Source of the DNA: an uncultured Gammaproteobacteria bacterium | GTDB lineage: Bacteria; Patescibacteriota; Microgenomatia; Daviesbacterales; UBA10151 | Reading direction: 5' to 3' | Assembly: GCA_964500725.1 (NCBI GenBank) | Contig: CAZCNP010000002.1 | Coordinates: forward strand, 133,347 to 197,346 | DNA: 64,000 nucleotides | Part shown: positions 1 to 64,000 of the stretch, piece after piece | How the letters are laid out: the number at the start of each line of letters is the position of its first letter | Numbering within the stretch: the stretch's first letter is position 1 | The notes under the pieces: model-generated | What the model saw: the letters and a program-made list of their open reading frames with translations, nothing else | Told to the model about the DNA's origin: nothing | The model's database searches: none | Translations under genes and position numbers: made by a program

Positions 1-288
1 GAGATGGAACATGGAGATCTAATAGCTTTGGTAACACATTCACCTCACGCATTGCGGACATTGCATATGATACAAAGAATAAATGAATTACAAAAAGATA
101 ACGCAAGCCATAATTTATTAGATTTCCCTATTAGTGATGAGAGTATATTAAAAATCTCGCCAGTTCGTACACCGGCAACTGGTTTGACAGAATACGCAAC
201 TTTAGAAATTTGTGGACTTCTTCACTATGCTTACTATGACCAAACCCGTCCGGCATCCAAAATTCCTTTTCCGAACTATGAGTATTAA
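1..288 (+). CDS. DUF218 (YdcF/ElyC/SanA)-like protein, C-terminal part. The frame is open to the window edge, so the gene is probably truncated at its 5' end.
   Basis: The C-terminal ~90 aa align by eye with ORF 14557-15309 (LVTHSPHALRTLHM vs LVAHAPHLVRALHI; EYATLEICGLLHYAY vs NYAMLEISGLLYYTF). The S/T-x-x-H-x-x-R motif is typical of DUF218. Confidence 0.45.
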   Translation, partial: EMEHGDLIALVTHSPHALRTLHMIQRINELQKDNASHNLLDFPISDESILKISPVRTPATGLTEYATLEICGLLHYAYYDQTRPASKIPFPNYEY

Positions 289-1132
289 TAAAAAAATACT
301 GATATTGGGAGGAAGCGGTTTGGTTGGTTCGCACTTTGTAAAATACATTCAGGATTTAAAAGCTAATGTTAGAGTGCCTACTAGTGTACAGCTGAATGTT
401 TTAGTTTTTGATGTTTTGAGGCAATATATTAATTACGAGAAACCGGATATAGTCATTAATTTTGTTGCTTATACCAACCGTGATAAGGCAGAAAAAGAGA
501 AGGGCGATAGAGAGGGTTTAGTTTGGAAAACAAATGTGGAGTTAGTTGATAAGTTAGTAGGGATTTGCCAAGAGTTTAATATTTACTTAATACATATTTC
601 AACAGACGCTGTTTTTTCCGGTTCAGAAAGAATGAAAGGGCCTTATTCTGAAAATCAAGCTCTAGATGTTTCAGAAAATTTAAACTGGTATGGAGAGACA
701 AAGAGGCAATCTGAAATCGTAATCAGAGAAGCTAATATAAAATGTGCCATAATAAGGATTAATTATCCCTTTGGTAATGCAAAATCCGAAAAGGACTTTG
801 CTCGAAAAATATACCATTATATTCTTTGTGGTTATCCGCTTTTTGTCGATCAGCAATTTAATCCGACTTATTTACCAGATTTAGATATAGCTATACAAAG
901 GATTATTCAAACCGAAGCCCAAGGAATTTTTCATGTTGCCTCAAAAGAGATAGTAACCCCCTTTGACTTCGGGCAATTAATTAGGAAATTTACAGGACTA
1001 AAGATACAAATAAATAAGGGATCTAGGGTAATATTTGGGGGATTAAACATTGCTCAAACAGAACAAAAATTAGAATTGGAGTTTCATACAATCAAAAATG
1101 CATTGAAGGAATTCTGTAGGGAGATTTCTTAG
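278..1132 (+). CDS. RmlD-like NAD(P)-dependent sugar nucleotide reductase (dTDP-4-dehydrorhamnose reductase family).
   Basis: N-terminal Rossmann motif KILILGGSGLVGSHF right after the ATG at 278. Downstream STDAVFSG...GPYSE...P.NWYGETKRQSE resembles RmlD substrate-binding and YxxxK regions. The ORF-track start at 212 lies inside the upstream gene. Confidence 0.55.
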   Translation: MSINKKILILGGSGLVGSHFVKYIQDLKANVRVPTSVQLNVLVFDVLRQYINYEKPDIVINFVAYTNRDKAEKEKGDREGLVWKTNVELVDKLVGICQEFNIYLIHISTDAVFSGSERMKGPYSENQALDVSENLNWYGETKRQSEIVIREANIKCAIIRINYPFGNAKSEKDFARKIYHYILCGYPLFVDQQFNPTYLPDLDIAIQRIIQTEAQGIFHVASKEIVTPFDFGQLIRKFTGLKIQINKGSRVIFGGLNIAQTEQKLELEFHTIKNALKEFCREIS

Positions 1133-1134
1133 AG

Positions 1135-2433
1135 TTATATAATCTTTAGATAAGGAATTGTAATAATAAATCGTCCACCTTTTTTGCGATATTTTGTTTG
1201 TTTGCGAATAATTTCATTAGCAAAATTCCACGCAAGTATTAATGCATAATGAGGAACATCTTTTTGTAAACGAATTTCCGGATAAATAGGAATATGGGTT
1301 CCAGGTGTGAAGCGATCATGTTTGTAGAATATCGAATCAACTATATAATCAAGCAAACTAGTGCCTATTTTACAATAATTAAGTAGCACATTACCTTTAG
1401 CAGATGCCCCATAACCTATGATTATTTTTCCTTGTAGTTTTAGTTTTTTCAGGTATGATTTTAAATCTCTTCTAATAACTCCGACTCGTCTGCCAAAGTC
1501 CTCGTATGTTTCTTTTTTATTTAGTTTTCTTAATAATTCTTCCTTGATAACTCTATATACTGAACGATTAGCTTGGTATTTTGATCCTTTTTTTGCAATA
1601 TATATCCTAACTGATCCACCGTGAATAGCTAGTTTCTTAATATTGTAAATATACATGTTATGCCTATTAAATAATTCCGTTAATGGTCTGATGCTAAAAT
1701 AGGAAAGATGTTCATGATAAATCGTATCAAACTCATTTTTTTCAAGCAGATCTACCAGATAGGGGAACTCCATAATAAATACTCCTTGTTTGTCTAGTAG
1801 TAGATTGATGCCAGATATGAGATTATGGAGATTGTTGACATGTGCTACTACATTTGTGGCAGTAATGATTTTAGCTTTACCGAATTCTCTACTTACTCTT
1901 TTGGCTAAGTTATCTGTAAAAAAGTCATCTATGGTATTTATTCCTTTTAGCTTGGCTACCTGCGCAAGATTTCTGGCTGGATCCACGCCTAAAACTTTAA
2001 TTTCACTTTGTTTAAAAAAACCTAAAAGGGTACCATCGTTACTTCCAATATCTATAACAAGGTCATTACTATTCAGATTAAATTCATTAATGGTATTATC
2101 AGCTAGCTTTTTGAAGTGAGTAAGCATAGTAGTTGAGGTAGAAGGGATATATAAATAATTTTTAAACATAAGTTCTGCAGGAACTACATGGGTAAGTTGG
2201 ACTAACCAACATTTTTCACATACACATATTCCCAACGGGTAAAAGGATTCTGATTTTTTTAATTCTTTTTTACTTAAGAATCCATTAGGAATAGGCATGC
2301 TTCCTAGAGATAAGAAATCAAAGATTAGATTACTATCACAGATTCTACATGATTTGATCTTGTATTTTTCATATGTTGGTTGATTGGGGCGAGACATAGT
2401 CGTTATTGTTACAGAACGGTTAACAAATATCAA
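1135..2433 (-). CDS. SAM-dependent methyltransferase with N-terminal Zn-ribbon (sugar C-methyltransferase-like, TylCIII/Methyltransf_13-14 architecture). Paralog 1 of 3.
   Basis: N-terminal CRICDSNL...LSLGSMP Zn-ribbon-like motif. Central DIGSNDGTLL class-I methyltransferase motif. Overall collinear with ORFs 15311-16591 and 32415-33689. Probable start MSRPNQ at 2397. Confidence 0.6.
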   Translation of the reverse strand: MIFVNRSVTITTMSRPNQPTYEKYKIKSCRICDSNLIFDFLSLGSMPIPNGFLSKKELKKSESFYPLGICVCEKCWLVQLTHVVPAELMFKNYLYIPSTSTTMLTHFKKLADNTINEFNLNSNDLVIDIGSNDGTLLGFFKQSEIKVLGVDPARNLAQVAKLKGINTIDDFFTDNLAKRVSREFGKAKIITATNVVAHVNNLHNLISGINLLLDKQGVFIMEFPYLVDLLEKNEFDTIYHEHLSYFSIRPLTELFNRHNMYIYNIKKLAIHGGSVRIYIAKKGSKYQANRSVYRVIKEELLRKLNKKETYEDFGRRVGVIRRDLKSYLKKLKLQGKIIIGYGASAKGNVLLNYCKIGTSLLDYIVDSIFYKHDRFTPGTHIPIYPEIRLQKDVPHYALILAWNFANEIIRKQTKYRKKGGRFIITIPYLKII

Positions 2434-2454
2434 TATTTTTGCTCTGTTAACTAT

Positions 2455-3279
2455 TTAGATAAATAGAAGATTCTCGTAATAGATATTTGGTATATACGAA
2501 TTTCTGATTCGTACTAGAAGTTTACCCTTTAACTTATATGATTTGTAATTATTTTTCATTAATAGTCTATAAAGATCGATTAATTCATACCCAGCTATTT
2601 TCGATAAGGGTCGATTAAGCTCGATCAATAATGGGGGATGAAGTTCTCTAATTGTTTTTTGTGCTCCTGTTAAAACATTAAGCTCTCCTCCTTCTGTGTC
2701 AATTTTTATTAAACCAATGTCTTTGATCTTGTTAACTTTGACAAAGTGATCTAAAGTAACAGCCTTAATTATTTGGGTTTTATTTGAAAGAGGAATAACG
2801 GTGGAATGTAAACCTTTGTTATTCTTGTGGATATACAGGGGTAAATTATTACTATTTTGGTTAGATAAAGCTTTTCTAATAGCTTTCGCATTGGCTATAG
2901 AGTTAATATTTAAATTGCGAACTAATCTTTTATAATTAGTTCTTTCAGGTTCGAATGCATAAATATATTTTGCTATTTTTGACAAAGCAAGGGTATAAAT
3001 CCCTATATTTGCACCAATATCAAAGAAAGTTCTACCTTTAACAAATTCAGTTATCTTCATTAACCATTTACCTTCGTATAAGCCATCCATAAATATCCAA
3101 TAATCAATGAAATCCCCCAGATTTAAATCAATTTTGGCATTAGATATTTTCACTAATGAACGAATTTTGATTTGCCTATTTTTTAAAAGCAAAAAAAGAG
3201 TGAACTTTATAAAGTGAGGAGGATTTAGAAGTTTAAATACAAATGCAGTTACTAATAATAGTCTTTCAAAGTAATTCAT
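2455..3279 (-). CDS. FkbM-family methyltransferase.
   Basis: FDIGANIGIYTLALSKIAKYIYAFEPERTNYKRL matches the FkbM (Methyltransf_21) core. Confidence 0.6.
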   Translation of the reverse strand: MNYFERLLLVTAFVFKLLNPPHFIKFTLFLLLKNRQIKIRSLVKISNAKIDLNLGDFIDYWIFMDGLYEGKWLMKITEFVKGRTFFDIGANIGIYTLALSKIAKYIYAFEPERTNYKRLVRNLNINSIANAKAIRKALSNQNSNNLPLYIHKNNKGLHSTVIPLSNKTQIIKAVTLDHFVKVNKIKDIGLIKIDTEGGELNVLTGAQKTIRELHPPLLIELNRPLSKIAGYELIDLYRLLMKNNYKSYKLKGKLLVRIRNSYIPNIYYENLLFI

Positions 3280-3370
3280 TTTGTAGTAATAGATCTGGTC
3301 GCTGTTGTGACAAAAAATAAATCCATAGTAATATAGTTTGACATCTTCTTATTTATACAATATTCTTTGA

Positions 3371-4408
3371 GTGATGAGAAACAATAAAATGGTTTCAGCG
3401 GTAGTTACCAATTTTAATGGTTTAGAATTAGGGTTATTGAAAAACTTTTTTAACAGCTTTTTAAAAAATGATTTTAAGGATTTCGAATTATTTTTTGTTG
3501 ATAATGCCTCAACTGATGAAAGTATTAGATTTGTTACAGAGAATTTTTCTAAAGATAAAAGGGTAAAAATTATTAAAAATCGGGTTAACAATATGACTAA
3601 GGGTATAAATTTAGCGTTGAGGCAGGCAAAGGGAAATTATATTCTTTTTCTAAACAATGATATCTATTTTGCCAAGGGTGCAATCAGTAAAATGGTAGAT
3701 TTCCTGGATGAACATAATACCGTAGCTTTAGTTCAAGGCAAATTTGTTTCGTATTTTGATCATAAAAAGATAGACGATGCAGGTGAGACGATGGATTTGT
3801 ATGGGAATCCAATAACTATTGGGTCAAAAGAGGATGATACCGGTCAATATAATAATCAGAGAGAAATATTATCAGCCAGCGGCGCTGCATCCTTGCTCAG
3901 AGCTAGTTTATTAAAAAAGGTAGGTTTGTTAGACGAAGACTATAGAATTGGTTACGAAGACCTAGATTTGTGCCTCAGATTAAGAATAGCGGGTTATAAA
4001 ATAATTTATTTGCCACAAGTACTAGTTTTTCATAGAAGAGGATCTTCTGTTTCTAATGCTCCCGAAAAAATACGTTTGCAGATTAAGTATGGATTCAACA
4101 AAAACAGATTAGCAACTTTGATCAAAAATTATCAAGTCTCTACAATTATAAGATCTTTATCGATAGTGGTTTTAATCTATTTGGGAACAGCAATATTCGA
4201 GATTTTTTATAAAAGGTTATGGAAATTTGGGTTCTACAGACTTTGTGCAATCGGTTGGATGATAGGTAACTTATCTGATTTGCTTGAGAAAAGGAAGAAA
4301 GTTCAACGAATTAGAGTAGTGTTAGATGAAGAAGCAATTTTGCCTTTTCTAGCTAAGGGTTTGTTGGTAAATAATATTAAAAATTTTCTTCATAGCAAAA
4401 ATTGGTAA
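3371..4408 (+). CDS. Glycosyltransferase family 2.
   Basis: VSAVVTNFNG...ELFFVDNASTDES and DDAG... are GT-A/GT2 hallmarks. C-terminal TM segments are present. Confidence 0.7.
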   Translation: MMRNNKMVSAVVTNFNGLELGLLKNFFNSFLKNDFKDFELFFVDNASTDESIRFVTENFSKDKRVKIIKNRVNNMTKGINLALRQAKGNYILFLNNDIYFAKGAISKMVDFLDEHNTVALVQGKFVSYFDHKKIDDAGETMDLYGNPITIGSKEDDTGQYNNQREILSASGAASLLRASLLKKVGLLDEDYRIGYEDLDLCLRLRIAGYKIIYLPQVLVFHRRGSSVSNAPEKIRLQIKYGFNKNRLATLIKNYQVSTIIRSLSIVVLIYLGTAIFEIFYKRLWKFGFYRLCAIGWMIGNLSDLLEKRKKVQRIRVVLDEEAILPFLAKGLLVNNIKNFLHSKNW

Positions 4409-4409
4409 T

Positions 4410-5321
4410 ATGAAAAAAAAATTAGTATCAGTGGTAATAGTAACCCGGGACAGAAAGAAAAAGGGTTTAAAAGCCATAGTCTCGATCTACGAACAAAGGT
4501 ATAGTCCTTTAGAGGTGATTTTAGTTGATAATGCTTCCTTAGATAACACAGCTGAAATAATAAAAAGAAAATATCCAAAAACAATTATAGTAACTAGTCA
4601 AACAAATATAGGTGGGGCAGGAGGAAGAAACCTAGGATTATCCTATGCAAAAGGTAAATTTGTATTCTTCATGGACGATGATGCTTTTGCAGATATACAT
4701 GCGCTTTCAGAATTGGTAAAAGTAATACGAGAGGATCCTAAAGTAGGTATAGTGCAGCCTAAAATTTACTATGCAGATAAAAAAAATATTATACAGGGAG
4801 TAGGTCATGGAATTAATTTATTGACTGGTAGGGTTTTTGGGATAGGAGTTGGAGAAAGAGATCATGGGCAATACGAAGAGATAATGGATATACCTATGGT
4901 GGGTTGTACATGGTTGGTGAAAAAAAGTGTATTTCAAAAGATAGGTACATATGATGAAGATTTTTTTATCCCTTATGAAGATTCAGATTTTTCCATAAGA
5001 GCTAAAAAGGCAGGATTCAGAATATGTTTTGTGCCCAGGGCTCATGTTTGGCATAGCAGCCATAAGGATTCTGATATCTCTCCAAAACTTAGATGGCTTG
5101 GAATTACTACTGCAGAGAGAGCATATAGAGTTAGCCGCAATAAGATTATTTTTATGAAGAAGCATGCTCCTCTTCTTAATTTATTAATTTTTCTTTTTCT
5201 CTTTAATCCTATCTATGCGGTCTTGCATTCTGCTATCATAATCCTATCTAAAAGATTTGATATATTGGTCAATTATTGGTGGGGTTTAATAGCAGGTCTT
5301 TGGTATGTATTAATAAGATGA
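4410..5321 (+). CDS. Glycosyltransferase family 2.
   Basis: VSVVIVTRDR...VILVDNASLDNT...FFMDDDAF (DxD). C-terminal TM helix. Confidence 0.7.
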   Translation: MKKKLVSVVIVTRDRKKKGLKAIVSIYEQRYSPLEVILVDNASLDNTAEIIKRKYPKTIIVTSQTNIGGAGGRNLGLSYAKGKFVFFMDDDAFADIHALSELVKVIREDPKVGIVQPKIYYADKKNIIQGVGHGINLLTGRVFGIGVGERDHGQYEEIMDIPMVGCTWLVKKSVFQKIGTYDEDFFIPYEDSDFSIRAKKAGFRICFVPRAHVWHSSHKDSDISPKLRWLGITTAERAYRVSRNKIIFMKKHAPLLNLLIFLFLFNPIYAVLHSAIIILSKRFDILVNYWWGLIAGLWYVLIR

Positions 5322-5995
5322 ATAAGCTATCTCTTTATCAAAAATTTGATAACAACTTACTGCCTTTGAAAATTTTTCTATTATCACTTGCTGATCCGGT
5401 TTGTTGGGTAATTGATAAGTCCGCGGAAAGTATATTAGATGTTGGGTGCGGTCAAGGTTTACCTATGCAGATGATTAATGTAAGGATGAATGTGGTGAAA
5501 AGCATAGGGGTAGATATATACGAGCCTTATATAAAAGAAGGTAAGAAAAGAAAGATACATACAGAGTATATAAAAGCCGACATCCGGAAATTCTCATTTA
5601 AAGATAAAAGTGTAGATGTAGTAATGGGATTGCAGGTTCTCGAACATTTAGATAAAAGAGATTCTTGGAAACTATTGGAGAAAATGGAGAAGATAGCAAG
5701 GAAGCAAGTAATTGTGTCGATGCCGATTGGAAAAACATATCATCCAGCAGTAGATGGAAATGTTCATCAATTGCATCTTTCAGGTTTTTATCCAGAGGAA
5801 TTTACTAAAAGAGGCTATAGAATTATTAAAATGGGTAGAAAAAGCATCTTAGGAGAAAATGGGATTGTGCATAAATATGACAATGATCTTCTAAGAAAAG
5901 CCTTATATTCGATAAGTTTAGTATTAGATTTTGGTTTCTATTTTGTGCAATCATGGGCAGATTATTATTTTGTTGCTTATAAGGATATAGTTTAA
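5318..5995 (+). CDS. Class I SAM-dependent methyltransferase.
   Basis: ILDVGCGQG...VDVVMGLQVLEHL motif I and post-I. The ATG at 5318 overlaps the upstream TGA (ATGA). Confidence 0.6.
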   Translation: MNKLSLYQKFDNNLLPLKIFLLSLADPVCWVIDKSAESILDVGCGQGLPMQMINVRMNVVKSIGVDIYEPYIKEGKKRKIHTEYIKADIRKFSFKDKSVDVVMGLQVLEHLDKRDSWKLLEKMEKIARKQVIVSMPIGKTYHPAVDGNVHQLHLSGFYPEEFTKRGYRIIKMGRKSILGENGIVHKYDNDLLRKALYSISLVLDFGFYFVQSWADYYFVAYKDIV

Positions 5996-6004
5996 AATTG
6001 AATA

Positions 6005-9000
6005 ATGCGAAAACAATTTAGTTACAAAAAAGAACTTATTGTAGCTTTTATTTTTTCTGTCCTCTCGTTTTTAATAATCCTGATTTGGTTTAAAGAAGGT
6101 TTAATTTATGGCGGAGGGGATGTGGGTATTCCTACTTATAACCCTGCCAGAATCCTCGGTATGACAAAGTACCCATGGTGGGAGGCAGTAGCACCAGGCT
6201 TTTTAATAGCTTCTTCCATTTCATCGCTGCCTTTTGAATTTATTTTGTCTTTGTTGCAATATTTCGGTCTTTCTAACCTATTATTGCAAGCTTTTACTTT
6301 TTTCCTACTATTTGCCTTAATGGGTATTGGAATGTACCTCTTTTTGTTAACTCTTTTTAAAGGTAAGCACGTTTTGTCGTTATTGGGAGCATTATTCTAT
6401 ATGTTTAACTCGTATATGTTAATTCAAATCTGGCATAGATTTGTGCATACTTCAATATTCTTTGTAGCTCTTCTGCCATTTATGGTAATCTTCTGGAGGA
6501 GATGGATAGAGACAGGTAAGGTAAAGGATTTGTTTATCTTCTTCTTGTTAAATTTATTTGGCAGTCAAATTTATGGAACGCTGGCTTTCGTAGTTACAAT
6601 CTGGTTATTACTAGGCGGGATAACTATTTTAGAATCTACTATACCTTTTAAATCCAGAAGATTATTTTTGTTACATCTTTCAAGATTATTTATAGCTTTT
6701 ATTGGGTGGATCTTGACGAATTGTTGGTGGTTGATCCCGACATTTTTGATAGGGTCTGGTCAGTATGCTCAACAATATAATGAGTCAAGTAACTTAATGA
6801 GCTTAATTGAGATAAGCAAACAAGCAATTTTACCCTTTAGTCTGCAAATGATTAATCCATTTAATCTTTATCAACAGTTAGATTTTGGCAAAATATATTT
6901 GACGCTCTTATTTAAGCTTCTGCCGTGGTTGTCCGTTGCAGTAGTGTTTGTGGGCTTACTTTCATCTTTAAAAGAAAAAAGATTTTCTTTCATTGGTATA
7001 CTAACTTTATTACTTCTTTTTTTGGCTAAAGGAACCTCTGCGCCACTGGGTAATTTATTTGTTTGGGGATTTAAATCTTCCTTTTTTTTGGGAGTAATTC
7101 GAAATCCGTCGGAAAAGATAGGTATTTTGCTACCATTTGTTTATGCCATCCTGTTTATCTTGGGGTTTCTAGCTATAGAAAAAGTATTAATAAAATATAA
7201 ATTAAAGCAGATTTCAGGTATCAGTTTAGCATTCCTTCTTATTTTACCTAATCTTATATTTTGCTGGCCTATTTTTACTGGACGAGTATTTGCAACAATC
7301 AGTAATCAGGCAACAGTTAGCATACCTGATGCTTATAAACAAGTTGACGATTTTATTAAAAATCAGAATTTTGCTAAATCATTTCAAGATACAGGCAGGA
7401 TTTTGCACTTGCCTTTAACGGTTTCTGACGCACTAACTTATAACTGGGAATCTAAATACCGGGGGGTCGATCCTAACGTCTTGCTTTTTGATTCAATGCC
7501 TTCCATTTCACGAAGCTTAAACTTGCCTAAATTTGAAGATTCTTTAAAAGGATTATCGTTTATATTTATGTATCCTTATTCTCAGGATGAAAGCGCTATA
7601 TTAAAGGCTCTCCAATACTTCAATGTCAAAATTATTATTCTTCATAAAGATGCCGACCACTTAACAGACGGGGTAGTAGATCCTAAAGAATTAGAAAAAT
7701 TATTAGACAGTTTGCCTTTCTTAAAGAGGATTAATACCTCGGGAGAGTTAATGGTATACAAAATAGAAGATAGGTATTTCGAACCAAAAATAGTCTTCTC
7801 AGAAAATCCTAGTTATATACGAGGCGGTGAAAATAATAATGTTTGGCTTTTTCAGACAGGGGATTCCAGAAGCTCAATAAGTGATTCTCCGGAGAATCAA
7901 GCTAATAGTAATATCTATAAAAGTTTACCAATAAGCACTATTTTTGCAGATAAGTCTTTACGTTTTTATCAAGCCTCTTCTAGCGCAGTATTAAGCAGTA
8001 TATTTTATAATAATTTAGTTAATAAATTAAATATCAGTTTACAGAGAGCAAAATATAACCAAAATTCTACAGCCGCTAATGCTATTAATGAGCTATTATT
8101 ACTAACTCAAATACTTGGAACTTATACAAATCAAGGTATTATTAAAAAGTCAGAAACAGTAAGTAATTTAAAAAGTTTATTAGAGGAGTTGTTTCAGGAT
8201 CAGCAAGCTTTTGTTTCGCTACAGAATTATTTGGATAGAGAGACGTTACAGCTTGTTTTTCAAGAGCAGTTACTGTTATTGAATCAAATAGGGTCGATAT
8301 TTGACGATCATACAAATGACTTTGGGGAGTTATCCAATAAGATAATCCAAGCGCTTACAAAAAATAATGTTTTCCCGATGAATTACTATAAGGGAGAATC
8401 TAACATTGGGGTTGATAGGCAGGTATTTAATTTATCGTTACCTCGTTCTTCAAACTATAAAATATATCTTACAAAAGTTTCAGATCCCTCTATATTTGAA
8501 AATGACTTATCTCAATTACCATTTATGATCGATGGTAAAAAACAGGTTTTAGAAAGCATGGATGAGGGTAATACTCTCTCGTTTGGAGTGCAAAATTTCG
8601 AAGAAGGTATACATGAAATCAGTTACCCGACTTTGTTTTCCGAAAACCTTTTAGTTGACCGCGAGGAATGGAAAATATCTCAGGGGAGGTTAGGGAATTC
8701 AGAAATCCTCCTGGAGACTGTAGGAAACACATATGGTGTTCTGGTGGTTCCAATTAAAGAGATAGAAAGACGTGGGGGAGGAGCATACCGTATAAATATG
8801 GAAATAATGGTTCAAAGTGGACAAGGTTTCTATATCCAGTTGCTGCAGAATAGTGATCCCATCGATCAATCTGGGCAGCCAGGTATGTTACTAAATCAAG
8901 GGTTTAGTAAAGAAGAGATTGGCGAAGGGTGGAAAAACATAAATTTTGATATCAATTTAAGGATGACTACAAAAAATGCAAATCTGCGTTTCATATTAGT

Positions 9001-9448
9001 TCCGGATGATTCTTTCTTAGGGATTAAATCCTCATTATCAATTAAGAATTTATCATTTCAAAAAATATTAGATAGTGCTATCTTTCTAAGAACTAATGAT
9101 GTAGGTTTAGAAGTAAGGGGTCAGGTTACTAAAATCATCCATCCGAATCCGATTTTTTATTCAGGGGAAATAAATATAGCAAAACCATCGTTTTTAATAT
9201 TAAAAGAAACCTATAACCCCGGATGGAAGTTAAAAATTAATAATAACACGGTACAGCCAAAAGATCATCTGATAGGGGATTTATATGGAAATGCTTGGTT
9301 TGTAGAAAAACCAGGAAAATATTCCTTTGAGATAAAATTTGAACCAATAAAATATAATGTCATAGGTTTTTGGGTGTCGACTATTACTTTCTTTGGGATT
9401 ATTATTGTGATTACCTTAGAAGGTATAAGAAAAAGGAGATATGAGTAG
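6005..9448 (+). CDS. Giant (1147 aa) polytopic membrane protein with a ~700 aa extracytoplasmic domain and a C-terminal TM anchor. Possible GT-C-type glycosyltransferase.
   Basis: About 12 hydrophobic helices in the first ~430 aa, then a long hydrophilic region, then a terminal hydrophobic helix (VIGFWVSTITFFGIIIVITL). The architecture resembles GtrC/AftD/YfhO-type GT-C enzymes. No motif could be checked. Confidence 0.45.
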   Translation: MRKQFSYKKELIVAFIFSVLSFLIILIWFKEGLIYGGGDVGIPTYNPARILGMTKYPWWEAVAPGFLIASSISSLPFEFILSLLQYFGLSNLLLQAFTFFLLFALMGIGMYLFLLTLFKGKHVLSLLGALFYMFNSYMLIQIWHRFVHTSIFFVALLPFMVIFWRRWIETGKVKDLFIFFLLNLFGSQIYGTLAFVVTIWLLLGGITILESTIPFKSRRLFLLHLSRLFIAFIGWILTNCWWLIPTFLIGSGQYAQQYNESSNLMSLIEISKQAILPFSLQMINPFNLYQQLDFGKIYLTLLFKLLPWLSVAVVFVGLLSSLKEKRFSFIGILTLLLLFLAKGTSAPLGNLFVWGFKSSFFLGVIRNPSEKIGILLPFVYAILFILGFLAIEKVLIKYKLKQISGISLAFLLILPNLIFCWPIFTGRVFATISNQATVSIPDAYKQVDDFIKNQNFAKSFQDTGRILHLPLTVSDALTYNWESKYRGVDPNVLLFDSMPSISRSLNLPKFEDSLKGLSFIFMYPYSQDESAILKALQYFNVKIIILHKDADHLTDGVVDPKELEKLLDSLPFLKRINTSGELMVYKIEDRYFEPKIVFSENPSYIRGGENNNVWLFQTGDSRSSISDSPENQANSNIYKSLPISTIFADKSLRFYQASSSAVLSSIFYNNLVNKLNISLQRAKYNQNSTAANAINELLLLTQILGTYTNQGIIKKSETVSNLKSLLEELFQDQQAFVSLQNYLDRETLQLVFQEQLLLLNQIGSIFDDHTNDFGELSNKIIQALTKNNVFPMNYYKGESNIGVDRQVFNLSLPRSSNYKIYLTKVSDPSIFENDLSQLPFMIDGKKQVLESMDEGNTLSFGVQNFEEGIHEISYPTLFSENLLVDREEWKISQGRLGNSEILLETVGNTYGVLVVPIKEIERRGGGAYRINMEIMVQSGQGFYIQLLQNSDPIDQSGQPGMLLNQGFSKEEIGEGWKNINFDINLRMTTKNANLRFILVPDDSFLGIKSSLSIKNLSFQKILDSAIFLRTNDVGLEVRGQVTKIIHPNPIFYSGEINIAKPSFLILKETYNPGWKLKINNNTVQPKDHLIGDLYGNAWFVEKPGKYSFEIKFEPIKYNVIGFWVSTITFFGIIIVITLEGIRKRRYE

Positions 9449-9782
9449 AAGTATAAAAATAAGTTTGATGCTTTTAGCAACGGTGGTTTTGATACTGATT
9501 TTGATTTTTATTGATACTAACGGAGATATTAATAATGTAAATCAACTTTATAGTCCTATGATTTGGGCATCATCTTTTACCATATCTATTTTTTACCCAA
9601 ATGTAAGGAAATATTTGTTTAGGTTAAGCTATTGCCTAATGATACTTATGTTAATCTTTTATTTTACACAACGTTTAGATTTATCTAATTGGTTTGGTAG
9701 TCTAGGTTTTGGATTGTTAATATTTCTTGTTGTTTCTTGTTTTCCTGAATTAATAAAAAAAGGCTATGTAGATAAGTTTTGA
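9441..9782 (+). CDS. Small integral membrane protein of unknown function.
   Basis: 113 aa, 3-4 predicted TM helices. It overlaps the upstream gene by 8 nt, consistent with co-translation. Confidence 0.3.
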   Translation: MSRSIKISLMLLATVVLILILIFIDTNGDINNVNQLYSPMIWASSFTISIFYPNVRKYLFRLSYCLMILMLIFYFTQRLDLSNWFGSLGFGLLIFLVVSCFPELIKKGYVDKF

Positions 9783-9810
9783 TCTGAATATGCTTTTGGC
9801 ATATAATTAA

Positions 9811-10473
9811 TTGATGGATATTTTTATTGTTATCCCCGCATTTAATGAAGCTAAAAGAATAGAAAAAGTTCTTGAAGATTTAAATAAGACTAATTTACCT
9901 ATTATTGTAGTTGATGATGGATCAAAAGATTCTACATACACTCAAGCAAAAAAGCATCGTGTAACAGTATTAAGGCATAAAATTAACTTAGGTAAAGGAG
10001 CTGCTATTAGGACTGGGTGTGAAGCAGCTTTTATGATGGGTGCTGATGCAGTTATAATGCTGGATTCTGATGGGCAGCATAAAGCAGAAGACTTGCCAAA
10101 ATTTTTAGAAAAAATTCAAAGCGGCAAATATGATGTGGTATTTGGCTCAAGAAATATGAGCTTAGGTGTACCCTTAGTAAGATTTCTTGGAAATAAATTT
10201 GCCTCTATTTTAGTAATTTTACTTTTCAAAAAATATTTTTCTGACATAATATGTGGATATAGAGCTATTACAAAAAAAGCTTATGAACGTATGCAACTTA
10301 AATCTTCCGATTATGGTATTGAAACTGAAATGGTAGTAAAAACTGCAAAGTTAAAGCTCAGATATTGCGAGATTCCTATCGAAGCAATATACTATGATAA
10401 ATTCAAAGGAGTTACTATCTTAGATGCATTTGGTATCTTATTTGATGTAATTAAATGGAAATTTAACATATGA
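9811..10473 (+). CDS. Polyprenyl-phosphate sugar synthase, GT2 (Dpm1/GtrB/ArnC-like).
   Basis: IFIVIPAFNEAKRI...IIVVDDGSKDST...LGKGAAIRTG is the Dpm1/GtrB-like soluble GT2 core. Confidence 0.7.
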   Translation: MMDIFIVIPAFNEAKRIEKVLEDLNKTNLPIIVVDDGSKDSTYTQAKKHRVTVLRHKINLGKGAAIRTGCEAAFMMGADAVIMLDSDGQHKAEDLPKFLEKIQSGKYDVVFGSRNMSLGVPLVRFLGNKFASILVILLFKKYFSDIICGYRAITKKAYERMQLKSSDYGIETEMVVKTAKLKLRYCEIPIEAIYYDKFKGVTILDAFGILFDVIKWKFNI

Positions 10474-10817
10474 TTTTAGGTCTTCAGATAATAGCTATAA
10501 TTTTTTCCCTCGTGATGCTTTATTTTGCGTATTTGCATTACCGTAGAGGAGAAATTAATGGATTGGAGATTTTATTTTGGTTTGTTGCTTGGATAGTTGC
10601 AATATTGGTTGCACTTTTTCCCGGAATTTTTAGAGCTTTTTCAGCAACAATTGCTATTTCCCGAGCTTTTGATTTGGCCATGATAGGTGGATTTATTTTA
10701 GTTATCCCTTTAACCTATATGGCATATGTTAGAACCAAAAAATTAGAAAAGAAATTTGAAGAAGTAATTCGCCAAAATGCCTTAAAGGATTTAACAAATG
10801 ATAAAAAGAAAAAGTAA
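10470..10817 (+). CDS. Small 4-TM membrane protein, GtrA/DUF2304-like. Putative polyprenyl-P-sugar flippase partner.
   Basis: 115 aa with 3-4 hydrophobic helices. It sits directly downstream of, and overlaps, the GtrB-like gene. Confidence 0.4.
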   Translation: MILGLQIIAIIFSLVMLYFAYLHYRRGEINGLEILFWFVAWIVAILVALFPGIFRAFSATIAISRAFDLAMIGGFILVIPLTYMAYVRTKKLEKKFEEVIRQNALKDLTNDKKKK

Positions 10818-11640
10818 TTTACCCAAAATTTCCGTAGTGATGCCTTGTTTTAATAGTGTTGACTATATCGAAAGATCTATACGATCTGTAGTTGAGCAAG
10901 ATTATAAAAATATTGAACTGTTTATTAAAGACGGAGGTTCTAATGATGGTACAGTCGATATTATTAAATTTTATGCAAAGAAATATTCAAACATCATTAC
11001 TTGGATCTCGGTTGAAGATAAAGGTCAAACAGATGCAATTAATATAGGTATGAAAAAAGTTAAAGGTGATATTTTAACTTATTTAAATGCAGATGATGTT
11101 TATAAACTAGGAGCGTTAAAAGAGGTTGCAGAATATTTTGCAAATAATCCAAATGTAATGTGGGTATTTGGTAAAGCTGATATCATTAACTTTGATGATG
11201 TAGAGATTAGAAAGTGGATAACACAGTATAAAAGTTTCTGGCTTAAGAATTATTCATACAATACTCTTCTAATTTTAAACTATATATCTCAAATGGCTAC
11301 ATTTTGGAGAAAGGAAGCAGTAAAGGAAATTGGTGATTTTGATGAAAAACAATATTATGTTATGGATTATGATTATTGGTTAAGATTAGGCAAGAAGTAT
11401 AAAGCAGGATTTATAAATAAGTATCTAGCAAGCTTTAGGATAACACTTGTGAACAAAAGTTCTACAGGGTTTGTAAAACAATTTAAAGATGAATTTATAG
11501 TTGCTAAAAAGAATACCAACAATAGTGTAATTCTGTTTTTGCATACTCTACATTACAATTTAATAATTTTTATATATTTTATTCTAAAATTATTAAGTGA
11601 TTTTTCTCCTCAAAAATTTCAAGAACAAAGCAATGCATAA
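10798..11640 (+). CDS. Glycosyltransferase family 2.
   Basis: ISVVMPCFNSVDYIERSIRSVVEQDYKNIELFIKDGGSNDGT...LNADDV. Confidence 0.7.
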   Translation: MIKRKSNLPKISVVMPCFNSVDYIERSIRSVVEQDYKNIELFIKDGGSNDGTVDIIKFYAKKYSNIITWISVEDKGQTDAINIGMKKVKGDILTYLNADDVYKLGALKEVAEYFANNPNVMWVFGKADIINFDDVEIRKWITQYKSFWLKNYSYNTLLILNYISQMATFWRKEAVKEIGDFDEKQYYVMDYDYWLRLGKKYKAGFINKYLASFRITLVNKSSTGFVKQFKDEFIVAKKNTNNSVILFLHTLHYNLIIFIYFILKLLSDFSPQKFQEQSNA

Positions 11641-11647
11641 GGAGTAA

Positions 11648-13385
<1,738 letters not shown>

Positions 13386-13386
<1 letters not shown>

Positions 13387-14393
13387 TATAGTTTTGATTG
13401 ATTTCTTATTCTCTCTATTAATTCTTGTACCCTGACACCAGCACTGAAGTTTGGAGTAAATTCTCTTCTATATATAATAGATTTAATAAATCGATCAGTT
13501 AATTTGCTTATAATTCTCACTCGTTCATCTTCGCCTCTTACGCCTTTTTCTTTTGAAATTGTAAGTTGTTTTGCACTTCCATCTTCATAAATTTTAATTT
13601 TAAAATTCTCCACAACACTATTTGTATTCTCTAAGACAGCTGTACCCCTATCGGAAACAAATATTAATTGATGTCTACTTAACCCAGAATTATTACAGCA
13701 AAGGTGGGCATACCCGGTGATATTTTTTTTAAACTGCAACAAGAGATCAATACCTGTTTCTCCGCCATTAATACTTTCTTTGGAGTACGAAACAAGACTT
13801 TTGAGGTTTAAGATTTCTCCTGCAAAATATTCTAAATAATAAAGAGAGTGGGAGAAGTAATAAGATAATGCTCCGCCGCCTTCGACGGCGTCAGTTTTCC
13901 AGGATGAAACTTTATTTTTAATGTCATAGCTTTGAAAATCCCAATTTAAATTAATTTGTTTTAACTTGCCTAAGGTTTTTTTATTTATTATTTCTTTAGC
14001 CTTTTGCCATTCCTCAATCTCTGGAAAAATGAAATCTACAGCATTTATAATTTTCTTTCTTTTAGCTAGGTCTAAAAGTTCTCTGGCCTCTTGATAAGTT
14101 GTTGCCAAAGGTTTTTCGGCAAAAACATGTAAGCCTCTTTTTATAGCTGTTTTAGCTATGTTGTATTGGGCGCTGGGAATAACTGCTATAGCAACAGCAT
14201 CGAGATCTTCCTTATTGAGCATCTCACGCCAGTCTGTATAAGTGTTTGTTAAGTCAATTCTTTTGCAATAGTTAATAAAGCGGGGGGTATGTTTGCCGCA
14301 AATTGCAACAACTTTGCATCCATGAGTGGAATTAAAAGCAGGCAGCAAACCATATAATCCAAAACCGGAACCAATTATGCCAACTTTTACCAT
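13386..14393 (-). CDS. Gfo/Idh/MocA-family NAD(P)-dependent oxidoreductase.
   Basis: MVKVGIIGSGFG... Rossmann N-terminus and AEKPLATTYQEAREL, the family signature EKP motif. Confidence 0.7.
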
Positions 14394-14556
14394 ATTAAAA
14401 ATATTATACTTCAGATTGTGCGGGATTTAAATCGATGTTATAATTTTTAGCCTTATGACACTGGCCGAGACTTTAAGAACCCAGTAATTCATAGACAGCG
14501 CGATTACTTTTGCCACAAACAGAAATCCCAAGCTTGGAGAGATTGATCAGAATAAA

Positions 14557-15309
14557 GTGATTAAACTAACAAGAGAAGCTGTTTTAGAAACAGCTTCTCT
14601 TGAAGAGGTTGCAAGGAATAATCCTTTACGTATTTCCAAATCTATTGATGACGCATTAAGAATTAAAGCAATTTGGGATCTTTCTGCTGTAGGCACAGTC
14701 TTAAAAGAGTTTCAAGACGATAGGTGGAAAAGTATAACTTGGATGGGATGGACAGATCGAAGAAGGCTAATCTATTCAGCGTTTTTAATGAGGCATATCA
14801 CCGAAAGAATAACAGGAAAAACACATAAAGTACCTGTAGGAGAAAAGCTTGCTGTGGATCAAATAGCAAGCCTTAAAATGGATATCGGAATGTTTAGCCC
14901 ATATCTGATATATGGTTCAACCAAAGAACAAAATGATGATGTAAGGGAAGCGCTTAAACAACCTGGTGTTATTATCCCAGAAAATAAGGTACATATTATT
15001 GATTTCCCAGAAAAACCGGTTGGGGTAAATACAATAGACCAAATGAAAAATTTCAGCTTACCCACCTCACCAGAAGCTAAAAGAGAGGATACGCTGATAC
15101 TAGTAGCCCATGCGCCTCATTTGGTGCGAGCACTTCATATTATGAATCGATTTCATCCTTTACCTAAAGGACTAGCTGTACAACCCTATCCTTTACCTTC
15201 ACCCTCTTCTGCAGGAGTTAATTATGCGATGCTAGAAATAAGTGGACTATTGTACTATACGTTTATAACGAAAGAATCTGCCGAGAAGCCTTATCCATAC
15301 AAAATCTGA
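14557..15309 (+). CDS. DUF218 (YdcF/ElyC/SanA)-like protein.
   Basis: LILVAHAPHLVRALHIMNRF matches the DUF218 S/T-x-x-H-x-x-R-A core. Paralogous to 1-288 and 31696-32418. Confidence 0.45.
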   Translation: MIKLTREAVLETASLEEVARNNPLRISKSIDDALRIKAIWDLSAVGTVLKEFQDDRWKSITWMGWTDRRRLIYSAFLMRHITERITGKTHKVPVGEKLAVDQIASLKMDIGMFSPYLIYGSTKEQNDDVREALKQPGVIIPENKVHIIDFPEKPVGVNTIDQMKNFSLPTSPEAKREDTLILVAHAPHLVRALHIMNRFHPLPKGLAVQPYPLPSPSSAGVNYAMLEISGLLYYTFITKESAEKPYPYKI

Positions 15310-15310
15310 C

Positions 15311-16591
15311 TTAGACCTCAGAGTTTTTAACTATTTTAAAATCAGGCAGAGGGATGATGAAGTCTGATTTTAGGCCCCTTGCTTTGAGTTGTTCCATAAT
15401 CGGTTTGGCATAGTGCCAGGCCAATACCACGACATATTCAGGCTGCTCATCAATTAAACGCCGGTTATTTACTATTGGTATATGCTTGCCCGGTAAAAAC
15501 ATATTTAGTTTTAATGAGGTTGGCTGTTCAGCTAAATACGGTAATAATTCTTTATCAACGCCGTAATAATTTAATAAGGTGGAGCTCCGGGCAGGACAAG
15601 AATTACCGACAACTGATTTACCCTGTTTCTTGGTTTTAAAAAGAAAGTCCATAAATTCAAAACGGGCTTTTTTAACCCTGTCGGCAAATTTAGTAAATGT
15701 TTCGAGCTTATCTAACCCAAAATCTTTTTCAAGCTTCAGTAACTCCTTAACTGCTGAACTTACTTTTTTACCTTTTCCTTTGGTAGCATAAACCCGGATA
15801 TTGCCTCCATACCGATCACCTCTTTCGACATCCGTAACTGTAAAGTCATACTGGTTAAATAACTCTATGTAGGAGCGTAACGAATAAGTTCTGAGGTGTT
15901 CATGGTAGATGGTATCAAATTGCCCTCCCCGTAAAACATCTAAAAGATAATGTGTTTCATTTATAAACACACCATCGTCTTTTAGCAGATGGTAAGCTCC
16001 CATAATAAATTCACCTAAAGTTTGCATATGGGCAAAAGTGTTTGTAGATATAACTAGCGAAGCTTTTCCATACTTCTTTTTTATTTTTTCTGATGTTTCT
16101 ATATCAAAAAATGATTGAACGGTTTTGATTCCACTTTTATTGGCAATTTTGGCAATATTTGTGGGTTCAACACCAAGTGTTTTAGCTCCTGCCTTTTTAA
16201 AGCCCTTCAATAAAGTACCGTCATTGGAACCAACATCAATAACAAGGCCTTTTGGTGTTAGGTTAAGCTTTTTTACTAAAGAAAGAGCCATCTTCTCTTG
16301 ATATTCTGCCAGTTCTTTTGTAATACCACTTCTGTAAGGATAATCAGGGTGATAAACTTCTTTTCCAGAAACGCAATAGTCCAGTTGAACACCAGTACAA
16401 TTTTGACACCAGATCATTCTTAGCGGATAAGTCTTTTCCGGTTCATTTAAGCTGTCTTTTGTGAGTAAAGTATCGCAAAGAGGTTGGTGTCCCAAATCCA
16501 AAATAGTATGAAGGTTACCAGAGTTACAAATTTGGCATTTGGATAAAGGTCCTGTTTTGATAGAGTGATGTGTAGGATATTTTAGTTTCAT
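15311..16591 (-). CDS. Zn-ribbon SAM-dependent (C-)methyltransferase-like. Paralog 2 of 3.
   Basis: CQICNSGNLHTILDLGHQPLCD Zn-ribbon. VIDVGSNDGTLLKGF methyltransferase motif. C-terminal region is collinear with the other paralogs. Confidence 0.6.
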   Translation of the reverse strand: MKLKYPTHHSIKTGPLSKCQICNSGNLHTILDLGHQPLCDTLLTKDSLNEPEKTYPLRMIWCQNCTGVQLDYCVSGKEVYHPDYPYRSGITKELAEYQEKMALSLVKKLNLTPKGLVIDVGSNDGTLLKGFKKAGAKTLGVEPTNIAKIANKSGIKTVQSFFDIETSEKIKKKYGKASLVISTNTFAHMQTLGEFIMGAYHLLKDDGVFINETHYLLDVLRGGQFDTIYHEHLRTYSLRSYIELFNQYDFTVTDVERGDRYGGNIRVYATKGKGKKVSSAVKELLKLEKDFGLDKLETFTKFADRVKKARFEFMDFLFKTKKQGKSVVGNSCPARSSTLLNYYGVDKELLPYLAEQPTSLKLNMFLPGKHIPIVNNRRLIDEQPEYVVVLAWHYAKPIMEQLKARGLKSDFIIPLPDFKIVKNSEV

Positions 16592-17967
16592 GATAGTCCG
16601 ATTCCTTTATATATTATTCCAGCTTTTTGGAAGAGGCGTTTATCATATATTCTTCTGCCGTCAATGACAATAGGGTTTTTCATTAGTCTTTTGAAAAATA
16701 CGGGAGTTAATTTGATATATTCTTTCCAAGAAGTGATGATAATTGTTGCATCAGCATTTTGAATTGCTTCCTCTACAGTGCTGGTTAAAATTATTGAAAG
16801 ATCAGCTAATTTTGTAGGTACATTGTTTTTTTGGTATACCATTGGGTCATGTACAATAACTTTGGCATTTTCTGCAAGTAATTTTTCTATTACCGTGAAT
16901 GCGGGTGATTCGCGGGTATCATCCGTGTTAGGTTTAAAAGATAATCCCAATATGGCTATTCTTTTTCCAGTCAAATTTTTTCCTAAGGCCTTTTTCAGCA
17001 GTGAAACTAACCGGTATGGTTGGGTTTGATTGATACCGATAACACTTTTTATAAGTTTTGGTTCACTTCCTAATTCGTCGGCAAAACTGGCTAAAGCTTG
17101 TACATCTTTAGGAAAACAGCTTCCTCCAAAACCACATCCGGAAAAAATGTAACTTAATATTCCCGGTTTAATGCGAACATTCCCACTTATGGGACTGAGC
17201 CTTTTATCCAGATGTACCCCTTTCCATACATCTATGACATCAATATTGCCAGCATGTTCTGCGATTCTGGCAATTTCATTTGAGTAACTGATTAGAGTTG
17301 CCAGTAAAGCATTAGCAGCATATTTTGTCATTTCTGCGGTCCAAAGATTGGTAAAGATTTTTTCAGCCGATATTGACTCATAAATTTTGGCAAATTTTTT
17401 ACCGCTTTTGATATCAATTTGTCCGATGATAATCCTATCAGGAGTTAGCGCATCCTCCAAAGCACTGCCTTCCCTTAAGAATTCCGGATTCATGCAAATT
17501 CCAAAACTACCAACACTTTTTTTAGAATATTTTTCCAATATTGGTTTAATAATTTTTTCAGTTACACCGGGTAAAATCGTAGATTTGACTGCTACAACCT
17601 GGTAGTTTTTGATTTTTGCCATGGCTTCCCCGATTTGTTTTGCAGCTTGTTTAATATAAGAGAGGTCTATTGTCTTGTTAGTAGTTGGTGTCCCAACCGC
17701 GATGATGGTAATTTCTGACTCTAAAACTGCTTTCTCAAGGTCAGTTGTAGCAAGAAGTCTTTTTTGTTTTAGTACTCTTTTTAGGTATTTATCAATTTCT
17801 GGTTCGTAAAAAGGTGATTTGCCAGCGTTGACTTTGGAAATTTTATTTTGGTCAGTATCAACACAAATTATTTGGTGACCTAATATAGCCAATGATATTC
17901 CGGTAACTAATCCTACATAACCTGTTCCAATAATAGCAATTTTCATAATGAGTTTTGCTGATACCAC
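16588..17967 (-). CDS. UDP-glucose/GDP-mannose dehydrogenase-family nucleotide-sugar 6-dehydrogenase.
   Basis: KIAIIGTGYVGLVTG Rossmann motif and GFGGSCFPKD catalytic Cys motif. Probable start MKIAIIG at 17946. Confidence 0.8.
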   Translation of the reverse strand: MVSAKLIMKIAIIGTGYVGLVTGISLAILGHQIICVDTDQNKISKVNAGKSPFYEPEIDKYLKRVLKQKRLLATTDLEKAVLESEITIIAVGTPTTNKTIDLSYIKQAAKQIGEAMAKIKNYQVVAVKSTILPGVTEKIIKPILEKYSKKSVGSFGICMNPEFLREGSALEDALTPDRIIIGQIDIKSGKKFAKIYESISAEKIFTNLWTAEMTKYAANALLATLISYSNEIARIAEHAGNIDVIDVWKGVHLDKRLSPISGNVRIKPGILSYIFSGCGFGGSCFPKDVQALASFADELGSEPKLIKSVIGINQTQPYRLVSLLKKALGKNLTGKRIAILGLSFKPNTDDTRESPAFTVIEKLLAENAKVIVHDPMVYQKNNVPTKLADLSIILTSTVEEAIQNADATIIITSWKEYIKLTPVFFKRLMKNPIVIDGRRIYDKRLFQKAGIIYKGIGLS

Positions 17968-19052
17968 AATAAAGTATTAGTTAAGCCTTGATCTAGTGAT
18001 ATTTCCGGATTATAGCCCAAATCTTTTTTGGCTTTTCCAATTCGCGGACAACGGCGGTTAGGACTATCGGTTAAATAGTTTTTGTCATGACTTTTTTCCA
18101 TAACTATCTTCCCCCGATAGCCTAAATGTTTAACTGCCAAATCTGCCATAAGTTTAGCTAAATCATACATAGAAATTTCCGGCTTCTCAACTCCAATGTT
18201 ATAACTTTCGGCTGCTTTACCTTTCAGTAATACTTTTAAGTATCCAACTACTGCATCTGTAACATAACAAAATGTCCGCGTGGGAGAGCCGGTAGAGAGT
18301 AAAACAATATCCTTATTTGGTAAAATATTCTTAGCAAAATCAGGAATAACTCTGCCGTCAGTTATTTTCAAACCCGGTCCATAATTATTAAAGGGCCTGA
18401 CTATTTTAATAGGTAAATTGTGTGCTCTTGAGAAATTGACACAAAGAGTTTCACCAAATCTTTTTGATTCATCATAGCAAGCCCTCGGACCAGTACAGGA
18501 GACATTTCCGCGGTAAGTTTCCGGAGTAGGAATATTTTCCGGAGTAGGATCGCCATATATTTCGCTTGAAGAAAAAAACAACAATCCTTTGACCGGTTTT
18601 TTTATCCCTTTTCTTTTAACCAAATAATTTAAGATGTTATAAAGGCCCTGAACATTGGCATTAATGGTTTCTATTGGGTATTGGCGGTAAAAGATTGGTG
18701 AGGCAATAGAGGCTGCATGAATTATGTAATCAAACCTGACGGAGAGATCAGGTTGGTATCTTGTAATATCTGCTTTAACTGTCTTCAGGTCATTTCTTTT
18801 ACTTAGCCACTCCGGTACTCCATTTATAAAAGTATCTAAAGCATATAGGGTAATTTTCTTTTTTGGATTTATATCATTCCACAGCAGAAGTGATTTAATA
18901 AAATAATAACCTAAAAACCCGTTAGCTCCGGTAAAAAGAATAGTTTGATTTTTCAGAAGTTCAAACTCTTTTTTGGCTTTTGTATAGATGTACTTCAGAT
19001 CATTTTCTTCAACAGGAGTATTATTTATTGACATTATTTCCAGACTTTCCAT
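17943..19052 (-). CDS. UDP-glucuronate decarboxylase-like extended SDR (UXS/ArnA C-terminal domain family).
   Basis: SSSEIYGDP...GPRACYDESKRFGETLC...DGRVIPDF closely matches the UXS signature (GPRACYDEGKR..ET, DGRVVSNF). Confidence 0.7.
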   Translation of the reverse strand: MESLEIMSINNTPVEENDLKYIYTKAKKEFELLKNQTILFTGANGFLGYYFIKSLLLWNDINPKKKITLYALDTFINGVPEWLSKRNDLKTVKADITRYQPDLSVRFDYIIHAASIASPIFYRQYPIETINANVQGLYNILNYLVKRKGIKKPVKGLLFFSSSEIYGDPTPENIPTPETYRGNVSCTGPRACYDESKRFGETLCVNFSRAHNLPIKIVRPFNNYGPGLKITDGRVIPDFAKNILPNKDIVLLSTGSPTRTFCYVTDAVVGYLKVLLKGKAAESYNIGVEKPEISMYDLAKLMADLAVKHLGYRGKIVMEKSHDKNYLTDSPNRRCPRIGKAKKDLGYNPEISLDQGLTNTLLWYQQNSL

Positions 19053-19807
19053 TTGGGATCTTCATTCCAAAGTTTATTTAGATTGTTGACATCAGGATAA
19101 GTATCCATTGAATGCCAGAAACCATTGTGAGCATATATAGTCAGTTGTCCTTCTTTAATTAATCTTTTTAAAGCATCGTGTTCATATTCCCCTTTACCGA
19201 TATAGTCAAAAATTTTCTTTTTAAATATCATAAAACCACCATTTATCCAGTCATTCAAAACGGGTTTTTCTAAAAACTGGTAAGCAACTCCGTTTTTATT
19301 CATCGTTAAGATGCCATATCTGCTTCTGGGGTGTACCCCTGTAATCGTTCCAATCAAATTATGATCTCTGTGGAATTCAACCAACTGCTTGATATTGATA
19401 TCCGAAACACCGTCTCCATACGTAACCATAAAACTTTCATCATTTTCCGGTATAAAATCTCTTATTCTTAAAATCCGTTCTCCCGGTAAGGTTTCTTGGC
19501 CGGTGTCTACAAAAGTGATTTTAAAGTCATCCTTGTTATTTTGGTTACGATGAATTTTTGCGTGTCCGGTTTTTGTATACAGAGTAAAATCATCAGTGAA
19601 ATATTTTTGATTAAGAAAATAATCTTTAATATAATCACCTTTATATCCCAAAGCAATGATAAATTCATTAAACCCGTAGTGGGAATAAATCTTCATGATA
19701 TGCCAAAGAATTGGTTGACTGCCAATAAATACCATTGGTTTTGGTTTAAACTCGGTTTCTTCTTTTAATCTGTATCCAAGCCCGCCGCAAAGAATAACTA
19801 CTTTCAT
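19034..19807 (-). CDS. rfbF: Glucose-1-phosphate cytidylyltransferase (RfbF/DdhA-like).
   Basis: MKVVILCGGLGYRLKEETEFKPKPMVFIGSQPILWHIMKIYSHYGFNEFIIALGYKGDYIKDYF is near-canonical for RfbF. Confidence 0.8.
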   Translation of the reverse strand: MKVVILCGGLGYRLKEETEFKPKPMVFIGSQPILWHIMKIYSHYGFNEFIIALGYKGDYIKDYFLNQKYFTDDFTLYTKTGHAKIHRNQNNKDDFKITFVDTGQETLPGERILRIRDFIPENDESFMVTYGDGVSDINIKQLVEFHRDHNLIGTITGVHPRSRYGILTMNKNGVAYQFLEKPVLNDWINGGFMIFKKKIFDYIGKGEYEHDALKRLIKEGQLTIYAHNGFWHSMDTYPDVNNLNKLWNEDPKWKVWK

Positions 19808-19908
19808 AAGTCTTTAATTATTTGATTTTAATTATAAAGCTGATAATAGTCAAGAAATATTATAAATAGAATTTTTCAATTCTTTTTGTTAGTATATAAG
19901 GGCTTATT

Positions 19909-20616
19909 ATGGAAAGTTATGTTCAGCACTTACAGGAGATGTCTTCACCGCTGACTTTTATCAGAAAAAAAAGGTATATTGATTACAATTTAAAAAAATA
20001 TTTTAAAGAATTAGGCTATCAAAACTTACAGGTTTTAGAAGTGGGGCCAGGTTTGGGTGAATTTGAAAGCTATTTAAATGACAAGCGTGTTTATTCAATT
20101 GATATCGTTGATAATGATCAAACGATTTTAACCTATGTTACTAAACGATATAAAATAAATAGAAGCTTTTTATCCAAAAGTTTGAAAGATGTTGATAAAA
20201 AGCTAGGACAATACAACTTCATCTTTTTAATGCAGGTTTTGGAACACTTGCCTGCTTCGGAATACATCATTACTTTAAAACTTTTATACTCCCGTTTAAA
20301 CAAAAACGGCTATTTAATAATTGTGGTACCAAACGGGAATAATCCACTAGGTTTAATTGAAAGGTATGCTGATTTGCAGCATACAGGTTGTTTTACTCAA
20401 ACTTCTTTAAAAGACCTTGTGCGTACTTCAGGAATAAAAGATTACAAATTAGAAATAAAAGGATATGAAATACCACCATATGATTTTATTAATTTAATCA
20501 GGATTTTTTTACAAAAAATTCTCCACTTTATTTTATATTTAATTATGATAATTAATGGAGGAAACTATTTTAAGATTATGACCCCAAATATTGCACTAAT
20601 TATTAAAAAAAATTAG
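19909..20616 (+). CDS. Class I SAM-dependent methyltransferase.
   Basis: VLEVGPGLGEF...FIFLMQVLEHL. Confidence 0.5.
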   Translation: MESYVQHLQEMSSPLTFIRKKRYIDYNLKKYFKELGYQNLQVLEVGPGLGEFESYLNDKRVYSIDIVDNDQTILTYVTKRYKINRSFLSKSLKDVDKKLGQYNFIFLMQVLEHLPASEYIITLKLLYSRLNKNGYLIIVVPNGNNPLGLIERYADLQHTGCFTQTSLKDLVRTSGIKDYKLEIKGYEIPPYDFINLIRIFLQKILHFILYLIMIINGGNYFKIMTPNIALIIKKN

Positions 20617-20655
20617 TCTCAATATCTTAGGATTTGTTGGAACATTGTTCCCATT

Positions 20656-21699
20656 TCATTTATCGTATTTTAATACTAATTGCCGAATATTGTTGAAATC
20701 GCTAAAATAGCGGGATTTAGGATCATCAATCAGGCCGATACGGTCCTCCTTTCTTTTAGAAAATAAATATGTAGCATGTAGTAACCTTAAACTCCGGGCA
20801 AATATATTTGGAAAATTTTCTAAAAATAGATTCAGTCTAGCTGTTAGATGTTCTTGAGTAGATGTTTTAAAGTAATTTGGCATGCTTGAGTCAATCACCT
20901 TTGAGGTCTTAAATGACGTGATATTAAATTTTTTAAAAGCTGAAATAAGACATTTCTTAAACTTTGCAAAATCAGCATCATAAGTACCTTCTTTTTTTGC
21001 ATCCTGCAGGCTTGGCCAGTAGCTGTAAGAATGAGAAAATGCCTGTCTGGCAGCATAGAAGGTATTTAATCTTTTTATTTTTCCGTATGCAACAGTAAGC
21101 ATATCAGGAAGCAACTCTCCAAACAGGATGTGGTTAACTTTTGAGTTTAAAAACTTACTATAACAGGTTTTAACGAACCTTGTTCTTCGTACTGACCAAA
21201 GAACCAGATTGTAATTTGTTAAATGATAACCAAGTCTTTCTAGCGGATTAGGGTAAGTTATTGATTCATTGCGATAGAAAAATCTCCACCAGAATTGTTT
21301 TAAAAAAGAATTTTTATAAACATAAAAAGAAATATATGTACCGTGAGCAGCAGAATAATCAGGGTTCTTTTCCAAGAATTCTACAGCTTCATTTATGCCT
21401 TTTGGTACTATAAAATCGTCATCAGGGCAAAAAACACAATATTTACTCTTGGCATATCTAACCATTTCACCGAATTTTATATGAAAATTCATATTGCTGG
21501 AACATTTGTCCACGTATTTAATTTTTAAATGAGGGTATAAGGAAATATTTTTTTTGTTAATTTTCTTATTATTCTGATTACTGGAATCAACTATGAAGAT
21601 ATTAAAGTCCACATTATAGGAATTATAGTAATCTAAAATTCTTTTGAGAAATTTGGGTCTATTAAAAGTGGGGATAAATAAATCAACTTTATTGTTCAT
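20656..21699 (-). CDS. Putative GT-A-fold glycosyltransferase (GT2-like).
   Basis: VDLFIPTFNRPKFLKRILDYY...FIVDSS...CPDDDF (DxD-like). Confidence 0.45.
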   Translation of the reverse strand: MNNKVDLFIPTFNRPKFLKRILDYYNSYNVDFNIFIVDSSNQNNKKINKKNISLYPHLKIKYVDKCSSNMNFHIKFGEMVRYAKSKYCVFCPDDDFIVPKGINEAVEFLEKNPDYSAAHGTYISFYVYKNSFLKQFWWRFFYRNESITYPNPLERLGYHLTNYNLVLWSVRRTRFVKTCYSKFLNSKVNHILFGELLPDMLTVAYGKIKRLNTFYAARQAFSHSYSYWPSLQDAKKEGTYDADFAKFKKCLISAFKKFNITSFKTSKVIDSSMPNYFKTSTQEHLTARLNLFLENFPNIFARSLRLLHATYLFSKRKEDRIGLIDDPKSRYFSDFNNIRQLVLKYDK

Positions 21700-21715
21700 A
21701 CAAACGCTTGCTTAC

Positions 21716-22885
21716 TCACTTATCTAATCTATCCTTATTAAGGATCTTTATTAAAATATTGCATATATAATCAACATCAGATTTAGTTAGTTTAAACGAA
21801 TAGGGCAGACTTATTGTAAAAGGAGATAAGGCATAAGAAATGACGTTTTGTTTTTGATAATTCTTTTCTTTGCAATATTGCTTATAGGCTGGTTGAGAAC
21901 TAACAGGATAAAAGAAAGGTCTGGTATCTATGCCATATTTTTTAAATTCATCCATGATTTTTTCCTTTTCAATTTGATATTTGCCACATAATACGGCATT
22001 AATCATCCAAAAGGAGCTTTTTGTGCCGGGGGTTTCGGAATTTAATTTTATATCATCTATATTTTCCAGCCTTTTTTTATACCACTCATAGACTTGTCTT
22101 TTTTTGGATACGAGTTCGTCAAGGCGTCTTAGTTGGGCAAGCGCTAAAGCGGCTTGAATATTAGTCCATTGGTAGTTGTAACCGATTTCCACAGACCAGA
22201 AGGTTTTTTCATTGTAAGGAATCATTCCATGGTGATAAAGCTGCTCAAATCGGTCAAATAACTTTTTGTTATTTGTTGTTATCATTCCACCTTGGCCGGA
22301 CATCATGATTTTTGTGGCATTAAAAGAAAAGGCGCTGACACCACCAAAAGTACCCGCTTTTTCTCCCTGATATTCGGCCCCCATTGCTTCTGCGGCATCT
22401 TCAATTACATAAATTTTATGTTTTTTGGCAATTGCTAAAATATTTTTCATATCCGGCATATTGCCATACAAATCTACCAACATCACCGCTTTGGTTTTAG
22501 GGGTAATAAGTTTTTCAAATGAAGCAGGGGAAAGGCACCAGGTTTTAGGGTCGATATCGGCAAATATAGGTATAGCGCCTACATAAGTAATGGGGGCAAC
22601 CGAGGCAACCCAAGTAATGTCAGGGACAATTACTTCATCTCCGGGTTTAATACCTAATCCTAACATAGCTAGATGAAGAGCTGCTGTGCAGCTGGAAACA
22701 GGTAAACAATATTTGATTCCGGTGTAATTTGAAAATTCTTTAATAAATTGGTTAAGATGCATATTCCTGTTTTCATACCAGCCAATTTTTATTGCTTCTG
22801 TAACAAGTTTTACTTCTGCGTTAGTTACGGAAGGACCGCCTGAAGGTATTTTCCTATAATTTTTTTTAGTGGGTTTTTTATTCAT
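21716..22885 (-). CDS. DegT/DnrJ/EryC1/StrS-family PLP-dependent sugar aminotransferase.
   Basis: CTAALHLAMLGLGIKPGDEVIVPDITWVAS. FSFNATKIMMSGQGGMITT retains the catalytic Lys. Confidence 0.8.
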   Translation of the reverse strand: MNKKPTKKNYRKIPSGGPSVTNAEVKLVTEAIKIGWYENRNMHLNQFIKEFSNYTGIKYCLPVSSCTAALHLAMLGLGIKPGDEVIVPDITWVASVAPITYVGAIPIFADIDPKTWCLSPASFEKLITPKTKAVMLVDLYGNMPDMKNILAIAKKHKIYVIEDAAEAMGAEYQGEKAGTFGGVSAFSFNATKIMMSGQGGMITTNNKKLFDRFEQLYHHGMIPYNEKTFWSVEIGYNYQWTNIQAALALAQLRRLDELVSKKRQVYEWYKKRLENIDDIKLNSETPGTKSSFWMINAVLCGKYQIEKEKIMDEFKKYGIDTRPFFYPVSSQPAYKQYCKEKNYQKQNVISYALSPFTISLPYSFKLTKSDVDYICNILIKILNKDRLDK

Positions 22886-22888
22886 AGA

Positions 22889-23968
22889 TTAATTAATATG
22901 TTTTATCCAGCGCAGGTCGTCTGAAATATAACCGTTGCTAATTAGCCATTCCAATTTTTGCAACCGGTAAAAATTAATATTTTCAAATTGCTCTTTTGTT
23001 AGGTTAATTTCTTTAAACTTTTTCAACATGGCTTTAACGCTATTTTTTACAGTCCAATTGCACTCAAATCCTGGAAATACCTTTTTGATTTTATCAAATG
23101 AAATCTTATAGTTTCGGGAATCCACGCCATCTTGAATTTTTCGGTCCTTGATTAATTCTTTATTAATTTGAGTATTTGTTTGGTTAATAAAATTAATCTC
23201 ACAACCCTGAACTTGTTTTTTAACGATTTTGGTAAGGTCTAATATTTTATAATTTTCTGAAGTACTACCGACATTAATAATTACTTTCTGACTTATCGGG
23301 GGAGTATATTCAACCGCATATTTGATGGCTTTGCAAATATCGTTTACACAAACATTGGGTCTCCAAGCCTGCCCATTGGAATTTAAAATGATTTTTCCGG
23401 TGGTATAAGCCATGGCGGTAAACATATTGATAACTAAATCAAATCTCATTCTTGGAGATAAACCAAAAGCGGTGGCAAACCTAAAAATAATCGGAGTAAA
23501 ATTTTTATCGGTAATTTTTGCTAAGTCCTGTTCTATTTGTACTTTATTTAATGAATAAGGAGTTTGAGGGAAAACCGGTGAAGTCTCGTCAGAATATCCA
23601 TCAACCCCTTTACCGTATACTGAACAACTAGAGGAGAAAATAAATTTTATCCCTAACTTCTTACATAGTTTTGCTGTTTGTATAGTATGTTTTCTGACAG
23701 GATCATAGACTTTTACAAGATCCAAATTTTTAAAAGGATCATTCGAGATACCGGCTAAATAAATAACAGCATCAAACCCTTTGAGGTCTTTTGTGGTAAT
23801 ATCCCGAACATCTTTATATATTGTTTTGCAATCGTTTAGTGGGTAAAGCAGGCAATCTTTAATAAAACCTGTATCTATTCCCGAGACATTGTATCCATAT
23901 TGTACTAAATACGGTACCAAAACGCTGCCTATGTAACTTTGAGATCCTGTTACCAAAACTTTTTTCAT
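22889..23968 (-). CDS. NAD-dependent epimerase/dehydratase (extended SDR). Paralogous to 26636-27670.
   Basis: VLVTGSQSYIGSVL Rossmann motif. YSLNK (YxxxK). AYTTGKI...WRPNVCVNDIC shared with the paralog. Confidence 0.6.
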   Translation of the reverse strand: MKKVLVTGSQSYIGSVLVPYLVQYGYNVSGIDTGFIKDCLLYPLNDCKTIYKDVRDITTKDLKGFDAVIYLAGISNDPFKNLDLVKVYDPVRKHTIQTAKLCKKLGIKFIFSSSCSVYGKGVDGYSDETSPVFPQTPYSLNKVQIEQDLAKITDKNFTPIIFRFATAFGLSPRMRFDLVINMFTAMAYTTGKIILNSNGQAWRPNVCVNDICKAIKYAVEYTPPISQKVIINVGSTSENYKILDLTKIVKKQVQGCEINFINQTNTQINKELIKDRKIQDGVDSRNYKISFDKIKKVFPGFECNWTVKNSVKAMLKKFKEINLTKEQFENINFYRLQKLEWLISNGYISDDLRWIKHIN

Positions 23969-23971
23969 TGG

Positions 23972-24859
23972 CTAAATTTTATCATATTCTATGGTTTTCC
24001 TGAGGCCCATTTCGATGCTAAGCTTTGGGTGCCAGTTTATGGCTTGTTTTATTTTTGAGATATCGGCATAACTGGCCGATAAAGCATCGGTCGGCATTTG
24101 TTTTGACGTTTGATAGCCTCCACTTTTTTCGTAGATGTCATAAATTGTATTGATAATAGTTTGTACGCTTGTTAATCGCCCGGAACCAATATTAAAAATA
24201 CCGCTTTGGTTATACTCTAATACTAGTTTTGAAATAGCATCTGCCACGTCTTCTATGTAAATAAAGTCATTTTTGGCATCAGGGTTTCTGATTTCGGGTT
24301 CTTTTCCTTCTTTAAGACAATTTATAAGATATGAGATTAAGGAGGTGTTTTTTTGACCGGGTCCATAAACATAGAATAACCTTGTCCATAAAAAAAGCAT
24401 ATTATTTTCTATGGCAAATTCTTTGCCTATCCAATTAAGGGAATTTTTGGCGGCAGTAAAGCAATTGAAGGGTTCAACAGGCAAATCTTCCGATAATTTA
24501 CCCGGTATTTTGCCATATTCCCAGACACTACCTGTTACCAGCACTTTTCTACAATTTATTTTTAGCAATAATTGAATTAACTCTAATCCGTACTTTAAAT
24601 TCCGGATACTGTTTTTGGCACCGTAATCAGGTATTCCTTCCCATGCTAGATGGATTGTTGCATCCGGCTTAAATTTTTCTAAATCACCAGCCCAGTCATG
24701 AATACCTTCCAGGTTGCCTTCTAAAAATCGGATACCATCAGAAGATTTTCCGCCGTGAGGGTTTCTGGTAAGAAGCAATAAATCATTTTTCCCATTATCA
24801 AGCTTTTGGGTAACATATTTTCCAATAAAACCAGTTCCACCAGTGATGAAAATCCTCAT
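23972..24859 (-). CDS. NAD(P)-dependent sugar nucleotide epimerase/reductase (extended SDR, ~295 aa).
   Basis: MRIFITGGTGFIGKYV. Its size and its position after the cupin epimerase suggest a 4-reductase. Confidence 0.6.
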   Translation of the reverse strand: MRIFITGGTGFIGKYVTQKLDNGKNDLLLLTRNPHGGKSSDGIRFLEGNLEGIHDWAGDLEKFKPDATIHLAWEGIPDYGAKNSIRNLKYGLELIQLLLKINCRKVLVTGSVWEYGKIPGKLSEDLPVEPFNCFTAAKNSLNWIGKEFAIENNMLFLWTRLFYVYGPGQKNTSLISYLINCLKEGKEPEIRNPDAKNDFIYIEDVADAISKLVLEYNQSGIFNIGSGRLTSVQTIINTIYDIYEKSGGYQTSKQMPTDALSASYADISKIKQAINWHPKLSIEMGLRKTIEYDKI

Positions 24860-25419
24860 ACTTTTAATCCGCCGTACTTTTTAACAAACTCCTTGAAGCT
24901 TTGAGCTTTGGTATCCCTTTCAGAGATATCGGCAGGGGTCTTTATGGGCCAGTTAATGGCTAGATTGGGGTCATTCCACCTGATATTGTCATAACTCTCA
25001 GGTATAAAATACTCATCCATTTTATATAGTATTTGGCAATTAGGAGTTAGAGTACACATACACGGGGCACAGCCTTTGGGAATATAAATCTGATTCTTTT
25101 TTTCTGCAGATACCACAATCTGAATCCACTTACCAAAAGTTTTTTGTTTTGGTCTTAGATCGATAATGGTAAAAAGTATTTCTCCGGAGATTACCCGGAT
25201 TAATTTTGTTTCAGCGTATGGAGGATGTTGGAAGTGGATACCCCTGACTGTCCACTTCTCTTTGCTAAGAGAATGACTTTCCTGAATCCAATCCGTAACC
25301 AAACCGTGTTTTGCAAATATTTCTGCATCATAAGTTCTCATAAAAAATCCACGGGAATCAATATTTGGTTCAAGCTGAATTTCAAAAACACCCTTAATTT
25401 GTTTTTCTTCAATAACCAT
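24856..25419 (-). CDS. RmlC-like cupin, nucleotide-sugar 3,5-epimerase family.
   Basis: SRGFFMRTYD and VRGIHFQHPPYAETKLIRVISGEILFTIIDLRP are RmlC signatures. Confidence 0.7.
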   Translation of the reverse strand: MVIEEKQIKGVFEIQLEPNIDSRGFFMRTYDAEIFAKHGLVTDWIQESHSLSKEKWTVRGIHFQHPPYAETKLIRVISGEILFTIIDLRPKQKTFGKWIQIVVSAEKKNQIYIPKGCAPCMCTLTPNCQILYKMDEYFIPESYDNIRWNDPNLAINWPIKTPADISERDTKAQSFKEFVKKYGGLKV

Positions 25420-25437
25420 AAGTACTATTTTACAACT

Positions 25438-26631
25438 TTAAATAATCTTTTGAACTATTTGAAGTAAGCTCTTTTTAGGAGATACTAAAAATGTTTTGCA
25501 ACCTACTTCCTGCCCGGTTTGTTTATCCCGTATATCATCTCCAATAAAAATAGCTTTTGTTAAATCAATCTGGTGATCACGGCTGGCTTGTAGGAGTAAC
25601 CCTGGTTTTGGCTTTCGGCATTGACATCCTTCGTCCCATCCGTGGGTACAGACATAGATTCCATCTATTTTTGCCCCATTATTATTTAATTCCTTCAACA
25701 TATTCTTATGGATTAAATCTAAATCCTTTTTACTGAGAAAGCCCCTGGCTACCCCTGCTTGATTTGAAATGATAAATACCCTATATTCGTTATCGTTTAA
25801 AAGCTTTATTGCTTGAGTTGAATCCGGAAGAAATTTAAATTCCTTCCAGCTTTTAACATAGTCAGCCTTAGGAGCTTTTTTATTAATTACGCCGTCTCTA
25901 TCTAAAAATATTACCTTTTTGGGAATGAGGAACTTATTTATAATTTTTAATTTTTGCAGATCTCCAATACTATAATATTTTTGATCTGTTAAATACCCGG
26001 CAAGAGCCTCTTTTCTTATCAGCTTCGGCAATATTTCATTCTCAAACTTACAGTTTCCCTGAGGAAGCAACTTTAGGACTTTTTTATTGGCTATAAAAAA
26101 GCCTATATCAACAGCATTCAGATTTTTTTCTTTCCGATCAGGATCATATCCGGTGACGTAACCATTTTCTATCAGGATATTATTCTTTGTGGAATTATCT
26201 AAATTAGAAAAAGCGGTAATTAATATTTCAGAAGGATGGTCCTTGAAGAAATTAATATGCTTTTTAAGCTGTAGCGGCCAATAATTATCGCAGTATAGCA
26301 GCAAGAAATATTCATTTAGAAGTTTTTGTGCATTTTTGATTCGTATACCGCTTTTGTTTTCCAGCCCCTTTTCATCTAAAAACGGAGTATATGAATATTT
26401 AATCTTCATACCAAAGCTTGAACCATCACCGAAATATTTTTGGATTTTATCTTCCAAGTAACCGGTCAAAAGGACGATCTCCTTTATACCATTATCTTTT
26501 AATAAATTTATTAAGTATTCCAGAAAGGGTTTGCCGTTTATAGGAATTAAAGGTTTAGGATTTTTAAGTGTAAATGGCCGGAGTCTTCTTCCTTCGCCAC
26601 CTGCTAAAATTACAGCCTGGTTTATCTTCAT
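25438..26631 (-). CDS. Bifunctional fusion: N-terminal sugar-1-phosphate nucleotidyltransferase (HddC-like) and C-terminal D,D-heptose-1,7-bisphosphate phosphatase (GmhB-like HAD).
   Basis: N-terminus ILAGGEGRRLRPFT..KPLIPI (GGxGxRL). C-terminus VIFLDRDGVINKK...CQCRKPKPG...FIGDDIRD (GmhB DxD and Zn-binding CxC-like). Confidence 0.7.
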   Translation of the reverse strand: MKINQAVILAGGEGRRLRPFTLKNPKPLIPINGKPFLEYLINLLKDNGIKEIVLLTGYLEDKIQKYFGDGSSFGMKIKYSYTPFLDEKGLENKSGIRIKNAQKLLNEYFLLLYCDNYWPLQLKKHINFFKDHPSEILITAFSNLDNSTKNNILIENGYVTGYDPDRKEKNLNAVDIGFFIANKKVLKLLPQGNCKFENEILPKLIRKEALAGYLTDQKYYSIGDLQKLKIINKFLIPKKVIFLDRDGVINKKAPKADYVKSWKEFKFLPDSTQAIKLLNDNEYRVFIISNQAGVARGFLSKKDLDLIHKNMLKELNNNGAKIDGIYVCTHGWDEGCQCRKPKPGLLLQASRDHQIDLTKAIFIGDDIRDKQTGQEVGCKTFLVSPKKSLLQIVQKII

Positions 26632-26635
26632 GATT

Positions 26636-27670
26636 TTAAGTCCAGTAGAGGTTTTTATCTATTTTTCTCTGTTCAAGCAAGTATTTAACTTGTGGCAGGC
26701 GGTTACATTTCCTGCCTCTGAAATCTTCCTCGGTAAAATCGATTGATTTAAAAAATTCTACCAATTCTTTACCCCCTTTATCCAGATCCCACGCAGGTTT
26801 ATAGTAGTTTTTTAAGACTGATAAAATTTTTTTAAAAGAGACTTTGTAAGTTCTGGAGTCATTGCCATGTTCTCCGGTAAATGTTAAAGAACTTCCTGAT
26901 ACAGCTCTTTGGGCAGCTTCAGCCAGATCCCTGACGGTATAGTTTCCGTTTTTGATACCAACGTTGAAAGATTGGTTGCCAACTAATCTTGCAGGTGCTT
27001 CTAGTCCGGCAATATATGCCGAGCAAACATCCCTAACATGTACTACCGGACGCCAAGGAGTACCATCACTTTTAATTTCAATCTTGCCTGTTGTATAGGC
27101 ACAGGCCACTAAGTTATTAAAAACAATGTCACATCTTAAGCTTGGACTGGCACCAAAAATCGTGGAAGGCCTGAAGCAAATAACAGTAAAATCATCTGAT
27201 GAAAGCTTTTTAAGTCCGCATTCTGCCTGCCATTTTGTTTTAGCATACTCTGTAATGGGATTTTTGGTGCTATTATCTTCATCTAACTCACTGGCGGTAT
27301 CAGATATTCCATACATGCTCTGAGAAGAAGAATAAATAAACCTTTTTACTCCTGCTTGTTTGGCCAACTTTGCCAATTTGATGGTAGCTTTATAATTTAT
27401 ATTTTTGGTAAGTAGGGGATTGAGTTGTCCTACCGGATCGTTTGAAAGAGCAGCCAGATGAATAATAAAATCTATGCCTTTGAGATCTTCTTTAGAGACT
27501 TGTCTAATATCTTTAGTGATTTGTTTAATTTTTGCTGAGGTTTTTGGTAAAGGACATAATTTTTGATAATAATTAGTATCAAAACCAACTACTTCATATC
27601 CTCGTTGTATTAAAATATCAGTCAATACTGATCCGATATACCCTAAATTTCCGGTGACAAGAATTTTCAT
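26636..27670 (-). CDS. NAD-dependent epimerase/dehydratase (extended SDR). Candidate GDP-heptose dehydratase or epimerase.
   Basis: MKILVTGNLGYIGSVL. YAKTK (YxxxK). Located inside the heptose gene block. Confidence 0.6.
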   Translation of the reverse strand: MKILVTGNLGYIGSVLTDILIQRGYEVVGFDTNYYQKLCPLPKTSAKIKQITKDIRQVSKEDLKGIDFIIHLAALSNDPVGQLNPLLTKNINYKATIKLAKLAKQAGVKRFIYSSSQSMYGISDTASELDEDNSTKNPITEYAKTKWQAECGLKKLSSDDFTVICFRPSTIFGASPSLRCDIVFNNLVACAYTTGKIEIKSDGTPWRPVVHVRDVCSAYIAGLEAPARLVGNQSFNVGIKNGNYTVRDLAEAAQRAVSGSSLTFTGEHGNDSRTYKVSFKKILSVLKNYYKPAWDLDKGGKELVEFFKSIDFTEEDFRGRKCNRLPQVKYLLEQRKIDKNLYWT

Positions 27671-27675
27671 ATAAA

Positions 27676-28281
27676 TTATTCTTTTGTATTATTTTCTTCA
27701 AGATAATCAAAATAGTTTTTAAAGTATTTGGTCATTAGGTGCAAGATGACGGAGTGTATTCCCTCAACTAGTTCATATTCGCCTTTTTTGGTTTTAACTT
27801 TAATCTTGGCATCGGCTAATTTATTAAGAAGTCCACCATCGAAACCTGATACACCAATTACTGGAAGCCGATATCTTTTTGCCAGCTTAACTGCTTTAAC
27901 AACATTCATTGAATTACCGGAAGATGAAATTGCAATTACGGCATCTCCTTCTTTAATATAGTTTTGCAAGGGTCCGGCGAAAATCATTTCAAAAGAGACA
28001 TCATTAGCCCAGGCGGTTAATTCTTCTTCCGTGGTGGGGATACGAATTGCCTGAAACCGGCGAATATTTTTATCCAGGTGATGAGCAAAAACAGTTTTAT
28101 TGAAATCAGCTACAAAGTGTGTTGCCATTGCTAGCGATCCGCCGTTTCCAAATACATAAATTTTGCCATCCCTCTCATAAGTTGCCTGCAAAATATTTAC
28201 TGCCTTTGCGATCTCTTCGTGAGGCAAAGTCTGTAATATTTTAACGCTTTTTTCAATATAGTTAACTATATATTGTTTCAT
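27676..28281 (-). CDS. gmhA: Phosphoheptose (sedoheptulose-7-P) isomerase, SIS domain.
   Basis: KIYVFGNGGSLAMATHFVADF...AISSSGNS matches the GmhA SIS motifs. Confidence 0.75.
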   Translation of the reverse strand: MKQYIVNYIEKSVKILQTLPHEEIAKAVNILQATYERDGKIYVFGNGGSLAMATHFVADFNKTVFAHHLDKNIRRFQAIRIPTTEEELTAWANDVSFEMIFAGPLQNYIKEGDAVIAISSSGNSMNVVKAVKLAKRYRLPVIGVSGFDGGLLNKLADAKIKVKTKKGEYELVEGIHSVILHLMTKYFKNYFDYLEENNTKE

Positions 28282-29291
28282 TTTAGATTAAATATACTAT
28301 TTGAAACCACTTCCACTCCGGAATGAACGAATTTAATAGGGACCTCCTGAAAATTTAGGAGATTATTTCTCCTGGCAGCTTTTTTGATAGCTGCTTTAAC
28401 AGCTTCCCTTTTTTTTGGTGAAACAAGAAAAAGAAGACATCCGCCTCCACCTGCACCTAATAATTTTCCTCCCCATGCTCCGTTACTGAATCCAGTTGAA
28501 TAAAGTTTGTCGATAATATTGTTGGAAATCTTGGATGCCAGCTTTCTTTTTTCTAGCCAATTCTCATGAAGTATCCCGCCCAGAGATTTAAAATCTCCTT
28601 TTAGGAGTTTTTCTTTAAATAAGTCAACTGATTCTGCCATTGATTTTAGCCTTTCGAAATTAGACCGGATTCCTGATTTTTGTTCTATCAGAATATCTGA
28701 AGCTTGCCTTGTGATACCGGTAAAAAAGATTAACATGTGATTTTCTAAATCGATCCGTTTTTTATAATCTAAAAGTATAGGTTCTATGTCTACAGTCTCA
28801 TCCGGATTAAATTTAAAAACATTAAAACCACCAAAGCTGGCAGCGTATTGGTCTTGTTTGCCAATAGGATCTTTGATTAGATCAATCTCGATTTTGCACG
28901 CCTTTTCAGCCAAGTCTTTTTTATCCAGTCTTTTTCCCAGGTAAGCAGAGAATCCTTTTATCAGCGCTACTGTAAAACTCGATGAGGCACCGAGGCCGGT
29001 ACCAACTTTCATATGTGAAAAAGTGCCTATTTCCATATAATCATTTATATTTAAGATAGCCATTGTTTCCCTGATACGATTATTTTTTAAATCCTTAGCG
29101 TATTTTACGTTTTCAATTTCAGAATAACGAGCAATGATTCCTTGCAGCAAAGGAGCAGGGTTAATAGCGACATAAACGTATTTGTCTATAGTAGCGGAGA
29201 TAACCTTACCTTGATGTAATCTATAAAAATCCGGTAAATCCGTTCCGCCGCCAACAAAACTGATTCTGAGTGGAGCTCTTACAATAATCAT
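28278..29291 (-). CDS. hddA: GHMP-family sugar kinase, D-glycero-alpha-D-manno-heptose-7-phosphate kinase-like.
   Basis: RAPLRISFVGGGTDLPDFY N-terminus. GTGLGASSSFTVAL GHMP ATP-binding motif. GAGGGGC C-terminal motif. Confidence 0.7.
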   Translation of the reverse strand: MIIVRAPLRISFVGGGTDLPDFYRLHQGKVISATIDKYVYVAINPAPLLQGIIARYSEIENVKYAKDLKNNRIRETMAILNINDYMEIGTFSHMKVGTGLGASSSFTVALIKGFSAYLGKRLDKKDLAEKACKIEIDLIKDPIGKQDQYAASFGGFNVFKFNPDETVDIEPILLDYKKRIDLENHMLIFFTGITRQASDILIEQKSGIRSNFERLKSMAESVDLFKEKLLKGDFKSLGGILHENWLEKRKLASKISNNIIDKLYSTGFSNGAWGGKLLGAGGGGCLLFLVSPKKREAVKAAIKKAARRNNLLNFQEVPIKFVHSGVEVVSNSIFNLK

Positions 29292-29314
29292 GCAACTGGC
29301 TAGGATTATATCAT

Positions 29315-30169
29315 CTATTTAAGATATTTTAATAGATACGTAAGCTCCAATAGCATACCTAGCTTTTGGTTTTTTCTTTTTTTGACAAAAAAATCTCTTG
29401 CTCCGACGCTTTCATTTAGTTTTTGTGACTCCGGATATTTAAAAGGAACCTCTACGCTTTTAACCCTGAGGCCAGCTTTTAAGGCGGCAACAATAGGAAA
29501 AAAAATAGTGTTGGAATACTTTTCCGGATCAAAAATCTCATCTTGTGGGATATCCTTAAATATTTTTAAATAATCTCTAATGAACAATTCTAAGTTTGTT
29601 GTAGTATTTGCAAATATCCGGGGTCCGAAAAACATATCTAATTCCTCATCTTGACCGGAGAGCAGATTATGTAGTTTTAATTGTTTATTATATAATCTGT
29701 TCCCTTCAGTTTCTAAATAATACATATAATCAGGAAAAGATTTTTGAAATAATTTATCGTTTCTTTTTGCTATGATAATATCAGCCTTGTTTTCTAAGAT
29801 AGGTTTTGCAAGTATAGGGATACTATCAATTAGTGAAGTTTTCTCCGGTTCGGTGGCTATAATTACCCTGATACCAGGTAATTTTGAAGCAGCTATAAAG
29901 GCCTGGCGTTTAGCAGGAGATGATTGGATAGAATTTCGTTCAATGATTTTTAGATTTTTCTTAAATCTTAGAAGTTCTTTTCGGAAATTTTTCGAGTTTT
30001 TATTATGGACAACAACAACCTGATAATTTTCGATAACTGCTTTATTGATAAATTCTAATGCTAAATCCCCCCGTACCTTGTCCGTATGAGAAATATTTTT
30101 TAGTTTACCTTGATACCAAAGCGGATAATAGGTAATCAATGCAAATGCAACTGATTTGGGACCAAACAT
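29315..30169 (-). CDS. Hypothetical protein, possibly a glycosyltransferase-like (Rossmann) fold.
   Basis: 284 aa ORF with no recognisable motif. Placed by context only. Confidence 0.3.
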   Translation of the reverse strand: MFGPKSVAFALITYYPLWYQGKLKNISHTDKVRGDLALEFINKAVIENYQVVVVHNKNSKNFRKELLRFKKNLKIIERNSIQSSPAKRQAFIAASKLPGIRVIIATEPEKTSLIDSIPILAKPILENKADIIIAKRNDKLFQKSFPDYMYYLETEGNRLYNKQLKLHNLLSGQDEELDMFFGPRIFANTTTNLELFIRDYLKIFKDIPQDEIFDPEKYSNTIFFPIVAALKAGLRVKSVEVPFKYPESQKLNESVGARDFFVKKRKNQKLGMLLELTYLLKYLK

Positions 30170-30260
30170 TTTTAAATCATAACATATCTAATTCAGATGA
30201 AAATAAGAGTATGTGGTAACATTTACATAAGAAGTTCAAGAGAGTACAATATTTTAAATT

Positions 30261-31004
30261 ATGAAAACACTTAAGAAGCGATCACCAAAAGTTATCGGTA
30301 TTATGATGACTTATAACTGTGCTGATATGATTGAAAGTACATATAAAAAATTACCAAAAGGAGTTTTTAGTCAAGTTATTGTAGTTGATGACGATTCCAA
30401 AGATAATTCGGTTGAAGTGGCAAAACGTTTGAAACTCAATGTTTATACTCACAAGCATGGAGGTTATGGTGCAAACATTAAATATGGTCTGAAAAAAGTA
30501 TTGTCTTTGGGGGCTGATTATGCAGTCGAAATACATGGTGATGGTCAATACGACCAATCGGTTGTGCCGGCCGCTATCAAAAAAATGGAAACAGGTTTTG
30601 ATTTTTTATTGGGGTCCCGTTTTACTAATCTGAAGCATGCAATTAATGATGGTATGCCACTTGAAAGATATTTTGCTAATTTGGGCTTAAGTTTTATTGA
30701 TAGAATTATCTTGGGTGTTAATCTAACTGAATTCCACACAGGATTTAGGGTTTACAGCAAACGTTTCATTGAAAGTTTAACTTACGAGGGGACATCAGAT
30801 AATTACCTTTATAGTTTCGAGATTATCTGCCAGGCAAAATTTAATGATATGAAAATCGGTGAAGTTCCTATGCGTTGTGACTACAAAGCGGCGCATACAT
30901 CTATTAGTATCAAAAAATCAATTATTTATGCACTCGGAACTTTTGCCATATTAGGAAAATATATTCTAGCCAAAATGGGAGCAAGGGTTAAGATTTTTAA
31001 ATAG
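30261..31004 (+). CDS. Glycosyltransferase family 2 (Dpm1/GtrB-like soluble form).
   Basis: VIGIMMTYNCADMIE...VIVVDDDSKDNS...GGYGANIKYG. Confidence 0.65.
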   Translation: MKTLKKRSPKVIGIMMTYNCADMIESTYKKLPKGVFSQVIVVDDDSKDNSVEVAKRLKLNVYTHKHGGYGANIKYGLKKVLSLGADYAVEIHGDGQYDQSVVPAAIKKMETGFDFLLGSRFTNLKHAINDGMPLERYFANLGLSFIDRIILGVNLTEFHTGFRVYSKRFIESLTYEGTSDNYLYSFEIICQAKFNDMKIGEVPMRCDYKAAHTSISIKKSIIYALGTFAILGKYILAKMGARVKIFK

Positions 31005-31016
31005 TGTAATTTTAGT

Positions 31017-31682
31017 ATGACCGAAATTTTTGTTATCTGCCACGCCGAAGTAATCTATCCAGTTGATGATCAAGGCAGGAAATTAATGTACCCCCCAGAA
31101 ACTCATTTAAGTGATGAAGGTAGAAATCAGTTCAGGTCTTTTGCGATGGGTTTAAGAAATAAAGGAATTGAATTAGATCTTATTGAAACAAGCCCTTATG
31201 TTCGAGCTTATGAATCAGCTATAATTCTTGCAAGTGTTTTTGGAATAAAAGAGCCTGTGAAAAATCAAAATCTTATAGACTCCTATATTCCAGGCTGGAT
31301 TGGTATTCCATTAAGTGAACAACAGAAGCTTGTGGATAAGGGAGAAGATATATATCAATATCCACGTACTGAAAACCAGGAGTCGTATGAACATATAGCC
31401 AGGCGAATGTTCGAAGAATTTAGGAACATTATTAGAAGAAATGATAGCAAGATAGTCACAATCATAAGTCACGGAGACCCTATCCGTTTACTAATGTATA
31501 GATTGGGTCATCCGGAGGGGAGTATACCTAATATGAGTATTTTAAGTAAGGACGGATACTTAAAAAGAGGTGAAGCTTTTCGTGTCAAAGCAGATCAAGA
31601 AGGCAGAATTTTAGAAGCAGAGTTAGTTAGTAATAGGGAAGGGACTGCGGGAGAAAGAGAACTGTATAAAGATAGTCCTTAA
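31017..31682 (+). CDS. Histidine-phosphatase superfamily (phosphoglycerate-mutase-like) protein.
   Basis: IFVICHAEV (RHG-like catalytic His region) and SHGDPIRLL (second His motif). Confidence 0.45.
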   Translation: MTEIFVICHAEVIYPVDDQGRKLMYPPETHLSDEGRNQFRSFAMGLRNKGIELDLIETSPYVRAYESAIILASVFGIKEPVKNQNLIDSYIPGWIGIPLSEQQKLVDKGEDIYQYPRTENQESYEHIARRMFEEFRNIIRRNDSKIVTIISHGDPIRLLMYRLGHPEGSIPNMSILSKDGYLKRGEAFRVKADQEGRILEAELVSNREGTAGERELYKDSP

Positions 31683-31695
31683 GTAAACTAAAAAT

Positions 31696-32418
31696 ATGAG
31701 TGAGAAACCAATAATTGAAATGACACCAAGAGCTGCCCCGATAGAATTTTCTGAAAGCGAACAATGGTGGCAGGGTGCAGAAAAAGCCTATAATTTGCTT
31801 TGTAATGACAGGCCAGCTAAACCCTGTGACATTCTTTACTTTTTCGGCCGTTCTTATTTTGATGCACCCAAGAAAAGTTTTTATGGTTTAGCAGTCAATT
31901 TATATCAGCAAGGGATGGTTAGAAAAATTATAGTCCCCGGCACAGAGGGAGAACGACTGGGTGAAACCATACCCGGAATGGCTCACCCTGGTAAAACGGC
32001 AATGAAAAACCGTTTAGTAAGAATGGGTGTTGCAGAAGAAGATGTAGTATTCAGCAAGCCAGGATATCACACTAAACAAGAAGGTGATGCTTTTTTGGAT
32101 TATTCCATGGAAAATTCTCTGCATAGAGCAATAGCTTTTACTAATCCACATCAGATAGTGCGGGCAATGCTCGGTCTTGTCAGAACAATTAATGATAAGA
32201 GTTTATCCCTTGAAACTTATACTGCTGTACCTGATCCAGAAAAATTTGATTGGGGGAGGATGGTGAAAGGTTCCCAAGGGCAAAAGCTTGAACCGGTATT
32301 CAAACATTTTTATGAAGAACTCTCCAGAATTTCCCGTTATCAGCAAAAAGGTGATCTGGCTGGTTTTGAGGAATTGTTTGAATATATGAATATTCGAAAC
32401 AGCAGAAGACCTACTTAG
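31696..32418 (+). CDS. DUF218 (YdcF/ElyC/SanA)-like protein. Paralog 3.
   Basis: IAFTNPHQIVRAMLGL core motif. VPGTEGE... upstream is similar to YdcF-like proteins. Confidence 0.45.
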   Translation: MSEKPIIEMTPRAAPIEFSESEQWWQGAEKAYNLLCNDRPAKPCDILYFFGRSYFDAPKKSFYGLAVNLYQQGMVRKIIVPGTEGERLGETIPGMAHPGKTAMKNRLVRMGVAEEDVVFSKPGYHTKQEGDAFLDYSMENSLHRAIAFTNPHQIVRAMLGLVRTINDKSLSLETYTAVPDPEKFDWGRMVKGSQGQKLEPVFKHFYEELSRISRYQQKGDLAGFEELFEYMNIRNSRRPT

Positions 32419-33689
32419 ACTATTTTGGGTTCCGGGATTGGGATAATAAACTTTCCGCCGGCTTCTTTAAACCATGGTTCCTTTTTTTCCATAATATGTT
32501 TGGCATAATTCCAGGCAGTAATTAAAATATAATCCGGAGTGCGTTTTTTTAAAGTGTCTTCCGGCAAGATAGGAATATGGGTTCCGGGGGTAAATTTCCC
32601 GATTTTAGAAGGAGCGCTGTCAGTAATGTAATCAATTACATCAGCTCCGATATTACAGTATTGCAAAAGCGTGGTTGCTTTTGCCGATGCTCCATAAGCA
32701 GTAACTTTTTTACCCTTCTTCTTTAGATCCAAAAGCATTTTAGTAAGTTTCTTTTTCACAAGAGGCGGTCTTGCAGCAAACTTTTTATAAGCAGCTAGTT
32801 TATTCAGTCCTAACATTTTTTCATTTTCCAAAAAGTTTCCTACTGATTTATCGATGGGAAAAGGAGATGAGGAGTGTGCCGCGAAAACAATAATTCCTCC
32901 CCCATGTGTATCTGTATGAATTACCTCTATCATCTTCATAGAGTGCATCTTTAAAAGATATAAAAGGGGGGAGACAGCATGGAAACAAATATGTTCATGA
33001 TAAGTATTATCAAATTCGTTATGAGCCAAAAGATCCGCTAAATATTGAACCTCAAAAACAAAGATGCCGTTATTATCCAATAATTCCTTTACTCCTTGAA
33101 AAATATCATGTAAAGCATCCGTATGAGCTAAAGTGTTGTTTGATGTAATTATCCCGGCTTTGCCGTATTTTTTTATCAGTTCCGGGACCTTTTTGCGGCT
33201 AAAAAAATCAGCAATAGTTTCAATACCGTTGCTATTGGCAATTTTAGCTATATTTTCTGCCGGATCTATCCCTAAAACCCTAGCCCCTAATTTTTTAAAA
33301 GGTTTTAGTAATACTCCGTCATTGCTTCCGATATCAATAGTTAATTGTTTTGATTGTTGGGGGAAACGTTTAAAAACTTCTCCAGCATATTCTTCAAAAT
33401 GCCTGACCAGCATAGGGGATGTTGAAGAAAAATAGTCATAATGGCGGTAAATATAAGCTCTGTCTACAATATGTAAGAGTTGGGCCAGGTGGCAGTTATG
33501 ACAGAAATAAACTTTAAGAGGGGCTTTAAATTCCGTTTGTTTTAACTGAGGTTTAGTTAGATATGAATTTGCAGGTGCAGCATTGCCCAGAGATAAATAA
33601 TTTGTTAATTCTTTGCTGCCGCAGATAAGACATTCATTACTTCTTCTGTAGAGTTTTTTGTCTTTAAGCGAATTTGTATTTTTTGACAT
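32415..33689 (-). CDS. Zn-ribbon SAM-dependent (C-)methyltransferase-like. Paralog 3 of 3.
   Basis: CLICGSKELTNYLSLGNAAPAN Zn-ribbon. TIDIGSNDGVLL motif. Collinear with 1135-2433 and 15311-16591. Confidence 0.6.
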   Translation of the reverse strand: MSKNTNSLKDKKLYRRSNECLICGSKELTNYLSLGNAAPANSYLTKPQLKQTEFKAPLKVYFCHNCHLAQLLHIVDRAYIYRHYDYFSSTSPMLVRHFEEYAGEVFKRFPQQSKQLTIDIGSNDGVLLKPFKKLGARVLGIDPAENIAKIANSNGIETIADFFSRKKVPELIKKYGKAGIITSNNTLAHTDALHDIFQGVKELLDNNGIFVFEVQYLADLLAHNEFDNTYHEHICFHAVSPLLYLLKMHSMKMIEVIHTDTHGGGIIVFAAHSSSPFPIDKSVGNFLENEKMLGLNKLAAYKKFAARPPLVKKKLTKMLLDLKKKGKKVTAYGASAKATTLLQYCNIGADVIDYITDSAPSKIGKFTPGTHIPILPEDTLKKRTPDYILITAWNYAKHIMEKKEPWFKEAGGKFIIPIPEPKIV

Positions 33690-34593
33690 ACTTTATATAA
33701 TCGGCAAGTCCCTTCTCTAAATCCATTTTTGGAAACCATCCGATAATTTTTTTGGCTTTCTTGTTGTCCATTGTACCCCGTTTTGGTCTGTCCTGTAAAT
33801 CTTTCACCTCGACTTCGAATTTAAAGTATTTCTTTAAAACATCAACAAATTGAAACAGACTAATAGCGTTACCGCCGCTTATATGAAATACTTCTTTGGC
33901 CGGGGCTTTTAAAGCAACATCGGCAATCCCTCTGACGAGATCTTTTACATAAATAAAATCCATGACAATATTTTTATTGATCCAGAATTTCTCGCCTCTT
34001 AAAATTTTACTTAAAATAATATTGCTTGCCCTTGAGTTCATGTCGCCAAAGCCATATATATTTGTGGTTCTGACCACATTCCAGTTGCTAAGTTCTGCTT
34101 TGGTTAAAAATTCCCCGCCTGCTTTTGATAATCCATAAGGAGTTTTAGGTACAAGTTGATCTTCCTCGTTGATCACATCTTCACAATCTCCATAAGCGGA
34201 TATGGAGGACATGAAAACAAATTTTTTAACGGGAAGACTTTTTATTGCTTCGACAATTTTGTAAGTTAAAGCAAGATCCTCTGTTATTTGTTTTGAAGAG
34301 ATGTTGATATCATTTGCGCGTTCTAAGGGAATTCCGGCCAGATGAATTAAGACATCAGGTTTTTCTTTTTTTAATATTTCTTCTCCCTTTTCTTCGAATT
34401 TTTTTCGATAGATTTTAGCCCCCTTTAGCAAAGTTTCTTTTTTAAACTTATTTATGTTTTTGGTGATTTTTGAGTTCCACTCAGTATAAAAAATAAAGGG
34501 ATCAATAATTACAACGTCATGTTTTCTTGAGATTAATTCACGGGTAAGCCACGACCCTACAAATCCACCGCCTCCTACTATGAGAATTTTCAT
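33664..34593 (-). CDS. NAD-dependent epimerase/dehydratase (extended SDR).
   Basis: MKILIVGGGGFVGSWL Rossmann motif. YGLSK (YxxxK). Confidence 0.6.
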   Translation of the reverse strand: MKILIVGGGGFVGSWLTRELISRKHDVVIIDPFIFYTEWNSKITKNINKFKKETLLKGAKIYRKKFEEKGEEILKKEKPDVLIHLAGIPLERANDINISSKQITEDLALTYKIVEAIKSLPVKKFVFMSSISAYGDCEDVINEEDQLVPKTPYGLSKAGGEFLTKAELSNWNVVRTTNIYGFGDMNSRASNIILSKILRGEKFWINKNIVMDFIYVKDLVRGIADVALKAPAKEVFHISGGNAISLFQFVDVLKKYFKFEVEVKDLQDRPKRGTMDNKKAKKIIGWFPKMDLEKGLADYIKYVKKYKFA

Positions 34594-34720
34594 ATAAATG
34601 TTAAAGCGAGGATAGCAATGATTAAAGAAATAGTCAATAATTATTATTTATTATTGAACCAGAATACCTCGCAACTTGCTGCGGGGATGAATGGTTCACA
34701 TAAGAACTCTCCCGAAGGGA

Positions 34721-34744
34721 TACTCCGCAGTAAACTGCGGAGTA
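34721..34744. promoter_or_regulatory. Perfect GC-rich hairpin (10-bp stem tactccgcag / ctgcggagta, 4-nt loop) in a divergent intergenic region, ~55 nt upstream of the 34798 start.
   Basis: Read directly: tactccgcagTAAActgcggagta, followed by gttcatttt. It is GC-rich against an AT-rich background. Confidence 0.35.
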
Positions 34745-34797
34745 GTTCATTTTAAGATCTTGTATTCTTATACTCTAATGATATATATTAATGAATA

Positions 34798-36015
34798 ATG
34801 AAAAACGGAAAAACATTAAGAGTTAGTCATGCACAGTCCGTATACGGAGATGAGGAGATAAACAGAGTTGTAGCGGTACTGAAAGAACACAGAACTTTAA
34901 TCGGCCGGGAGGTGGATGAATTCGAAAAAAGGGTTGCCAGTCTTTTTAAGAAGAACTACGGTATTATGGTAAACTCCGGTTCTTCGGCAAACTTAGTGGC
35001 AGTTGAACTTTTAGATCTTCCTGCCGGCAGTGAGGTTATTACTCCGCTTCATACTTTCTCAACAACAGTAGCGCCTCTCGTAAATAAAGGATTAATTCCG
35101 GTTTTTGTCGATGTTAAACCAGGGGAGTATGTTATAGATGTAGATAAAATAGAAAAAGCAATTTCCAAAAAAACTAAAGCTTTAATGATACCTATCCTGT
35201 TTGGTTTAGTGCCGGATATGGAGAAACTACAAAAATTAGCTAAGAGTTACAACCTGATTTTCTTGGAAGATTCCTGTGATGCAATAGTCTCCCTGTTTAA
35301 GAATAAGCCAACCGGTGTGTATTCGGATATAACAACAACCTCGGTTTATGGGTCACATGTTATTACTGCAGGTGGCGGAGGGGGAATGGTTATGGTAAAT
35401 AGCGAAAAGTACAGGGATAAGGCAAAAATGTTAAGGGGATGGGGTCGCAGCTCTGCTGTATTTTCAGAATCGGAAGATATTGATGTGCGCTTTTCCCGAA
35501 AAATTGATAATGTTTTATATGATGGCAAGTTTATCTTTGATAGTGTTGCCTATAATTTTCTTCCTTTAGAAATAGGCGCAGCTTTTGGCAATGTGCAGCT
35601 TAACAAGTTAAAGGAGTTCTGCAGAATCAGAGAAAGGAATTATAAGTTTCTGGTTAAAGTTTACAATAAATATTCAGATTATTTTATCCTTCCGGTAGTG
35701 CATAAAGACTCAAGGCCGCAATGGCAGATCTTTCCCTTAACTATCAGGGAAAATGCTCCTTTTACCAGAATTGAATTCGTGAGGTTCTTGGAGGAAAATA
35801 ATGTACAGACCAGACCATTGTCAACAGGTAATGTTTTAAGACAGCCCGGCTTTAAAAATATTCCACATAGGGATACTCAAAAAGAATACCCGTTCTCTGA
35901 TGAGGTATTTGAGCGGGGTTTCATGACGGGTATACATCAAGGCTTAACCCTGGAGCATTTAAACAGATTAGAAGAGGTGGTTGATTCTTTCTTCAAAAAA
36001 CTAAAATCCCGTTGA
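34798..36015 (+). CDS. DegT-family PLP/PMP-dependent sugar 3-dehydratase (ColD / E1-type; the PLP lysine is replaced by histidine).
   Basis: SVYGSHVITAGGGGGMVMV. The other two DegT paralogs have K at this position (FSFNATKIMMSGQGG, FSFYGNKVITTGEGG). Only two Cys in the whole protein. Confidence 0.65.
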   Translation: MKNGKTLRVSHAQSVYGDEEINRVVAVLKEHRTLIGREVDEFEKRVASLFKKNYGIMVNSGSSANLVAVELLDLPAGSEVITPLHTFSTTVAPLVNKGLIPVFVDVKPGEYVIDVDKIEKAISKKTKALMIPILFGLVPDMEKLQKLAKSYNLIFLEDSCDAIVSLFKNKPTGVYSDITTTSVYGSHVITAGGGGGMVMVNSEKYRDKAKMLRGWGRSSAVFSESEDIDVRFSRKIDNVLYDGKFIFDSVAYNFLPLEIGAAFGNVQLNKLKEFCRIRERNYKFLVKVYNKYSDYFILPVVHKDSRPQWQIFPLTIRENAPFTRIEFVRFLEENNVQTRPLSTGNVLRQPGFKNIPHRDTQKEYPFSDEVFERGFMTGIHQGLTLEHLNRLEEVVDSFFKKLKSR

Positions 36016-36053
36016 GTTAATTAGAGCCTCTATTCATATGATAAAATTATTCT

Positions 36054-36908
36054 ATGCTGAAAGCTAAACTAGCTATAGTGACAGGAGGATCAAGGGGGAT
36101 TGGATTTGCTATCGCAAAGGAACTTACTGAAAAAGGAGCAGAAGTTATTATCTGTTCCCGAAATAACGATCAATTAAGTGAAGCAGTGAGCAAGCTTTCT
36201 ACCCCTTCAAAGCCGGCTTTTGGAATAGTAGCTGATGTATCAAAATTTGAAGATTGTCAGAAGTTAATTGATTTTGCCTATTCAAAAAGGGGAAGGATTA
36301 ATATATTGGTCAATAACGCCGGTATCTTTGGTCCGATTGGTTTGCTTGAGACAAATAACCCGGAAAAATGGGAAGAAGTTTTAGCAATCAATGTATTAAG
36401 TGCAGTGTATTGCTCTCAGTTGGTTATTCCATACATGAAAAAAAATGGGGGCGGGAAGATTATTAATTTAGCCGGCGCAGGCGTAGGCAGTCCTCATGCG
36501 CATCCAAGATTTAGCGGTTATTATACATCCAAATCAGCCATTGTAGGTTTTACTGAAACTATGGCAGAGGAGCTTAAAGAGGATAATATTCAGGTTAATG
36601 CGATTGCGCCCGGCGCGATTGCCTCAGAGTTACAATTTGATCTGCTAAAGATGGATAAAACTTTGGTAGGGGAAAATATGTACAAAACTGCAGAGCAGCT
36701 CCTGGAGCAGAATGATATTCCTATAAAATCTGCTGCGAAACTGGCAGCATTTTTGGCTTCGGAAAAAGCGAATCATATAACCGGCAGACTGCTTAGCTCT
36801 AAGTGGGACTCAATTGAGCAATTAGCAGAGATTGAAAGGTTTACCCAAAATAGATATCGATTACGAAGAATTGATAATAAAAAATTTTTTGAAAAAACTG
36901 ATGGATAA
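36054..36908 (+). CDS. Classical short-chain dehydrogenase/reductase.
   Basis: KLAIVTGGSRGIGFAIA, NNAG, YTSSK (YxxxK). Confidence 0.7.
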   Translation: MLKAKLAIVTGGSRGIGFAIAKELTEKGAEVIICSRNNDQLSEAVSKLSTPSKPAFGIVADVSKFEDCQKLIDFAYSKRGRINILVNNAGIFGPIGLLETNNPEKWEEVLAINVLSAVYCSQLVIPYMKKNGGGKIINLAGAGVGSPHAHPRFSGYYTSKSAIVGFTETMAEELKEDNIQVNAIAPGAIASELQFDLLKMDKTLVGENMYKTAEQLLEQNDIPIKSAAKLAAFLASEKANHITGRLLSSKWDSIEQLAEIERFTQNRYRLRRIDNKKFFEKTDG

Positions 36909-36916
36909 ACTATAAA

Positions 36917-37849
36917 ATGAAAATAATATTCTTTGGTCTTGGTTCTATCGGGTTGAGGCATGTTAATATTCTGCAGGAGAATTATCCGCATGATTTATTT
37001 GCTTTTCGTTCAGGAATAAAGGAGGAAGCAAATAATTTGGGGATTAAGGAAATTTATTCCTGGGATGAAGTGAAAACCTTAAAGCCTGATATTGCTTTTA
37101 TAACTAATCCAACCTCCCTTCATGTCGAAACTGCGATAAAATGTGCTGAAATTGAGTGTAAACTTTTTATTGAAAAACCAATAGACAAGGATTTGGATGG
37201 TTTGGATAAACTTTTGGATATAGTCAAAAAGAAACACCTTGTCACTTATGTAGCTTACTGTTTACGTTTTAATTCTGTTCTTAAAAAACTTAAAGAATAT
37301 ATTAATACAGGAAAGGTTCTGCACTTGAGAGCTGTTTACACGTCATTTTATCCTCTTTGGAGACCTGACACCGAGCATTTGAAAGCCTATTCTGCCCATT
37401 CTGGAATGGGCGGAGGGGTTATCCTTGATCTCTCCCATGAGCTTGATTACGTTTCCTGGCTTCTTGGTCCTATTGAAAAAATAGGGGGTAATTTTTCAAA
37501 AAGAAGCAAAGTAACAATAAATACTGAAGACTGGGCAGATATTTTGGTTTCAGCAGAACTTGCCCCTGCCAGCATCCACGTTAATTTTTTTAGTCAGTTG
37601 AAACAAAGGTATGTACAAATTGATTTTGAAAATTTAACTGTAATAGGTGATCTTGTTAATTCAGAAATAAAAGAATATGAAGGACAAACACTCGCGAGAA
37701 ATTTAAGAGTTGATCCGAGTGGACAGGAATACGAAGAGCAGATAAAGTACTTTTTTGATAATATAAATAATCCAGGAATGATGAATAATTTAATCGAAGC
37801 GGCTGATTTATTTAAGAAAATAATACTCTTCAAGGAGAAAAAAATATGA
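36917..37849 (+). CDS. Gfo/Idh/MocA-family oxidoreductase.
   Basis: MKIIFFGLGSIGLRH and FIEKPI (EKP motif). Confidence 0.6.
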   Translation: MKIIFFGLGSIGLRHVNILQENYPHDLFAFRSGIKEEANNLGIKEIYSWDEVKTLKPDIAFITNPTSLHVETAIKCAEIECKLFIEKPIDKDLDGLDKLLDIVKKKHLVTYVAYCLRFNSVLKKLKEYINTGKVLHLRAVYTSFYPLWRPDTEHLKAYSAHSGMGGGVILDLSHELDYVSWLLGPIEKIGGNFSKRSKVTINTEDWADILVSAELAPASIHVNFFSQLKQRYVQIDFENLTVIGDLVNSEIKEYEGQTLARNLRVDPSGQEYEEQIKYFFDNINNPGMMNNLIEAADLFKKIILFKEKKI

Positions 37850-38235
37850 AGTTTGAACACTTAGCTTTAAATGTAAAAGATCCGCTTAATTTAGTGAAAT
37901 GGTATTGCGAAAACTTAGGTTTCTCAGTTGTTAAGGGGATGGATGCTCCACCTTTCGCTCATTTTATAGTTGATTCTTCAAAACATATACTACTTGAGAT
38001 TTTTTATTTAGATGATAAAGAAGTAATAGATTTTTCTGGAGTCGATCCTGCTTCTGTGCATCTTGGTTTTTCTGTTGAAGATATAGAAGAAGAATATAAA
38101 AAACTTATTTCAGCAGGAGCTATGGCCGTCAGTGAAATTACCCTTACAAACAGTGGAGATAAAATAGTAATGCTACGTGATCCCTGGGGAACTCCGGTTC
38201 AATTACTTAAAAGAAAAGGGGCAATGATAAAATAA
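37846..38235 (+). CDS. VOC/glyoxalase-family small protein.
   Basis: FEHLALNVKD...HLGFSVEDIEE. 129 aa, betaalphabetabetabeta-type pattern. It overlaps the upstream stop (ATGA). Confidence 0.45.
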   Translation: MKFEHLALNVKDPLNLVKWYCENLGFSVVKGMDAPPFAHFIVDSSKHILLEIFYLDDKEVIDFSGVDPASVHLGFSVEDIEEEYKKLISAGAMAVSEITLTNSGDKIVMLRDPWGTPVQLLKRKGAMIK

Positions 38236-38239
38236 AAAG

Positions 38240-38968
38240 ATGAATATTTTAAATTCGAAGAATCAAGCTTTGCTTATCACAATTTGCGCAAGAGGCGGTT
38301 CAAAAGGGGTTAAAGGTAAAAATGTTAAAATTTTAAACGGAAAGCCCCTAATTTATTACACTGTTAAGCAGGCAAAAGAGTGGGGGCAAGGAAAGCATGT
38401 TATTGTTACTACTGATTCAGAGGAAATTGCAAAAGTTGCCAGGGAATGTGGCGCAGAAGTTCCTTTTTTAAGACCTGCTGAAATGGCAACGGATACGATA
38501 TCAAAACTTCCTGCCATTAGACATGCATTAAAATTTTCAGAAGAGCTTTATAAAGAAAAATACGATTTAGTTGTTGATCTTGATCCTACAGCTCCTATCA
38601 GGAAAACTTCTGACTTGGAAAATGCTTTGAATTCTTTTTTAGAGAAACTCCCCAAAACATTATTTAGTGTTGTGCCCGCTCATCGGAATCCATATTTTAA
38701 TATGGTTGAAGAAGATTCTGAAGGGAAGGCTCACCTTATCAAGACCGGTGATTTTTTCAGTAGACAGAGTGCGCCTAAGGCATATGACATGAATGCATCG
38801 ATATACATTTACAGTAGAGATTTTTTGATGGATGAGACAAATATGAAACCAATTAGTGATAATTCTATTATTTATATAATGGATGAAATATCACGGTTTG
38901 ATATAGATGCAGAGGTTGATTTTAAATTCATAGAATTTTTATTAAAAGAAGGTATAATATCCTTGTGA
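38240..38968 (+). CDS. Acylneuraminate/nonulosonate cytidylyltransferase family (NeuA/PseF/LegF-like CMP-sugar synthetase).
   Basis: ALLITICARGGSKGVKGKNVKILNGKPLIYYT is the CTP_transf_3 signature. Confidence 0.75.
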   Translation: MNILNSKNQALLITICARGGSKGVKGKNVKILNGKPLIYYTVKQAKEWGQGKHVIVTTDSEEIAKVARECGAEVPFLRPAEMATDTISKLPAIRHALKFSEELYKEKYDLVVDLDPTAPIRKTSDLENALNSFLEKLPKTLFSVVPAHRNPYFNMVEEDSEGKAHLIKTGDFFSRQSAPKAYDMNASIYIYSRDFLMDETNMKPISDNSIIYIMDEISRFDIDAEVDFKFIEFLLKEGIISL

Positions 38969-39756
38969 GCAATTATTCTAATAAATTTTCATTAAAAGGA
39001 AAGAACGCTTTTGTTACCGGAGGCGTAGGGTTTTTAGGATCGGAAGTTGTTAAATCTTTGTCTGAAGCAGGTGCATTTGTGGTCATATTGGATATAAATG
39101 AAAAAAAAGGCAACGGACTTAAGGACGAACTCAAAAATATCAACAGAGATGTTTCATTCGAAATTTTTGATATTACAGATTTAGGAAATATTGATAAAAA
39201 TATAGAAACCCTTAATGAGAAATATAGGCAAATAGATATTTGGATTAATACAGCTTATCCCAAAACTGATGACTGGGGAACAAGGGCTGGGGAGCTATCT
39301 TTAGATTCATGGAGAAAAAATATTGACATTCATCTTAACGCCTACAGTTGGATCAGCAGGAAAGTATGTTTGATTATGAAAGAGCAAAAAGGAGGCAGCC
39401 TTGTTAATTTTGGTTCCATTTATGGGGTGGTGGGAAATAATTTTTCTGTTTATGAAGGTACAGATCTCAGAAGTCCAATGGCATACGCAGCAATTAAAGG
39501 AGGAATTATTAATTTAGGTCGTTATCTGGCTTCTTATTTTGGGGAGTTTAATGTTAGAGTAAACACTGTTTGCCCGGGGGGAATTTTCAATAATCAGGAT
39601 GAGACATTTGTAAAAAATTATGAAAAAAATACGCCGCTTAAGAGGATGGGAAAACCTGATGAGATTGCTGCTGCAGTTTTATTTTTAGCTTCCGATGCGG
39701 CCTCGTATATTACCGGTACTACATTCATGGTTGATGGCGGATGGACAGCAATTTAA
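38965..39756 (+). CDS. SDR-family oxidoreductase (FabG-like).
   Basis: KNAFVTGGVGFLGSEV and YAAIK (YxxxK). Confidence 0.65.
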   Translation: MSNYSNKFSLKGKNAFVTGGVGFLGSEVVKSLSEAGAFVVILDINEKKGNGLKDELKNINRDVSFEIFDITDLGNIDKNIETLNEKYRQIDIWINTAYPKTDDWGTRAGELSLDSWRKNIDIHLNAYSWISRKVCLIMKEQKGGSLVNFGSIYGVVGNNFSVYEGTDLRSPMAYAAIKGGIINLGRYLASYFGEFNVRVNTVCPGGIFNNQDETFVKNYEKNTPLKRMGKPDEIAAAVLFLASDAASYITGTTFMVDGGWTAI

Positions 39757-39763
39757 ATAATTC

Positions 39764-40567
39764 ATGAGGAAGATTGATAAGAGAAAAGAATACTGGGATA
39801 ATAATTATCTCGTATACTGGAAAGATAGGGTAGATAAAAACTCTACTAACCCACTTTCCAAAACTGATATTCATCCTCCAAATGAGAAGATATTCATAAA
39901 ATATTTTGAAGCTGCCTTAGCTTTACAATCCGGGTCCAAAAAAAAGATATTAGACGTAGGATTGGGGTTTGGTAGATTTGTACCGATATATAGACCATAT
40001 TTTGATAAAAATATCTGGGGAATTGATATAGCTGATCAAATGATCCAAGAGGCTGGGAGAATTTACCATGAATTGAAAGAGCATTTTTATATTTCATCTT
40101 CAGAAAGGATGCCTTTTCCGAATAAAATGTTTTCATTTATCCTTTGCTGGGAAGTATTTGATGCAACTTTTCAAGATCAAACCCTTTGGGAATTTCAACG
40201 AGTACTTGAGCCAGGAGGAATTGTCTTAGTTACAGGAAAAAATAATAATTATAGTCCATTGGATGAAAAAGCTTATATCGCAGAGATTAATGCGAGGAAA
40301 AAAGGCCACCCCAATTTTTTTACTGATACAAAATTATTAATGAAAAATATAAGTAATTTTGGTTTTAAGGTAGAAAAGTTTTACCCCTTTAAATTAAGAG
40401 ATGATTTTTCGAAAGATAAAGTAGCCCCACGGAACAGTGAAGTTTTTTATCAATATATCCTTATTATTAAAAAAGTGAAAGATACTTTAAAAAAGAAACT
40501 TTCTTATAAAGTTGCTGATAAATATAGCTTTTCTTATAAAAGTAAAAATGCGAAAGTTAAGAAATAA
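39764..40567 (+). CDS. Class I SAM-dependent methyltransferase.
   Basis: ILDVGLGFGRF...FSFILCWEV. Confidence 0.5.
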   Translation: MRKIDKRKEYWDNNYLVYWKDRVDKNSTNPLSKTDIHPPNEKIFIKYFEAALALQSGSKKKILDVGLGFGRFVPIYRPYFDKNIWGIDIADQMIQEAGRIYHELKEHFYISSSERMPFPNKMFSFILCWEVFDATFQDQTLWEFQRVLEPGGIVLVTGKNNNYSPLDEKAYIAEINARKKGHPNFFTDTKLLMKNISNFGFKVEKFYPFKLRDDFSKDKVAPRNSEVFYQYILIIKKVKDTLKKKLSYKVADKYSFSYKSKNAKVKK

Positions 40568-41732
40568 AAGTATCAACAAAAGTATTACCTACTTGATCGT
40601 GAGCTGCAACTCCCATTTTTTTGCCGCTATCGCCTTTAATAAAATTATACTCCCAGCTTAATTCTTTGGTTTTAAACATTGGCAGCCAGCGATATAAATC
40701 CTGTGAATATTTAATTGCCAAAAAAGGCTGAGGATTAAAGAGAGGTTTATTGCTTTTAATTATTATTTTCTCAGAAGTTCTCTCAATACTTAAAAGAAGC
40801 TGCTTGCCTTTTTTAAAGTTACCTGTCAGCGAAACTGCTGCTGCTGCGGTTGTATAAAAATAATCAATATGGGTTTTTTTGGAAATTTCATTCAACCACT
40901 GCATGATCTGAACTATTGCTTCTGAATGATCACGGTAATCATGCTCAAAACCTGAAAAGATTACATCCTTTCCTTTATTTGCTTCTTCAAATGCTTCTTC
41001 AACATGAGCCTTTGTTATTACATGGGCTCCTGATTGTATATCAAGGCTTTTGACGATAAACCTTCTCATATCTTCCTCTTTAGTATGATCAGCAGCAGAT
41101 GGATGATAGAAAGTGAAACCGGGGGGGGCTTTTTTCCAACTTAAGATATCTTTTATTTTTCTACCATCTGCTTCTTCTTTTTCCCAATTTAAATCTTTGC
41201 AATTTCTGTTTGAATAATCAAAAGGAATCCATTGTTCAAGCCAGTTTGATTGCGTGTCATCTTCTATAGTTCCGCCGGATCTATAGGAAAGAGGGAAAAA
41301 TTCACGGTCAATCACGAGACGGCATAATACATTTTCATATTCACGGTTTTCAAACCAGTTTAAACCCCACTCATTTCCGATTCCTGACAAAGAAGGGTGG
41401 TGGTAATGCCATGCAATTTCATCACCATATTCTTTAAGCTTTGCACCCCATTTTTTTTTGTAATGATCGAAAACTTTATGGTAACCAAAATCATGAGAAA
41501 CAGGATTTGTTCTAAAACCTGTCCAATTGAGCATGAACCATGTAAAGATTGCAGACCCGTTTTTACTATCAGGGAAAGAAAAACGTAGTTTTTGAGAAAA
41601 CATTTTTGAAAGGAATTCTTTATCTATATCTTTCCAATTCTCGAGGAAATGAGTAATGCCTTTGTAATTTGGATCTTTTAGGGGTCCCTCGGTATCAATA
41701 CAAAATACAACAAAAACTTTTCCTTTTTTCAT
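40557..41732 (-). CDS. Hypothetical soluble protein (391 aa) inside the nonulosonate module.
   Basis: No confident motif. VFCIDTEGP and a His-rich WHYHH segment. Possibly a hydrolase or deacetylase-like step (a PseG/NeuC functional analog?). Confidence 0.3.
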   Translation of the reverse strand: MKKGKVFVVFCIDTEGPLKDPNYKGITHFLENWKDIDKEFLSKMFSQKLRFSFPDSKNGSAIFTWFMLNWTGFRTNPVSHDFGYHKVFDHYKKKWGAKLKEYGDEIAWHYHHPSLSGIGNEWGLNWFENREYENVLCRLVIDREFFPLSYRSGGTIEDDTQSNWLEQWIPFDYSNRNCKDLNWEKEEADGRKIKDILSWKKAPPGFTFYHPSAADHTKEEDMRRFIVKSLDIQSGAHVITKAHVEEAFEEANKGKDVIFSGFEHDYRDHSEAIVQIMQWLNEISKKTHIDYFYTTAAAAVSLTGNFKKGKQLLLSIERTSEKIIIKSNKPLFNPQPFLAIKYSQDLYRWLPMFKTKELSWEYNFIKGDSGKKMGVAAHDQVGNTFVDTFIS

Positions 41733-43156
41733 TTTTTTCTTTTTAATAATATTTTTCTAATAATTTTCAGGGTTTCTTCGTCAACGCTTGAATTAGTGGG
41801 AAAGTTCAAGCCTCTTGCTGAAATTTCTTTACTGTTTGTGTTTGAAAAAACATATTGTTTATAAATCTCCATATTTCCCAGTGGATAAAAGAAGGGTCTT
41901 GAGTCTACTTTTTTATTTTTTAACCTTTTTAACAAAGAATCTCTTCCCCTTTCATTTACAAGGGCTGAAACTAACCATGTAATTTTTTTTCTTTTAACAA
42001 GATTATCTGTCTGAAATTCTATTCCTTTAACTCCTTTTAAGGCTCTACGGTATTTATCTTCTATTTTTTGCCGGTTTGAAAGTATGTCCCCAACTCTTTC
42101 TATTTGTGCCAGTCCTATTGCCGCCTGCAAATTTGTCATTCTGTAATTATAGCCCACCATATCATGCCAGTATCTTTTTTTGGTACTCATTCCGTGATCT
42201 CTTAGAATTCTTATTTTTTTGGCTAATGCTTTAGAATTAGTTGTACACATCCCTCCCTCGCCTGTAGTAATAACTTTATTTCCATAAAAAGAAAAACATC
42301 CTATATGGCCGATTGATCCCACCTTTTTCCCGGCGTAGGTTGCCCCGTGTGCTTCTGCGCAATCTTCAATAACATAAAGTTTGTGTTTTTTTGCAATTTT
42401 CATAATTTTGTTCATTTCACAGGGTTGGCCGTAAAGATGAACAACAATAATAGCTTTTGTTTTTTTGGTAATAGCTTTTTCTATTTCTTTCGGATCGATA
42501 CACCAACAGGCAGAATTAATATCAACAATAACAGGTGTAGCATTTGTATAAAGAACACAATTGATTGTGGCTGCAAAAGTTAAGTCGGGTACTATTACTT
42601 CATCTCCTGCTTTTATTCCCAGAGCAGTTAATGCCAAATGAAGAGCTGCTGTGCCATTGGAAACGGCAATGCCGTATTTACATTCACAAAAATCAGCAAA
42701 TTTTTCTTCGAATTCTGTAATATAAGTTCCACGGCTGGATATCCATGAGGAAATAAAGGCATCAATGAGGTATTTGAGTTCATTACCCCCCAGCTCAGGA
42801 CTTGCAACAGGTATAAAAATTCGGTTATCAAGTTCATAGAACTTTTGATAAATGAAGTTTTCATCTACTATAGGAATGATTCTGATTTTTTCGTTTGTCA
42901 TCCCGATTATTTTTTTCGGGTCATCATTAATTGTTGCGTATGTGAAGCGTTTATTCATAATTTCTTTAACAGGAGCTTCTAATGTAGTTTTCTTTATAAT
43001 CAATTTTCTGATATCGCCATCAGTTAATATGCCGCAGAGTTTATTATTGTTATCAATAATGAATGTTACGCCTTTGCCGTTATTCTTTATAACCTGTAGC
43101 GCATCAAACAAAGTGTTTTCTATATTACATAGCAGGGGATCAGAATTTCTTTTCAT
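41729..43156 (-). CDS. CBS-pair domain fused to a DegT-family PLP-dependent aminotransferase.
   Basis: N-terminal ~110 aa has a CBS-like pattern (LCGILTDGDIRK...). Then LGGNELKYL...GTAALHLALTALGIKAGDEVIVPDLTFAAT and FSFYGNKVITTGEGG (Lys retained). Confidence 0.75.
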   Translation of the reverse strand: MKRNSDPLLCNIENTLFDALQVIKNNGKGVTFIIDNNNKLCGILTDGDIRKLIIKKTTLEAPVKEIMNKRFTYATINDDPKKIIGMTNEKIRIIPIVDENFIYQKFYELDNRIFIPVASPELGGNELKYLIDAFISSWISSRGTYITEFEEKFADFCECKYGIAVSNGTAALHLALTALGIKAGDEVIVPDLTFAATINCVLYTNATPVIVDINSACWCIDPKEIEKAITKKTKAIIVVHLYGQPCEMNKIMKIAKKHKLYVIEDCAEAHGATYAGKKVGSIGHIGCFSFYGNKVITTGEGGMCTTNSKALAKKIRILRDHGMSTKKRYWHDMVGYNYRMTNLQAAIGLAQIERVGDILSNRQKIEDKYRRALKGVKGIEFQTDNLVKRKKITWLVSALVNERGRDSLLKRLKNKKVDSRPFFYPLGNMEIYKQYVFSNTNSKEISARGLNFPTNSSVDEETLKIIRKILLKRKK

Positions 43157-44211
43157 AGTTCTATAATCTGGTTCTTCTCAAAATCTTTTCTTGCTTTATG
43201 ATTGAAAACAGATCTGAAGCGGATAGGAGATATGCCTATGCCGCCTGTTCTTTTGGCTATAATATTCTTTTCGCTCATTAATTCTCCTTTTGCAATTGGA
43301 CATAAGGCAACTAGGCACTTTTGCATCATTTTTCTATTTTCTATCTCAGAGGCAGTGGGAGATTTTTCACTCCTACCCATGAATTTTTCAACCCTTCTTA
43401 TCTCTGTAACAAGTTTTTTAAGTTCAATAGGAGAAAGAGAAGCTTTATGATCCGGCCCCGGCATTGACTTATCAAGAGTGAAGTGCTTTTCTATTACCTT
43501 TGCTCCCATGGCAACTGCATAAGGAGCCGCTCCAAGATAGATTGAGTGATCAGAATAACCAGTGAGAATATTGAATTTTTGCTGAAATAATGTCAAAACA
43601 TTAAGATTCATTTCATCATCTTTGACGGGGTAATCAGAAGTACAGTGAAGTAATAATACTGCTTTATTAAATTTAGAAATTTCAGTAAGTGCTGTTTTTA
43701 TTTCTGAGAGAAAACTCATTCCGGTTGATAATATAATCGGTTTATTTTTTTTAGCGACTTTTATTAAGTAAGGAATATTAGTGGTGTCAGTAGATGAAAT
43801 CTTATAAGCAGACAAATTTAAATCATCTAATTCTTCCAGGCTGTCTTCATCGAAAGGGGTAGTCAAAAAGATAATTCCTTTTCCGTCACAGTATTTCTTC
43901 AGTTCTATGTTTTGTTGTTTGTTTAACTCCAGCTTCTTTAACATTTGGAATTGAGACTCGGCTTTGCCTGTTCTTTTTTGATAATTAGCTTTAGAAACGT
44001 TTTCCAATATCAAACTTTCAGTTTTAAATGCCTGGAATTTAACTGCATTTACACCTGCTTCAGAAGCTTTATCAATCAGTTTTTTAGCAAGGTTAATATC
44101 TCCGTTATGATTTACCCCTGCTTCTGCAATAATAAAAACCTCTGAATCCCGGGAAATTTCGAATCTACCAATTTTAATCTGTTTGTCAAAATTCATACTA
44201 TTTATAACCAT
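43153..44211 (-). CDS. Nonulosonic acid synthase, NeuB/PseI/LegI family (PEP-condensing). Includes a C-terminal SAF domain.
   Basis: FIIAEAGVNHNGDINLAKKLIDKA...VKFQ...YKISS...ILSTGMS and a C-terminal SAF-like region. Confidence 0.8.
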   Translation of the reverse strand: MVINSMNFDKQIKIGRFEISRDSEVFIIAEAGVNHNGDINLAKKLIDKASEAGVNAVKFQAFKTESLILENVSKANYQKRTGKAESQFQMLKKLELNKQQNIELKKYCDGKGIIFLTTPFDEDSLEELDDLNLSAYKISSTDTTNIPYLIKVAKKNKPIILSTGMSFLSEIKTALTEISKFNKAVLLLHCTSDYPVKDDEMNLNVLTLFQQKFNILTGYSDHSIYLGAAPYAVAMGAKVIEKHFTLDKSMPGPDHKASLSPIELKKLVTEIRRVEKFMGRSEKSPTASEIENRKMMQKCLVALCPIAKGELMSEKNIIAKRTGGIGISPIRFRSVFNHKARKDFEKNQIIEL

Positions 44212-44968
44212 TGAATTCTAACAATTTTAATTGTTGATAGTAAAGCTCCATTTTTCCCCTTTTTTCCAGTAAATATTTTAAGGCCATTTTCCTTTTAATT
44301 TTATTTATGATATAAATCATTTGTTTTTCTTTACGAAATTTTTTTACTTTTACATCCGGATTTTCGATTTCAGTTACGTCTATTTCTAAAGGATTTCTGA
44401 TTACATCAATATATTTAAAACCGTTATTCGTATAAACCTGCAAACCGGCCTTATTTTTCAGATCTGTTGTTAGTTCGACAGCATCATTTTTATAATATGC
44501 TGCAATTGTCTGCAGGATTTTTATCGCTATACTTCCGAGTCCCAGGTTTTGATATTTATCGGCAATAGCCAGCCCCATTTCTGAGACCCGAAGAACATTT
44601 TTTTGAAAATTTTTGTTATTGATTTTCCATAAAAAGAAATGCCCGATGATATCTTCACCCTTTTTAATAACAAATGAGGCATCTATCTTTTTTTCTTCTT
44701 TTTCAATTGCAAAGAGTAAAGCAGTTATTAGTTTTTTTTTATCATCCCAAGGATAAGGACAAAATAAGTCCCTGCTTTTTTTACTTAGAATATCTTTGAA
44801 TTTGAGTAAAGCTTCCAGATCACTCCTTTCAAGATTTTTAATTAGATAGCTTGCTTTTTCATCACCGATCTCCAATTGGAAATTCCAGGCGCTTAAGATA
44901 CCTTTGTTTTTGAAGAGATATCTATTTTTTTTCTTTTGAATATCCAAAACATTTTGACTTAGAATCAT
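44198..44968 (-). CDS. GNAT-family N-acetyltransferase-like. Candidate PseH/LegH-type acetyltransferase.
   Basis: LGLGSIAIKILQTIAAYY (GNAT motif A-like Q/RxxGxG/A). Context next to NeuB-like. Confidence 0.4.
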   Translation of the reverse strand: MILSQNVLDIQKKKNRYLFKNKGILSAWNFQLEIGDEKASYLIKNLERSDLEALLKFKDILSKKSRDLFCPYPWDDKKKLITALLFAIEKEEKKIDASFVIKKGEDIIGHFFLWKINNKNFQKNVLRVSEMGLAIADKYQNLGLGSIAIKILQTIAAYYKNDAVELTTDLKNKAGLQVYTNNGFKYIDVIRNPLEIDVTEIENPDVKVKKFRKEKQMIYIINKIKRKMALKYLLEKRGKMELYYQQLKLLEFNGYK

Positions 44969-44996
44969 GTAATATAATTATAGAATTATAACACCT

Positions 44997-46127
44997 ATGA
45001 CTTCTCAATCATCAGAAAACATACATTCCGAAATCTACCTTCCTTCTATCGGAAGATCAAATCATGACTTAAGGAAAAGAATTCAGCTTCTACAAGATTT
45101 AAACAGCCTGAAAACTAAAACAGGACTTATGCTCTTACTTTTGTCACAAGAAGATTTAGAAGAAAAGGCGATAAAAAAGGTACTTAGTAATCTTAAAATA
45201 TTTGCAAAAGAACAAAAACAGCTGAAAATATTTTTTATGCATCCGAATAAACCGCTTTCCGGAAAAAAAAGACTAAACTTTTTGGACAATAGTGATTGGT
45301 CGATGAAGTATGTAAAAAAATCTATAGATCTTTGTTTTTCAATCCAGGAGGAAATAAATTCTGATTGGGGAAAGCTTTTAACTTTTCATTTAAATACTTT
45401 AATCCCCCCTTCCCTTTGGAGGAATGATAAACAATACTGGGACAATCAGTTTTTAAAAGTGTACGAAAACTTAAAGGATCTTTCAGATTATGCTAATTCT
45501 AAAAAAGTAACTTTAGCTGTTGAAACTACGCCAATCCCTGAATTTGGGGATATTGCAGCAGAACAGAATAATTATTTGCATGATTATAAATGTTATTGGC
45601 CTGATCTAGGTAATCCATGGCCTTTATTTTTTTGGAGAGATGAAATTTCAATGTTAAGGAAAGCTGGTTATTCAATTGTGATTGATTGGAGCCATTCTTA
45701 TATCGCGCTCTCGACACTTAAAAATTTAGGCAAACTGAAGGACAAAGAGAAAGTTATTAAAAAATATATGATTTATCAGACAGATATTGAGCTTGCAAAG
45801 AGTTTTAAAAGTTTTGTAGATTTAATCTGCAATGATACAGAAAAAGGAGATGTTTGGCATGTAAATAATTCCAGAGGGAGCTACAAGTATAAAGATATAT
45901 ACGGAAAAGAAGAAATATTTTATGAGGGAGTTAGTTTGGATGAGGGTGAGATTTCAGGTAAAGAGATAAATGAATTATTAACCTGGGGTTTGGATAATAA
46001 AATTAAAATTGTTATTGAGGTAAATGAAACGGATTTTAATAAGAATGAAAATACAAAAAAATCTCTGGAGGTTATCAGAAAAATTATTTCTAGTAAATTT
46101 TCTCAGTCAAACCGACGATTTTTTTAA
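44997..46127 (+). CDS. Hypothetical protein.
   Basis: 376 aa ORF with coding-like composition and no recognised motif. Confidence 0.3.
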   Translation: MTSQSSENIHSEIYLPSIGRSNHDLRKRIQLLQDLNSLKTKTGLMLLLLSQEDLEEKAIKKVLSNLKIFAKEQKQLKIFFMHPNKPLSGKKRLNFLDNSDWSMKYVKKSIDLCFSIQEEINSDWGKLLTFHLNTLIPPSLWRNDKQYWDNQFLKVYENLKDLSDYANSKKVTLAVETTPIPEFGDIAAEQNNYLHDYKCYWPDLGNPWPLFFWRDEISMLRKAGYSIVIDWSHSYIALSTLKNLGKLKDKEKVIKKYMIYQTDIELAKSFKSFVDLICNDTEKGDVWHVNNSRGSYKYKDIYGKEEIFYEGVSLDEGEISGKEINELLTWGLDNKIKIVIEVNETDFNKNENTKKSLEVIRKIISSKFSQSNRRFF

Positions 46128-47091
46128 ATTCCTCTTTCGTTTTAATAGCATTTAGACCGAAGTATTCATCCGCTACTTCTTTTTGTTTCTTGTTAATTTT
46201 AAAATTAACCTCAGAAAAAGCTTTGATAATATCATTGTATGGTTTTGAAGAAAAATAGTCCTGGGCAAAGTTTGACCACTCTTTGTTTGCTCTGAATTTT
46301 GGAAATTTATAAAAAATAATATGAGGTTTATTCAAATAAACGCAATAACTCACATGCGTTCCGGCATCATTTGATATCGAGAGATCGGAAACCTCTATTA
46401 TGCTTTTAAGGCGGGGCAGGAACAAGGGATCAAGAATATGTCCGGCTGTAACGCATTCAAAACCAAGTCTTTGATAATATTTATGAAAGCCCAATAGAAT
46501 GTCAGTCCAATACAGGCACACTCTAATACTTTTATAACCTTTTGAAATCTCTTTGACTTTGTTTAAAAACCAGTTTTTATCGTGTTTAATAATTAAATAA
46601 TTTACAGAATGTCCCGGGAATAAGATAATATTTTTTCCTAAACGTTTTCTTTCTGAGGCAATTTTTTCTTTTGTGTAAAAGCTTTCAGCATAGTGTATAA
46701 AAGGTCCGATATCAAAAGATCTTTTGCCATATTTTTCAATTACTCCCTTCCTAAATTTGCTGTGGGTAATACAGGAAGGAAGGCCGGATTCGAATTCGAT
46801 ATTAAAAATTTTATCAGTTAAATGAAGCCCATGTTCAATTATGAATTTAAACTGGTATTCATCAGCAAGGCCGAGGAATTTCTTAAAAACCTTGGCGTGT
46901 CCATACCAGTCGTTAGGTTTGTTAATCTCATTTGTGAATGGGGAAAAGAGGTTAATTTTTTTTGATAAAGGTTCAATATCTGTTAAATCTAAATTAGATC
47001 TCCTTGCAATCTGTGTATTATAGTTAAATTTACTAACAGGATTTCTGTTTACAAAAAAAAGAGATCTTCTTACAAATTTTTTGTAATTCAT
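46090..47091 (-). CDS. Hypothetical protein. Candidate unrecognised transferase.
   Basis: 333 aa ORF. It overlaps the 3' end of the convergent ORF by 38 nt, so one of the two ends may be mis-set. Confidence 0.3.
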   Translation of the reverse strand: MNYKKFVRRSLFFVNRNPVSKFNYNTQIARRSNLDLTDIEPLSKKINLFSPFTNEINKPNDWYGHAKVFKKFLGLADEYQFKFIIEHGLHLTDKIFNIEFESGLPSCITHSKFRKGVIEKYGKRSFDIGPFIHYAESFYTKEKIASERKRLGKNIILFPGHSVNYLIIKHDKNWFLNKVKEISKGYKSIRVCLYWTDILLGFHKYYQRLGFECVTAGHILDPLFLPRLKSIIEVSDLSISNDAGTHVSYCVYLNKPHIIFYKFPKFRANKEWSNFAQDYFSSKPYNDIIKAFSEVNFKINKKQKEVADEYFGLNAIKTKEEFKKIVGLTEKIY

Positions 47092-47098
47092 TCAATTT

Positions 47099-48046
47099 TC
47101 ATCTTCCTTTCAGAATTTTGTCATACCAAACAAGATTTCGGCAGTGTTCATTTATTGTACAGAGGGTTTTTTTATCCGTTAGAAATGACGCTACTTCCTT
47201 AAACAATCCTGCTTTAAATTCCGTATCCAATTTATCATTTAAGTCAATATCTGTAATATTAAAGCTGCCGTGTTTTTGAGTCTGCAGTTTTTCCAAGGGG
47301 CGGAAAATCAAACGGTGATTTTTCATCATTAATTCAATTCCCCATCTTCCGGGCGCAAGCCAATTTGCATGATAAGTAAAAGGAGTTTTTTGATTTGTTG
47401 TTCCAAAACCGGTAAAAATTGCTCCACCGGGGTGCCACGGAAGAGAAGCATAAGTATTTGCAGTTAGAGTCTGTGGACTTCCTGCCAAAAAGAAAGCAAG
47501 ATCCATAACATGAGAAGAATTATGCAATATCCATTGTTCTTTTATTTCTTTTGAGAAAGGAAGAGCAGCTATAGTTGCAGATACTTCGGTAAAGTCAAAA
47601 TGAAAAGATAAAACTCCACCGTCTTTGTGGATAATTTGGCGGGCCTTCGTAACAGATGAATAAAATCTGCGATTGTAACCAAGAAAAACCTGAGCCGATT
47701 TTTTTTGCGATTCATCCCTAACCAGTTCAATCTCCGCTTTATTAAGCCCGCCTGGTTTTTCAAGCAATATGGATTTGATGCCGTGTCTTATCAGGGAAAT
47801 GCATACTTCCCCCAATTGATCGCCTGTTACTGCCACTATAGCTTTCCAGTCTTTATAATCTCCCTTGGAGAGAAATGATTTTGCCCCTCCTGAGATAGGT
47901 GAGATTCCTGACTTTTCCCTAAAAATCCTTGCCGATTTTTCACCTCTTCCTATTACTAAAATATCATGATTTTGGGATTTTAATACTTTAAAAAATTCAT
48001 AAGCCATCCAACCTGTTCCGAAAAGGAGAATCTTAGACTTTTTCAT
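47099..48046 (-). CDS. Gfo/Idh/MocA-like oxidoreductase (divergent).
   Basis: N-terminal KILLFGTGWMAYEF Rossmann-like motif and LLEKPG (EKP motif). Confidence 0.45.
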   Translation of the reverse strand: MKKSKILLFGTGWMAYEFFKVLKSQNHDILVIGRGEKSARIFREKSGISPISGGAKSFLSKGDYKDWKAIVAVTGDQLGEVCISLIRHGIKSILLEKPGGLNKAEIELVRDESQKKSAQVFLGYNRRFYSSVTKARQIIHKDGGVLSFHFDFTEVSATIAALPFSKEIKEQWILHNSSHVMDLAFFLAGSPQTLTANTYASLPWHPGGAIFTGFGTTNQKTPFTYHANWLAPGRWGIELMMKNHRLIFRPLEKLQTQKHGSFNITDIDLNDKLDTEFKAGLFKEVASFLTDKKTLCTINEHCRNLVWYDKILKGR

Positions 48047-48048
48047 AA

Positions 48049-49068
48049 TTATGTAAAAGGATAAAGTTTATATTTTTTTTGGCTATTCTTATTAAGAAAT
48101 TTCAGGAGCGGGTTTAAAATATCCAGATGCATTTTTATCGATACGGCAAAAGGAGTTAATTTACAAGAACCGTTTTTCAAGAGGTCGGAAACTACCAGGT
48201 TTGTCATCTGGCTCTGATATAAAATTGGGGTTTTCTCCAAATTCCATTTCCAGTTTGTTTCAGAACTGGAAATAAATGATTTATTTTCATCAGCTCTTAT
48301 TAAACAGCGGTATGTTTGGGATAAAATCTCAATAGTAAAAGGAACATTACCGTTCGGATAATTAGTAAAAGATCCTGAACTGCCATTTTTAAAATAAACA
48401 TTTAAAGTACCAGTTAATTCCAGAAACCCTTTTCTTTTACTTTCAATTGGTAGGGTGTCCAAGCAGCTGGTATCCAAAGTAAAATCATAACAATTAGTTA
48501 AGTAGGCCATATGATCAATGTAGTGTATAGAGTTAGTGGCCAGACCCTGTTGACTGGAGTTTACAATATAAGTAAGAGGATTATTATTAAAGTGTTTTTT
48601 TAAATCTGCATAAAAAGGAGTGGTCCGCATATTGCAATTTACCCAGGCTTCACATTCTTTTGCAGCGAGCAAATTTTTTATGTCATTATAATCCTGATAT
48701 TTTTGGAAAAGCAGTTTTTCAAAAATTATATATTTCACTTTTGATAAACTTAACAACTGCTTTGTAACAGCCCCCCGTACGTCTGCAGTTGTGGCTATGA
48801 TTGCTATGTCTAGCATATTAGAAATTTCTTTTATATCTAACAAGTAACTTAGCTGGTGTCTGTTATGAGTTTGGATCTGATCGTAAGTTTTCTTGGCTTC
48901 TTTTAATGAATTTTCGGAAGGATCAATTACTTCAATAGAAAGCGATTCTTTAATGTCTGCTAAGGCTTGTAAATGCCTTCTGCCGATATTTCCTGCTCCA
49001 ATTATACAAATTTTCTTTAACATGGAAATACTATACCATAAATCCCGTTTCAAGCTATAGATAATCAC
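48049..49068 (-). CDS. Gfo/Idh/MocA-family oxidoreductase.
   Basis: KICIIGAGNIGRRHLQAL and IFEKLL. Confidence 0.5.
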   Translation of the reverse strand: MIIYSLKRDLWYSISMLKKICIIGAGNIGRRHLQALADIKESLSIEVIDPSENSLKEAKKTYDQIQTHNRHQLSYLLDIKEISNMLDIAIIATTADVRGAVTKQLLSLSKVKYIIFEKLLFQKYQDYNDIKNLLAAKECEAWVNCNMRTTPFYADLKKHFNNNPLTYIVNSSQQGLATNSIHYIDHMAYLTNCYDFTLDTSCLDTLPIESKRKGFLELTGTLNVYFKNGSSGSFTNYPNGNVPFTIEILSQTYRCLIRADENKSFISSSETNWKWNLEKTPILYQSQMTNLVVSDLLKNGSCKLTPFAVSIKMHLDILNPLLKFLNKNSQKKYKLYPFT

Positions 49069-49092
49069 TATTTAGTTAGTTATACTAAGAAA

Positions 49093-50580
49093 ATGGGAAA
49101 TCCCAAATCATTAAAAGAGAGGGTTATAAAAGGTAGCATTATCGTTTTTGTGATGGCTTTTTTTGGATCTCTTTTTGCTTATCTCGTAAGGGTATTATTT
49201 TCTCATTCCTTAACAATTGAAAATTATGGATTGTTTTATGCAACCCTAAGTTTATTTGCTATGGCCTCAATATATATTGATTTAGGTTTCGGTTATGCAA
49301 TTATTTATCTTTTACCTAAATACATTAAACTAAAAGATTACTCAAAGGCCTGGAATATTTTTGTGCATGGTATGACAGTTTCCTTAGCAATGTCGATTGT
49401 AGTTTCAGTTGCTTTAGTAATCATAGCCCCCTTTTTGGCGAAAAATTACTTGAAAATGGAGCGTGCAGAAAATCTTATATATATATTTTGTATTTATTTA
49501 ATTTCTTCCACGGTATTGACCGGTTTATCACAGATATATGCCGGTTTGCAGAAAGAAAAGTATTATTCAGCAATTAATCTATTAAAGTGGATTTTTATAT
49601 TTGTTTTTGCCCTAATATTTTTTCTGTCCGATTTCCCAAATGTTCTATTTTATGCAATAGCTTGGACATTGGCACATGTAGTTACGGCAGTAATTTTTAT
49701 TTTTCTGCTTTATAGGAAGCACTCCTTCCTGACAGAAAATAAAGTTGTTTGGGAGGGTAAGATACTAAAGACCTTGTGGTCATTTGCTCTTCCGTCATTT
49801 TTAGAGTCTATGGTATATTCTTTTGTAATTTTAACTGATACCTTTTTTCTAACTCTTTTTAAGGGGGTTCGCGAAGCAGGCATTTACAATATAATTTATC
49901 CAATTGCTTCGGTTTCCATAATGCTGTTAAATCCGCTAAATAATTTATTGTTGCCTTTGGTTTCAGATCTGATGGAAGGGGAAAAAGATAAGTTAACGTA
50001 TCTTGTTAATAAAGTTTTGGAGGCCGTTCCTTTTGCGGGGATATATTTTGCCCTATTTGTAATAATGTTTCCTTCATCAATAGTAGCTTTAATTTTTGGT
50101 ACAAAATGGTCCGGATTGACAGAGGCTCCTTTAATGATTATAGCCGTAGGTTGCATTGGGTTACTTTTATCTATAATCTTAGGAACAATTCTTATCGGAA
50201 CCGGAAGAATCAGAGAAAGACTAAAATTACTGGCACTAACCGGTATTTTTTATGTTGTTCTCAATGCAGTCTTTATTTGGAAATTTGGTATTTATGGAGT
50301 TGTAATAACAAATACTTTATTGGGCTTGACACTCAGTGTTATGTTTTTAAAGGCAATAAATAAATTGATAAGTTTTAAGATCCCTTACTTATTTTATTTC
50401 AAGATTTCAGTATTTTCTTTAGCTTTGTATATATTGGTAAGATTTACTAGGATAGATCCGCATACATGGTTTGAGTTTATAACGTATGGCTTATTGTATA
50501 CACTACTATATGCTCTTATTGGATACTTTCTAAAAATGTATGATAAAAAGGTTATTCTAATGTTTTTTGGCAAAAGATGA
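49093..50580 (+). CDS. wzx: Wzx-like oligosaccharide flippase (MOP/polysaccharide biosynthesis protein family).
   Basis: 495 aa with ~12-14 TM helices and a typical Wzx hydropathy pattern. Confidence 0.65.
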   Translation: MGNPKSLKERVIKGSIIVFVMAFFGSLFAYLVRVLFSHSLTIENYGLFYATLSLFAMASIYIDLGFGYAIIYLLPKYIKLKDYSKAWNIFVHGMTVSLAMSIVVSVALVIIAPFLAKNYLKMERAENLIYIFCIYLISSTVLTGLSQIYAGLQKEKYYSAINLLKWIFIFVFALIFFLSDFPNVLFYAIAWTLAHVVTAVIFIFLLYRKHSFLTENKVVWEGKILKTLWSFALPSFLESMVYSFVILTDTFFLTLFKGVREAGIYNIIYPIASVSIMLLNPLNNLLLPLVSDLMEGEKDKLTYLVNKVLEAVPFAGIYFALFVIMFPSSIVALIFGTKWSGLTEAPLMIIAVGCIGLLLSIILGTILIGTGRIRERLKLLALTGIFYVVLNAVFIWKFGIYGVVITNTLLGLTLSVMFLKAINKLISFKIPYLFYFKISVFSLALYILVRFTRIDPHTWFEFITYGLLYTLLYALIGYFLKMYDKKVILMFFGKR

Positions 50581-51348
50581 ACCTTTAGAACTTTTAGCTC
50601 TTCCAAGTAGAGCTAAAGACCGTTTTTCATTATTAATCCAAGGCTGGGGCAGAGACTTATCTTTTCGTATAATAAACGTAAAATCATTTCCTTGATTTTT
50701 AAATATTAAGTTAAGTATAAATACCATGGAATTGAAAAAAAATTGTAGGAGATTTCTATTCAACAATTTCACTTTAGATTTTTTCTTCCAAGCATGATCC
50801 GGAGATAAAAATTCCTGATAAAAAAGGAACTCGCTGAAAAAAAGAATATTATGTTGTCTGGTTGGATCGAAGCTGTTAATGGTTTTTCTGACTTCTCTTT
50901 TAGTCCAACGATAAATGAAATTTGGTATAGCTGAACCATTTAATCCTCCCTCCTTGTAATCTATACAAAAGGTTTCATACTCCAAAGTAATTCCCAGTTT
51001 AACTAATAGACGGACTAGAATAGAATCCTGAGATTCGTTAACTATAATAGTTTTTCTGGACACTCGATACATTTCATTGAGAGCCTGATGTGGTGAATCA
51101 CAGTGGTGTAACCCTCTACTGACTATTACTAAGTCAAAAGAACAATCAGCAAAAGGGAGTTGGTGAGCATCTGCCTGTTGATAATGTTTAATACCAGGAG
51201 CTTTTTTGTCAATAGAAGTAATCAGATAGTTATTAAATTGTAGATTTTTTAATCTTATACTGTCATTGATATTACCGCAGATCACAAGGATTTTATCAGT
51301 TTTATTAATCAAACCCAGGTCAAGAAATTTTTTTAACAATCCTTCCAT
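50557..51348 (-). CDS. Class I SAM-dependent methyltransferase.
   Basis: ILVICGNIN...FDLVIVSRGLHHCDSP. Confidence 0.55.
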   Translation of the reverse strand: MEGLLKKFLDLGLINKTDKILVICGNINDSIRLKNLQFNNYLITSIDKKAPGIKHYQQADAHQLPFADCSFDLVIVSRGLHHCDSPHQALNEMYRVSRKTIIVNESQDSILVRLLVKLGITLEYETFCIDYKEGGLNGSAIPNFIYRWTKREVRKTINSFDPTRQHNILFFSEFLFYQEFLSPDHAWKKKSKVKLLNRNLLQFFFNSMVFILNLIFKNQGNDFTFIIRKDKSLPQPWINNEKRSLALLGRAKSSKGSSFAKKH

Positions 51349-51401
51349 AATCCTTCATATATTAACATAATCATTAACACAATTAATCTGTCTAAGCTAT
51401 A

Positions 51402-53591
51402 ATGTTAGGACGAATTATATATTGTATTATGATTTGTAATCGTAATATAATTTCTGGAATGAAGAAATTCCTCATATATTATTTTCTTTCCGTTTTTTCT
51501 CTACTAACAATATTTTCTTCTGGGATACTTGACTCTTTAGATGGACTTCAGTATTTAGCTGTTGCCAGAAATATCTATTACACAGGTGAACCGACAGGAC
51601 CACCTGATGAATTTAATTCTATGACTGGGGAAAATACAAGGGTAAATATCTACATGCCCGTTATAGTAGGGAAAGATGGAAAACAATATAGCTTCACAGG
51701 TTTAGGCTATTCTATTGCTTTAGTCCCGGCGGTTTTTTTAACAAATTTAGTATATAAGATTTACGGAATATCTCCTGCTGTACACTTTCCTTTGGAGAAT
51801 GATTGGTTGATGCTCCTTACCGCCAGTTTTACAAATGCTTTTTTTGGGGCCTTATTAGGGATAACTTTACTCTTATATTTTGTAGAGCTTGGGCTTACCA
51901 AAAAGCATGCCATATTTATGAGCCTTATTTCTATCTTCGCAACTAATCTGTGGGTGTATACCAAGCATTCCTTTGCCCAGATGATGTTTATTTCTTTTCT
52001 TTTTCTTTCATTCTTTTTGGTTAAGAGATTTTTCCGGACAAAGAAAATCTTATCACTGATTTTTGCAGGAGCCAGCTTTGGAATTGCCAGTATAACTTAT
52101 AATCAGACTTTTATTTTAGCAATAATACCTTTATTTTTATATTTTGTATTCCTTGCAAAATTTAGAATTAATTTACTAACCCGGCCAAACTTGTTATTAA
52201 AGCAGGTTAAATATATAACTACCAAATTACTAATTTTTTTCTTGGGGTTTTTGCCTTTTATCATAATTTATTTTTGGTTTGAGGGCCTTCGGGCGGTACC
52301 TACTCGTGATTTAGCAAATCCCTTATCTGTAGCAAAAGCTGGTATAAGTCCCATATTACATCTACCAATATCAGTTTTCTTTGAAGGATTATACGGTCAG
52401 CTCTTTTCTCCGGGGAGAAGCATTTTTTTATATTCCCCGTTACTTTTACTAATTATATTTTTCTTTTACAAAATTAAAAAAATAATTTTACCGGAGGTTG
52501 TAGTTTTTATTGTTTTATCGGTAATATATGTTCTGTTTTATGCTACGCAGCATAGCGTCGGCGGTCCTGATCAGGGCATAGCTGCATATTGGCATGGCGA
52601 GTCAAGTTGGGGACCCAGGTATTTACTGCCTTTAATTCCTTTTGGTTTGCTAATTGTTGGTTATATTTATACCAAACTTACAAAATATCAGAAGCTATTA
52701 ATTTTTTTACCTTTAGCAGTAATAGGGTTTTATATTGAAATATTAGGAATCCTAATTCCATATCAAACAAAGTTCCATAATTTAGTAAAGTTCTATGCTA
52801 ATGGTACAGAGTATACGCCCGGAGTTTATTCTAACCTGCTTCCCCGTTATTCTCCCCTGTTACAAATGACAAAAAATTTAGTAAAGTTAACTCAAAACTT
52901 TCCTAAAACTTTTGACCATGGGATATATAACGTGCGTTTCTATGATGGCATAGAGCTTCCCTTTAACGTTGGCCCGGAAAGATGGAGAGAGATAGAGGGT
53001 AAAGGATATATATCTTTTGATAATAATGAGAGTAATCCGGTAAAAGAATTGACTCTTGGATTAATTAATCATCCTATATCGGAATCTTCTGAATCAGCAA
53101 AACTACAGTTTGTGTTGAATAATCAGCCTTTACTGGATTCGCCTATTATTTTAACTAATAGACAAAGGGAACAAATAAAAATTCCGGTAAAAAATAGGAT
53201 CCTGAAACCAAAAGATAATAATTTAATGATTGAGGTGAGCTATGATAAATCCGTAGTGGTGGATTTACACAAACAGATTCTAGGATTTCAGTTTTTTGAA
53301 ATTAACAACCAGAGGCAAAATATGGAAAGTCTTGATATTCCATATGTCTCGCCACTCGGACCAAAGATGACAGGGATAATTTACCAAAATTGGGGAGGAA
53401 CTAATGAAGATCCTTGGAGATTTTGGAGTCTTCATTCGCAGATGTTTGAAAGATTGCCGGATTTTTGGTGGATTAGAAACTTATATCATTGGGATATCCC
53501 TAAACAATGGGTATTAATTCCTTTAAGCTTGAATCTGGTGATGCTTATTTTTACCGGATTTAAATTAAAAAAGGCATTAAATGAAAAATAA
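51402..53591 (+). CDS. Polytopic membrane protein (up to 729 aa, 722 aa if it starts at the ATG at 51423), N-terminal ~12 TM plus a C-terminal soluble domain. Possible GT-C glycosyltransferase (ArnT/PMT-like).
   Basis: Hydropathy pattern, with a C-terminal ~250 aa hydrophilic domain and a final TM helix. Confidence 0.45.
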   Translation: MLGRIIYCIMICNRNIISGMKKFLIYYFLSVFSLLTIFSSGILDSLDGLQYLAVARNIYYTGEPTGPPDEFNSMTGENTRVNIYMPVIVGKDGKQYSFTGLGYSIALVPAVFLTNLVYKIYGISPAVHFPLENDWLMLLTASFTNAFFGALLGITLLLYFVELGLTKKHAIFMSLISIFATNLWVYTKHSFAQMMFISFLFLSFFLVKRFFRTKKILSLIFAGASFGIASITYNQTFILAIIPLFLYFVFLAKFRINLLTRPNLLLKQVKYITTKLLIFFLGFLPFIIIYFWFEGLRAVPTRDLANPLSVAKAGISPILHLPISVFFEGLYGQLFSPGRSIFLYSPLLLLIIFFFYKIKKIILPEVVVFIVLSVIYVLFYATQHSVGGPDQGIAAYWHGESSWGPRYLLPLIPFGLLIVGYIYTKLTKYQKLLIFLPLAVIGFYIEILGILIPYQTKFHNLVKFYANGTEYTPGVYSNLLPRYSPLLQMTKNLVKLTQNFPKTFDHGIYNVRFYDGIELPFNVGPERWREIEGKGYISFDNNESNPVKELTLGLINHPISESSESAKLQFVLNNQPLLDSPIILTNRQREQIKIPVKNRILKPKDNNLMIEVSYDKSVVVDLHKQILGFQFFEINNQRQNMESLDIPYVSPLGPKMTGIIYQNWGGTNEDPWRFWSLHSQMFERLPDFWWIRNLYHWDIPKQWVLIPLSLNLVMLIFTGFKLKKALNEK

Positions 53592-53605
53592 CAGACAGAA
53601 TCAAA

Positions 53606-54352
53606 CTAACTTTTTGGCGAGAGAACATGATGGTATTTATTGAATACTTCTATGGGTGAACCATCAGCTAATATTTTTCCGTGATCAAGTAATATTATTC
53701 TTTCGCAGAAATTTTTTACTGATTGTTCGCTATGGCTAACAAAAACAATGGTTTTATTTTTCTCCTGTTTGACTTTCTTTAGATACTGTATACATTTCCT
53801 TTGGAATTCGGCATCACCAACCGACAATACTTCATCAATCAGCACAATTGGAGCATCAACGTGTATGGCTATGGCAAAGGCCAATCGCATGTACATTCCT
53901 GAGGAATATCTTTTTACAGGAGCATGAATGAAATCCTTTAGTTCGCTAAACTCTATAATTTTATCAACAACCATTTCAATCTCCTTCTTATGTAACCCCA
54001 AAATAGCTCCATTTAAAAAAATGTTTTCGTACCCTGTTAATTCATGATGAAACCCGGCTCCCAACTCGATTAAAGGTGCTACCTTACCATCTACAATAAC
54101 CTCTCCATTAGTGGGTGAGGTAACGCCGGCAATTAATTTTAAGAGAGTGGATTTCCCGGCGCCATTTTTTCCGATGATGCCTACTGTTTCTCCTTTATTA
54201 ATTTCAAAAGATATATTGGATAAAGCTGTAAATTCTTTTGCCCAGGGTTTGCCCAGAATAAGAGAAGGAAGAGCTTCTTTAAAAGTTTTATCATCCTGCA
54301 ATAAAAATTGCTTAGTAACATTTTTAAATATAATTGATGGGGGATTTTCCAT
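53606..54352 (-). CDS. wzt: ABC transporter ATP-binding protein, Wzt/TagH/KpsT-like (short form without a C-terminal carbohydrate-binding domain).
   Basis: GIIGKNGAGKSTLLKLI (Walker A), LSVGDAEFQRK-region, HVDAPIVLIDE (Walker B). Confidence 0.8.
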   Translation of the reverse strand: MENPPSIIFKNVTKQFLLQDDKTFKEALPSLILGKPWAKEFTALSNISFEINKGETVGIIGKNGAGKSTLLKLIAGVTSPTNGEVIVDGKVAPLIELGAGFHHELTGYENIFLNGAILGLHKKEIEMVVDKIIEFSELKDFIHAPVKRYSSGMYMRLAFAIAIHVDAPIVLIDEVLSVGDAEFQRKCIQYLKKVKQEKNKTIVFVSHSEQSVKNFCERIILLDHGKILADGSPIEVFNKYHHVLSPKS

Positions 54353-54356
54353 AGTT

Positions 54357-55139
54357 TTAGACTATATCTGCAAAAACCTTCTCGCTTTTTTTAAACATCC
54401 AAAACCCAAAAATAAATATTATAAAGGAGATTATGGCAGACCATAAAATTATTCCACTATCAAAGGGTTTATTAAACACTGCCGATCTGTAACCCTCGAT
54501 AATTCCAACCATAGGATTGAGTTTATAAATCCATACCAGGTGATTGGGAATTAATGATAGAGGATAGACAACAGGTGTTAAATACATCCACATGAGTAAT
54601 GCCAGATTAGCAACATATTGGATGTCCCTGTAGAATAGATTTGATGCGGAGAGAAAAAAAGCCAGTCCACACATAAGGATTATTTGGATAAAAAATATGG
54701 GAATAACAAAAATAATTGTTAACTCAAATGGTAATTGATAAAGAATCATAAAGATGATCAGGATTAAGGAAGCTAGCAGAAAATCAACAAGTTTTGAAAA
54801 TATTACAGAATAAGTAAGTATTTCCCTGGGAAAATATACTTTTTTCAGTAAATTTGAATTATCCACCAAAACCAAGGTAGATGCAGAGAGAGTGAGTTGA
54901 AGATAAATCCATGGAAGAAGGCCGATCAGCAAGAAAACAGAATAGGGAATGCCTCCTGTAGGAAATCTAAAAATTACGGAAAATACAAATGAATAGACTA
55001 AAAGTTGGATGAGTGGATTAATTAGTATCCAAACGTAGCCTAAAATAGACTGTTTGTACCTTGCTTTAATCTCCCTTAAGGTGAGTTGTTGAAGTAAGAA
55101 CTTATACTTTAGGAATGGCAGCAAGAAACTTTTAACCAT
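54357..55139 (-). CDS. wzm: ABC-2 type polysaccharide exporter permease (Wzm/TagG/KpsM-like).
   Basis: 260 aa with 6 TM helices. It is immediately upstream of the Wzt-like ATPase. Confidence 0.7.
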   Translation of the reverse strand: MVKSFLLPFLKYKFLLQQLTLREIKARYKQSILGYVWILINPLIQLLVYSFVFSVIFRFPTGGIPYSVFLLIGLLPWIYLQLTLSASTLVLVDNSNLLKKVYFPREILTYSVIFSKLVDFLLASLILIIFMILYQLPFELTIIFVIPIFFIQIILMCGLAFFLSASNLFYRDIQYVANLALLMWMYLTPVVYPLSLIPNHLVWIYKLNPMVGIIEGYRSAVFNKPFDSGIILWSAIISFIIFIFGFWMFKKSEKVFADIV

Positions 55140-55262
55140 AAAAGAGTTGAATTTATTATTTTCTACCTTTTAAAATTAAATGATTTGGGTTTAAAAGTCA
55201 ACGCAATCTTTTCCCGAGTAATTGCTAAAAGTTTTAAAAGACTATACAATTGAAACGAAAAT

Positions 55263-56582
55263 ATGAAATTTAAGTCTGATAATGAAAAGATTGTGTATGT
55301 GGGAATGTCTGCAGATCTTATACATCATGGTCATATAAATATTATCACAACAGCAAGAAAGCTAGGTAAGCTAGTTATAGGGTTATTGACTGATGAAGCG
55401 ATAGCCAGCTATAAGAGGGTTCCTCTTTTGACTTTTGAACAACGTAAACAAGTAATTGAAAACCTAGCTGGTGTTTATAAGGTCGTACCTCAAAAAACCC
55501 TTGATTATGTTGCAAATCTTCAGTTGATAAAACCGGATTTTGTGGTTCATGGAGATGATTGGAAAACTGGTGTACAGCGAGAGACAAGGGAAAGGGTAAT
55601 AAAAGCCTTAAAGGAATGGGGAGGCAAACTGATTGAACCAAAATATACACAAGATATTTCTTCCACTGCTCTTATAAGTAGTTCAGATAGTGTAGGGGTA
55701 AGTCCTGCTTACAGGATAAAACGGTTTCGCCGGATTTTGGATATAAAACCGATAGTTAGGATTATTGAAGCCCATAACGGATTAACTGGGCTTATTGCTG
55801 AAAAAGTTAAAGTAGTAAACGGTCATCAAACTTTGGAATTCGATGGTATGTGGGAGAGTAGCTTGACAGATTCCACTTCAAAAGGAAAACCTGATACTTC
55901 AGCTGTTGATGTGACCAATCGTCTTCAAACAATAGAACAAATATTGGAAGTTACAACAAAACCTTTGATTGTTGATGGGGATAGCGGTGGATTGCCGGAG
56001 CATTTTGTTTTTACAGTTAAATCCTTAGAGAGATTAGGAATATCGGCAGTAATTATTGAAGATAAAGTTGGAATTAAAAGAAATTCTCTTTTTGGTACTG
56101 CCGTTTCACAGACACAAGATTCAATTGAAAATTTTTGCGAAAAAATTAATAAAGGAAAGAAAGCGCAGGTTGAAACAGATTTTATGATAATAGCTCGTAT
56201 TGAGAGCTTAATTTTAAAGAAAGGCCTAAATGATGCATTAAAACGGGCAAAGGCTTATATTGAGGCAGGGGCAGATGGAATCTTAATACACAGTAAAGAG
56301 AAGACACCTGTTGATATATTTAATTTTTGCAGGGAATACAATAAATTTGAATACAAAGTACCTTTGGTTGTGGTACCATCTACGTTTAGCGGTGTCAGAG
56401 AAGAAGAATTTATAAAGCATGGCGTCAGGATGGTTATTTATGCAAACCAGCTAATAAGAAGTGCATATCCTGCAATGAAGAAGGTTGCTGAATTAATATT
56501 AAAAAACGGACGCGCTCTAGAGGCAGATAAATTATGTTTACCAATAGAGGAAGCTATCAAGCTTATTCCAAGTCATTCATGA
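55263..56582 (+). CDS. Bifunctional Fom1-like protein: N-terminal cytidylyltransferase (TagD-like HxGH domain) fused to C-terminal phosphoenolpyruvate mutase.
   Basis: N-terminus [25 protein letters not shown]...VHGDDW...ISST (compare TagD GTFDLLHWGHIKLL...VMGDDW...ISTT). C-terminus [15 protein letters not shown]...IVDGDSG...VIIEDKVG...MIIARIES (PEP mutase/isocitrate lyase superfamily). Confidence 0.75.
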
Positions 56583-57676
56583 TCCATCCCAGTGATTTTA
56601 CAACTCAGCTTATTAAAAATAACCTAGGTCCTGTAGTGGAGGTGCCCTGTTCCTTCCTTAAGGATTTTCTCGGATATCTTTGGGATAGCAAAGAGATCCC
56701 CGTAATAAATCCTGCAAATGAAGCCATTGCTATGGCAGAAGCAGCAGGAGAGTATATGGGAAGCGGAAGAATTCCGGTAGTTGCAATACAGAATTCAGGA
56801 TTAATGAATACTTTAAATGCGCTGACCTCTTTACATAAAATCTATGAAATACCTGTTTTTATGATGGTGACCTGGCGCGGTGAGGGGGGAGCAGGTAAAG
56901 ATGCTCCCGAGCATGATATTACGGGAGAGAATCTTTTAAAATATCTTGAAACATTTGAAATTCCCTACAAAATTGCTGATGGAGTGATGTACAAGGAACA
57001 GGTTAGTTCTTTGGCAAAAAAGGCAAGAGAAACAAAAAAACCCGTTGTTTTAGTAATCAGAAAAGGAATATTTGAACCATACGAAAAAGAGACAGAGGAA
57101 GAAAGTCCTCTTGAAATGACAAGGTTTGATGCAATTTCTATAATTAAGCGAAAAACAAATGGTAAAGTTATATTTTTGTCAGGAACAGGATTTCCCACTA
57201 GGGATTCGTTTAACGTAAAGGATACATCGGATTTTTATACAATGGGGTCTATGGGGCATGTTTTTGGAATAGGTCTTGGAGTAGCGCGCACTAATCCGGA
57301 TAAGAAAGTTATCATACTTGATGGGGATGGTGGAGCAATTATGCACGCTGGAGCTTTCGCATCTCTTGATCCTCAAATACACAAAAATTTAATTTATATT
57401 ATGTTTGATAATGGGGTATATGAAAGTACCGGCGGGCAATCCTCTCCTTCTCAAAATGTCGATTTTAAATCATTTGCAAAAGCTTTTAGATTTGGTAAGT
57501 ACCTCGATGTAAATACGCAAGTTGGTCTTGAACAAGCAGTAAAAAAAGTTCTCGGAGCCAATACTCCGTCATTTCTTCATATTTATGTTAAACAGGGTGG
57601 AAATGTAGGCACACGAGTATCAGATAAGTATACATGTCCACAGGTTACAGAACGTTTTATGGAAAATCTTAAGTGA
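56579..57676 (+). CDS. ppd: Phosphonopyruvate decarboxylase (thiamine-diphosphate dependent).
   Basis: [14 protein letters not shown]...[17 protein letters not shown]...[18 protein letters not shown] (TPP-binding GDG...N motif). The start ATG overlaps the upstream TGA. Confidence 0.75.
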
Positions 57677-58824
57677 TGATGATAAAAACTATTCTACCTA
57701 AAGTTCAACATGATTATAAAATGCCGACAGAGGTTTATTTTGGAAGAGGGACGATAAGTATTTTAGCTGAATTAGTCAACAAAAGTGTCCGTTTGAAGCT
57801 TCTTCTTGTTGCAGGATCACATTTTTATGAGTCAGATTCATTTAATGGTTTGAGGGACAAGTTTAATAATAGAAGGAAAGTGGAATTATATCCTGAAAGA
57901 ATCAAAAAATCTTCATTTGAAGAAGTTGATAGTTTGGTAAGGTATGTCCAGACTAAGGGGTATGATGGAGTCATCGGAATAGGGGGCGGGGCGATTTTGG
58001 ATAGCGCAAAAGTTGCCGCTGCACTGGCGACAAATGGAGGGATGGCAGCAGATTATTTAATTAATCCAACCAGAAGCTTACACAATAAAGGTATTTTTTG
58101 CATAGCTGTTCCTACAACGTCAGGAACCGGCAGCGAAGTGACTCCTTGGTCGGTTGTTTGGGGAAAAATTAAATATTCCCTTTCATCACCGGAATTTATG
58201 TTTCCGGATATTGCCATTGTTGATCCGGCTTTGACAGATGATTGTCCTAAATATATCACGGCAACTGCAGGTATTGATGCGTTATGCCAAGCCATAGAGG
58301 CGTATTGGAATGTTAAACATAACGCAGTTTCAGACAAATATGCTTTAGAATCAATACAAACAATACTTACATCCTTAGAGAAGGCAGTTAACAATCCTGA
58401 TCAGCAGTCCCGAGATAGCATGGCTTGGGGATCTTTAACCGGAGGTTTGGCATTTTCCAATACAGCAACTACTATTTGCCATGCTGTTTCATACCCGATT
58501 ACATCTCATTGGGATATAGCGCATGGTCAGGCAACCTCGATTACTCTTCCCTTATTTATTGAATATGTATTCCCTGTTTTAGAAGCTAATAGGCGCAAGA
58601 AACTACTGGGAGCAATAGGCGCAAAAGACGAGAAGGATGCTGCAGAAAAAATAAGAAACCTAATGATCGAAATTGACCTTAAAACTAAATTATCAGAATT
58701 GGGGATTCCTAAGGAAGGAATAGATATTATAGTCAGCGAAGGATTTGATCCTGACCGTGCTAAAAATTCTCCAAAAATTCCATCGGCCATGGAACTAGGA
58801 GAGATGCTTTATAGTATTTTCTAA
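57673..58824 (+). CDS. Iron-containing (group III) alcohol dehydrogenase. Candidate phosphonoacetaldehyde reductase (FomC/PhpC-like).
   Basis: GIGGGAILDSAKVAA and AVPTTSGTGSEVT Fe-ADH motifs, plus the His-rich metal site (CHAVSYPITSHWDIAHG). Confidence 0.7.
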   Translation: MMMIKTILPKVQHDYKMPTEVYFGRGTISILAELVNKSVRLKLLLVAGSHFYESDSFNGLRDKFNNRRKVELYPERIKKSSFEEVDSLVRYVQTKGYDGVIGIGGGAILDSAKVAAALATNGGMAADYLINPTRSLHNKGIFCIAVPTTSGTGSEVTPWSVVWGKIKYSLSSPEFMFPDIAIVDPALTDDCPKYITATAGIDALCQAIEAYWNVKHNAVSDKYALESIQTILTSLEKAVNNPDQQSRDSMAWGSLTGGLAFSNTATTICHAVSYPITSHWDIAHGQATSITLPLFIEYVFPVLEANRRKKLLGAIGAKDEKDAAEKIRNLMIEIDLKTKLSELGIPKEGIDIIVSEGFDPDRAKNSPKIPSAMELGEMLYSIF

Positions 58825-58849
58825 TCTCCTTTGTTAAAATGCTTTTGTC

Positions 58850-60148
58850 ATGAATCGTGGTATTTTTCAGGATATTTATCTATTTTGGATGGAACTGGTT
58901 CATGTTTTCTTATTTTGGATTGCAATAAGAATGCCTCTTGATAACAAGATCTGGATTTTTGGCTCCTGGTTCGGTGAAACTTATAATGATAACAGCAGGT
59001 ATATATTTGAATATGTTAGTGAAAATCTTCCTAATGTAACTGCAATCTGGCTTAGTAGAAAAAAGGACTTGGTAAAGGATTTACAACGAAAGGGATACAG
59101 GGCTTATTCTTTTTATAACCCCTTAGGGATTTGGTATGCCCTACGGGCTGGAATAGCAGTATTTAGCGTGGGTTATACAGCAGATCTGCCCGGGTTTTGT
59201 ATTTCTAGCTCAAAAAAACTAATTCAGTTATGGCATGGGATAGGTACAAAAAAAATAGGTGTAATGAATACAAAGCAAAAAGACACCAACGAAAAAATAT
59301 ATCCCTATATCCAAAATCCTTATTTAATAAAAATTATTCTGCGTTTATCTAAAATGTTATTTGATTCAACTGCGGTCAAGATTAACCATTTGGTCTATAA
59401 ATTAGAACTTTTCCAGAATTACACATTCTTTCCTACCTTGTCTCCGAGTATTAAAAAAATGGCAATTGAATCTTTCAATCTGTCCGAGGATAGAGTCATC
59501 GTTACCGGCTCTCCCAGGAATGACGTGTTGTTTAGTGAAAAAATTAAAATCACCGGTAAGATTGCTAAAGTAATTGAAAATGTTCATAAAAAAGGCGGTT
59601 TTGTTGGCTTCTATATGCCCACCCATAGGCAAGAGGGCGGGGAAGAAATGCTAAAAATTATTACCGATAATTTGAATCAATATCAAAAGATGCTTGAGGA
59701 GAAAAATATTTATCTTCTGGTGAAACTTCATCAGTTTCATCAACATGAGTCAAGCTCGAAGAAGTTAAAAAATATAATATACGTCACTAACCAGGATTTG
59801 GATGGAGATATCTATCCATATTTACCAAAGACTGATTTTTTGATAACAGATTATTCAACTATTTATATAGATTATCTTTTAGTAGACAAGCCGATTGTTT
59901 TTTTGAATTATGATCTTGACAGATACACGGCTTTGGACAGAGAACTTTATTTTCCTTATGAAGAAGTTACACCCGGACCAAAAGTAACTTCATGGTTACG
60001 ACTTATTCCGACATTGAGTAAACAACTTAAAGAGGATAGTTATAAAAAGCAACGACAAAAAATGAAACAATTTTTTCACACATACCCTGATGGAAACAGC
60101 AGTAAGCGCATTGCAGAGAGGATCTACAAGGATTTTGTAGAAAAATAA
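58850..60148 (+). CDS. CDP-glycerol glycerophosphotransferase-family (TagB/TagF-like) phosphotransferase.
   Basis: IQLWHGIGTKK and FLITDYSTIYIDYLLVDKPIVFLNYDLDRY match TagF catalytic-domain motifs. Confidence 0.7.
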   Translation: MNRGIFQDIYLFWMELVHVFLFWIAIRMPLDNKIWIFGSWFGETYNDNSRYIFEYVSENLPNVTAIWLSRKKDLVKDLQRKGYRAYSFYNPLGIWYALRAGIAVFSVGYTADLPGFCISSSKKLIQLWHGIGTKKIGVMNTKQKDTNEKIYPYIQNPYLIKIILRLSKMLFDSTAVKINHLVYKLELFQNYTFFPTLSPSIKKMAIESFNLSEDRVIVTGSPRNDVLFSEKIKITGKIAKVIENVHKKGGFVGFYMPTHRQEGGEEMLKIITDNLNQYQKMLEEKNIYLLVKLHQFHQHESSSKKLKNIIYVTNQDLDGDIYPYLPKTDFLITDYSTIYIDYLLVDKPIVFLNYDLDRYTALDRELYFPYEEVTPGPKVTSWLRLIPTLSKQLKEDSYKKQRQKMKQFFHTYPDGNSSKRIAERIYKDFVEK

Positions 60149-60153
60149 TTTAG

Positions 60154-62082
60154 ATGGTTTTTGTTGACTTACTATCTTTTATTCTTTTTCAGTTACTGGT
60201 TGTATATCCTTTGGGAAAGATCATCTTAGATTTTTTAGAAATAAAGCTTTGGTGGGTTCAGAGTTTGATATTTGGTATAAGCATAGGTATAGTTGTTTTA
60301 ACTATATCCGCTTTATTTTTAGGTTATACAAATAATTATAGTTTGCTGCCTTTGCTGATAACAATTCCTCCCTTATTATTCATTTTTAGGCTTAAAAAAA
60401 ATTCATTACGGCAATTTAGTCCTAAAAAGATCTTGCACAGACCTGATCTAATTGTTGTATCTGCAATAATATTATGTGTTTTAATACAGTCCATTATTGT
60501 ATTTCCTAACGGGGTAAGGCCGGATGGCAGCCTAAGGCTTAAAGGTGTTTTTACGGAGGATGGTTCGTGGCATATTGCAATTATAAATAATATCAAAAAA
60601 TCTATACCCCCGGAAAATCCTGTTTTCGCCAGTGAAAAACTAGTTAACTATAATTACTTTTCAGATATATATATTGCAACTATACAGAGATTTACAGGCA
60701 TAGACACTTTAATTTTATATTTTAAATTAATAGGACCTTTCTTAGCCCTAATTTGTGCCTCAACGCTTTATTTTTTGCTTGAGGGATTTATCCGGAATAG
60801 ATTGATAAGCAGCGCAGGGGTACTTTTGGTAACACTAAGCAGTACTTATTATTACATTTTTGGAATTTTTAAGCCCAATTTAAATCCTTCAAGCTTTTTT
60901 GGAAATGATTATGTCAGCAGGATGGTAAACTATCAATTATCGTTTTCATATATAATAATAACTACCTTCTTATTCCTGCTTTTATCCTACAAAAAAATAA
61001 ACTCACTCAAATTCTCTCTGGTAGCAGCGCTTTTGATTGGCAGCGGAATAGGCTTTAAATCATACGGCACTATTTTACTAATTGCGGCACTTTTTCTTAT
61101 TGGCATCTACAGAATTTTTAAAAAGGATTTTAGTTATATAAAAATTGCTTTTTTAAGTTGTGTTTTTACTTCTATTTTAAGCTTTTTATTTCTAAGAAGC
61201 AGCCAGGTTACAGAGGCAATATTTGCATTTAACCCGTTATGGTTAATTGAAAATATTTTTAGCGACCCTTTAAGGTTAAATTCTCCTGCTTGGGAAGCAC
61301 AAAAAAATTGGTACTTTCAAAATAGTAATTATCTAGGAGTTACATATCTTTATATAAAAGGTATAGTCATTTTTTTATCTGCAGGCCTTGGCTTAAAATT
61401 ACTTGGTTTTTTTTCTTTTATCAAAATTCAAGAGAGCAGAAAGAGAGAAATAGTCTTGCTGTTAACAATGGTTGCTTTAATCGGTATTCTAATGCCGCTT
61501 ACTTTTACCCAGGGAGGTGTTAAATGGAATACGGTTCAGTTTATTTGGTATTCGGGTTTAAGCCTAGGTATTTTATTGGTTGTTTTTATTGCAGATTTAT
61601 ATCATAGACTAGGTCCGAAACAAGTTTTGATAATAATATTATTTATCTGGATTTCCTATTTGCCCGGGGTATATTATTACAGTAAATTTTACCTGTCTGA
61701 TACCGGCAATTTAACAACGTATAATTTTCAAGGAACCCAGCAATCCTACCAAGCAGCTGAGTTTTTATCCTCTCAGGAGAATGGAATATTGCTTCTTGAT
61801 TCAAATTATTCACAAACTCCTTTTATCATGGCAATTTCAGAAAAGAATGCTTACTTTGCTGATGAAAGCTTATTATCTAATTTGCTTATCAGTTGGCAAA
61901 TTCGCAGCGGGCAAGTTCAGCGCTTTTTTGGCAATTCTACAGAAAAATATAAGGAAAATTTCCTGAAAGAAAACAAAATTTCTTATATCTTTACAATTAA
62001 AGATGGTTTAAAATCAAAAGAATATTTAGATAATATATATACCAATAATGAAGTATCAATATATAAGATTAAACTAGAATAA
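60154..62082 (+). CDS. Polytopic membrane protein (642 aa). Possible GT-C glycosyltransferase or polymerase-like.
   Basis: More than 12 hydrophobic helices, then a ~150 aa C-terminal hydrophilic domain. Confidence 0.4.
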   Translation: MVFVDLLSFILFQLLVVYPLGKIILDFLEIKLWWVQSLIFGISIGIVVLTISALFLGYTNNYSLLPLLITIPPLLFIFRLKKNSLRQFSPKKILHRPDLIVVSAIILCVLIQSIIVFPNGVRPDGSLRLKGVFTEDGSWHIAIINNIKKSIPPENPVFASEKLVNYNYFSDIYIATIQRFTGIDTLILYFKLIGPFLALICASTLYFLLEGFIRNRLISSAGVLLVTLSSTYYYIFGIFKPNLNPSSFFGNDYVSRMVNYQLSFSYIIITTFLFLLLSYKKINSLKFSLVAALLIGSGIGFKSYGTILLIAALFLIGIYRIFKKDFSYIKIAFLSCVFTSILSFLFLRSSQVTEAIFAFNPLWLIENIFSDPLRLNSPAWEAQKNWYFQNSNYLGVTYLYIKGIVIFLSAGLGLKLLGFFSFIKIQESRKREIVLLLTMVALIGILMPLTFTQGGVKWNTVQFIWYSGLSLGILLVVFIADLYHRLGPKQVLIIILFIWISYLPGVYYYSKFYLSDTGNLTTYNFQGTQQSYQAAEFLSSQENGILLLDSNYSQTPFIMAISEKNAYFADESLLSNLLISWQIRSGQVQRFFGNSTEKYKENFLKENKISYIFTIKDGLKSKEYLDNIYTNNEVSIYKIKLE

Positions 62083-62988
62083 ATGAAAAATATATTAACG
62101 GGGATTAGTCTGATTATTCATTCTAAAAACGAAGAAAGAAATATCAAAAACTGCATTTTATCAGTAAACCAGTTAGCAGAAGAGGTAATAGTTATAGATA
62201 TGTCGAGCAGCGATAAAACTGTCAAAATAGCAGAGTCTCTGGGAGCAAGAGTAATAAATATTCCTGATAAAGGCTTTGTTGATAATTATAGAAACTGGGG
62301 ATTTTCTAAAACTAATAAACCATGGATAATTTCTATTGATGCAGATGAAAGATTAACACAAAATCTGATAAAAATATTCAAAAGAGTGGTTGAGGAGGAT
62401 CAGTATGATGTTGTTGTTGCGCCTAGAAAAAATATCCGTTTTAATAAATGGATAAAACACGGGGGTTTTTGGCCAGACGCACAGCCGATAATATGGAAAA
62501 AAGGTTTTCTAACTTGGCCAAAAAATATCAAGCAAGCCCATATTTTACCATTAGTTAAGGGAAGGGTATTAACGCTTGAGCCTAAGGAGGAGAACGCTTT
62601 GATTCATTACAACTGCGAGAACTTGAAGCATTTCTTTTTAAAATTTGTAAGCTATGCTACCGCAGAAGGAAACGGGGGATTTTTTAACCAGAGAAATATT
62701 ACATTTCAACATCTTGTCAATTATTGTGAAGGCGAATTTAGGTACCGCTACTTTGATGAAAAGGGATATTTAGATGGGATGCATGGCTTTGTATTTGCTA
62801 AGTTTAGGGAATTTTACAAGTTTGTTGAGTTTGTTAATTGGTGGGAGAAAGAAGGTTATCCTGAAATATTCAAACAGGATGATATTTTAGGAAATATATT
62901 AAAAAGAGGGGAGTCAGAAGAGTTTCGTTCTTCAAAGTTCTTTACTGCATGGAGGATTTTTAATGGGATTAAGAAATTTGGCAGCTGA
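62083..62988 (+). CDS. Glycosyltransferase family 2-like.
   Basis: ISLIIHSKNEERNIKNCILSV...VIVIDMSSSDKT...SIDADE. Confidence 0.5.
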   Translation: MKNILTGISLIIHSKNEERNIKNCILSVNQLAEEVIVIDMSSSDKTVKIAESLGARVINIPDKGFVDNYRNWGFSKTNKPWIISIDADERLTQNLIKIFKRVVEEDQYDVVVAPRKNIRFNKWIKHGGFWPDAQPIIWKKGFLTWPKNIKQAHILPLVKGRVLTLEPKEENALIHYNCENLKHFFLKFVSYATAEGNGGFFNQRNITFQHLVNYCEGEFRYRYFDEKGYLDGMHGFVFAKFREFYKFVEFVNWWEKEGYPEIFKQDDILGNILKRGESEEFRSSKFFTAWRIFNGIKKFGS

Positions 62989-63961
62989 TTCTACTTAATA
63001 TCTTAACAACCCTAAGACCTAAATTACCATCGTTATAAGGAATTTTATTATATAAAACAGCATTAATAAATGAATTGATTATTTCAAGAAGAGATTCGGT
63101 ATTCTCCATTTTCGGGGTCATTATTTTACCTGATTTGTATGTTATCCCTTTAGTAATATCAACTTGAGAGTTGAAAACTTGTAATCTTGTACTAGGGTCA
63201 GTATCATCCCATACAAGCATCTTTTTATTTCCTGCAATGGTGATATGCCGGATTTTAACCGGAGAGAGCCAGCTTAGGTATATATTTGCCGTAAAGCCAT
63301 TGCTGTATTTTAAAAATAAGTTTCCTTGCTCGATATATTTGGGTTGATGGAAGATATATGATGATCCTACAGTATAAACCTCTTTCGGTTCCTCTTTATC
63401 TAACAGGTAATCAAGTATGGCAAGGTCATGAGGGGCAAGGTCGACAAATACATTAGTTGATTTATCAATCCTTCCTAAGTTAGACCGTATAGAATTATAG
63501 TAATAAAGTTTACCAAGATTATTACGGTTCATCAACGATTTAATTTTTTTAACAGGCTCAGAAAAGATATATGGATGATCAACACAAAGAACAACTTTTT
63601 TCTCAGCTGCTAGTTTAATCAAATCCTGAGCCTCTTTAACCGTAGAAGTCATTGGTTTTTCAACAAGGACATGTTTGCCGGCAAGTATAAATTCCCGGGA
63701 TACCCTAAAGTGATCTATGGTGGGAACTGCAACTACAACACAGGTTACTTCCTTATCATAAATAATCTTTCTGTAATCAGGAGTAATAGCGATATCGGGA
63801 TAATCAGATTTAGCTTTATTTAAATTGTTCAAAGACAAGTCGCAAACATATTTAACTTCAACTTGAGGATGTTTAGATAAATTCCTAAGAAGGTTTGGTC
63901 CCCAGTAGCCGAATCCTACGAGTGCAACTTTAACCATATTATAATTTTTCTGCAATTTCAT
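62969..63961 (-). CDS. Gfo/Idh/MocA-family oxidoreductase.
   Basis: VKVALVGFGYWGPNLLRNL and VLVEKPMT. Confidence 0.7.
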   Translation of the reverse strand: MKLQKNYNMVKVALVGFGYWGPNLLRNLSKHPQVEVKYVCDLSLNNLNKAKSDYPDIAITPDYRKIIYDKEVTCVVVAVPTIDHFRVSREFILAGKHVLVEKPMTSTVKEAQDLIKLAAEKKVVLCVDHPYIFSEPVKKIKSLMNRNNLGKLYYYNSIRSNLGRIDKSTNVFVDLAPHDLAILDYLLDKEEPKEVYTVGSSYIFHQPKYIEQGNLFLKYSNGFTANIYLSWLSPVKIRHITIAGNKKMLVWDDTDPSTRLQVFNSQVDITKGITYKSGKIMTPKMENTESLLEIINSFINAVLYNKIPYNDGNLGLRVVKILSRISCQIS

Positions 63962-64000
63962 TTAGTGATTTAACTATGTATTTTATTTCTCCCGAAGTTA

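Follow-up and report, generated by a model that had tools for sequence, protein, structure and literature searches.

Three anciently separated C-methyltransferase-like enzymes in a glycan region of a CPR bacterium probably act on nucleotide-activated keto-sugars

Three minus-strand genes, MT1, MT2 and MT3, lie in the window, by which we mean the whole 64-kb stretch of DNA analysed here, and their products are probably working C-methyltransferases of the TylCIII/TcaB9/MtmC type, which use SAM and act on nucleotide-activated keto-sugars. The host, with its small genome, is probably a Candidatus Daviesbacteria bacterium (Microgenomates) of the candidate phyla radiation (CPR). As enzymes, the three are of no new kind: they are of a well-known type that attaches a methyl branch to such keto-sugars. 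The branched sugars made here may be unusual. What is said below of substrates, products, nucleotide carrier and methylated position we infer only. The three ORFs of about 425 aa that had been picked out in a sequence-only reading were all recovered (Table 1), with 432 or 420 aa for MT1, 426 aa for MT2 and 424 aa for MT3.

Table 1. Genes and features of the window discussed in the text
Feature	Position	Strand	Remarks
RmlD-like NDP-4-ketosugar reductase	212..1132	+	Convergent on MT1; Pfam RmlD_sub_bind E 5e-40
MT1, putative C-methyltransferase, paralog 1	1135..2433	-	Methyltransf_13 29-90, Methyltransf_23 110-260, Methyltransf_14 270-427 (Pfam)
FkbM-family methyltransferase	2455..3279	-	Directly upstream of MT1, same strand; Pfam Methyltransf_21 E 7e-21
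GFO/IDH/MocA oxidoreductase	13386..14393	-	Conserved partner of the MT2 lineage; Pfam GFO_IDH_MocA and C-terminal domains
MT2, putative C-methyltransferase, paralog 2	15311..16591	-	Last gene of four-gene operon; same three Pfam domains
Nucleotide-sugar 6-dehydrogenase	16588..17967	-	MT2 operon; TIGR03026 422 bits, above cut-off; three UDPG_MGDP_dh Pfam domains
UDP-glucuronate-decarboxylase (UXS/ArnA)-like SDR	17943..19052	-	MT2 operon; putative NDP-4-keto-pentose generator
Glucose-1-phosphate cytidylyltransferase-like	19034..19807	-	First gene of MT2 operon; TIGR02623 289.8 bits (cut-off 300.25), full length
Second SDR of the 26636-27670 type	22889..23968	-	37% identical to the 26636-27670 protein; Pfam Epimerase
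RmlC-like cupin 3,5-epimerase	24856..25419	-	TIGR01221 156.4 bits, above cut-off 155.75
SDR resembling GDP-heptose C4-dehydrogenase	26636..27670	-	In heptose operon; best PDB match 6vo6, E 4e-37; possible 4-keto-sugar source
240-aa ORF of no known family	31696..32418	+	Convergent on MT3, overlaps MT3 end; position conserved
MT3, putative C-methyltransferase, paralog 3	32415..33689	-	SDR gene overlaps upstream; same three Pfam domains
309-aa extended SDR	33664..34593	-	Translationally coupled to MT3; Pfam Epimerase/RmlD_sub_bind
Four other class-I methyltransferases	5276-5995, 19909-20616, 39764-40567, 50557-51348		

The two lengths of MT1 correspond to a TTG start at 2433 (432 aa) and an ATG start at 2397 (420 aa). 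Both are contained in public gene calls, homologs back the ATG, and no clear Shine-Dalgarno sequence was seen before either. The three proteins share 36-40% pairwise identity, with 101 invariant columns in the alignment of the three. Of the motifs ascribed to all of them, C-x-I-C-x-S at the N-terminus is indeed present in each, and so is D-x-G-S-N-D-G (IDIGSNDG in MT1 and MT3, IDVGSNDG in MT2), while L-G-x-x-P holds for MT1 and MT2 and not for MT3, which reads L-G-N-A-A-P.

All domains of the three proteins score far above the Pfam gathering thresholds. The C-terminal domain, suspected to be Methyltransf_14-like, does match that family in every copy (E 5e-43 to 7e-55), together with Methyltransf_13 (E 5e-18 to 3e-22) and Methyltransf_23 (E 2e-12 to 3e-15). 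In profile terms, PF08421, the N-terminal four-Cys zinc domain, gives 65-79 bits (cut-off 31.3), and PF08484, the C-terminal C-methyltransferase domain, gives 147-186 bits (cut-off 23.5) and is covered from position 2 to 160 of 160. Matches to Methyltransf_23/11/12 mark the class-I SAM Rossmann domain, in which the acidic ribose-binding residue is conserved (D151 in MT1, E142 in MT2, D142 in MT3). The four zinc cysteines (C29, C32, C72 and C75 in MT1; C19, C22, C62 and C65 in MT2; C20, C23, C63 and C66 in MT3) align with those of KijD1 and MtmC, and are invariant in the three copies and near-invariant across about 350 homologs. The same is true of the catalytic residues. Counterparts of TcaB9 Y76, H181, Y222, E224 and H225, a list taken from the mutated residues named in PDB entry titles, are invariant in MT1 (Y93, H198, Y239, E241, H242), MT2 (Y84, H188, Y229, E231, H232) and MT3 (Y84, H189, Y230, E232, H233), and near-invariant in 352 homologs.

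Three members of the family have been solved, namely MtmC, KijD1 and TcaB9, and each is matched over its full length by all three proteins with E-values of 1e-61 to 1e-90. The matches to MtmC (4rv9) have E-values of 2e-90 for MT1 (residues 26-428), 1e-70 for MT2 and 4e-85 for MT3. The fold was compared by predicted structure for MT2, the most divergent copy, and by sequence for MT1 and MT3. The AlphaFold (AF2) model of MT2 (pLDDT 90.9) was superimposed by Foldseek on 4rv9, 3ndi and 5t64 with TM scores of 0.88-0.94 and an rmsd of 1.8-2.3 A over 405-414 columns (TM 0.90/0.92 for MtmC 4rv9), and PDB matches beyond these three enzymes involve the SAM core alone (TM ~0.3). Structure prediction and active-site inspection, proposed as the way to tell C- from O-methylation, returned a C-methyltransferase fold for MT2 and an intact TcaB9-type catalytic set in all three copies. 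The assignment to NDP-hexose C-methyltransferases of the TylCIII/EryBIII type is borne out by domains, full-length matches, zinc and catalytic residues and the MT2 fold. For its extension to O-methyltransferases, no characterised O-methyltransferase with the same architecture was found.

Gene context suggests what the enzymes may act on. In the MT2 operon, genes overlap by 4-26 nt along the row of RfbF-like, UXS-like, dehydrogenase and MT2 genes, a range that also includes the SDR/MT3 pair, and the dehydrogenase gene overlaps the start of MT2 by 4 nt. The translated dehydrogenase shows the catalytic-Cys motif GGSCFPKD. The UXS-like protein carries the SDR motifs SSSEIYGDP and ACYDESKR and finds human UXS1 (2b69/4gll, E 4e-43) as its best PDB matches, with ArnA and apiose/xylose synthase also among the matches. 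As MT2 ends an operon with an NDP-glucose synthase, a 6-dehydrogenase and a decarboxylase-like SDR, an NDP-4-keto-pentose is therefore its likeliest substrate. Against such a supply, an enzyme of the UXS type normally reduces its own 4-keto-pentose again. The set of C-methyltransferase, UXS-like, dehydrogenase and cytidylyltransferase-like genes also occurs in Daviesbacteria (locus L016), Leptolyngbya (L022) and Fontimonas (L070), where UXS-like homologs of 52-73% identity adjoin the C-methyltransferase genes. That a cyanobacterium and a gammaproteobacterium also have this cassette is a hint that a 4-keto-pentose is methylated.

The UXS/dehydrogenase pair was ruled out as a universal partner of the MT2 lineage, as it occurs in a subset only and the constant neighbour is the GFO gene. 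The latter lies downstream of MT2 orthologs in 8 loci, directly in L005, L006 and L013-L017 and at a distance of ~1.7 kb in L012. Other MT2 orthologs (77-79% identity) without the UXS/dehydrogenase pair are found near GFO plus NTP-transferase/SDR genes or a DegT enzyme. A PDB search with the GFO protein gave generic oxidoreductases only, and it is a candidate redox enzyme after MT2. Literature on CDP-glucuronate and on PF08484/PF08421 was searched and nothing useful was found.

No canonical 4,6-dehydratase (RmlB, RfbG or GMD type) was found in the 64-kb window, where every SDR scores well short of the cut-offs for RmlB and CDP-glucose dehydratase. With tblastn, a bona fide RfbG gave a 24%-identical match only, and a CDP-glucose 4,6-dehydratase of the canonical kind was ruled out there. 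Therefore, the classical supply of 4-keto substrate is either missing or located elsewhere on the 278-kb contig. Rfam gave no match in the window. Alternative candidates for 4-keto generators within it are the UXS-like decarboxylase and the two SDRs at 22889-23968 and 26636-27670, both with 6vo6, which we take to be C. jejuni Cj1427, as their best PDB match. Homologs of the 26636-27670 SDR (35-45% identity) are located near C-methyltransferase genes in 37 of 80 loci. One rather speculative scheme, which we would not put forward as the probable one, is that the MT2 operon and the nearby GFO gene form an undescribed route from NDP-glucose (possibly CDP-glucose) via NDP-glucuronate and NDP-4-keto-pentose to a C-methyl-branched pentose, and that MT3 branches a 4-keto-heptose provided by the C4-dehydrogenase-like SDRs. 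If this scheme were true, the family would act on ketosugars made without any 4,6-dehydratase step, and the surface of CPR bacteria would carry branched sugars that no glycan has so far been seen to contain.

The SDR gene upstream of MT3 overlaps the MT3 start by 26 nt, with heptose genes nearby. Its product has the motifs MSSISAYG and YGLSK, is without the dehydratase D-E pair, and is a candidate 4-ketoreductase or 4-oxidase working with MT3, whose substrate may be a heptose-derived ketosugar. The overlapping SDR-MT3 pair recurs in L011 (71% identity) and L096. The place of the convergent 240-aa ORF, which has no Pfam or NCBIfam match, is taken by a 36%-identical ORF in L011 and by a 237-aa ORF without Pfam match in L096. 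Two unannotated ORFs converge on MT2 and MT3, one with a sub-threshold DUF218 hint; their likeness by eye was rejected, BLASTP showing no similarity.

MT1 would be paired with the RmlD-like reductase (132.8 bits to TIGR01214 rmlD, under the cut-off of 224) and the FkbM methyltransferase, and its partner genes differ from genome to genome. The earlier count of one FkbM-type and four other class-I methyltransferases in the window is right. A reductase, a nucleotide-sugar dehydrogenase and an SDR do adjoin MT1, MT2 and MT3, respectively; the last two, labelled UDP-sugar dehydrogenase and SDR epimerase before, are better described as parts of steps generating or reducing 4-keto-sugars.

Each of the three proteins has a Cys4 zinc domain at the N-terminus, a Rossmann SAM domain and a C-terminal domain that is nucleotide-binding in solved homologs. 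On the model of TcaB9, the carbon beside the 4-keto group would lose a proton to the His of the invariant Y-H-E-H stretch (H242, H232 and H233), helped by the neighbouring Glu, and the enolate would then attack the SAM methyl group to give a C-methyl branched ketosugar. An adjacent reductase may reduce this product, and glycosyltransferases of the locus may then move the sugar onto the surface glycan. The methyl group could instead be placed elsewhere than at C-3, either at C-5, as NovU reportedly does in noviose synthesis, or on the carbon beside a 3-keto group that the GFO-type dehydrogenase would introduce. Regiochemistry cannot be assigned from sequence alone, C-3 and C-5 both flank the keto group in a 4-keto-pentose, and the weak NCBIfam matches of the GFO partner are mostly to sugar 3-dehydrogenases, with inositol and xylose dehydrogenases as well. 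However, the three relatives that have been solved and characterised all methylate C-3, and MT1-3 keep every one of their active-site residues, which makes another position unlikely. It was also considered that at least one copy is mainly an NADPH-dependent 4-ketoreductase, or bifunctional like MtmC, so that fewer than three branched sugars would be made. MtmC, to which all three proteins have their best PDB match, is reported to alternate between NADPH-dependent 4-ketoreduction and SAM-dependent 3-C-methylation (PMC10269268), but MT1-3 have an intact SAM motif I and lack none of the catalytic residues, and each copy already has a reductase-like neighbour (RmlD-like, GFO and the 309-aa SDR, respectively), and we regard this reading as quite improbable.

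The three copies had been called paralogs, which is correct; they are, however, three anciently separated orthologous lineages. In a neighbour-joining tree they fall in three deep clades, with 31-36% identity to MtmC/KijD1. A recent local duplication is ruled out, because the copies are 36-40% identical to each other while each has its own orthologs in other Microgenomates at about 53-86% identity. For MT2, at least 120 clusters (90% identity) are found at 77% identity or more, some of them named Daviesbacteria; MT3 orthologs (53-85% identical) occur in Daviesbacteria, Levybacteria and other CPR bacteria, and a metagenome scan with MT3 returned 3 short loci only. The family as a whole is very large, with ~3,100 clusters at 50% identity, and is found widely among both bacteria and archaea. 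As the copies are ancient, separate lineages whose conserved partners differ, their branched sugars are most likely different too; the earlier proposal of several branched-chain sugars is plausible. The copies might also be redundant isoenzymes that make one and the same branched sugar, perhaps for glycan cassettes that alternate or vary. The window has a Wzx flippase as well as a Wzm/Wzt ABC exporter, so several glycans are made, and two-copy loci recur in other CPR genomes (L012, L016, L096). Such redundancy is very unlikely given the low identity, the deep clades, the long-term conservation of each copy and the differing fixed neighbours. That MT1-3 are ordinary small-molecule class-I methyltransferases with no tie to nucleotide sugars is hardly tenable. 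In its favour, NCBIfam, which has no specific model for them, gives weak, sub-threshold UbiG-like matches to the SAM core; against it, Methyltransf_13 and Methyltransf_14 are far over their cut-offs, the whole-chain fold matches sugar C-methyltransferases only, and the neighbours are all nucleotide-sugar genes.

CPR bacteria are very small in genome and attached to other cells, and their surface chemistry probably matters for host contact. The presence of three old, separately conserved branched-sugar enzyme lineages and five further methyltransferases within a single glycan region of 64 kb suggests that the surface has methyl-branched and methylated sugars as an important and lasting constituent. 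The MT2 operon is the main testable operon, and could reveal 4-keto-pentoses as a new substrate class of a well-studied family.

Among known systems, TcaB9 (Micromonospora chalcea, 3ndi) and KijD1 (Actinomadura kijaniata, 5t64) are C-3'-methyltransferases of nitrosugar pathways, whose substrates are dTDP-3-amino-2,3,6-trideoxy-4-keto sugars. They match MT1-3 over the full length (E 1e-61 to 1e-80) with 30-34% identity. All TcaB9 residues probed by mutation are kept in MT1-3. Between Tyr and Glu, KijD1 has Asp, where MT1-3 and MtmC have His. Like MT1-3, MtmC (Streptomyces argillaceus, 4rv9) is built of a Zn(Cys4) domain, a SAM domain and a C-terminal domain and has the Y-H-E-H stretch; it is 32-36% identical to them end to end. 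It belongs to an actinomycete antibiotic pathway with a dTDP-2,6-dideoxy sugar, methylating TDP-4-keto-2,6-dideoxyglucose at C-3 (PMC10269268), whereas MT1-3 belong to a CPR cell-surface glycan locus and, unlike in the MtmC setting, neither 2,3-dehydratase nor 4,6-dehydratase genes are present in the window.

Closer in setting is CBU_0691 of Coxiella burnetii, a TylCIII-like enzyme proposed in silico for the LPS sugar virenose and placed after GDP-mannose or dTDP-glucose 4,6-dehydratase (PMC3539893). Likened here by description, it shares with MT1-3 the use of this family in a surface polysaccharide rather than an antibiotic pathway; its proposed pathway has a 4,6-dehydratase step, whereas none was found in the window. 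A widespread bacterial and archaeal cassette consists of a cytidylyltransferase, a CDP-glucose 4,6-dehydratase (or an SDR of the 26636/22889 type), an RmlC-like epimerase and a C-methyltransferase, and no characterisation of the cytidylyltransferase/RmlC-like/C-methyltransferase cassette was found in the literature. In 80 loci of other species, the commonest C-methyltransferase neighbours are homologs of the cytidylyltransferase at 19034 (68 of 80), of the RmlC-like protein at 24856 (53 of 80) and of the SDRs at 26636 and 22889 (37 of 80), with a canonical CDP-glucose 4,6-dehydratase in ~18. In the window, the parts of this cassette are dispersed over 15-28 kb instead of forming one cassette, and MT2 is joined to a dehydrogenase and a decarboxylase instead.

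Three Zn-ribbon sugar C-methyltransferase paralogs (MT1, MT2 and MT3) had been claimed by the sequence-only reading, and three ORFs were found at those positions, all on the minus strand. The ATG of MT1 at 2397 is the start that aligns with its paralogs and homologs. All copies carry an identical Pfam trio, namely Methyltransf_13 (a putative zinc-binding domain), a class-I SAM domain (Methyltransf_23/11/12) and Methyltransf_14, the C-methyltransferase C-terminal domain, of which almost the whole 160-position profile was covered (E 5e-43 to 7e-55). Because the C-terminal domain, set beforehand as the refutation test, is of the Methyltransf_14 type in all three, the assignment to the NDP-sugar C-methyltransferase family stands. 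The proposed motifs were also present, MT3 alone deviating with L-G-N-A-A-P in place of L-G-x-x-P, and the neighbours of the copies as well as the other methyltransferases of the window (one FkbM type and four class-I) had been read correctly.

Full-length PDB matches, invariant residues and the predicted fold support the same assignment. Each copy matched MtmC (4rv9; E 1e-70 to 2e-90), KijD1 (5t64) and TcaB9 (3ndi) over its full length. No further protein of this architecture has a solved structure, and beyond these three the PDB search gave just weak matches to the SAM core. In an alignment that joined the copies to about 350 homologs, MtmC and KijD1, the four zinc cysteines and the equivalents of TcaB9 Y76, H181, Y222, E224 and H225 did not vary among the three, and hardly any homolog departed from them. 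According to the PDB entry titles, these are exactly the residues mutated in TcaB9. MT2 diverges most of the three; its AlphaFold2 model (pLDDT 90.9, pTM 0.89) superposed on MtmC, TcaB9 and KijD1 with TM 0.88-0.94 and rmsd of about 2 Å over 405-414 columns, while the next PDB structures shared the Rossmann core only (TM about 0.3). MT1-MT3 are new members of a well-known, very large enzyme family (3,128 clusters at 50% identity, E <= 1e-30), with at least 551 relatives among species-representative genomes from most bacterial phyla and several archaeal groups.

TcaB9 works by base-catalysed enolisation beside the 4-keto group, followed by methyl transfer from SAM. By analogy with the characterised relatives, MT1-MT3 would do likewise, after which adjacent reductase-like enzymes may reduce the methylated product and the sugar may be built into a surface glycan. 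MtmC methylates C-3 of TDP-4-keto-2,6-dideoxyglucose and also reduces the keto group (PMC10269268). All three are likely to be working ketosugar C-methyltransferases, each with a product of its own; the specific non-classical substrates proposed for the copies are less likely than not.

The copies share 36-40% pairwise identity (101 invariant columns) and 31-36% with the actinomycete enzymes; they are no nearer to one another than to the latter. Closer relatives occur elsewhere: at 56-79% identity for MT1 (names including Roizmanbacteria and Microgenomates), in at least 120 clusters at 77-86% for MT2 (some named Candidatus Daviesbacteria), and at 51-85% for MT3 (including Daviesbacteria, Levybacteria and other candidate phyla radiation (CPR) groups). 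A neighbour-joining tree placed them in three deep clades. Taken together, these comparisons rule out a recent local expansion and argue that three ancient lineages stand side by side. Their retention in a reduced CPR genome is of modest interest; two such genes per locus also occur in other CPR genomes (loci L012, L016 and L096).

Features of the window and their positions
Feature	Position	Strand	Remarks
MT1	1135-2433	-	432 aa from TTG start; 420 aa from ATG
Large protein	6005-9448	+	1147 aa
GFO/IDH/MocA oxidoreductase (GFO)	13386-14393
Unannotated ORF	14557-15309	+	about 240-250 aa; sub-threshold DUF218 (E 0.057)
MT2	15311-16591	-	426 aa
MT2 operon gene 1, glucose-1-phosphate cytidylyltransferase-like			TIGR02623, 289.8 bits (cut-off 300)
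MT2 operon gene 2, UXS/ArnA-like decarboxylase	17943-19052		best PDB match human UDP-glucuronate decarboxylase (UXS), E 4e-43; motifs SSSEIYGDP, ACYDESKR
MT2 operon gene 3, nucleotide-sugar 6-dehydrogenase			TIGR03026 above cut-off; catalytic-Cys motif
Heptose operon	20656-29291	-
Related SDR	22889-23968
295-aa SDR	23972-24859	-	..NCFTAAKNS..
Related SDR	26636-27670		best PDB match 6vo6
Unannotated ORF	31696-32418	+	about 240-250 aa
MT3	32415-33689	-	424 aa
Nonulosonic-acid-type genes	38240-44968
Wzx-type flippase and Wzm/Wzt-type ABC-2 exporter pair	49093-50580 and 53606-55139	+ and -
Large protein	51402-53591	+	729 aa
Phosphonate module	55263-60148	+
PEP mutase, fused N-terminal cytidylyltransferase domain	55263-56582	+
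TPP enzyme resembling phosphonopyruvate decarboxylase	56534-57676	+
Fe-alcohol dehydrogenase	57673-58824	+
TagF-like glycerophosphotransferase-family protein	58850-60148	+
Large protein	60154-62082	+	642 aa

The 64-kb window is an almost uninterrupted glycan-biosynthesis region with many GT2 glycosyltransferases, a GDP-heptose operon, nonulosonic-acid genes and a phosphonate module. As both a flippase and an ABC-2 exporter are present, it encodes at least two export routes and thus probably more than one glycan. The phosphonate module suggests a nucleotide-activated hydroxyethyl-type phosphonate decorating a glycan. The nonulosonic-acid-type genes encode NeuB, a PseF-like cytidylyltransferase, a GNAT acetyltransferase and a LegC-like aminotransferase whose N-terminus bears a CBS domain; nothing near them was recognisable as a PseB/LegB-type dehydratase. 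The three large proteins had no significant match in a Pfam search, the 729-aa one giving a weak PMT-family hint (E 0.0013).

Every SDR in the window scored well below the cut-offs of the models that define dTDP-, CDP- and GDP-sugar 4,6-dehydratases, and a bona fide CDP-glucose 4,6-dehydratase (from locus L089; E 3e-133 to 1rkx) found a single 24%-identical match there. By these searches, the window lacks the enzyme that classically supplies the 4-keto-6-deoxy substrate, a second point of modest interest. It does hold three other enzymes that could generate a 4-keto sugar, the UXS/ArnA-like decarboxylase and two related SDRs.

Around C-methyltransferase homologs in 80 species-representative loci from other species (L013-L092), a glucose-1-phosphate cytidylyltransferase-like gene was the commonest neighbour (68), followed by an RmlC-like epimerase (53); these are joined either by an SDR like those at 26636 and 22889 (37) or by a canonical CDP-glucose 4,6-dehydratase (about 18). 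These counts, which include archaeal MAGs (Bathyarchaeota, Promethearchaeota, Methanovirga), point to a CDP-type branched-sugar cassette that is widespread and, it seems, uncharacterised. Homologs of all its parts lie in the window, scattered over 15-28 kb.

MT2 closes an operon of tightly overlapping genes, behind the cytidylyltransferase-like, UXS-like and dehydrogenase genes. The set recurs in a Daviesbacteria genome (L016, 70-81% identity), in Leptolyngbya (L022; distant methyltransferase, UXS-like protein 56% and dehydrogenase 44% identical) and in a Fontimonas MAG (L070; 52% and 41%). Its return in separate phyla speaks for a functional link, and suggests a route in which NDP-glucose would pass through NDP-glucuronate to an NDP-4-keto-pentose and then be C-methylated. 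The recurrent joining of the MT2 lineage to a glucuronate-decarboxylase module is also of modest interest. However, this link does not hold throughout: on other CPR contigs, orthologs that are 77-79% identical to MT2 lack the UXS-like and dehydrogenase genes and have GFO immediately downstream, with either an NTP-transferase and an SDR or an RfbH-like DegT enzyme. As a hypothesis, then, the pentose route covers the window genome and those closely related to it rather than the MT2 lineage at large. What stays constant in that lineage is GFO, which comes straight after the methyltransferase gene in seven loci (L005, L006, L013-L017) and about 1.7 kb after it in L012; in the window, an unannotated ORF converging on the MT2 3' end parts the two. 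In Leptolyngbya, the cassette runs on into three further genes (L022, 13957-16814), for a DUF4910-DUF2172-HTH_47 (M28-peptidase-like) protein, an NTP-transferase and a PIG-L-family deacetylase.

MT1 follows the FkbM methyltransferase and faces the RmlD-like reductase, and most of its orthologs elsewhere have further class-I methyltransferase and glycosyltransferase genes beside them. The gene of a 309-aa extended SDR, whose motifs (MSSISAYG and YGLSK) lack the dehydratase acid pair, overlaps MT3, and an unannotated ORF of about 240 aa converges on the MT3 3' end. This trio is kept in a complete Levybacteria genome (L011; ORF counterpart 36% identical) and in L096, both times adjoining NTP-transferase and HAD-phosphatase genes as in heptose activation. 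On this ground a ketosugar derived from a heptose is a reasonable, though unproven, candidate for the MT3 substrate. The ORFs converging on MT2 and MT3 showed no detectable mutual similarity.

One of the two related SDRs best matched 6vo6, a structure of Cj1427. In C. jejuni, Cj1427 acts as the GDP-heptose C4-dehydrogenase, whose product is a 4-keto-heptose (PMC10680097). Within the long operon at 20656-29291, the GDP-heptose genes are an HddA-like kinase, a GmhA-like SIS isomerase and an HddC-GmhB fusion, accompanied by two 6vo6-matching SDRs, an RmlC-like epimerase, another SDR, a DegT aminotransferase and a GT2. The 295-aa SDR has Phe in place of the Y-x-x-x-K catalytic Tyr and a 57%-identical ortholog in L016. 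As a whole, this operon resembles the heptose-modification logic of the Campylobacter capsule (PMC10680097).

Follow-up and report, generated by a model that had tools for sequence, protein, structure and literature searches.

A compact set of genes on the minus strand of the window, i.e. the whole 64,000-nt stretch of DNA analysed here, may encode a pathway that builds an NDP-heptose, reshapes it and converts a portion to an amino-heptose destined for a surface glycan, a reading to which we give roughly even chances. The products would most likely be an NDP- (probably GDP-) 4-amino-4-deoxy-heptose and an epimerised heptose. The core cassette is present across bacterial phyla, CPR lineages and archaea, mostly in uncultured microbes, with Alteromonas nitratireducens CYL-A6 among its carriers, and a biochemical description of it was not found in the literature.

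The ORF list places nine genes, from the kinase to the GT2 glycosyltransferase, in a single minus-strand run (table 1), and ORFs, domains and tight junctions all bear out the order and strand given in a preliminary description of this DNA. The range delimited there, however, left out the GT2 gene that it had itself named and missed a further ORF of 284 aa. The arrangement is operon-like, since neighbouring genes overlap by 4 nt or are separated by 3–18 nt (range −4 to +18 nt). Pfam domain matches of the encoded proteins (E = 1e-9 to 1e-110) are far beyond chance, NCBIfam having been searched as well, and the gene order is kept in many unrelated genomes and thus does not reflect chance juxtaposition. 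Wzx, an ABC-2 transporter and several glycosyltransferases are encoded in the same window, which points to a surface-glycan setting. The best explanation is a single operon at 20656–29291, possibly extending to 30169, in a surface-glycan island. Whether the 284-aa ORF, which opens the same-strand run (20656–30169) and has the kinase gene 23 nt downstream of it, is a pathway member is uncertain: it has no family match in Pfam or NCBIfam, is absent from loci L007–L086, and the only contigs that carry it are identical to the window. Orthologues (52–66% identity) of the convergent SAM methyltransferase adjoin the GT2 orthologue or lie within two genes of it, on the opposite strand, in three other loci (L007, L011 and L013).

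Table 1. Features of the putative NDP-heptose operon and its borders.
Feature	Position	Strand	Basis or proposed role
ORF, 284 aa, family-less	29315–30169	−	first gene of same-strand run
HddA-like GHMP kinase	28278–29291	−	NF049969 and PDB matches
GmhA-like SIS_2 sedoheptulose-7-P isomerase	27676–28281	−	PF13580
SDR1, Cj1427-like extended SDR, 344 aa	26636–27670	−	PDB 6VO6/6VO8; proposed NDP-heptose C4-dehydrogenase
Sugar-1-P nucleotidyltransferase fused to GmhB-like heptose-1,7-bisphosphate 7-phosphatase	25438–26631	−	PF00483 and HAD
RmlC-type cupin	24856–25419	−	PF00908; proposed C3/C5 epimerase of 4-keto-heptose
SDR2, atypical extended SDR, 295 aa	23972–24859	−	PF01370; proposed terminal 4-ketoreductase
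SDR3, second Cj1427-like SDR, 359 aa	22889–23968	−	PDB 6VO6; proposed keto-generating dehydrogenase feeding DegT
Perosamine-synthase-like DegT aminotransferase	21716–22885	−	PF01041
GT2 glycosyltransferase, TIGR04440 domain	20656–21699	−	proposed amino-heptose transferase
SAM methyltransferase, convergent	19909–20616	+	PF13489

Family-level homology supports a heptose-1-phosphate/NDP-heptose module in this operon. The kinase matches NCBIfam NF049969 (HddA) with E = 5e-52 and 177 bits (cut-off 600), and its best PDB matches, 4usm/4usk, 3k85 and 4n3o (E = 1e-42 to 1e-44), are heptose-phosphate kinases of the heptose-7-P type, with fucokinase as the next family at 1e-14. The SIS protein matches PF13580 along its full length and TIGR00441 (gmhA) with 98 bits (cut-off 209), its 15 best PDB matches are all GmhA or DiaA, and it keeps the SxSGxS loop and a His equivalent to GmhA H180, whereas its family has Asp throughout where GmhA has Glu E65. 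The fusion protein consists of a PF00483 NTP_transferase domain (residues 6–228) and a HAD-IIIA/GmhB-like phosphatase domain (residues 238–388); the latter scores 162 bits against PRK08942 (GmhB; cut-off 178), matches the D,D-heptose 1,7-bisphosphate phosphatases 3l8h and 4pnh, and carries the GmhB DxD motif and the CxH...CxC Zn loop (motifs DRDGV and CTHGWDEGCQCRKP). The nucleotidyltransferase domain matches PDB 5xhw/6jq8, from the 6-deoxy-mannoheptose pathway (E = 9e-16), and reaches 74 bits against NCBIfam HddC (cut-off 300), where mannose-1-P guanylyltransferase, MurU and others outscore HddC. Because of this, and because some related loci, such as L063, have a glucose-1-P-cytidylyltransferase-like enzyme in place of the operon-type nucleotidyltransferase, GDP is only the probable nucleotide; HddA-type kinases are part of the alpha-anomer/GDP route (Kneidinger 2001, Valvano 2002). 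As all heptose matches lie under the NCBIfam equivalog cut-offs, the ‘complete GDP-D,D-heptose pathway’ proposed earlier is well supported in its kinase, isomerase and fusion protein at the level of families, not as an equivalog call. In L092 and L094 the cassette has genes of the heptosyltransferase family (Glyco_transf_9) as neighbours.

An important question is whether the three SDRs include a dehydratase that would remove the C6 hydroxyl. The best PDB match of SDR1 is 6VO6/6VO8 (E = 4e-37, 34% identity) and that of SDR3 is 6VO6 (E = 1e-24), which is labelled ‘putative sugar-nucleotide epimerase/dehydratase’ in the PDB and which we take to be Campylobacter Cj1427, a GDP-heptose C4-dehydrogenase of the 6-hydroxy-heptose branch. 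The chemistry of Cj1427 has been described (PMC10680097). SDR3, previously noted as a paralogous SDR, is a paralogue of SDR1 (37% identity, 209 bits), with no blastp match to SDR2. SDR1 has the motifs SSQSMYG, YAKTK and FGASPSLRCD in common with 6VO6, and both SDR1 and SDR3 carry the 6VO6-type pattern T/S-[N/Q/C]-S-x-YG, YxxxK and FGxSPxxRxD. After the catalytic Ser, SDR1 reads S-Q-S and SDR3 S-C-S at the place of the acidic pair of 4,6-dehydratases, so that motif comparison finds no D/E acid/base pair in either. Being 6VO6-like and lacking this pair, they more likely leave the C6 hydroxyl in place, which speaks against a 6-deoxy route.

The preliminary description had seen in the SDR–cupin–SDR genes a 6-deoxy-heptose route of the Campylobacter DdahA/B/C (DdahA/WcbK) or MlghB/C type, with DegT then making an amino-dideoxy-heptose. 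We regard this as unlikely. The gene set superficially resembles a dehydratase, an epimerase and a reductase, and the natural substrate of perosamine synthase, which DegT resembles, is a 4-keto-6-deoxy sugar. PF16363 (GDP_Man_Dehyd) also matches all three SDRs, but such matches are generic among extended SDRs, and the T-(D/S)-E dehydratase motif occurs in none of the three. The gmd model TIGR01472 does not match SDR1 or SDR2 and matches SDR3 marginally (E = 5e-4), GMD or dehydratase structures are absent from the PDB matches of SDR1 at E < 1e-10, and no operon SDR is thus a GMD-like 4,6-dehydratase. What stands of the earlier proposal is an amino-heptose, insofar as a keto-sugar, epimerase and aminotransferase tailoring set accompanies the heptose module; its dideoxy part is unlikely.

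For SDR1, whose orthologues have a median identity of 67% across 74 loci, the genes that come next in relatives suggest a 4-keto product: sugar C-methyltransferases in some, an RfbH equivalog (684 bits) in L088, where SDR2 comes after this RfbH-type 3-dehydrase, and in L089 a C4-type aminotransferase in the place of SDR2. L064 holds a closer Cj1427 orthologue (53% identity) alongside SDR1, so SDR1 and Cj1427 may differ in function.

The next enzyme in the proposed route, the cupin (PF00908, E = 3e-54), is nearer to dTDP RmlC structures (E = 2e-39) than to the GDP-heptose 3,5-epimerases 7m14/8db5/8dco (E ~1e-11), so that the comparison suggested for its earlier assignment to the GDP-heptose type comes out for dTDP RmlC. 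With 156.4 bits against a TIGR01221 cut-off of 155.75, it even passes as an rmlC equivalog by 0.65 bits. This raises the question of whether the tailoring enzymes (cupin, SDRs and DegT) work on a hexose, in a dTDP-rhamnose-like, a CDP-hexose or a GDP-mannose to perosamine-like pathway whose genes happen to lie beside the heptose module. The window does contain a CDP-glucose-type cytidylyltransferase, an RfbH-like 3-dehydrase, three C-methyltransferases and an Fcl-like SDR, and DegT homologues carry the JGI label ‘perosamine synthetase’. We nevertheless consider a hexose pathway quite improbable: RmlA, RmlB, RmlD and GMD are not encoded in the window, tailoring and heptose genes are interleaved in one operon, SIS–SDR1 fusion proteins exist among relatives, and the genes co-occur in dozens of phylogenetically distant loci (of 80, cupin in 49, SDR2 in 54, GHMP kinase in 55 and nucleotidyltransferase–HAD fusion in 57), the cupin being syntenic with SDR1/SDR2 and heptose genes in about 49.

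The PDB matches of SDR2, to GalE, HldD and Rmd, are all weak. At the position of the catalytic Tyr in 4zrm and HldD it has F133, which is at least 90% conserved across orthologues; the triad is therefore not that of the Fcl-like reductase proposed earlier, and a role as terminal 4-ketoreductase is uncertain since the catalytic Tyr is absent.

DegT (PF01041, E = 1e-109) retains its PLP lysine, as previously noted (K192 in ‘SFNATK’). In the PDB it matches 7b0m at 1e-82 and the perosamine synthetases 3bn1/3dr4/3dr7 at ~1e-78, and its best characterised relatives are GDP-perosamine synthases, i.e. C4 aminotransferases on GDP-4-keto sugars (E = 4e-78). It is tied to SDR3, not to the SDR–cupin–SDR trio, a link missed before. 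SDR3 lies directly upstream of DegT in 12/12 related loci examined, relatives have SDR3–GNAT, GNAT–DegT and (in L084) formyltransferase–DegT fusions, and N-formyltransferases are inserted between SDR3 and DegT in L013, L034, L036 and L088, so SDR3, DegT and acyltransferase form a unit, although no acyltransferase was found in this window's operon. The GT2 gene (187 bits against TIGR04440, cut-off 70) follows immediately 3′ of DegT in L087, L088 and all nine loci sampled by way of SDR1, with a weak GT2 match (27%) two genes downstream of DegT in L089. Since DegT is perosamine-synthase-like, the associated formyltransferases are closest to 4-amino-sugar formyltransferases and the kinase is of the HddA type, the amine is most likely at C4 and the nucleotide probably GDP.

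In NCBIfam, however, DegT matches the LegC family best (293 bits), and LegB is a weak match of SDR1. The operon could accordingly supply a GDP-hexosamine as precursor to a neighbouring nonulosonic-acid pathway of the legionaminic type by PtmE/PtmF-like activation and LegB/LegC-like steps; NeuB, CBS-DegT, CTP_transf_3 and a PtmA-like SDR are located 15–20 kb away, and NeuB genes adjoin the cassette in L087–L089. We judge this very improbable, since both scores are far under their cut-offs, the kinase, the SIS_2 isomerase and the Zn-loop phosphatase belong to heptose types rather than to the GlmS/PgmL type, and the nonulosonic-acid cluster includes a separate aminotransferase (41729–43156).

More serious is the question of regiochemistry. 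A second C4-dehydrogenase looks redundant, as SDR1 would already provide a 4-keto-heptose, yet DegT always comes with SDR3. SDR3 might instead oxidise the finished, SDR2-reduced heptose at C2, C3 or C6/C7, with DegT yielding a 2-, 3-, 6- or 7-amino-heptose, which we hold to be possible but doubtful. In many loci the genes for SDR2 and SDR3 adjoin or overlap, and DegT has a further PDB match in the Kdo8N side-chain transaminase (E = 2e-50). Elsewhere SDR3 is followed by a TPP E1 pair or by an aldo-keto reductase (L049, L091 and L093), and with the latter C4 re-epimerisation would be pointless after a C4 reductase; L089 combines a C4-type aminotransferase, placed after the cupin, with SDR3–DegT and two N-acyltransferases, which fits a diamino-heptose. 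The obligate SDR3–DegT link, the aldo-keto-reductase variant and L089 can thus be read as SDR3 acting off C4. Against this stand the closest structure of SDR3, the C4 specificity of DegT's relatives, the 4-amino type of the formyltransferases and the separability of the SDR3 module from the SDR1 module (L091 and L093), as expected of a parallel branch.

In the pathway that we favour, the heptose module would carry out the first four steps, most probably yielding a GDP-linked heptose. SDR1 would oxidise C4 and leave the C6 hydroxyl untouched, the cupin would epimerise C3 and/or C5, and the atypical SDR2 would then reduce C4, giving an epimerised D-glycero-heptose by the logic of Campylobacter HS:2. 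SDR3, starting from either the unmodified NDP-heptose (in a parallel branch) or the SDR2 product, would provide the keto-heptose to which DegT would add an amino group, most likely at C4, with synteny and fusions linking the two. The resulting 4-amino-4-deoxy-heptose would be the 6-hydroxy seven-carbon homologue of perosamine, and the TIGR04440 GT2 would transfer it; relatives would N-formylate or N-acylate the amine. More speculatively, SDR3 may work by the alpha-ketoglutarate ping-pong mechanism of Cj1427; its NADH would in that case be recycled by the alpha-ketoglutarate that DegT releases, and the net reaction would be heptose-OH + L-Glu -> heptose-NH2 + L-2-hydroxyglutarate.

The operon is a run of 10 ORFs that occupies the minus strand from 20656 to 30169 without interruption in the ORF list of the window (see the table), with gene junctions that range from a 4-nt overlap up to a 23-nt gap. 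Its neighbours are a gene in divergent orientation at 30261 and a methyltransferase gene in convergent orientation at 19909-20616. Pfam and NCBIfam scans yield the same order of domains as had been read from the sequence in the preliminary description, which placed the operon correctly but with coordinates that left out the GT2 gene as well as the 284-aa ORF upstream. A promoter and terminator scan of 19500-31200 found promoter-like sites to be no commoner than in shuffled sequence.

Genes of the operon and of other sugar gene sets in the window
Feature	Position	Strand	Basis or remark
Unassigned ORF, 284 aa	29315-30169	minus	no family match; first gene of operon
GHMP kinase	28278-29291	minus	Pfam, NCBIfam
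SIS protein	27676-28281	minus	Pfam, NCBIfam
SDR1, extended SDR, 344 aa	26636-27670	minus	Pfam, NCBIfam
NTP_transferase fused to HAD-IIIA phosphatase	25438-26631	minus	Pfam, NCBIfam
RmlC-type cupin	24856-25419	minus	Pfam, NCBIfam
SDR2, 295 aa	23972-24859	minus	Pfam, NCBIfam
SDR3, 359 aa	22889-23968	minus	Pfam, NCBIfam
DegT aminotransferase	21716-22885	minus	Pfam, NCBIfam
GT2	20656-21699	minus	Pfam, NCBIfam
Sugar C-methyltransferases, three paralogues	1135-2433, 15311-16591, 32415-33689		Methyltransf_13/14, TylC3 type
Glucose-1-P cytidylyltransferase (CDP-glucose type)	19034-19807		290 bits, cut-off 300
SDR with N-terminal extension of ~35 residues	17943-19052		CDP-hexose set
RfbH-like 3-dehydrase	34798-36015		320 bits, below cut-off of 423
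NeuB	43153-44211		nonulosonic-acid set
CBS-DegT	41729-43156		nonulosonic-acid set
CMP-transferase	38240-38968		nonulosonic-acid set
PtmA-like SDR	38965-39756		nonulosonic-acid set

The kinase has the features of a GHMP-family heptose-7-P 1-kinase (HddA/WcbL type), as it matches the heptose-phosphate kinases 4usm/4usk, 3k85 and 4n3o in the PDB with E values of 1e-42 to 1e-44, with fucokinase as the next family at 1e-14, and has HddA (NF049969) as its top NCBIfam match, at 177 bits against an equivalog cut-off of 600. For the SIS protein, the closest solved relatives in a PDB search are all GmhA or DiaA; the fold, the SxSGxS phosphate-binding loop of GmhA and a His equivalent to GmhA H180 are retained, the catalytic Glu (E65 in GmhA) is an Asp across the whole family, and the protein reaches 98 of the 209 bits required by the gmhA model. 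The HAD half of the fusion protein carries both the DxD motif (DRDGV) and the Zn-binding CxH...CxC loop (CTHGWDEGCQCRKP) of a HAD-IIIA heptose-1,7-bisphosphate 7-phosphatase, matches the D,D-heptose-1,7-bisphosphate phosphatase structures 3l8h and 4pnh and reaches 162 bits with the GmhB model PRK08942 (cut-off 178), whereas the nucleotidyltransferase half scores 74 bits with HddC (cut-off 300), i.e. less than with mannose-1-P guanylyltransferase, MurU and others. The complete GDP-heptose pathway that had been proposed is thus supported at family level for all four activities, with kinase and phosphatase matched, but every score lies below its equivalog cut-off and HddC is outscored. That the transferase is fused to this phosphatase speaks for heptose-1-P as its substrate. 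The nucleotide would probably be GDP, since HddA-type kinases are part of the alpha-anomer/GDP heptose route, SDR1 and SDR3 are similar to an enzyme of GDP-heptose metabolism and DegT resembles GDP-perosamine synthases.

SDR1 and SDR3 are paralogues (37% identity), with SDR2 unrelated to either at the blastp level, and they have the same closest solved relative in the PDB (6VO6/6VO8 with E 4e-37 and 34% identity for SDR1; 6VO6 with E 1e-24 and 30% identity for SDR3). We take 6VO6 to be Campylobacter Cj1427 and presumably a C4-dehydrogenase. SDR1, SDR3 and 6VO6 have the motifs (S/T)-(Q/C/N)-S-x-Y-G, YxxxK and FGxSPxxRxD in common, and none of them contains the two acidic residues found after the catalytic Thr of 4,6-dehydratases; the corresponding motif reads S-Q-S in SDR1, S-C-S in SDR3 and S-V-W in SDR2, as compared to T-(S/D)-E in dehydratases. 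On homology, SDR1 and SDR3 are therefore extended SDRs of the Cj1427 type that lack dehydratase residues. No dehydratase is found among their top PDB matches, and the gmd model of NCBIfam (TIGR01472) gives no match for SDR1 and SDR2 and a marginal one for SDR3 (E 5e-4). A GMD-like 4,6-dehydratase step, as originally envisaged, thus has no enzyme in motif inspection, NCBIfam or PDB searches, and the 6-deoxy-heptose model was rejected on this ground.

The function of SDR1 can be approached through the genes that follow it in related loci from other genomes (designated L007 to L094). These encode C-methyltransferases, in L088 an RfbH equivalog 3-dehydrase (684 bits) and in L089 a C4-type aminotransferase that replaces SDR2. 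All of these enzymes need a 4-keto sugar, which supports SDR1 as a putative C4 oxidant and SDR2 as the candidate terminal reductase. A Pelagibacteraceae genome (AG-893-P07, L064) has a closer orthologue of 6VO6 (53% identity, 342 bits) with a Campylobacter-like gene set plus an SDR1 (64% identity to that of the window); since both proteins coexist there, they may not be isofunctional.

Between these two presumed steps, the cupin (PF00908 fold) matches dTDP RmlC (E 2e-39) much better than the GDP-4-keto-heptose 3,5-epimerases 7m14/8db5/8dco (~1e-11) in the PDB, and it passes the rmlC equivalog cut-off of 155.75 with 156.4, i.e. by a margin of 0.65 bits. A dTDP-L-rhamnose pathway was considered as a reason for the presence of the cupin and rejected, because the RmlA, RmlB and RmlD equivalogs are missing among the window ORFs scanned. 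SDR2 has weak and unspecific relatives, i.e. GalE, HldD, Rmd and Fcl, with a partial match to Fcl (E 2e-9, NCBIfam), and carries a Phe (F133) at the position of the catalytic Tyr of YxxxK, as do at least 90% of ~50 orthologues. This does not agree with its earlier assignment as an Fcl-like reductase, a C4-reductase type that has a Ser/Thr-Tyr-Lys triad. The SDR2 family has an intact NAD(P)-binding glycine motif and Lys, and a conserved W-E-Y-G after the catalytic Ser.

The cassette is widespread. SDR1 has more than 7,700 relatives among database proteins at E<1e-20, with the best 120 clusters being 70-86% identical, and a scan of species-representative genomes revealed 80 loci (56-76% identity) in Gammaproteobacteria, Pelagibacteraceae, Planctomycetes, Omnitrophota, Nitrospirae, Bacteroidota, Actinobacteria, many lineages of the candidate phyla radiation (CPR) and Nanoarchaeota. 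Among these 80 loci, many of which lie on truncated contigs, the nucleotidyltransferase-HAD fusion is present in 57, the GHMP kinase in 55, SDR2 in 54, the cupin in 49, a sugar C-methyltransferase in about 48 and the SIS protein in 44; SIS-SDR1 fusion proteins also occur in databases, and in L092 and L094 genes of the heptosyltransferase family (Glyco_transf_9) lie beside the cassette. This co-occurrence with heptose genes indicates that the tailoring genes are probably part of the heptose cassette and not of a hexose pathway nearby. Among syntenic genomes, a Gammaproteobacteria MAG (L007) comes closest, with 56-81% amino acid identity over the operon. Across phyla and domains, the median identity to the window is 67% for SDR1 but 33-45% for its cassette partners in the same loci, with SDR1 exceeding the kinase in 54 of 54 loci and SDR2 in 52 of 52.

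Within this cassette, gene context places DegT in a separate plug-in module together with SDR3. DegT (PF01041, E 1e-109) has the PLP lysine, K192, the retention of which had been noted already, and its closest characterized relatives are the perosamine synthetases 3bn1/3dr4/3dr7 (E 4e-78, i.e. ~1e-78), so by sequence, substrate apart, it is of the GDP-perosamine-synthase type. In all nine SDR1-sampled loci with a DegT orthologue (48-77% identity), SDR3 is located directly upstream and a TIGR04440-type GT2 directly downstream, and in three loci sampled independently, through DegT homologues (L087-L089, 55-61% identity), this heptose cassette is found again and SDR3 precedes DegT. Inserted between SDR3 and DegT are a sugar N-formyltransferase (L013, L034, L036, L088, L089) or GNAT acyltransferases (L007, L023, L029, L036, L087); in L043, an N-formyltransferase directly follows SDR3 before the contig ends. 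Fusion proteins join SDR3 to GNAT, GNAT to DegT and, in L084, formyltransferase to DegT, and the top matches of the associated formyltransferases are 4-amino-sugar formyltransferases. Genes for a thiolase and a ketoacyl reductase lie close by in L007, and these enzymes might provide a 3-hydroxybutyryl group. The version in the window is minimal, i.e. SDR3-DegT-GT2, and its operon lacks an acyltransferase. SDR3, DegT and GT2 are also present in a cultured organism, Alteromonas nitratireducens CYL-A6 (L082).

Loci without DegT have an aldo-keto reductase after SDR3 (L049, L091, L093) or, in Saccharibacteria loci as well as L092 and L094, DUF6016, a TPP-dependent E1/transketolase-like pair and methyltransferases. 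Every one of these partners uses up a keto-sugar, and SDR3 is therefore best read as a net dehydrogenase, i.e. a putative keto-sugar generator. Pyruvate-dehydrogenase-E1-like TPP enzymes branch keto-sugars in pathways such as those of avilamycin (AviB1/B2) and of the aldgamycin type, and the related loci that fill the aminotransferase slot with an E1 alpha/beta or transketolase-like pair resemble these, which again supports a keto-sugar-generating SDR3. This variant is absent from the window, and we know of no enzyme of it that has been characterized on heptoses. The arrangement with DUF6016 (~158 aa), the TPP pair and TylF/CmcI-type methyltransferases occurs in L019, L020, L040, L041, L058, L066, L092 and L094 and suggests C-branched, methylated heptoses. 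Methylophilaceae TrH-20 (L059), a cultured carrier, has an SDR3-DUF6016 variant as well. In L089 (5291-11707), the order is SDR1-cupin-second aminotransferase-SDR3-formyltransferase-GNAT.DegT without SDR2, and the product could be a diamino-heptose or two different amino-heptoses. In L088 (3039-11155), the full RfbH equivalog lies between cupin and SDR2, which implies that a 3-deoxy-heptose is made before amination.

We therefore propose that SDR1, cupin and SDR2 would turn an NDP-heptose into an epimerized D-glycero-heptose, following the logic of Campylobacter HS:2, and that SDR3 and DegT would produce an amino-heptose to be transferred by GT2. The product is likely to be a modified heptose that is probably aminated; this part of the earlier proposal stands, while a 6-deoxy or dideoxy sugar arising through a GMD-like dehydratase is unlikely, as none was found. 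GDP-perosamine synthase uses a substrate with the same D-lyxo ring as the product of Cj1427. The amine is most likely at C4, given that 6VO6, presumably a C4-dehydrogenase, is the solved structure nearest to SDR3, that DegT is near GDP-perosamine synthases and that the formyltransferases match the 4-amino-sugar type. Cj1427 chemistry includes a tightly bound NADH that is recycled by alpha-ketoglutarate in a ping-pong mechanism (PMC10680097). More speculatively, if SDR3 operates in the same way, the alpha-ketoglutarate released by DegT would close a cycle with the net reaction heptose-OH + Glu -> heptose-NH2 + L-2-hydroxyglutarate.

Two C4-dehydrogenases in one operon look redundant, however, and this, along with the recurrent adjacency of SDR2 and SDR3 and with L089 if read as making a diamino sugar, has suggested as the main rival that SDR3 oxidizes the finished heptose at a carbon other than C4. 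A parallel branch, in which SDR3 would act at C4 on the unmodified NDP-heptose, explains L089 (as two different 4-amino-heptoses with two acyltransferases), the aldo-keto reductase variant (as leading to the C4 epimer) and the fact that the SDR3 module can stand apart from the SDR1 module, as it does in L091 and L093. A wider reading, to which we would assign a low probability, places the operon in a large, horizontally spread family of heptose-diversifying cassettes in bacteria, CPR and DPANN-type archaea, with an unusually constrained SDR1 plus a plug-in SDR3 as the core. SDR3 and DegT would then act off C4, perhaps at the side chain; the keto product of SDR3 would undergo amination (with N-formylation or N-acylation), C-branching by TPP enzymes or renewed reduction, yielding amino-, diamino- and branched heptoses; and the Tyr-less SDR2 and ultra-conserved SDR1 would carry out chemistry beyond simple reduction and oxidation. 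If true, these would be sugar classes as yet unreported from any glycan.

Returning to the C4-amino-heptose pathway, the closest known system is the D-glycero-heptose pathway of C. jejuni HS:2 and not the 6-deoxy pathways of DdahA/B/C or MlghB/C. The HS:2 route (Cj1427/Cj1430/Cj1428) and the operon would have a common logic, i.e. C4 oxidation of an NDP-D,D-heptose without deoxygenation, an RmlC-fold epimerase and reduction. They differ in that identities are low, the cupin resembles dTDP RmlC more than it does the Cj1430 type, SDR2 is of another SDR lineage with Phe for the catalytic Tyr, and nucleotidyltransferase and phosphatase are fused; moreover, Campylobacter has no counterpart to the second Cj1427-like SDR and the aminotransferase, and the 12 GDP-heptoses described for it do not include an amino-heptose. 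The 6-deoxy-heptose routes (C. jejuni DdahA/B/C and MlghB/C, Burkholderia pseudomallei WcbK/WcbJ, Yersinia pseudotuberculosis DmhA/DmhB) use the same GDP-D,D-heptose precursor genes, with structures of WcbL-type kinases being the top PDB match of the operon kinase, but their hallmark is a GMD-like 4,6-dehydratase, and the operon has none. For the amination step, the GDP-perosamine pathway (GMD and Per/RfbE, with N-formylation by WbkC or N-acetylation by PerB) comes closest. As in that pathway, the transaminase step would be followed in relatives of the operon by that of an N-formyl- or N-acyltransferase; in contrast to it, the operon sits among heptose-activation genes rather than beside ManB/ManC/GMD, and its keto sugar would come from a Cj1427-like dehydrogenase rather than GMD, so that the product would be a seven-carbon sugar that retains the 6-OH.

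A 4-amino-4-deoxy-heptose is made in the L-heptosamine route of septacidin, a Streptomyces nucleoside antibiotic, by C4 oxidation, C5/C3 epimerization and C4 transamination (SepI, SepJ, SepA, SepG), starting from ADP-L,D-heptose with the heptose already on adenine (PMC9978623). These enzymes, i.e. a GMC-family FAD oxidase, a TIM-barrel C5-epimerase and a VOC C3-epimerase, act on an N6-heptosyl adenine substrate (PMC9978623). The chemical logic is the same as that proposed here, but oxidase and epimerases are non-homologous and the aminotransferase class alone is in common; in place of the septacidin-type set, the operon has SDRs and a cupin, and the sole VOC protein of the window (37846-38235) belongs to another gene group. 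A literature search for amino-heptose glycans, GDP-heptose aminotransferases and heptose combined with C-methyltransferase retrieved septacidin alone, an absence that carries little weight given the incomplete coverage. To our knowledge, heptose tailoring has been worked out almost wholly in Campylobacter, Burkholderia and Yersinia, with no nucleotide-activated amino-heptose described there.

The entire 64-kb window (~33% G+C, with no housekeeping genes) forms a glycan island that encodes several further sugar pathways, among them one for a CDP-hexose (cytidylyltransferase, N-terminally extended SDR and RfbH-like 3-dehydrase in the table). The C-methyltransferase at 1135-2433, here 24 kb away from the operon, is the best match (32-38% identity) to the one adjacent to SDR1 in most related cassettes, and a DUF5672 protein (12583-13386) recurs near the GT2/methyltransferase end of cassettes like that of the window, with 48-54% identity in L011 and L013 (10586-11380 in the latter). 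A nonulosonic-acid gene set of the legionaminic/pseudaminic type extends over 36054-44211. That the operon serves to make a legionaminic-acid precursor is unlikely. NeuB-type genes also adjoin the heptose cassette in L087, L088 and L089, and both sugars may therefore share one glycan. A phosphonate cluster (55263-58824), consisting of a PEP mutase that has a cytidylyltransferase-like domain fused to its N-terminus, a TPP protein resembling phosphonopyruvate decarboxylase and an Fe-alcohol dehydrogenase, is followed by a CDP-glycerol glycerophosphotransferase-family gene (58850-60148), which suggests a phosphonate-decorated glycan. The window also encodes an Fcl-like SDR, a Wzx flippase and an ABC-2 exporter, and the ORFs 6005-9448 (1147 aa), 51402-53591 (729 aa) and 60154-62082 (642 aa) have, like the first ORF of the operon, no Pfam match.

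Overall, a widespread cassette, uncharacterized as far as our literature search showed, predicts an unreported class of sugars. This prediction is directly testable, with substrates that previously published enzymes can supply and with at least one carrier in culture, Alteromonas nitratireducens CYL-A6. If it is true, the enzymes could serve in the chemoenzymatic synthesis of rare heptoses, Cj1427-type dehydrogenase chemistry would be widespread beyond Campylobacter, including CPR bacteria, SAR11 and small archaea, and N-acylated amino-heptoses would be a new sugar class for prokaryotic surface glycans.

Follow-up and report, generated by a model that had tools for sequence, protein, structure and literature searches.

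A histidine-type relative of the E1 dehydrase without iron-sulfur cluster ligands, predicted to be a nucleotide-sugar C3-dehydratase

What reaction is performed by a sugar enzyme of the DegT fold that has a histidine where its paralogs have the catalytic lysine, by which chemistry, and on which sugar? A gene of this kind lies in a large surface-glycan locus within the window, by which we mean the whole 64-kb stretch of DNA analyzed here. Current explanations of sugar C3-deoxygenation come from the study of three enzymes. Two of them, E1 and SpnQ, depend on an iron-sulfur cluster and a reductase; the third, ColD, depends on neither (PMC8987622). An earlier, sequence-only reading of the window had proposed a 3-dehydratase of the ColD/E1 type, leaning toward ColD, and had taken it to imply a 3,6-dideoxyhexose branch. 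Our analysis makes it likely that the gene product is a nucleotide-sugar C3-dehydratase dependent on PMP, from a clade of the E1/RfbH lineage that lacks the [2Fe-2S] cluster, with a ColD-type turnover and a product that is passed on to a C-methyltransferase and a short-chain dehydrogenase/reductase (SDR). The features considered are collected in Table 1.

Table 1. Positions of the enzyme gene, its diagnostic sites, and neighboring features in the window
Feature	Position	Strand	Basis or remark
405-aa His-type DegT-fold enzyme gene, clade A (cluster-less E1/RfbH-like predicted sugar 3-dehydratase)	34798..36015	+	ORF; Pfam, NCBIfam, and PDB matches; AF2; Foldseek
D158-S-C160-D161	35269..35280	+	D158 = E1 D191; C160 = E1 ligand C193; D161 = E1 D194
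His187 codon, predicted catalytic base at the Schiff-base Lys site	35356..35358	+	Aligned with E1 His220 and ColD His188
Residues 217-232 (RSSAVFSESEDIDVRF) in place of the E1 C251-x-C253-x7-C261 cluster-binding motif	35446..35493	+	
Structured dispersed repeat, ~100 nt, including a GC-rich hairpin (34721-34744)	34652..34755	-	Fold, copies, compensatory changes
Extended SDR, 309 aa, candidate for 4-keto reduction or epimerization in the same sugar branch	33664..34593	-	Pfam Epimerase/RmlD_sub_bind; divergent from the enzyme gene
TylC3-type NDP-sugar C-methyltransferase, 424 aa, candidate user of the 3-deoxy-4-keto product	32415..33689	-	Methyltransf_13/14 domains; co-operonic with the extended SDR
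Classical SDR, 284 aa	36054..36908	+	Pfam adh_short; 38 nt downstream of the enzyme gene
Candidate substrate-supply operon: glucose-1-P cytidylyltransferase, UXS-like decarboxylase, UGDH-like dehydrogenase, C-methyltransferase	15311..19807	-	Overlapping ORFs
Candidate substrate-supply module, NDP-heptose synthesis	21716..29291	-	HddA-, GmhA-, and HddC/GmhB-like genes, two 6vo6-like SDRs, RmlC-like epimerase, reductase, Lys-type aminotransferase

The open reading frame starts with ATG, and the Pfam domain DegT_DnrJ_EryC1 (PF01041) spans its entire product (233 bits). The NCBIfam equivalog model for RfbH (NF011936) also matches over the full length, at 319.6 bits and hence below its cut-off of 423. 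Against the PDB sequences, the protein scored 227 bits and 36% identity with E1, versus 141 bits and 26-27% identity with ColD. An AF2 model (pLDDT 87.8, with low confidence in the Gly-rich loop that follows His187) gave the same order in Foldseek, with TM scores of 0.86 to E1 and 0.81 to ColD; many DegT aminotransferases were matched as well, at a TM of about 0.8. By sequence and modeled fold, the product is clearly a relative of E1/RfbH and not of ColD, so the ColD-like assignment made previously holds for the predicted chemistry, as described below, but not for kinship. Two close homologs carry generic aminotransferase names at NCBI.

The motif SVYGSHVITAGGGGG, which contains His187, was confirmed in the protein. 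In two independent HMMER alignments against solved structures, His187 fell in the same column as His220 of E1 and His188 of ColD, the column that holds the substituted residue in the mutant chains 3bb8 (K; E1 H220K) and 3b8x (N; ColD H188N). A serine precedes the histidine as it does in ColD (S186-H187 on S187-H188), and the equivalents of E1 D191, D194, and Y217 are all present. The other two DegT paralogs in the window carry a lysine at this position, within FSFNATK (21716-22885) and FSFYGNK (41729-43156). Hence, the replacement of the PLP-lysine by histidine, and the lysine in both paralogs, are as the sequence-only reading described them. An equivalent histidine was found in every one of the 105 sequences of our clade alignment; of the best 150 representatives of 50%-identity clusters, 148 could be aligned, and all of these have it too. 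His187 is therefore no chance substitution. These alignments support the view that the gene product is a PMP enzyme of the His type, as in E1 and ColD, rather than an ordinary aminotransferase.

We then compared the sites that hold the iron-sulfur cluster in E1. The cluster motif, reportedly given by Agnihotri et al. 2004 as C-x57-C-x1-C-x7-C with C193, C251, C253, and C261 as ligands, agrees with the spacing in the E1 sequence. At these sites the 405-aa protein has serine for C251, valine for C253, and isoleucine for C261, leaving only the equivalent of C193 (C160); E1 C192 is likewise changed to serine. C160 and C275 are the only two cysteines in the protein, the number counted in the earlier reading. 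Essentially all members of the clade lack the ligand cysteines: C251 is replaced by serine in 104 of 105 sequences, C253 by leucine, isoleucine, or valine, and C261 by isoleucine, leucine, or valine. The C193 equivalent is a cysteine in 69 sequences and an alanine in 36, so C160 is not a conserved ligand; the D191 and D194 equivalents beside it are invariant. The AF2 model does not define the loop found in place of the cluster motif (pLDDT below 50 at residues 216-223). Judged from these substitutions, the protein probably has no [2Fe-2S] cluster.

A partner reductase of the E3 type was equally absent from the window, as had been claimed. No plant-type ferredoxin (Fer2) motif occurs in any of its six frames, and no FAD/NAD reductase domain was found among its Pfam-scanned ORFs, a few Pfam-less ORFs being covered by the ferredoxin-motif scan only. 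The same motif scan found no E3-like reductase in suitably sized ORFs of 83 related loci, which made up our neighborhood survey. Natural fusions of cluster-less members join them to dehydratase-like or RmlD-like SDRs or to RmlC-like epimerases, never to a reductase. Because the cluster ligands of E1 are missing and neither the window nor the 83 loci yielded an E3 gene, a ColD-like chemistry is favored.

Two other chemistries have to be weighed against it. The protein could be a reductive dehydrase in which a general cellular reductase reduces the delta-3,4-ene-PMP adduct, so that PMP is kept rather than recycled. Its closest characterized homolog, E1, works reductively, and SpnQ runs on general ferredoxin or flavodoxin reductases with no dedicated E3; however, both E1 and SpnQ require their own [2Fe-2S] cluster to accept electrons (PMC8987622). 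With three of the four ligands missing, the fourth unconserved in the family, and no reductase linked in the 83 loci or present in any fusion protein, we regard this route as highly improbable. The enzyme might instead be no dehydratase at all but a PMP/PLP enzyme of the His type that transaminates a 4-keto sugar at C4 or catalyzes a related reaction on it, for instance epimerization. SpnQ, itself of the His type, transaminates in the absence of a reductase, and amino transfer has been seen with variants of E1, yet wild-type E1 and ColD showed no transaminase activity under the conditions in which SpnQ did (PMC8987622). Several amino-sugar genes occur in the glycan locus of the window, but it already encodes two ordinary Lys-type aminotransferases, and an enzyme without the lysine is unable to form an internal aldimine. 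The equivalents of E1 D194 and Y217 are conserved in our protein as well; these are the residues that were reportedly mutated toward histidine in the retro-evolution work that made E1 an aminotransferase. Transamination thus appears improbable, if less so than a reductive route.

For the preferred reading, a C3-dehydratase with ColD-type turnover, we propose the following cycle. The cycle would open with ketimine formation between PMP and the C4 carbonyl of an NDP-4-keto sugar. His187 would then deprotonate PMP at C4', and loss of the 3-OH would give a delta-3,4-ene intermediate. With neither a cluster nor an E3 reductase, this intermediate would be resolved as in ColD, by hydrolysis and tautomerization to an NDP-3-deoxy-4-keto sugar, ammonia, and PLP. 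Transamination would then restore PMP, presumably with L-glutamate as the donor; a turnover of this type requires that the enzyme have a site for glutamate or another amino donor. There is precedent for such a cycle: ColD and the Campylobacter jejuni HS:5 enzyme have been established experimentally as cluster-less 3-dehydratases of the His type that recycle PMP with glutamate (PMC8987622; PMC10440746). In the window, the product would probably pass to the neighboring C-methyltransferase and extended SDR and end as a branched 3-deoxy sugar of the surface-glycan locus.

To find which sugar might enter this cycle, we examined the neighborhood of the gene. The extended SDR has no dehydratase-type motif, and the pair it forms with the C-methyltransferase faces a clade-A gene in the window and in two further loci (L005 and L091). 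On the other side, there is no terminator-like site before the classical SDR, which is probably co-transcribed with the enzyme gene as judged from this arrangement; SDRs of its type are not among the recurrent neighbors of homologs in the 83 loci. A GFO, CTP_transf_3, and SDR triple further downstream was considered as a set of partners and rejected: the triple occurs elsewhere in the loci of relatives and looks like a nonulosonic-acid module.

Two gene groups in the window are candidates for substrate supply. One contains a glucose-1-P cytidylyltransferase (TIGR02623, 289.8 bits) 15 kb from the enzyme gene, a UGDH-like gene (305 bits), and an SDR (17943-19052) that is UXS-like, with 151 bits to human UXS1 and the motifs SSSEIYGDP, CYDESK, and DGRV. 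This SDR was also tried as a CDP-glucose 4,6-dehydratase and rejected, scoring 53 bits against TIGR02622, which has a cut-off of 278. The UXS-UGDH pair abuts paralogs of clade A or clade B in five other loci (L005, L006, L007, L089, and L092). The second group, the heptose operon, includes two SDRs resembling 6vo6, which we take to be the structure of the C4-dehydrogenase Cj1427. It is the immediate divergent neighbor of a clade-A gene in five loci (L007, L088, L092, L093, and L094), and in L089 of a clade-B member (P0041) that has a glutamine at the position of E1 F345.

Across the wider family, context is varied. The clade ranges over Patescibacteria, DPANN-type and other archaea, rhizobia, Roseobacter-group bacteria, sphingomonads, Bacteroidota, and Chlamydiae; we found no characterized member, and no report on cluster-less E1 homologs in a literature search. 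Of the 83 loci, 59 contain RfbF, the glucose-1-P cytidylyltransferase, and 46 contain an SDR whose Asp-Lys motif typifies CDP-glucose 4,6-dehydratases, an assignment made by motif and not by model score; the 46 comprise 33 loci with RfbF-RfbG-X operons (TSDKCY motif) and 13 with an SSDK-motif SDR. The homologs in the RfbF-RfbG-X operons are more distant relatives (46-52% identity), and 14 of these operons have a C-methyltransferase after the homolog. A ThDP-enzyme (15 loci) or split transketolase-like genes also follow in family loci; all three are enzyme types for which a 4-keto sugar would be a likely substrate. Within the window's own clade, neighbors change with the genome, from the heptose operon to the UXS/UGDH pair to the C-methyltransferase pair, with no single fixed partner. 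We attempted to assign the substrate by synteny from nine further contexts in this clade; these differ in their neighbors and did not single out one sugar.

It is here that the 3,6-dideoxyhexose branch of the sequence-only reading has to be judged. Under this explanation, the enzyme would make an abequose-, paratose-, or ascarylose-like or a colitose-like sugar from CDP-4-keto-6-deoxy-D-glucose or GDP-4-keto-6-deoxymannose, with the 4,6-dehydratase encoded outside the 64-kb window. The RfbG- and SSDK-type contexts of the distant members point this way, as do E1 being the closest solved relative and the presence of both the cytidylyltransferase and an Fcl-like gene in the window. However, the cytidylyltransferase of the window is coupled to the UXS-like SDR, and the Fcl-like gene lies 22 kb from the enzyme gene (an Fcl-like gene falls within 3 kb of the homolog in only 1 of the 83 loci). 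Neither an Asp-Lys-motif (RfbG-type) CDP-glucose 4,6-dehydratase nor GMD, for which a search had been proposed, was found in the window with locus-derived RfbG queries, motif scans, and Pfam scans; since the window has no 4,6-dehydratase of any kind, there is no evident local source of the classical substrate. Nine loci were examined within the window's own clade, and in none of them does an RfbG-type gene adjoin the enzyme gene; the position of E1 F345 is a glutamine in that clade, versus a leucine in the RfbG-linked members. The dideoxyhexose branch is therefore not secured, and we consider it rather unlikely.

For a C3-dehydratase of the kind preferred here, an NDP-4-keto-heptose from the neighboring heptose module ranks first among candidate substrates, about level with an NDP-4-keto-pentose from the cytidylyltransferase/UGDH-like/UXS-like operon; CDP-4-keto-6-deoxyglucose, from a dehydratase encoded outside the window, ranks third. 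Our tentative suggestion, which we hold with some reserve, is that the clade with glutamine at F345 has left the 6-deoxyhexose route and dehydrates a 4-keto sugar whose synthesis involves no 4,6-dehydratase (NDP-D-glycero-4-keto-heptose or NDP-4-keto-pentose), the product being then C-methylated. In the first case, the Cj1427-like C4-dehydrogenase nearby would supply NDP-D-glycero-4-keto-heptose and a natural 3-deoxy-heptose would result, a sugar known to date from in vitro synthesis only (PMC10680097). In the second, the pathway would follow an ArnA/ArnB-like logic with the dehydratase in place of the aminotransferase, possibly through CDP-glucuronate; a literature search for 'CDP-glucuronic acid' returned no match. 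Under either option, if true, a candidate-phyla-radiation-like bacterium would carry a C-methylated, branched 3-deoxy sugar in its surface glycan.

The sequence-only reading had also noted a GC-rich hairpin before the gene. The hairpin exists, with a perfect 11-bp stem, but it belongs to a dispersed repeat (fold z = -5.5) and is not a conserved element of the gene. Orthologous spacers in L005 and L091 lack the repeat, which stands in the window as an insertion of about 105 nt. Twelve copies with unrelated flanks were found in metagenome contigs, showing compensatory changes at seven pairs, and Rfam gave no match beyond a chance miRNA match. A regulatory role for the hairpin was rejected on the evidence of the spacers and the dispersed copies; the repeat is no functional part of the enzyme gene.

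The clade is large and phylogenetically wide, with an E1-like sequence, no cluster ligands, and no reductase partner found, and it offers a natural test case for the evolution of the reductive mechanism. Among the nearest 150 representatives of 50%-identity clusters, the key cysteine is missing in 92 and present in 58, which suggests that the cluster of E1 is a specialization confined to one subgroup and that ColD-type chemistry may be the more widespread, even within the E1 lineage. Generic aminotransferase labels mask the predicted deoxygenation step in many glycan loci, and the local context hints at candidate routes to 3-deoxy-heptoses or 3-deoxy-pentoses.

How does the enzyme compare with known systems? 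With the DegT/DnrJ/EryC1/StrS sugar aminotransferases it shares the fold-type I DegT domain but not their internal-aldimine lysine, having His187 instead. E1 (RfbH/DdhC/AscC; the CDP-6-deoxy-L-threo-D-glycero-4-hexulose 3-dehydrase of Yersinia and Salmonella) is its closest solved and curated relative, with the catalytic histidine in the same column, the D191, D194, and Y217 equivalents in common, and an RfbF-RfbG operon context that recurs among the more distant clade members. It differs from E1 in the loss of C251, C253, and C261, in the glutamine at F345, in the lack of an E3 partner gene, and in having no CDP-glucose 4,6-dehydratase nearby; the distant cytidylyltransferase of the window is grouped with UXS-like and UGDH-like genes. 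SpnQ (TDP-4-keto-2,6-dideoxyglucose 3-dehydrase) is also E1-like and of the His type and works without a dedicated E3, but it keeps the [2Fe-2S] motif that our protein lacks and needs general reductases (PMC8987622). ColD (WbdK; GDP-4-keto-6-deoxy-D-mannose 3-dehydratase) likewise has the Ser-His dyad and no Fe-S cluster, and its hydrolytic release and glutamate recycling (PMC8987622) are our mechanistic model. It belongs, however, to a different lineage and to a GDP-mannose context, in contrast to the CDP-type (RfbF) context of the window's family. Likened by its published description rather than by sequence, the GDP-heptose C3-dehydratase of C. jejuni HS:5/HS:11 is a cluster-less, PLP/PMP- and glutamate-dependent enzyme of a heptose pathway, with a mechanism modeled on the C3-dehydratases of E. 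coli O55 and Y. pseudotuberculosis IVA (PMC10440746, PMC10680097). Its natural route begins with a 4,6-dehydratase, which the window lacks, but in vitro it converts the Cj1427 product to GDP-D-glycero-3-deoxy-4-keto-heptose (PMC10440746, PMC10680097), a use that fits the heptose neighborhood of the clade.

The 405-aa product of the gene at 34798..36015 has a histidine, His187, in place of the PLP lysine, as the sequence-only reading had proposed. The corresponding column is occupied by K in the H220K mutant chain (3bb8) of E1 (RfbH, the [2Fe-2S] 3-dehydrase) and by N in the H188N chain (3b8x) of the cluster-less 3-dehydratase ColD, and both other DegT genes of the window have a lysine at the Schiff-base site (21716-22885, FSFNATK; 41729-43156, FSFYGNK). 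Among solved structures, Yersinia E1 dehydrase (3bcx; 227 bits) ranked above E. coli ColD (141 bits), followed by ordinary sugar aminotransferases. The top NCBIfam model was RfbH, matched end to end at 319.6 bits (curated cut-off, 423), and identity to the E1 sequence was 36%. An AlphaFold model (pLDDT 87.8) best matched E1 (TM 0.86, 34% identity), with ColD next (TM 0.81, 26%). Because E1 is closer than ColD in models, sequence, and fold, we place the protein in the E1 lineage and not in that of ColD.

The E1 cluster motif, which we take to be C193...C251-x-C253-x7-C261, has this spacing in the E1 sequence, whose numbering we confirmed (His220; Cys at 192, 193, 251, 253, 257, and 261). In the window protein, C251, C253, and C261 are replaced by Ser, Val, and Ile, respectively, and the sole ligand left is the C193 equivalent, C160, which together with C275 makes up the two cysteines counted earlier. 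We aligned 105 clade sequences (46-100% identity to the window protein). The catalytic His is invariant, position 251 is Ser in 104, positions 253 and 261 are aliphatic, and position 193 is Ala in 36. The equivalents of E1 D191, D194, and Y217 are conserved, and at the F345 position most members have Leu and the subclade of the window protein has Gln. Of 1.84 billion cluster representatives searched, 674 matched at E <= 1e-30; among the best 150 of these, His was present in all 148 that could be aligned, and the C251-equivalent Cys was absent from 92 and present in 58. Hence, cluster-less His-type enzymes are common around this sequence. The only characterized 3-dehydratases are E1 and SpnQ, which have a cluster, and ColD and the C. 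jejuni heptose C3-dehydratases, which do not (PMC8987622, PMC10440746). The window protein represents a large cluster-less clade in which we found no characterized member.

To place the family in its genomic context, we scanned one genome per species, which returned 80 loci, and analyzed neighborhoods in 83, comparing all locus ORFs with the window proteins and clustering the neighbors. The taxa span Patescibacteria, uncultured Gammaproteobacteria/Coxiellaceae, DPANN and Methanosarcinales archaea, Ensifer/Sinorhizobium, Ruegeria, sphingomonads, Bacteroidota, and Chlamydiae. Glucose-1-P cytidylyltransferase (RfbF) occurs in 59 of the 83 loci, within 3 kb in 48. An SDR with a TSDKCY motif, whose Asp-Lys pair we take as the hallmark of CDP-glucose 4,6-dehydratase (RfbG), an assignment made by motif without a model score, occurs in 33, and a related SSDK-motif SDR in 13. 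C-methyltransferases (14), ThDP enzymes (15), and split transketolase-like genes (6-7) recur within 6 kb, and the typical operon is RfbF-RfbG-X(-C-methyltransferase), X being the homolog. None of the E3-size ORFs in the 83 loci has a ferredoxin motif, E3 being the reductase of E1. Natural fusions join cluster-less members to dehydratase-like or RmlD-like SDRs or to RmlC-like epimerases, none to a reductase. These arrangements fit a 4-keto-sugar 3-dehydratase working without an electron-transfer partner, the product of which might be epimerized and reduced, or C-branched. With neither cluster nor partner, elimination leaves ColD-type chemistry as the probable activity of the window enzyme, so that the earlier call of a ColD-like, His-type 3-dehydratase is borne out as probable.

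Upstream of the gene, the GC-rich hairpin reported earlier is real (a perfect 11-bp stem at 34721-34744; the surrounding 150 nt fold unusually stably, z = -5.5), but it does not form a conserved part of the gene: the orthologous spacers of two related loci, L005 and L091, match both ends of the window spacer and lack the central ~105 nt. The exact hairpin 24-mer recurs in at least 12 metagenome contigs (L095-L106) with unrelated flanks. It lies within a conserved ~100-nt element that shows compensatory changes in seven base pairs and matches no Rfam family, and which is a dispersed (MITE-like) repeat or unknown small RNA of CPR-like genomes. In public assemblies of the organism, contigs end 79 nt before the gene, probably because of this repeat.

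The window (34% G+C) forms a single, very large glycan locus. We annotated essentially all ORFs of at least 100 aa with Pfam; several had no match, and the large ones among them could be novel glycosyltransferases or polymerases. Three TylC3-type C-methyltransferase genes (Methyltransf_13/14; 1135-2433, 15311-16591, and 32415-33689, all on the minus strand), matched by no NCBIfam model, imply several branched-chain sugars, and the phosphonate cluster suggests a phosphonate-decorated glycan. NeuB of the nonulosonic-acid module scores above cut-off (415.8 bits); the glyoxalase-fold gene of this module is missing from the corresponding Gfo/Idh/MocA-CTP_transf_3-SDR triple of L005, L007, and L089.

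Features of the window and their coordinates
Feature	Position	Strand	Content
ORF, 405 aa	34798..36015	+	full-length DegT/DnrJ/EryC1/StrS fold, Pfam 233 bits
His187 codon, within SVYGSHV	35356-35358	+	on catalytic His in E1 and ColD alignments
Structured repeat, ~100 nt	34652-34755	-	two hairpins and closing stem
Overlapping-gene operon	15311-19807	-	glucose-1-P cytidylyltransferase, UXS-like decarboxylase, UGDH-like 6-dehydrogenase, TylC3-type C-methyltransferase
NDP-heptose module	21716-29291	-	HddA-, GmhA-, HddC/GmhB-like genes, RmlC-like epimerase, reductase, two 6vo6-like SDRs, Lys-type aminotransferase
Nonulosonic-acid module	36917-39756; 41729-44968	+; -	Gfo/Idh/MocA, glyoxalase-fold insert, PseF-like CMP-sugar synthetase, SDR, CBS-LegC-like aminotransferase, NeuB, GNAT
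ABC-2 transporter genes	53606-55139		
Phosphonate cluster	55263-60148	+	PEP mutase/cytidylyltransferase-like fusion, ThDP phosphonopyruvate-decarboxylase-like gene, Fe-alcohol dehydrogenase, CDP-glycerol-type glycerophosphotransferase
Large ORFs without Pfam match	6005-9448; 51402-53591; 60154-62082	+	1147, 729, and 642 aa

A 3,6-dideoxyhexose branch had been proposed for this enzyme, but the gene content of the window gives it no support and points to heptose or pentose alternatives. Pfam annotation and motif and query searches found no E3 in the 64 kb, in agreement with the earlier reading, and no GDP-mannose 4,6-dehydratase (GMD) or RfbG; the classical substrate, CDP-4-keto-6-deoxyglucose, therefore needs a gene outside the window. 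The cytidylyltransferase heading its operon (19034-19807) narrowly misses the TIGR02623 cut-off (289.8 versus 300.25 bits). The following SDR, considered as RfbG-like, was rejected: it scores 151 bits to human UDP-glucuronate decarboxylase (UXS), well above its scores to RmlB (67) and the CDP-dehydratase model (53), and has UXS motifs (SSSEIYGDP, CYDESK, and DGRV). With the adjoining UDP-glucose dehydrogenase-type (UGDH-like) gene (305 bits to BceC) and the C-methyltransferase next to it, the operon suggests a route from CDP-glucose via CDP-glucuronate to a 4-keto-pentose/pentose, with C-methylation; a literature search found no mention of CDP-glucuronic acid. The heptose module, which has no 4,6-dehydratase, is a candidate second source of 4-keto-sugar. 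The best solved relative of both its SDRs is 6vo6, which we take to be Cj1427, the GDP-heptose C4-dehydrogenase, and the second SDR is followed by the LegC/PseC-like aminotransferase, which suggests a 4-amino-heptose besides an epimerized heptose. Cj1427 and a C. jejuni C3-dehydratase yield GDP-D-glycero-3-deoxy-4-keto-heptose in vitro (PMC10680097). Judged from local genes, 4-keto-heptose and 4-keto-pentose are both plausible substrates.

In a neighbor-joining tree, close relatives fall into paralogous clades, often together in one locus. In the window, L005, and L091, members of clade A, the window protein's own (68-95% identity to it), lie opposite an SDR-C-methyltransferase pair; in L007, L088, L092, L093, and L094 they lie opposite a heptose operon, and in L090 opposite RfbF. 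In L005, L007, and L092, a UXS-UGDH pair follows. Clade B directly follows such a pair in L005, L006, L089, and L092, but one member in L089, P0041, instead lies opposite a heptose operon; its residue at the E1 F345 position is Gln. No RfbG-type gene is directly beside a clade-A gene in the loci examined, and the one Asp-Lys-type SDR in clade-A loci (L007) is beside a separate paralog. Given such variable neighbors and no RfbG adjacency, context does not fix the substrate of the window enzyme.

Two cluster-less E1-like paralogs (clades A, B, or C; 55-66% identity) lie a few kb apart in L005 (10001-11215 and 13681-14910), L089, L092, and L007, and this coexistence implies sub-functionalization toward different sugars. 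Elsewhere, a second, distant His-type DegT (FSTYIAHIV, ~30% identity) and an SDR come after the clade-A gene (L088:11299-12501, L093:11270-12475, and L094:11291-12490), and a ColD-like one (FSFFVGHH) is present in L090 (19241-20437). These glycan loci thus hold several Lys-less DegT subfamilies together, and the window itself has only one such gene.

Of the immediate partners, the divergent C-methyltransferase (32415-33689) and SDR (33664-34593) are the best conserved among the nearest relatives. Since this matches the X-C-methyltransferase link of distant operons, we propose that 3-dehydration would be followed by C-methylation and then 4-reduction. The enzyme shares 36% identity and the catalytic His with E1 but is not an E1 by the defining cluster motif, the E3 partner, or the equivalog score. 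Like ColD, it is a His-type protein without a cluster, yet at only 26% identity and TM 0.81 it belongs to a different lineage.
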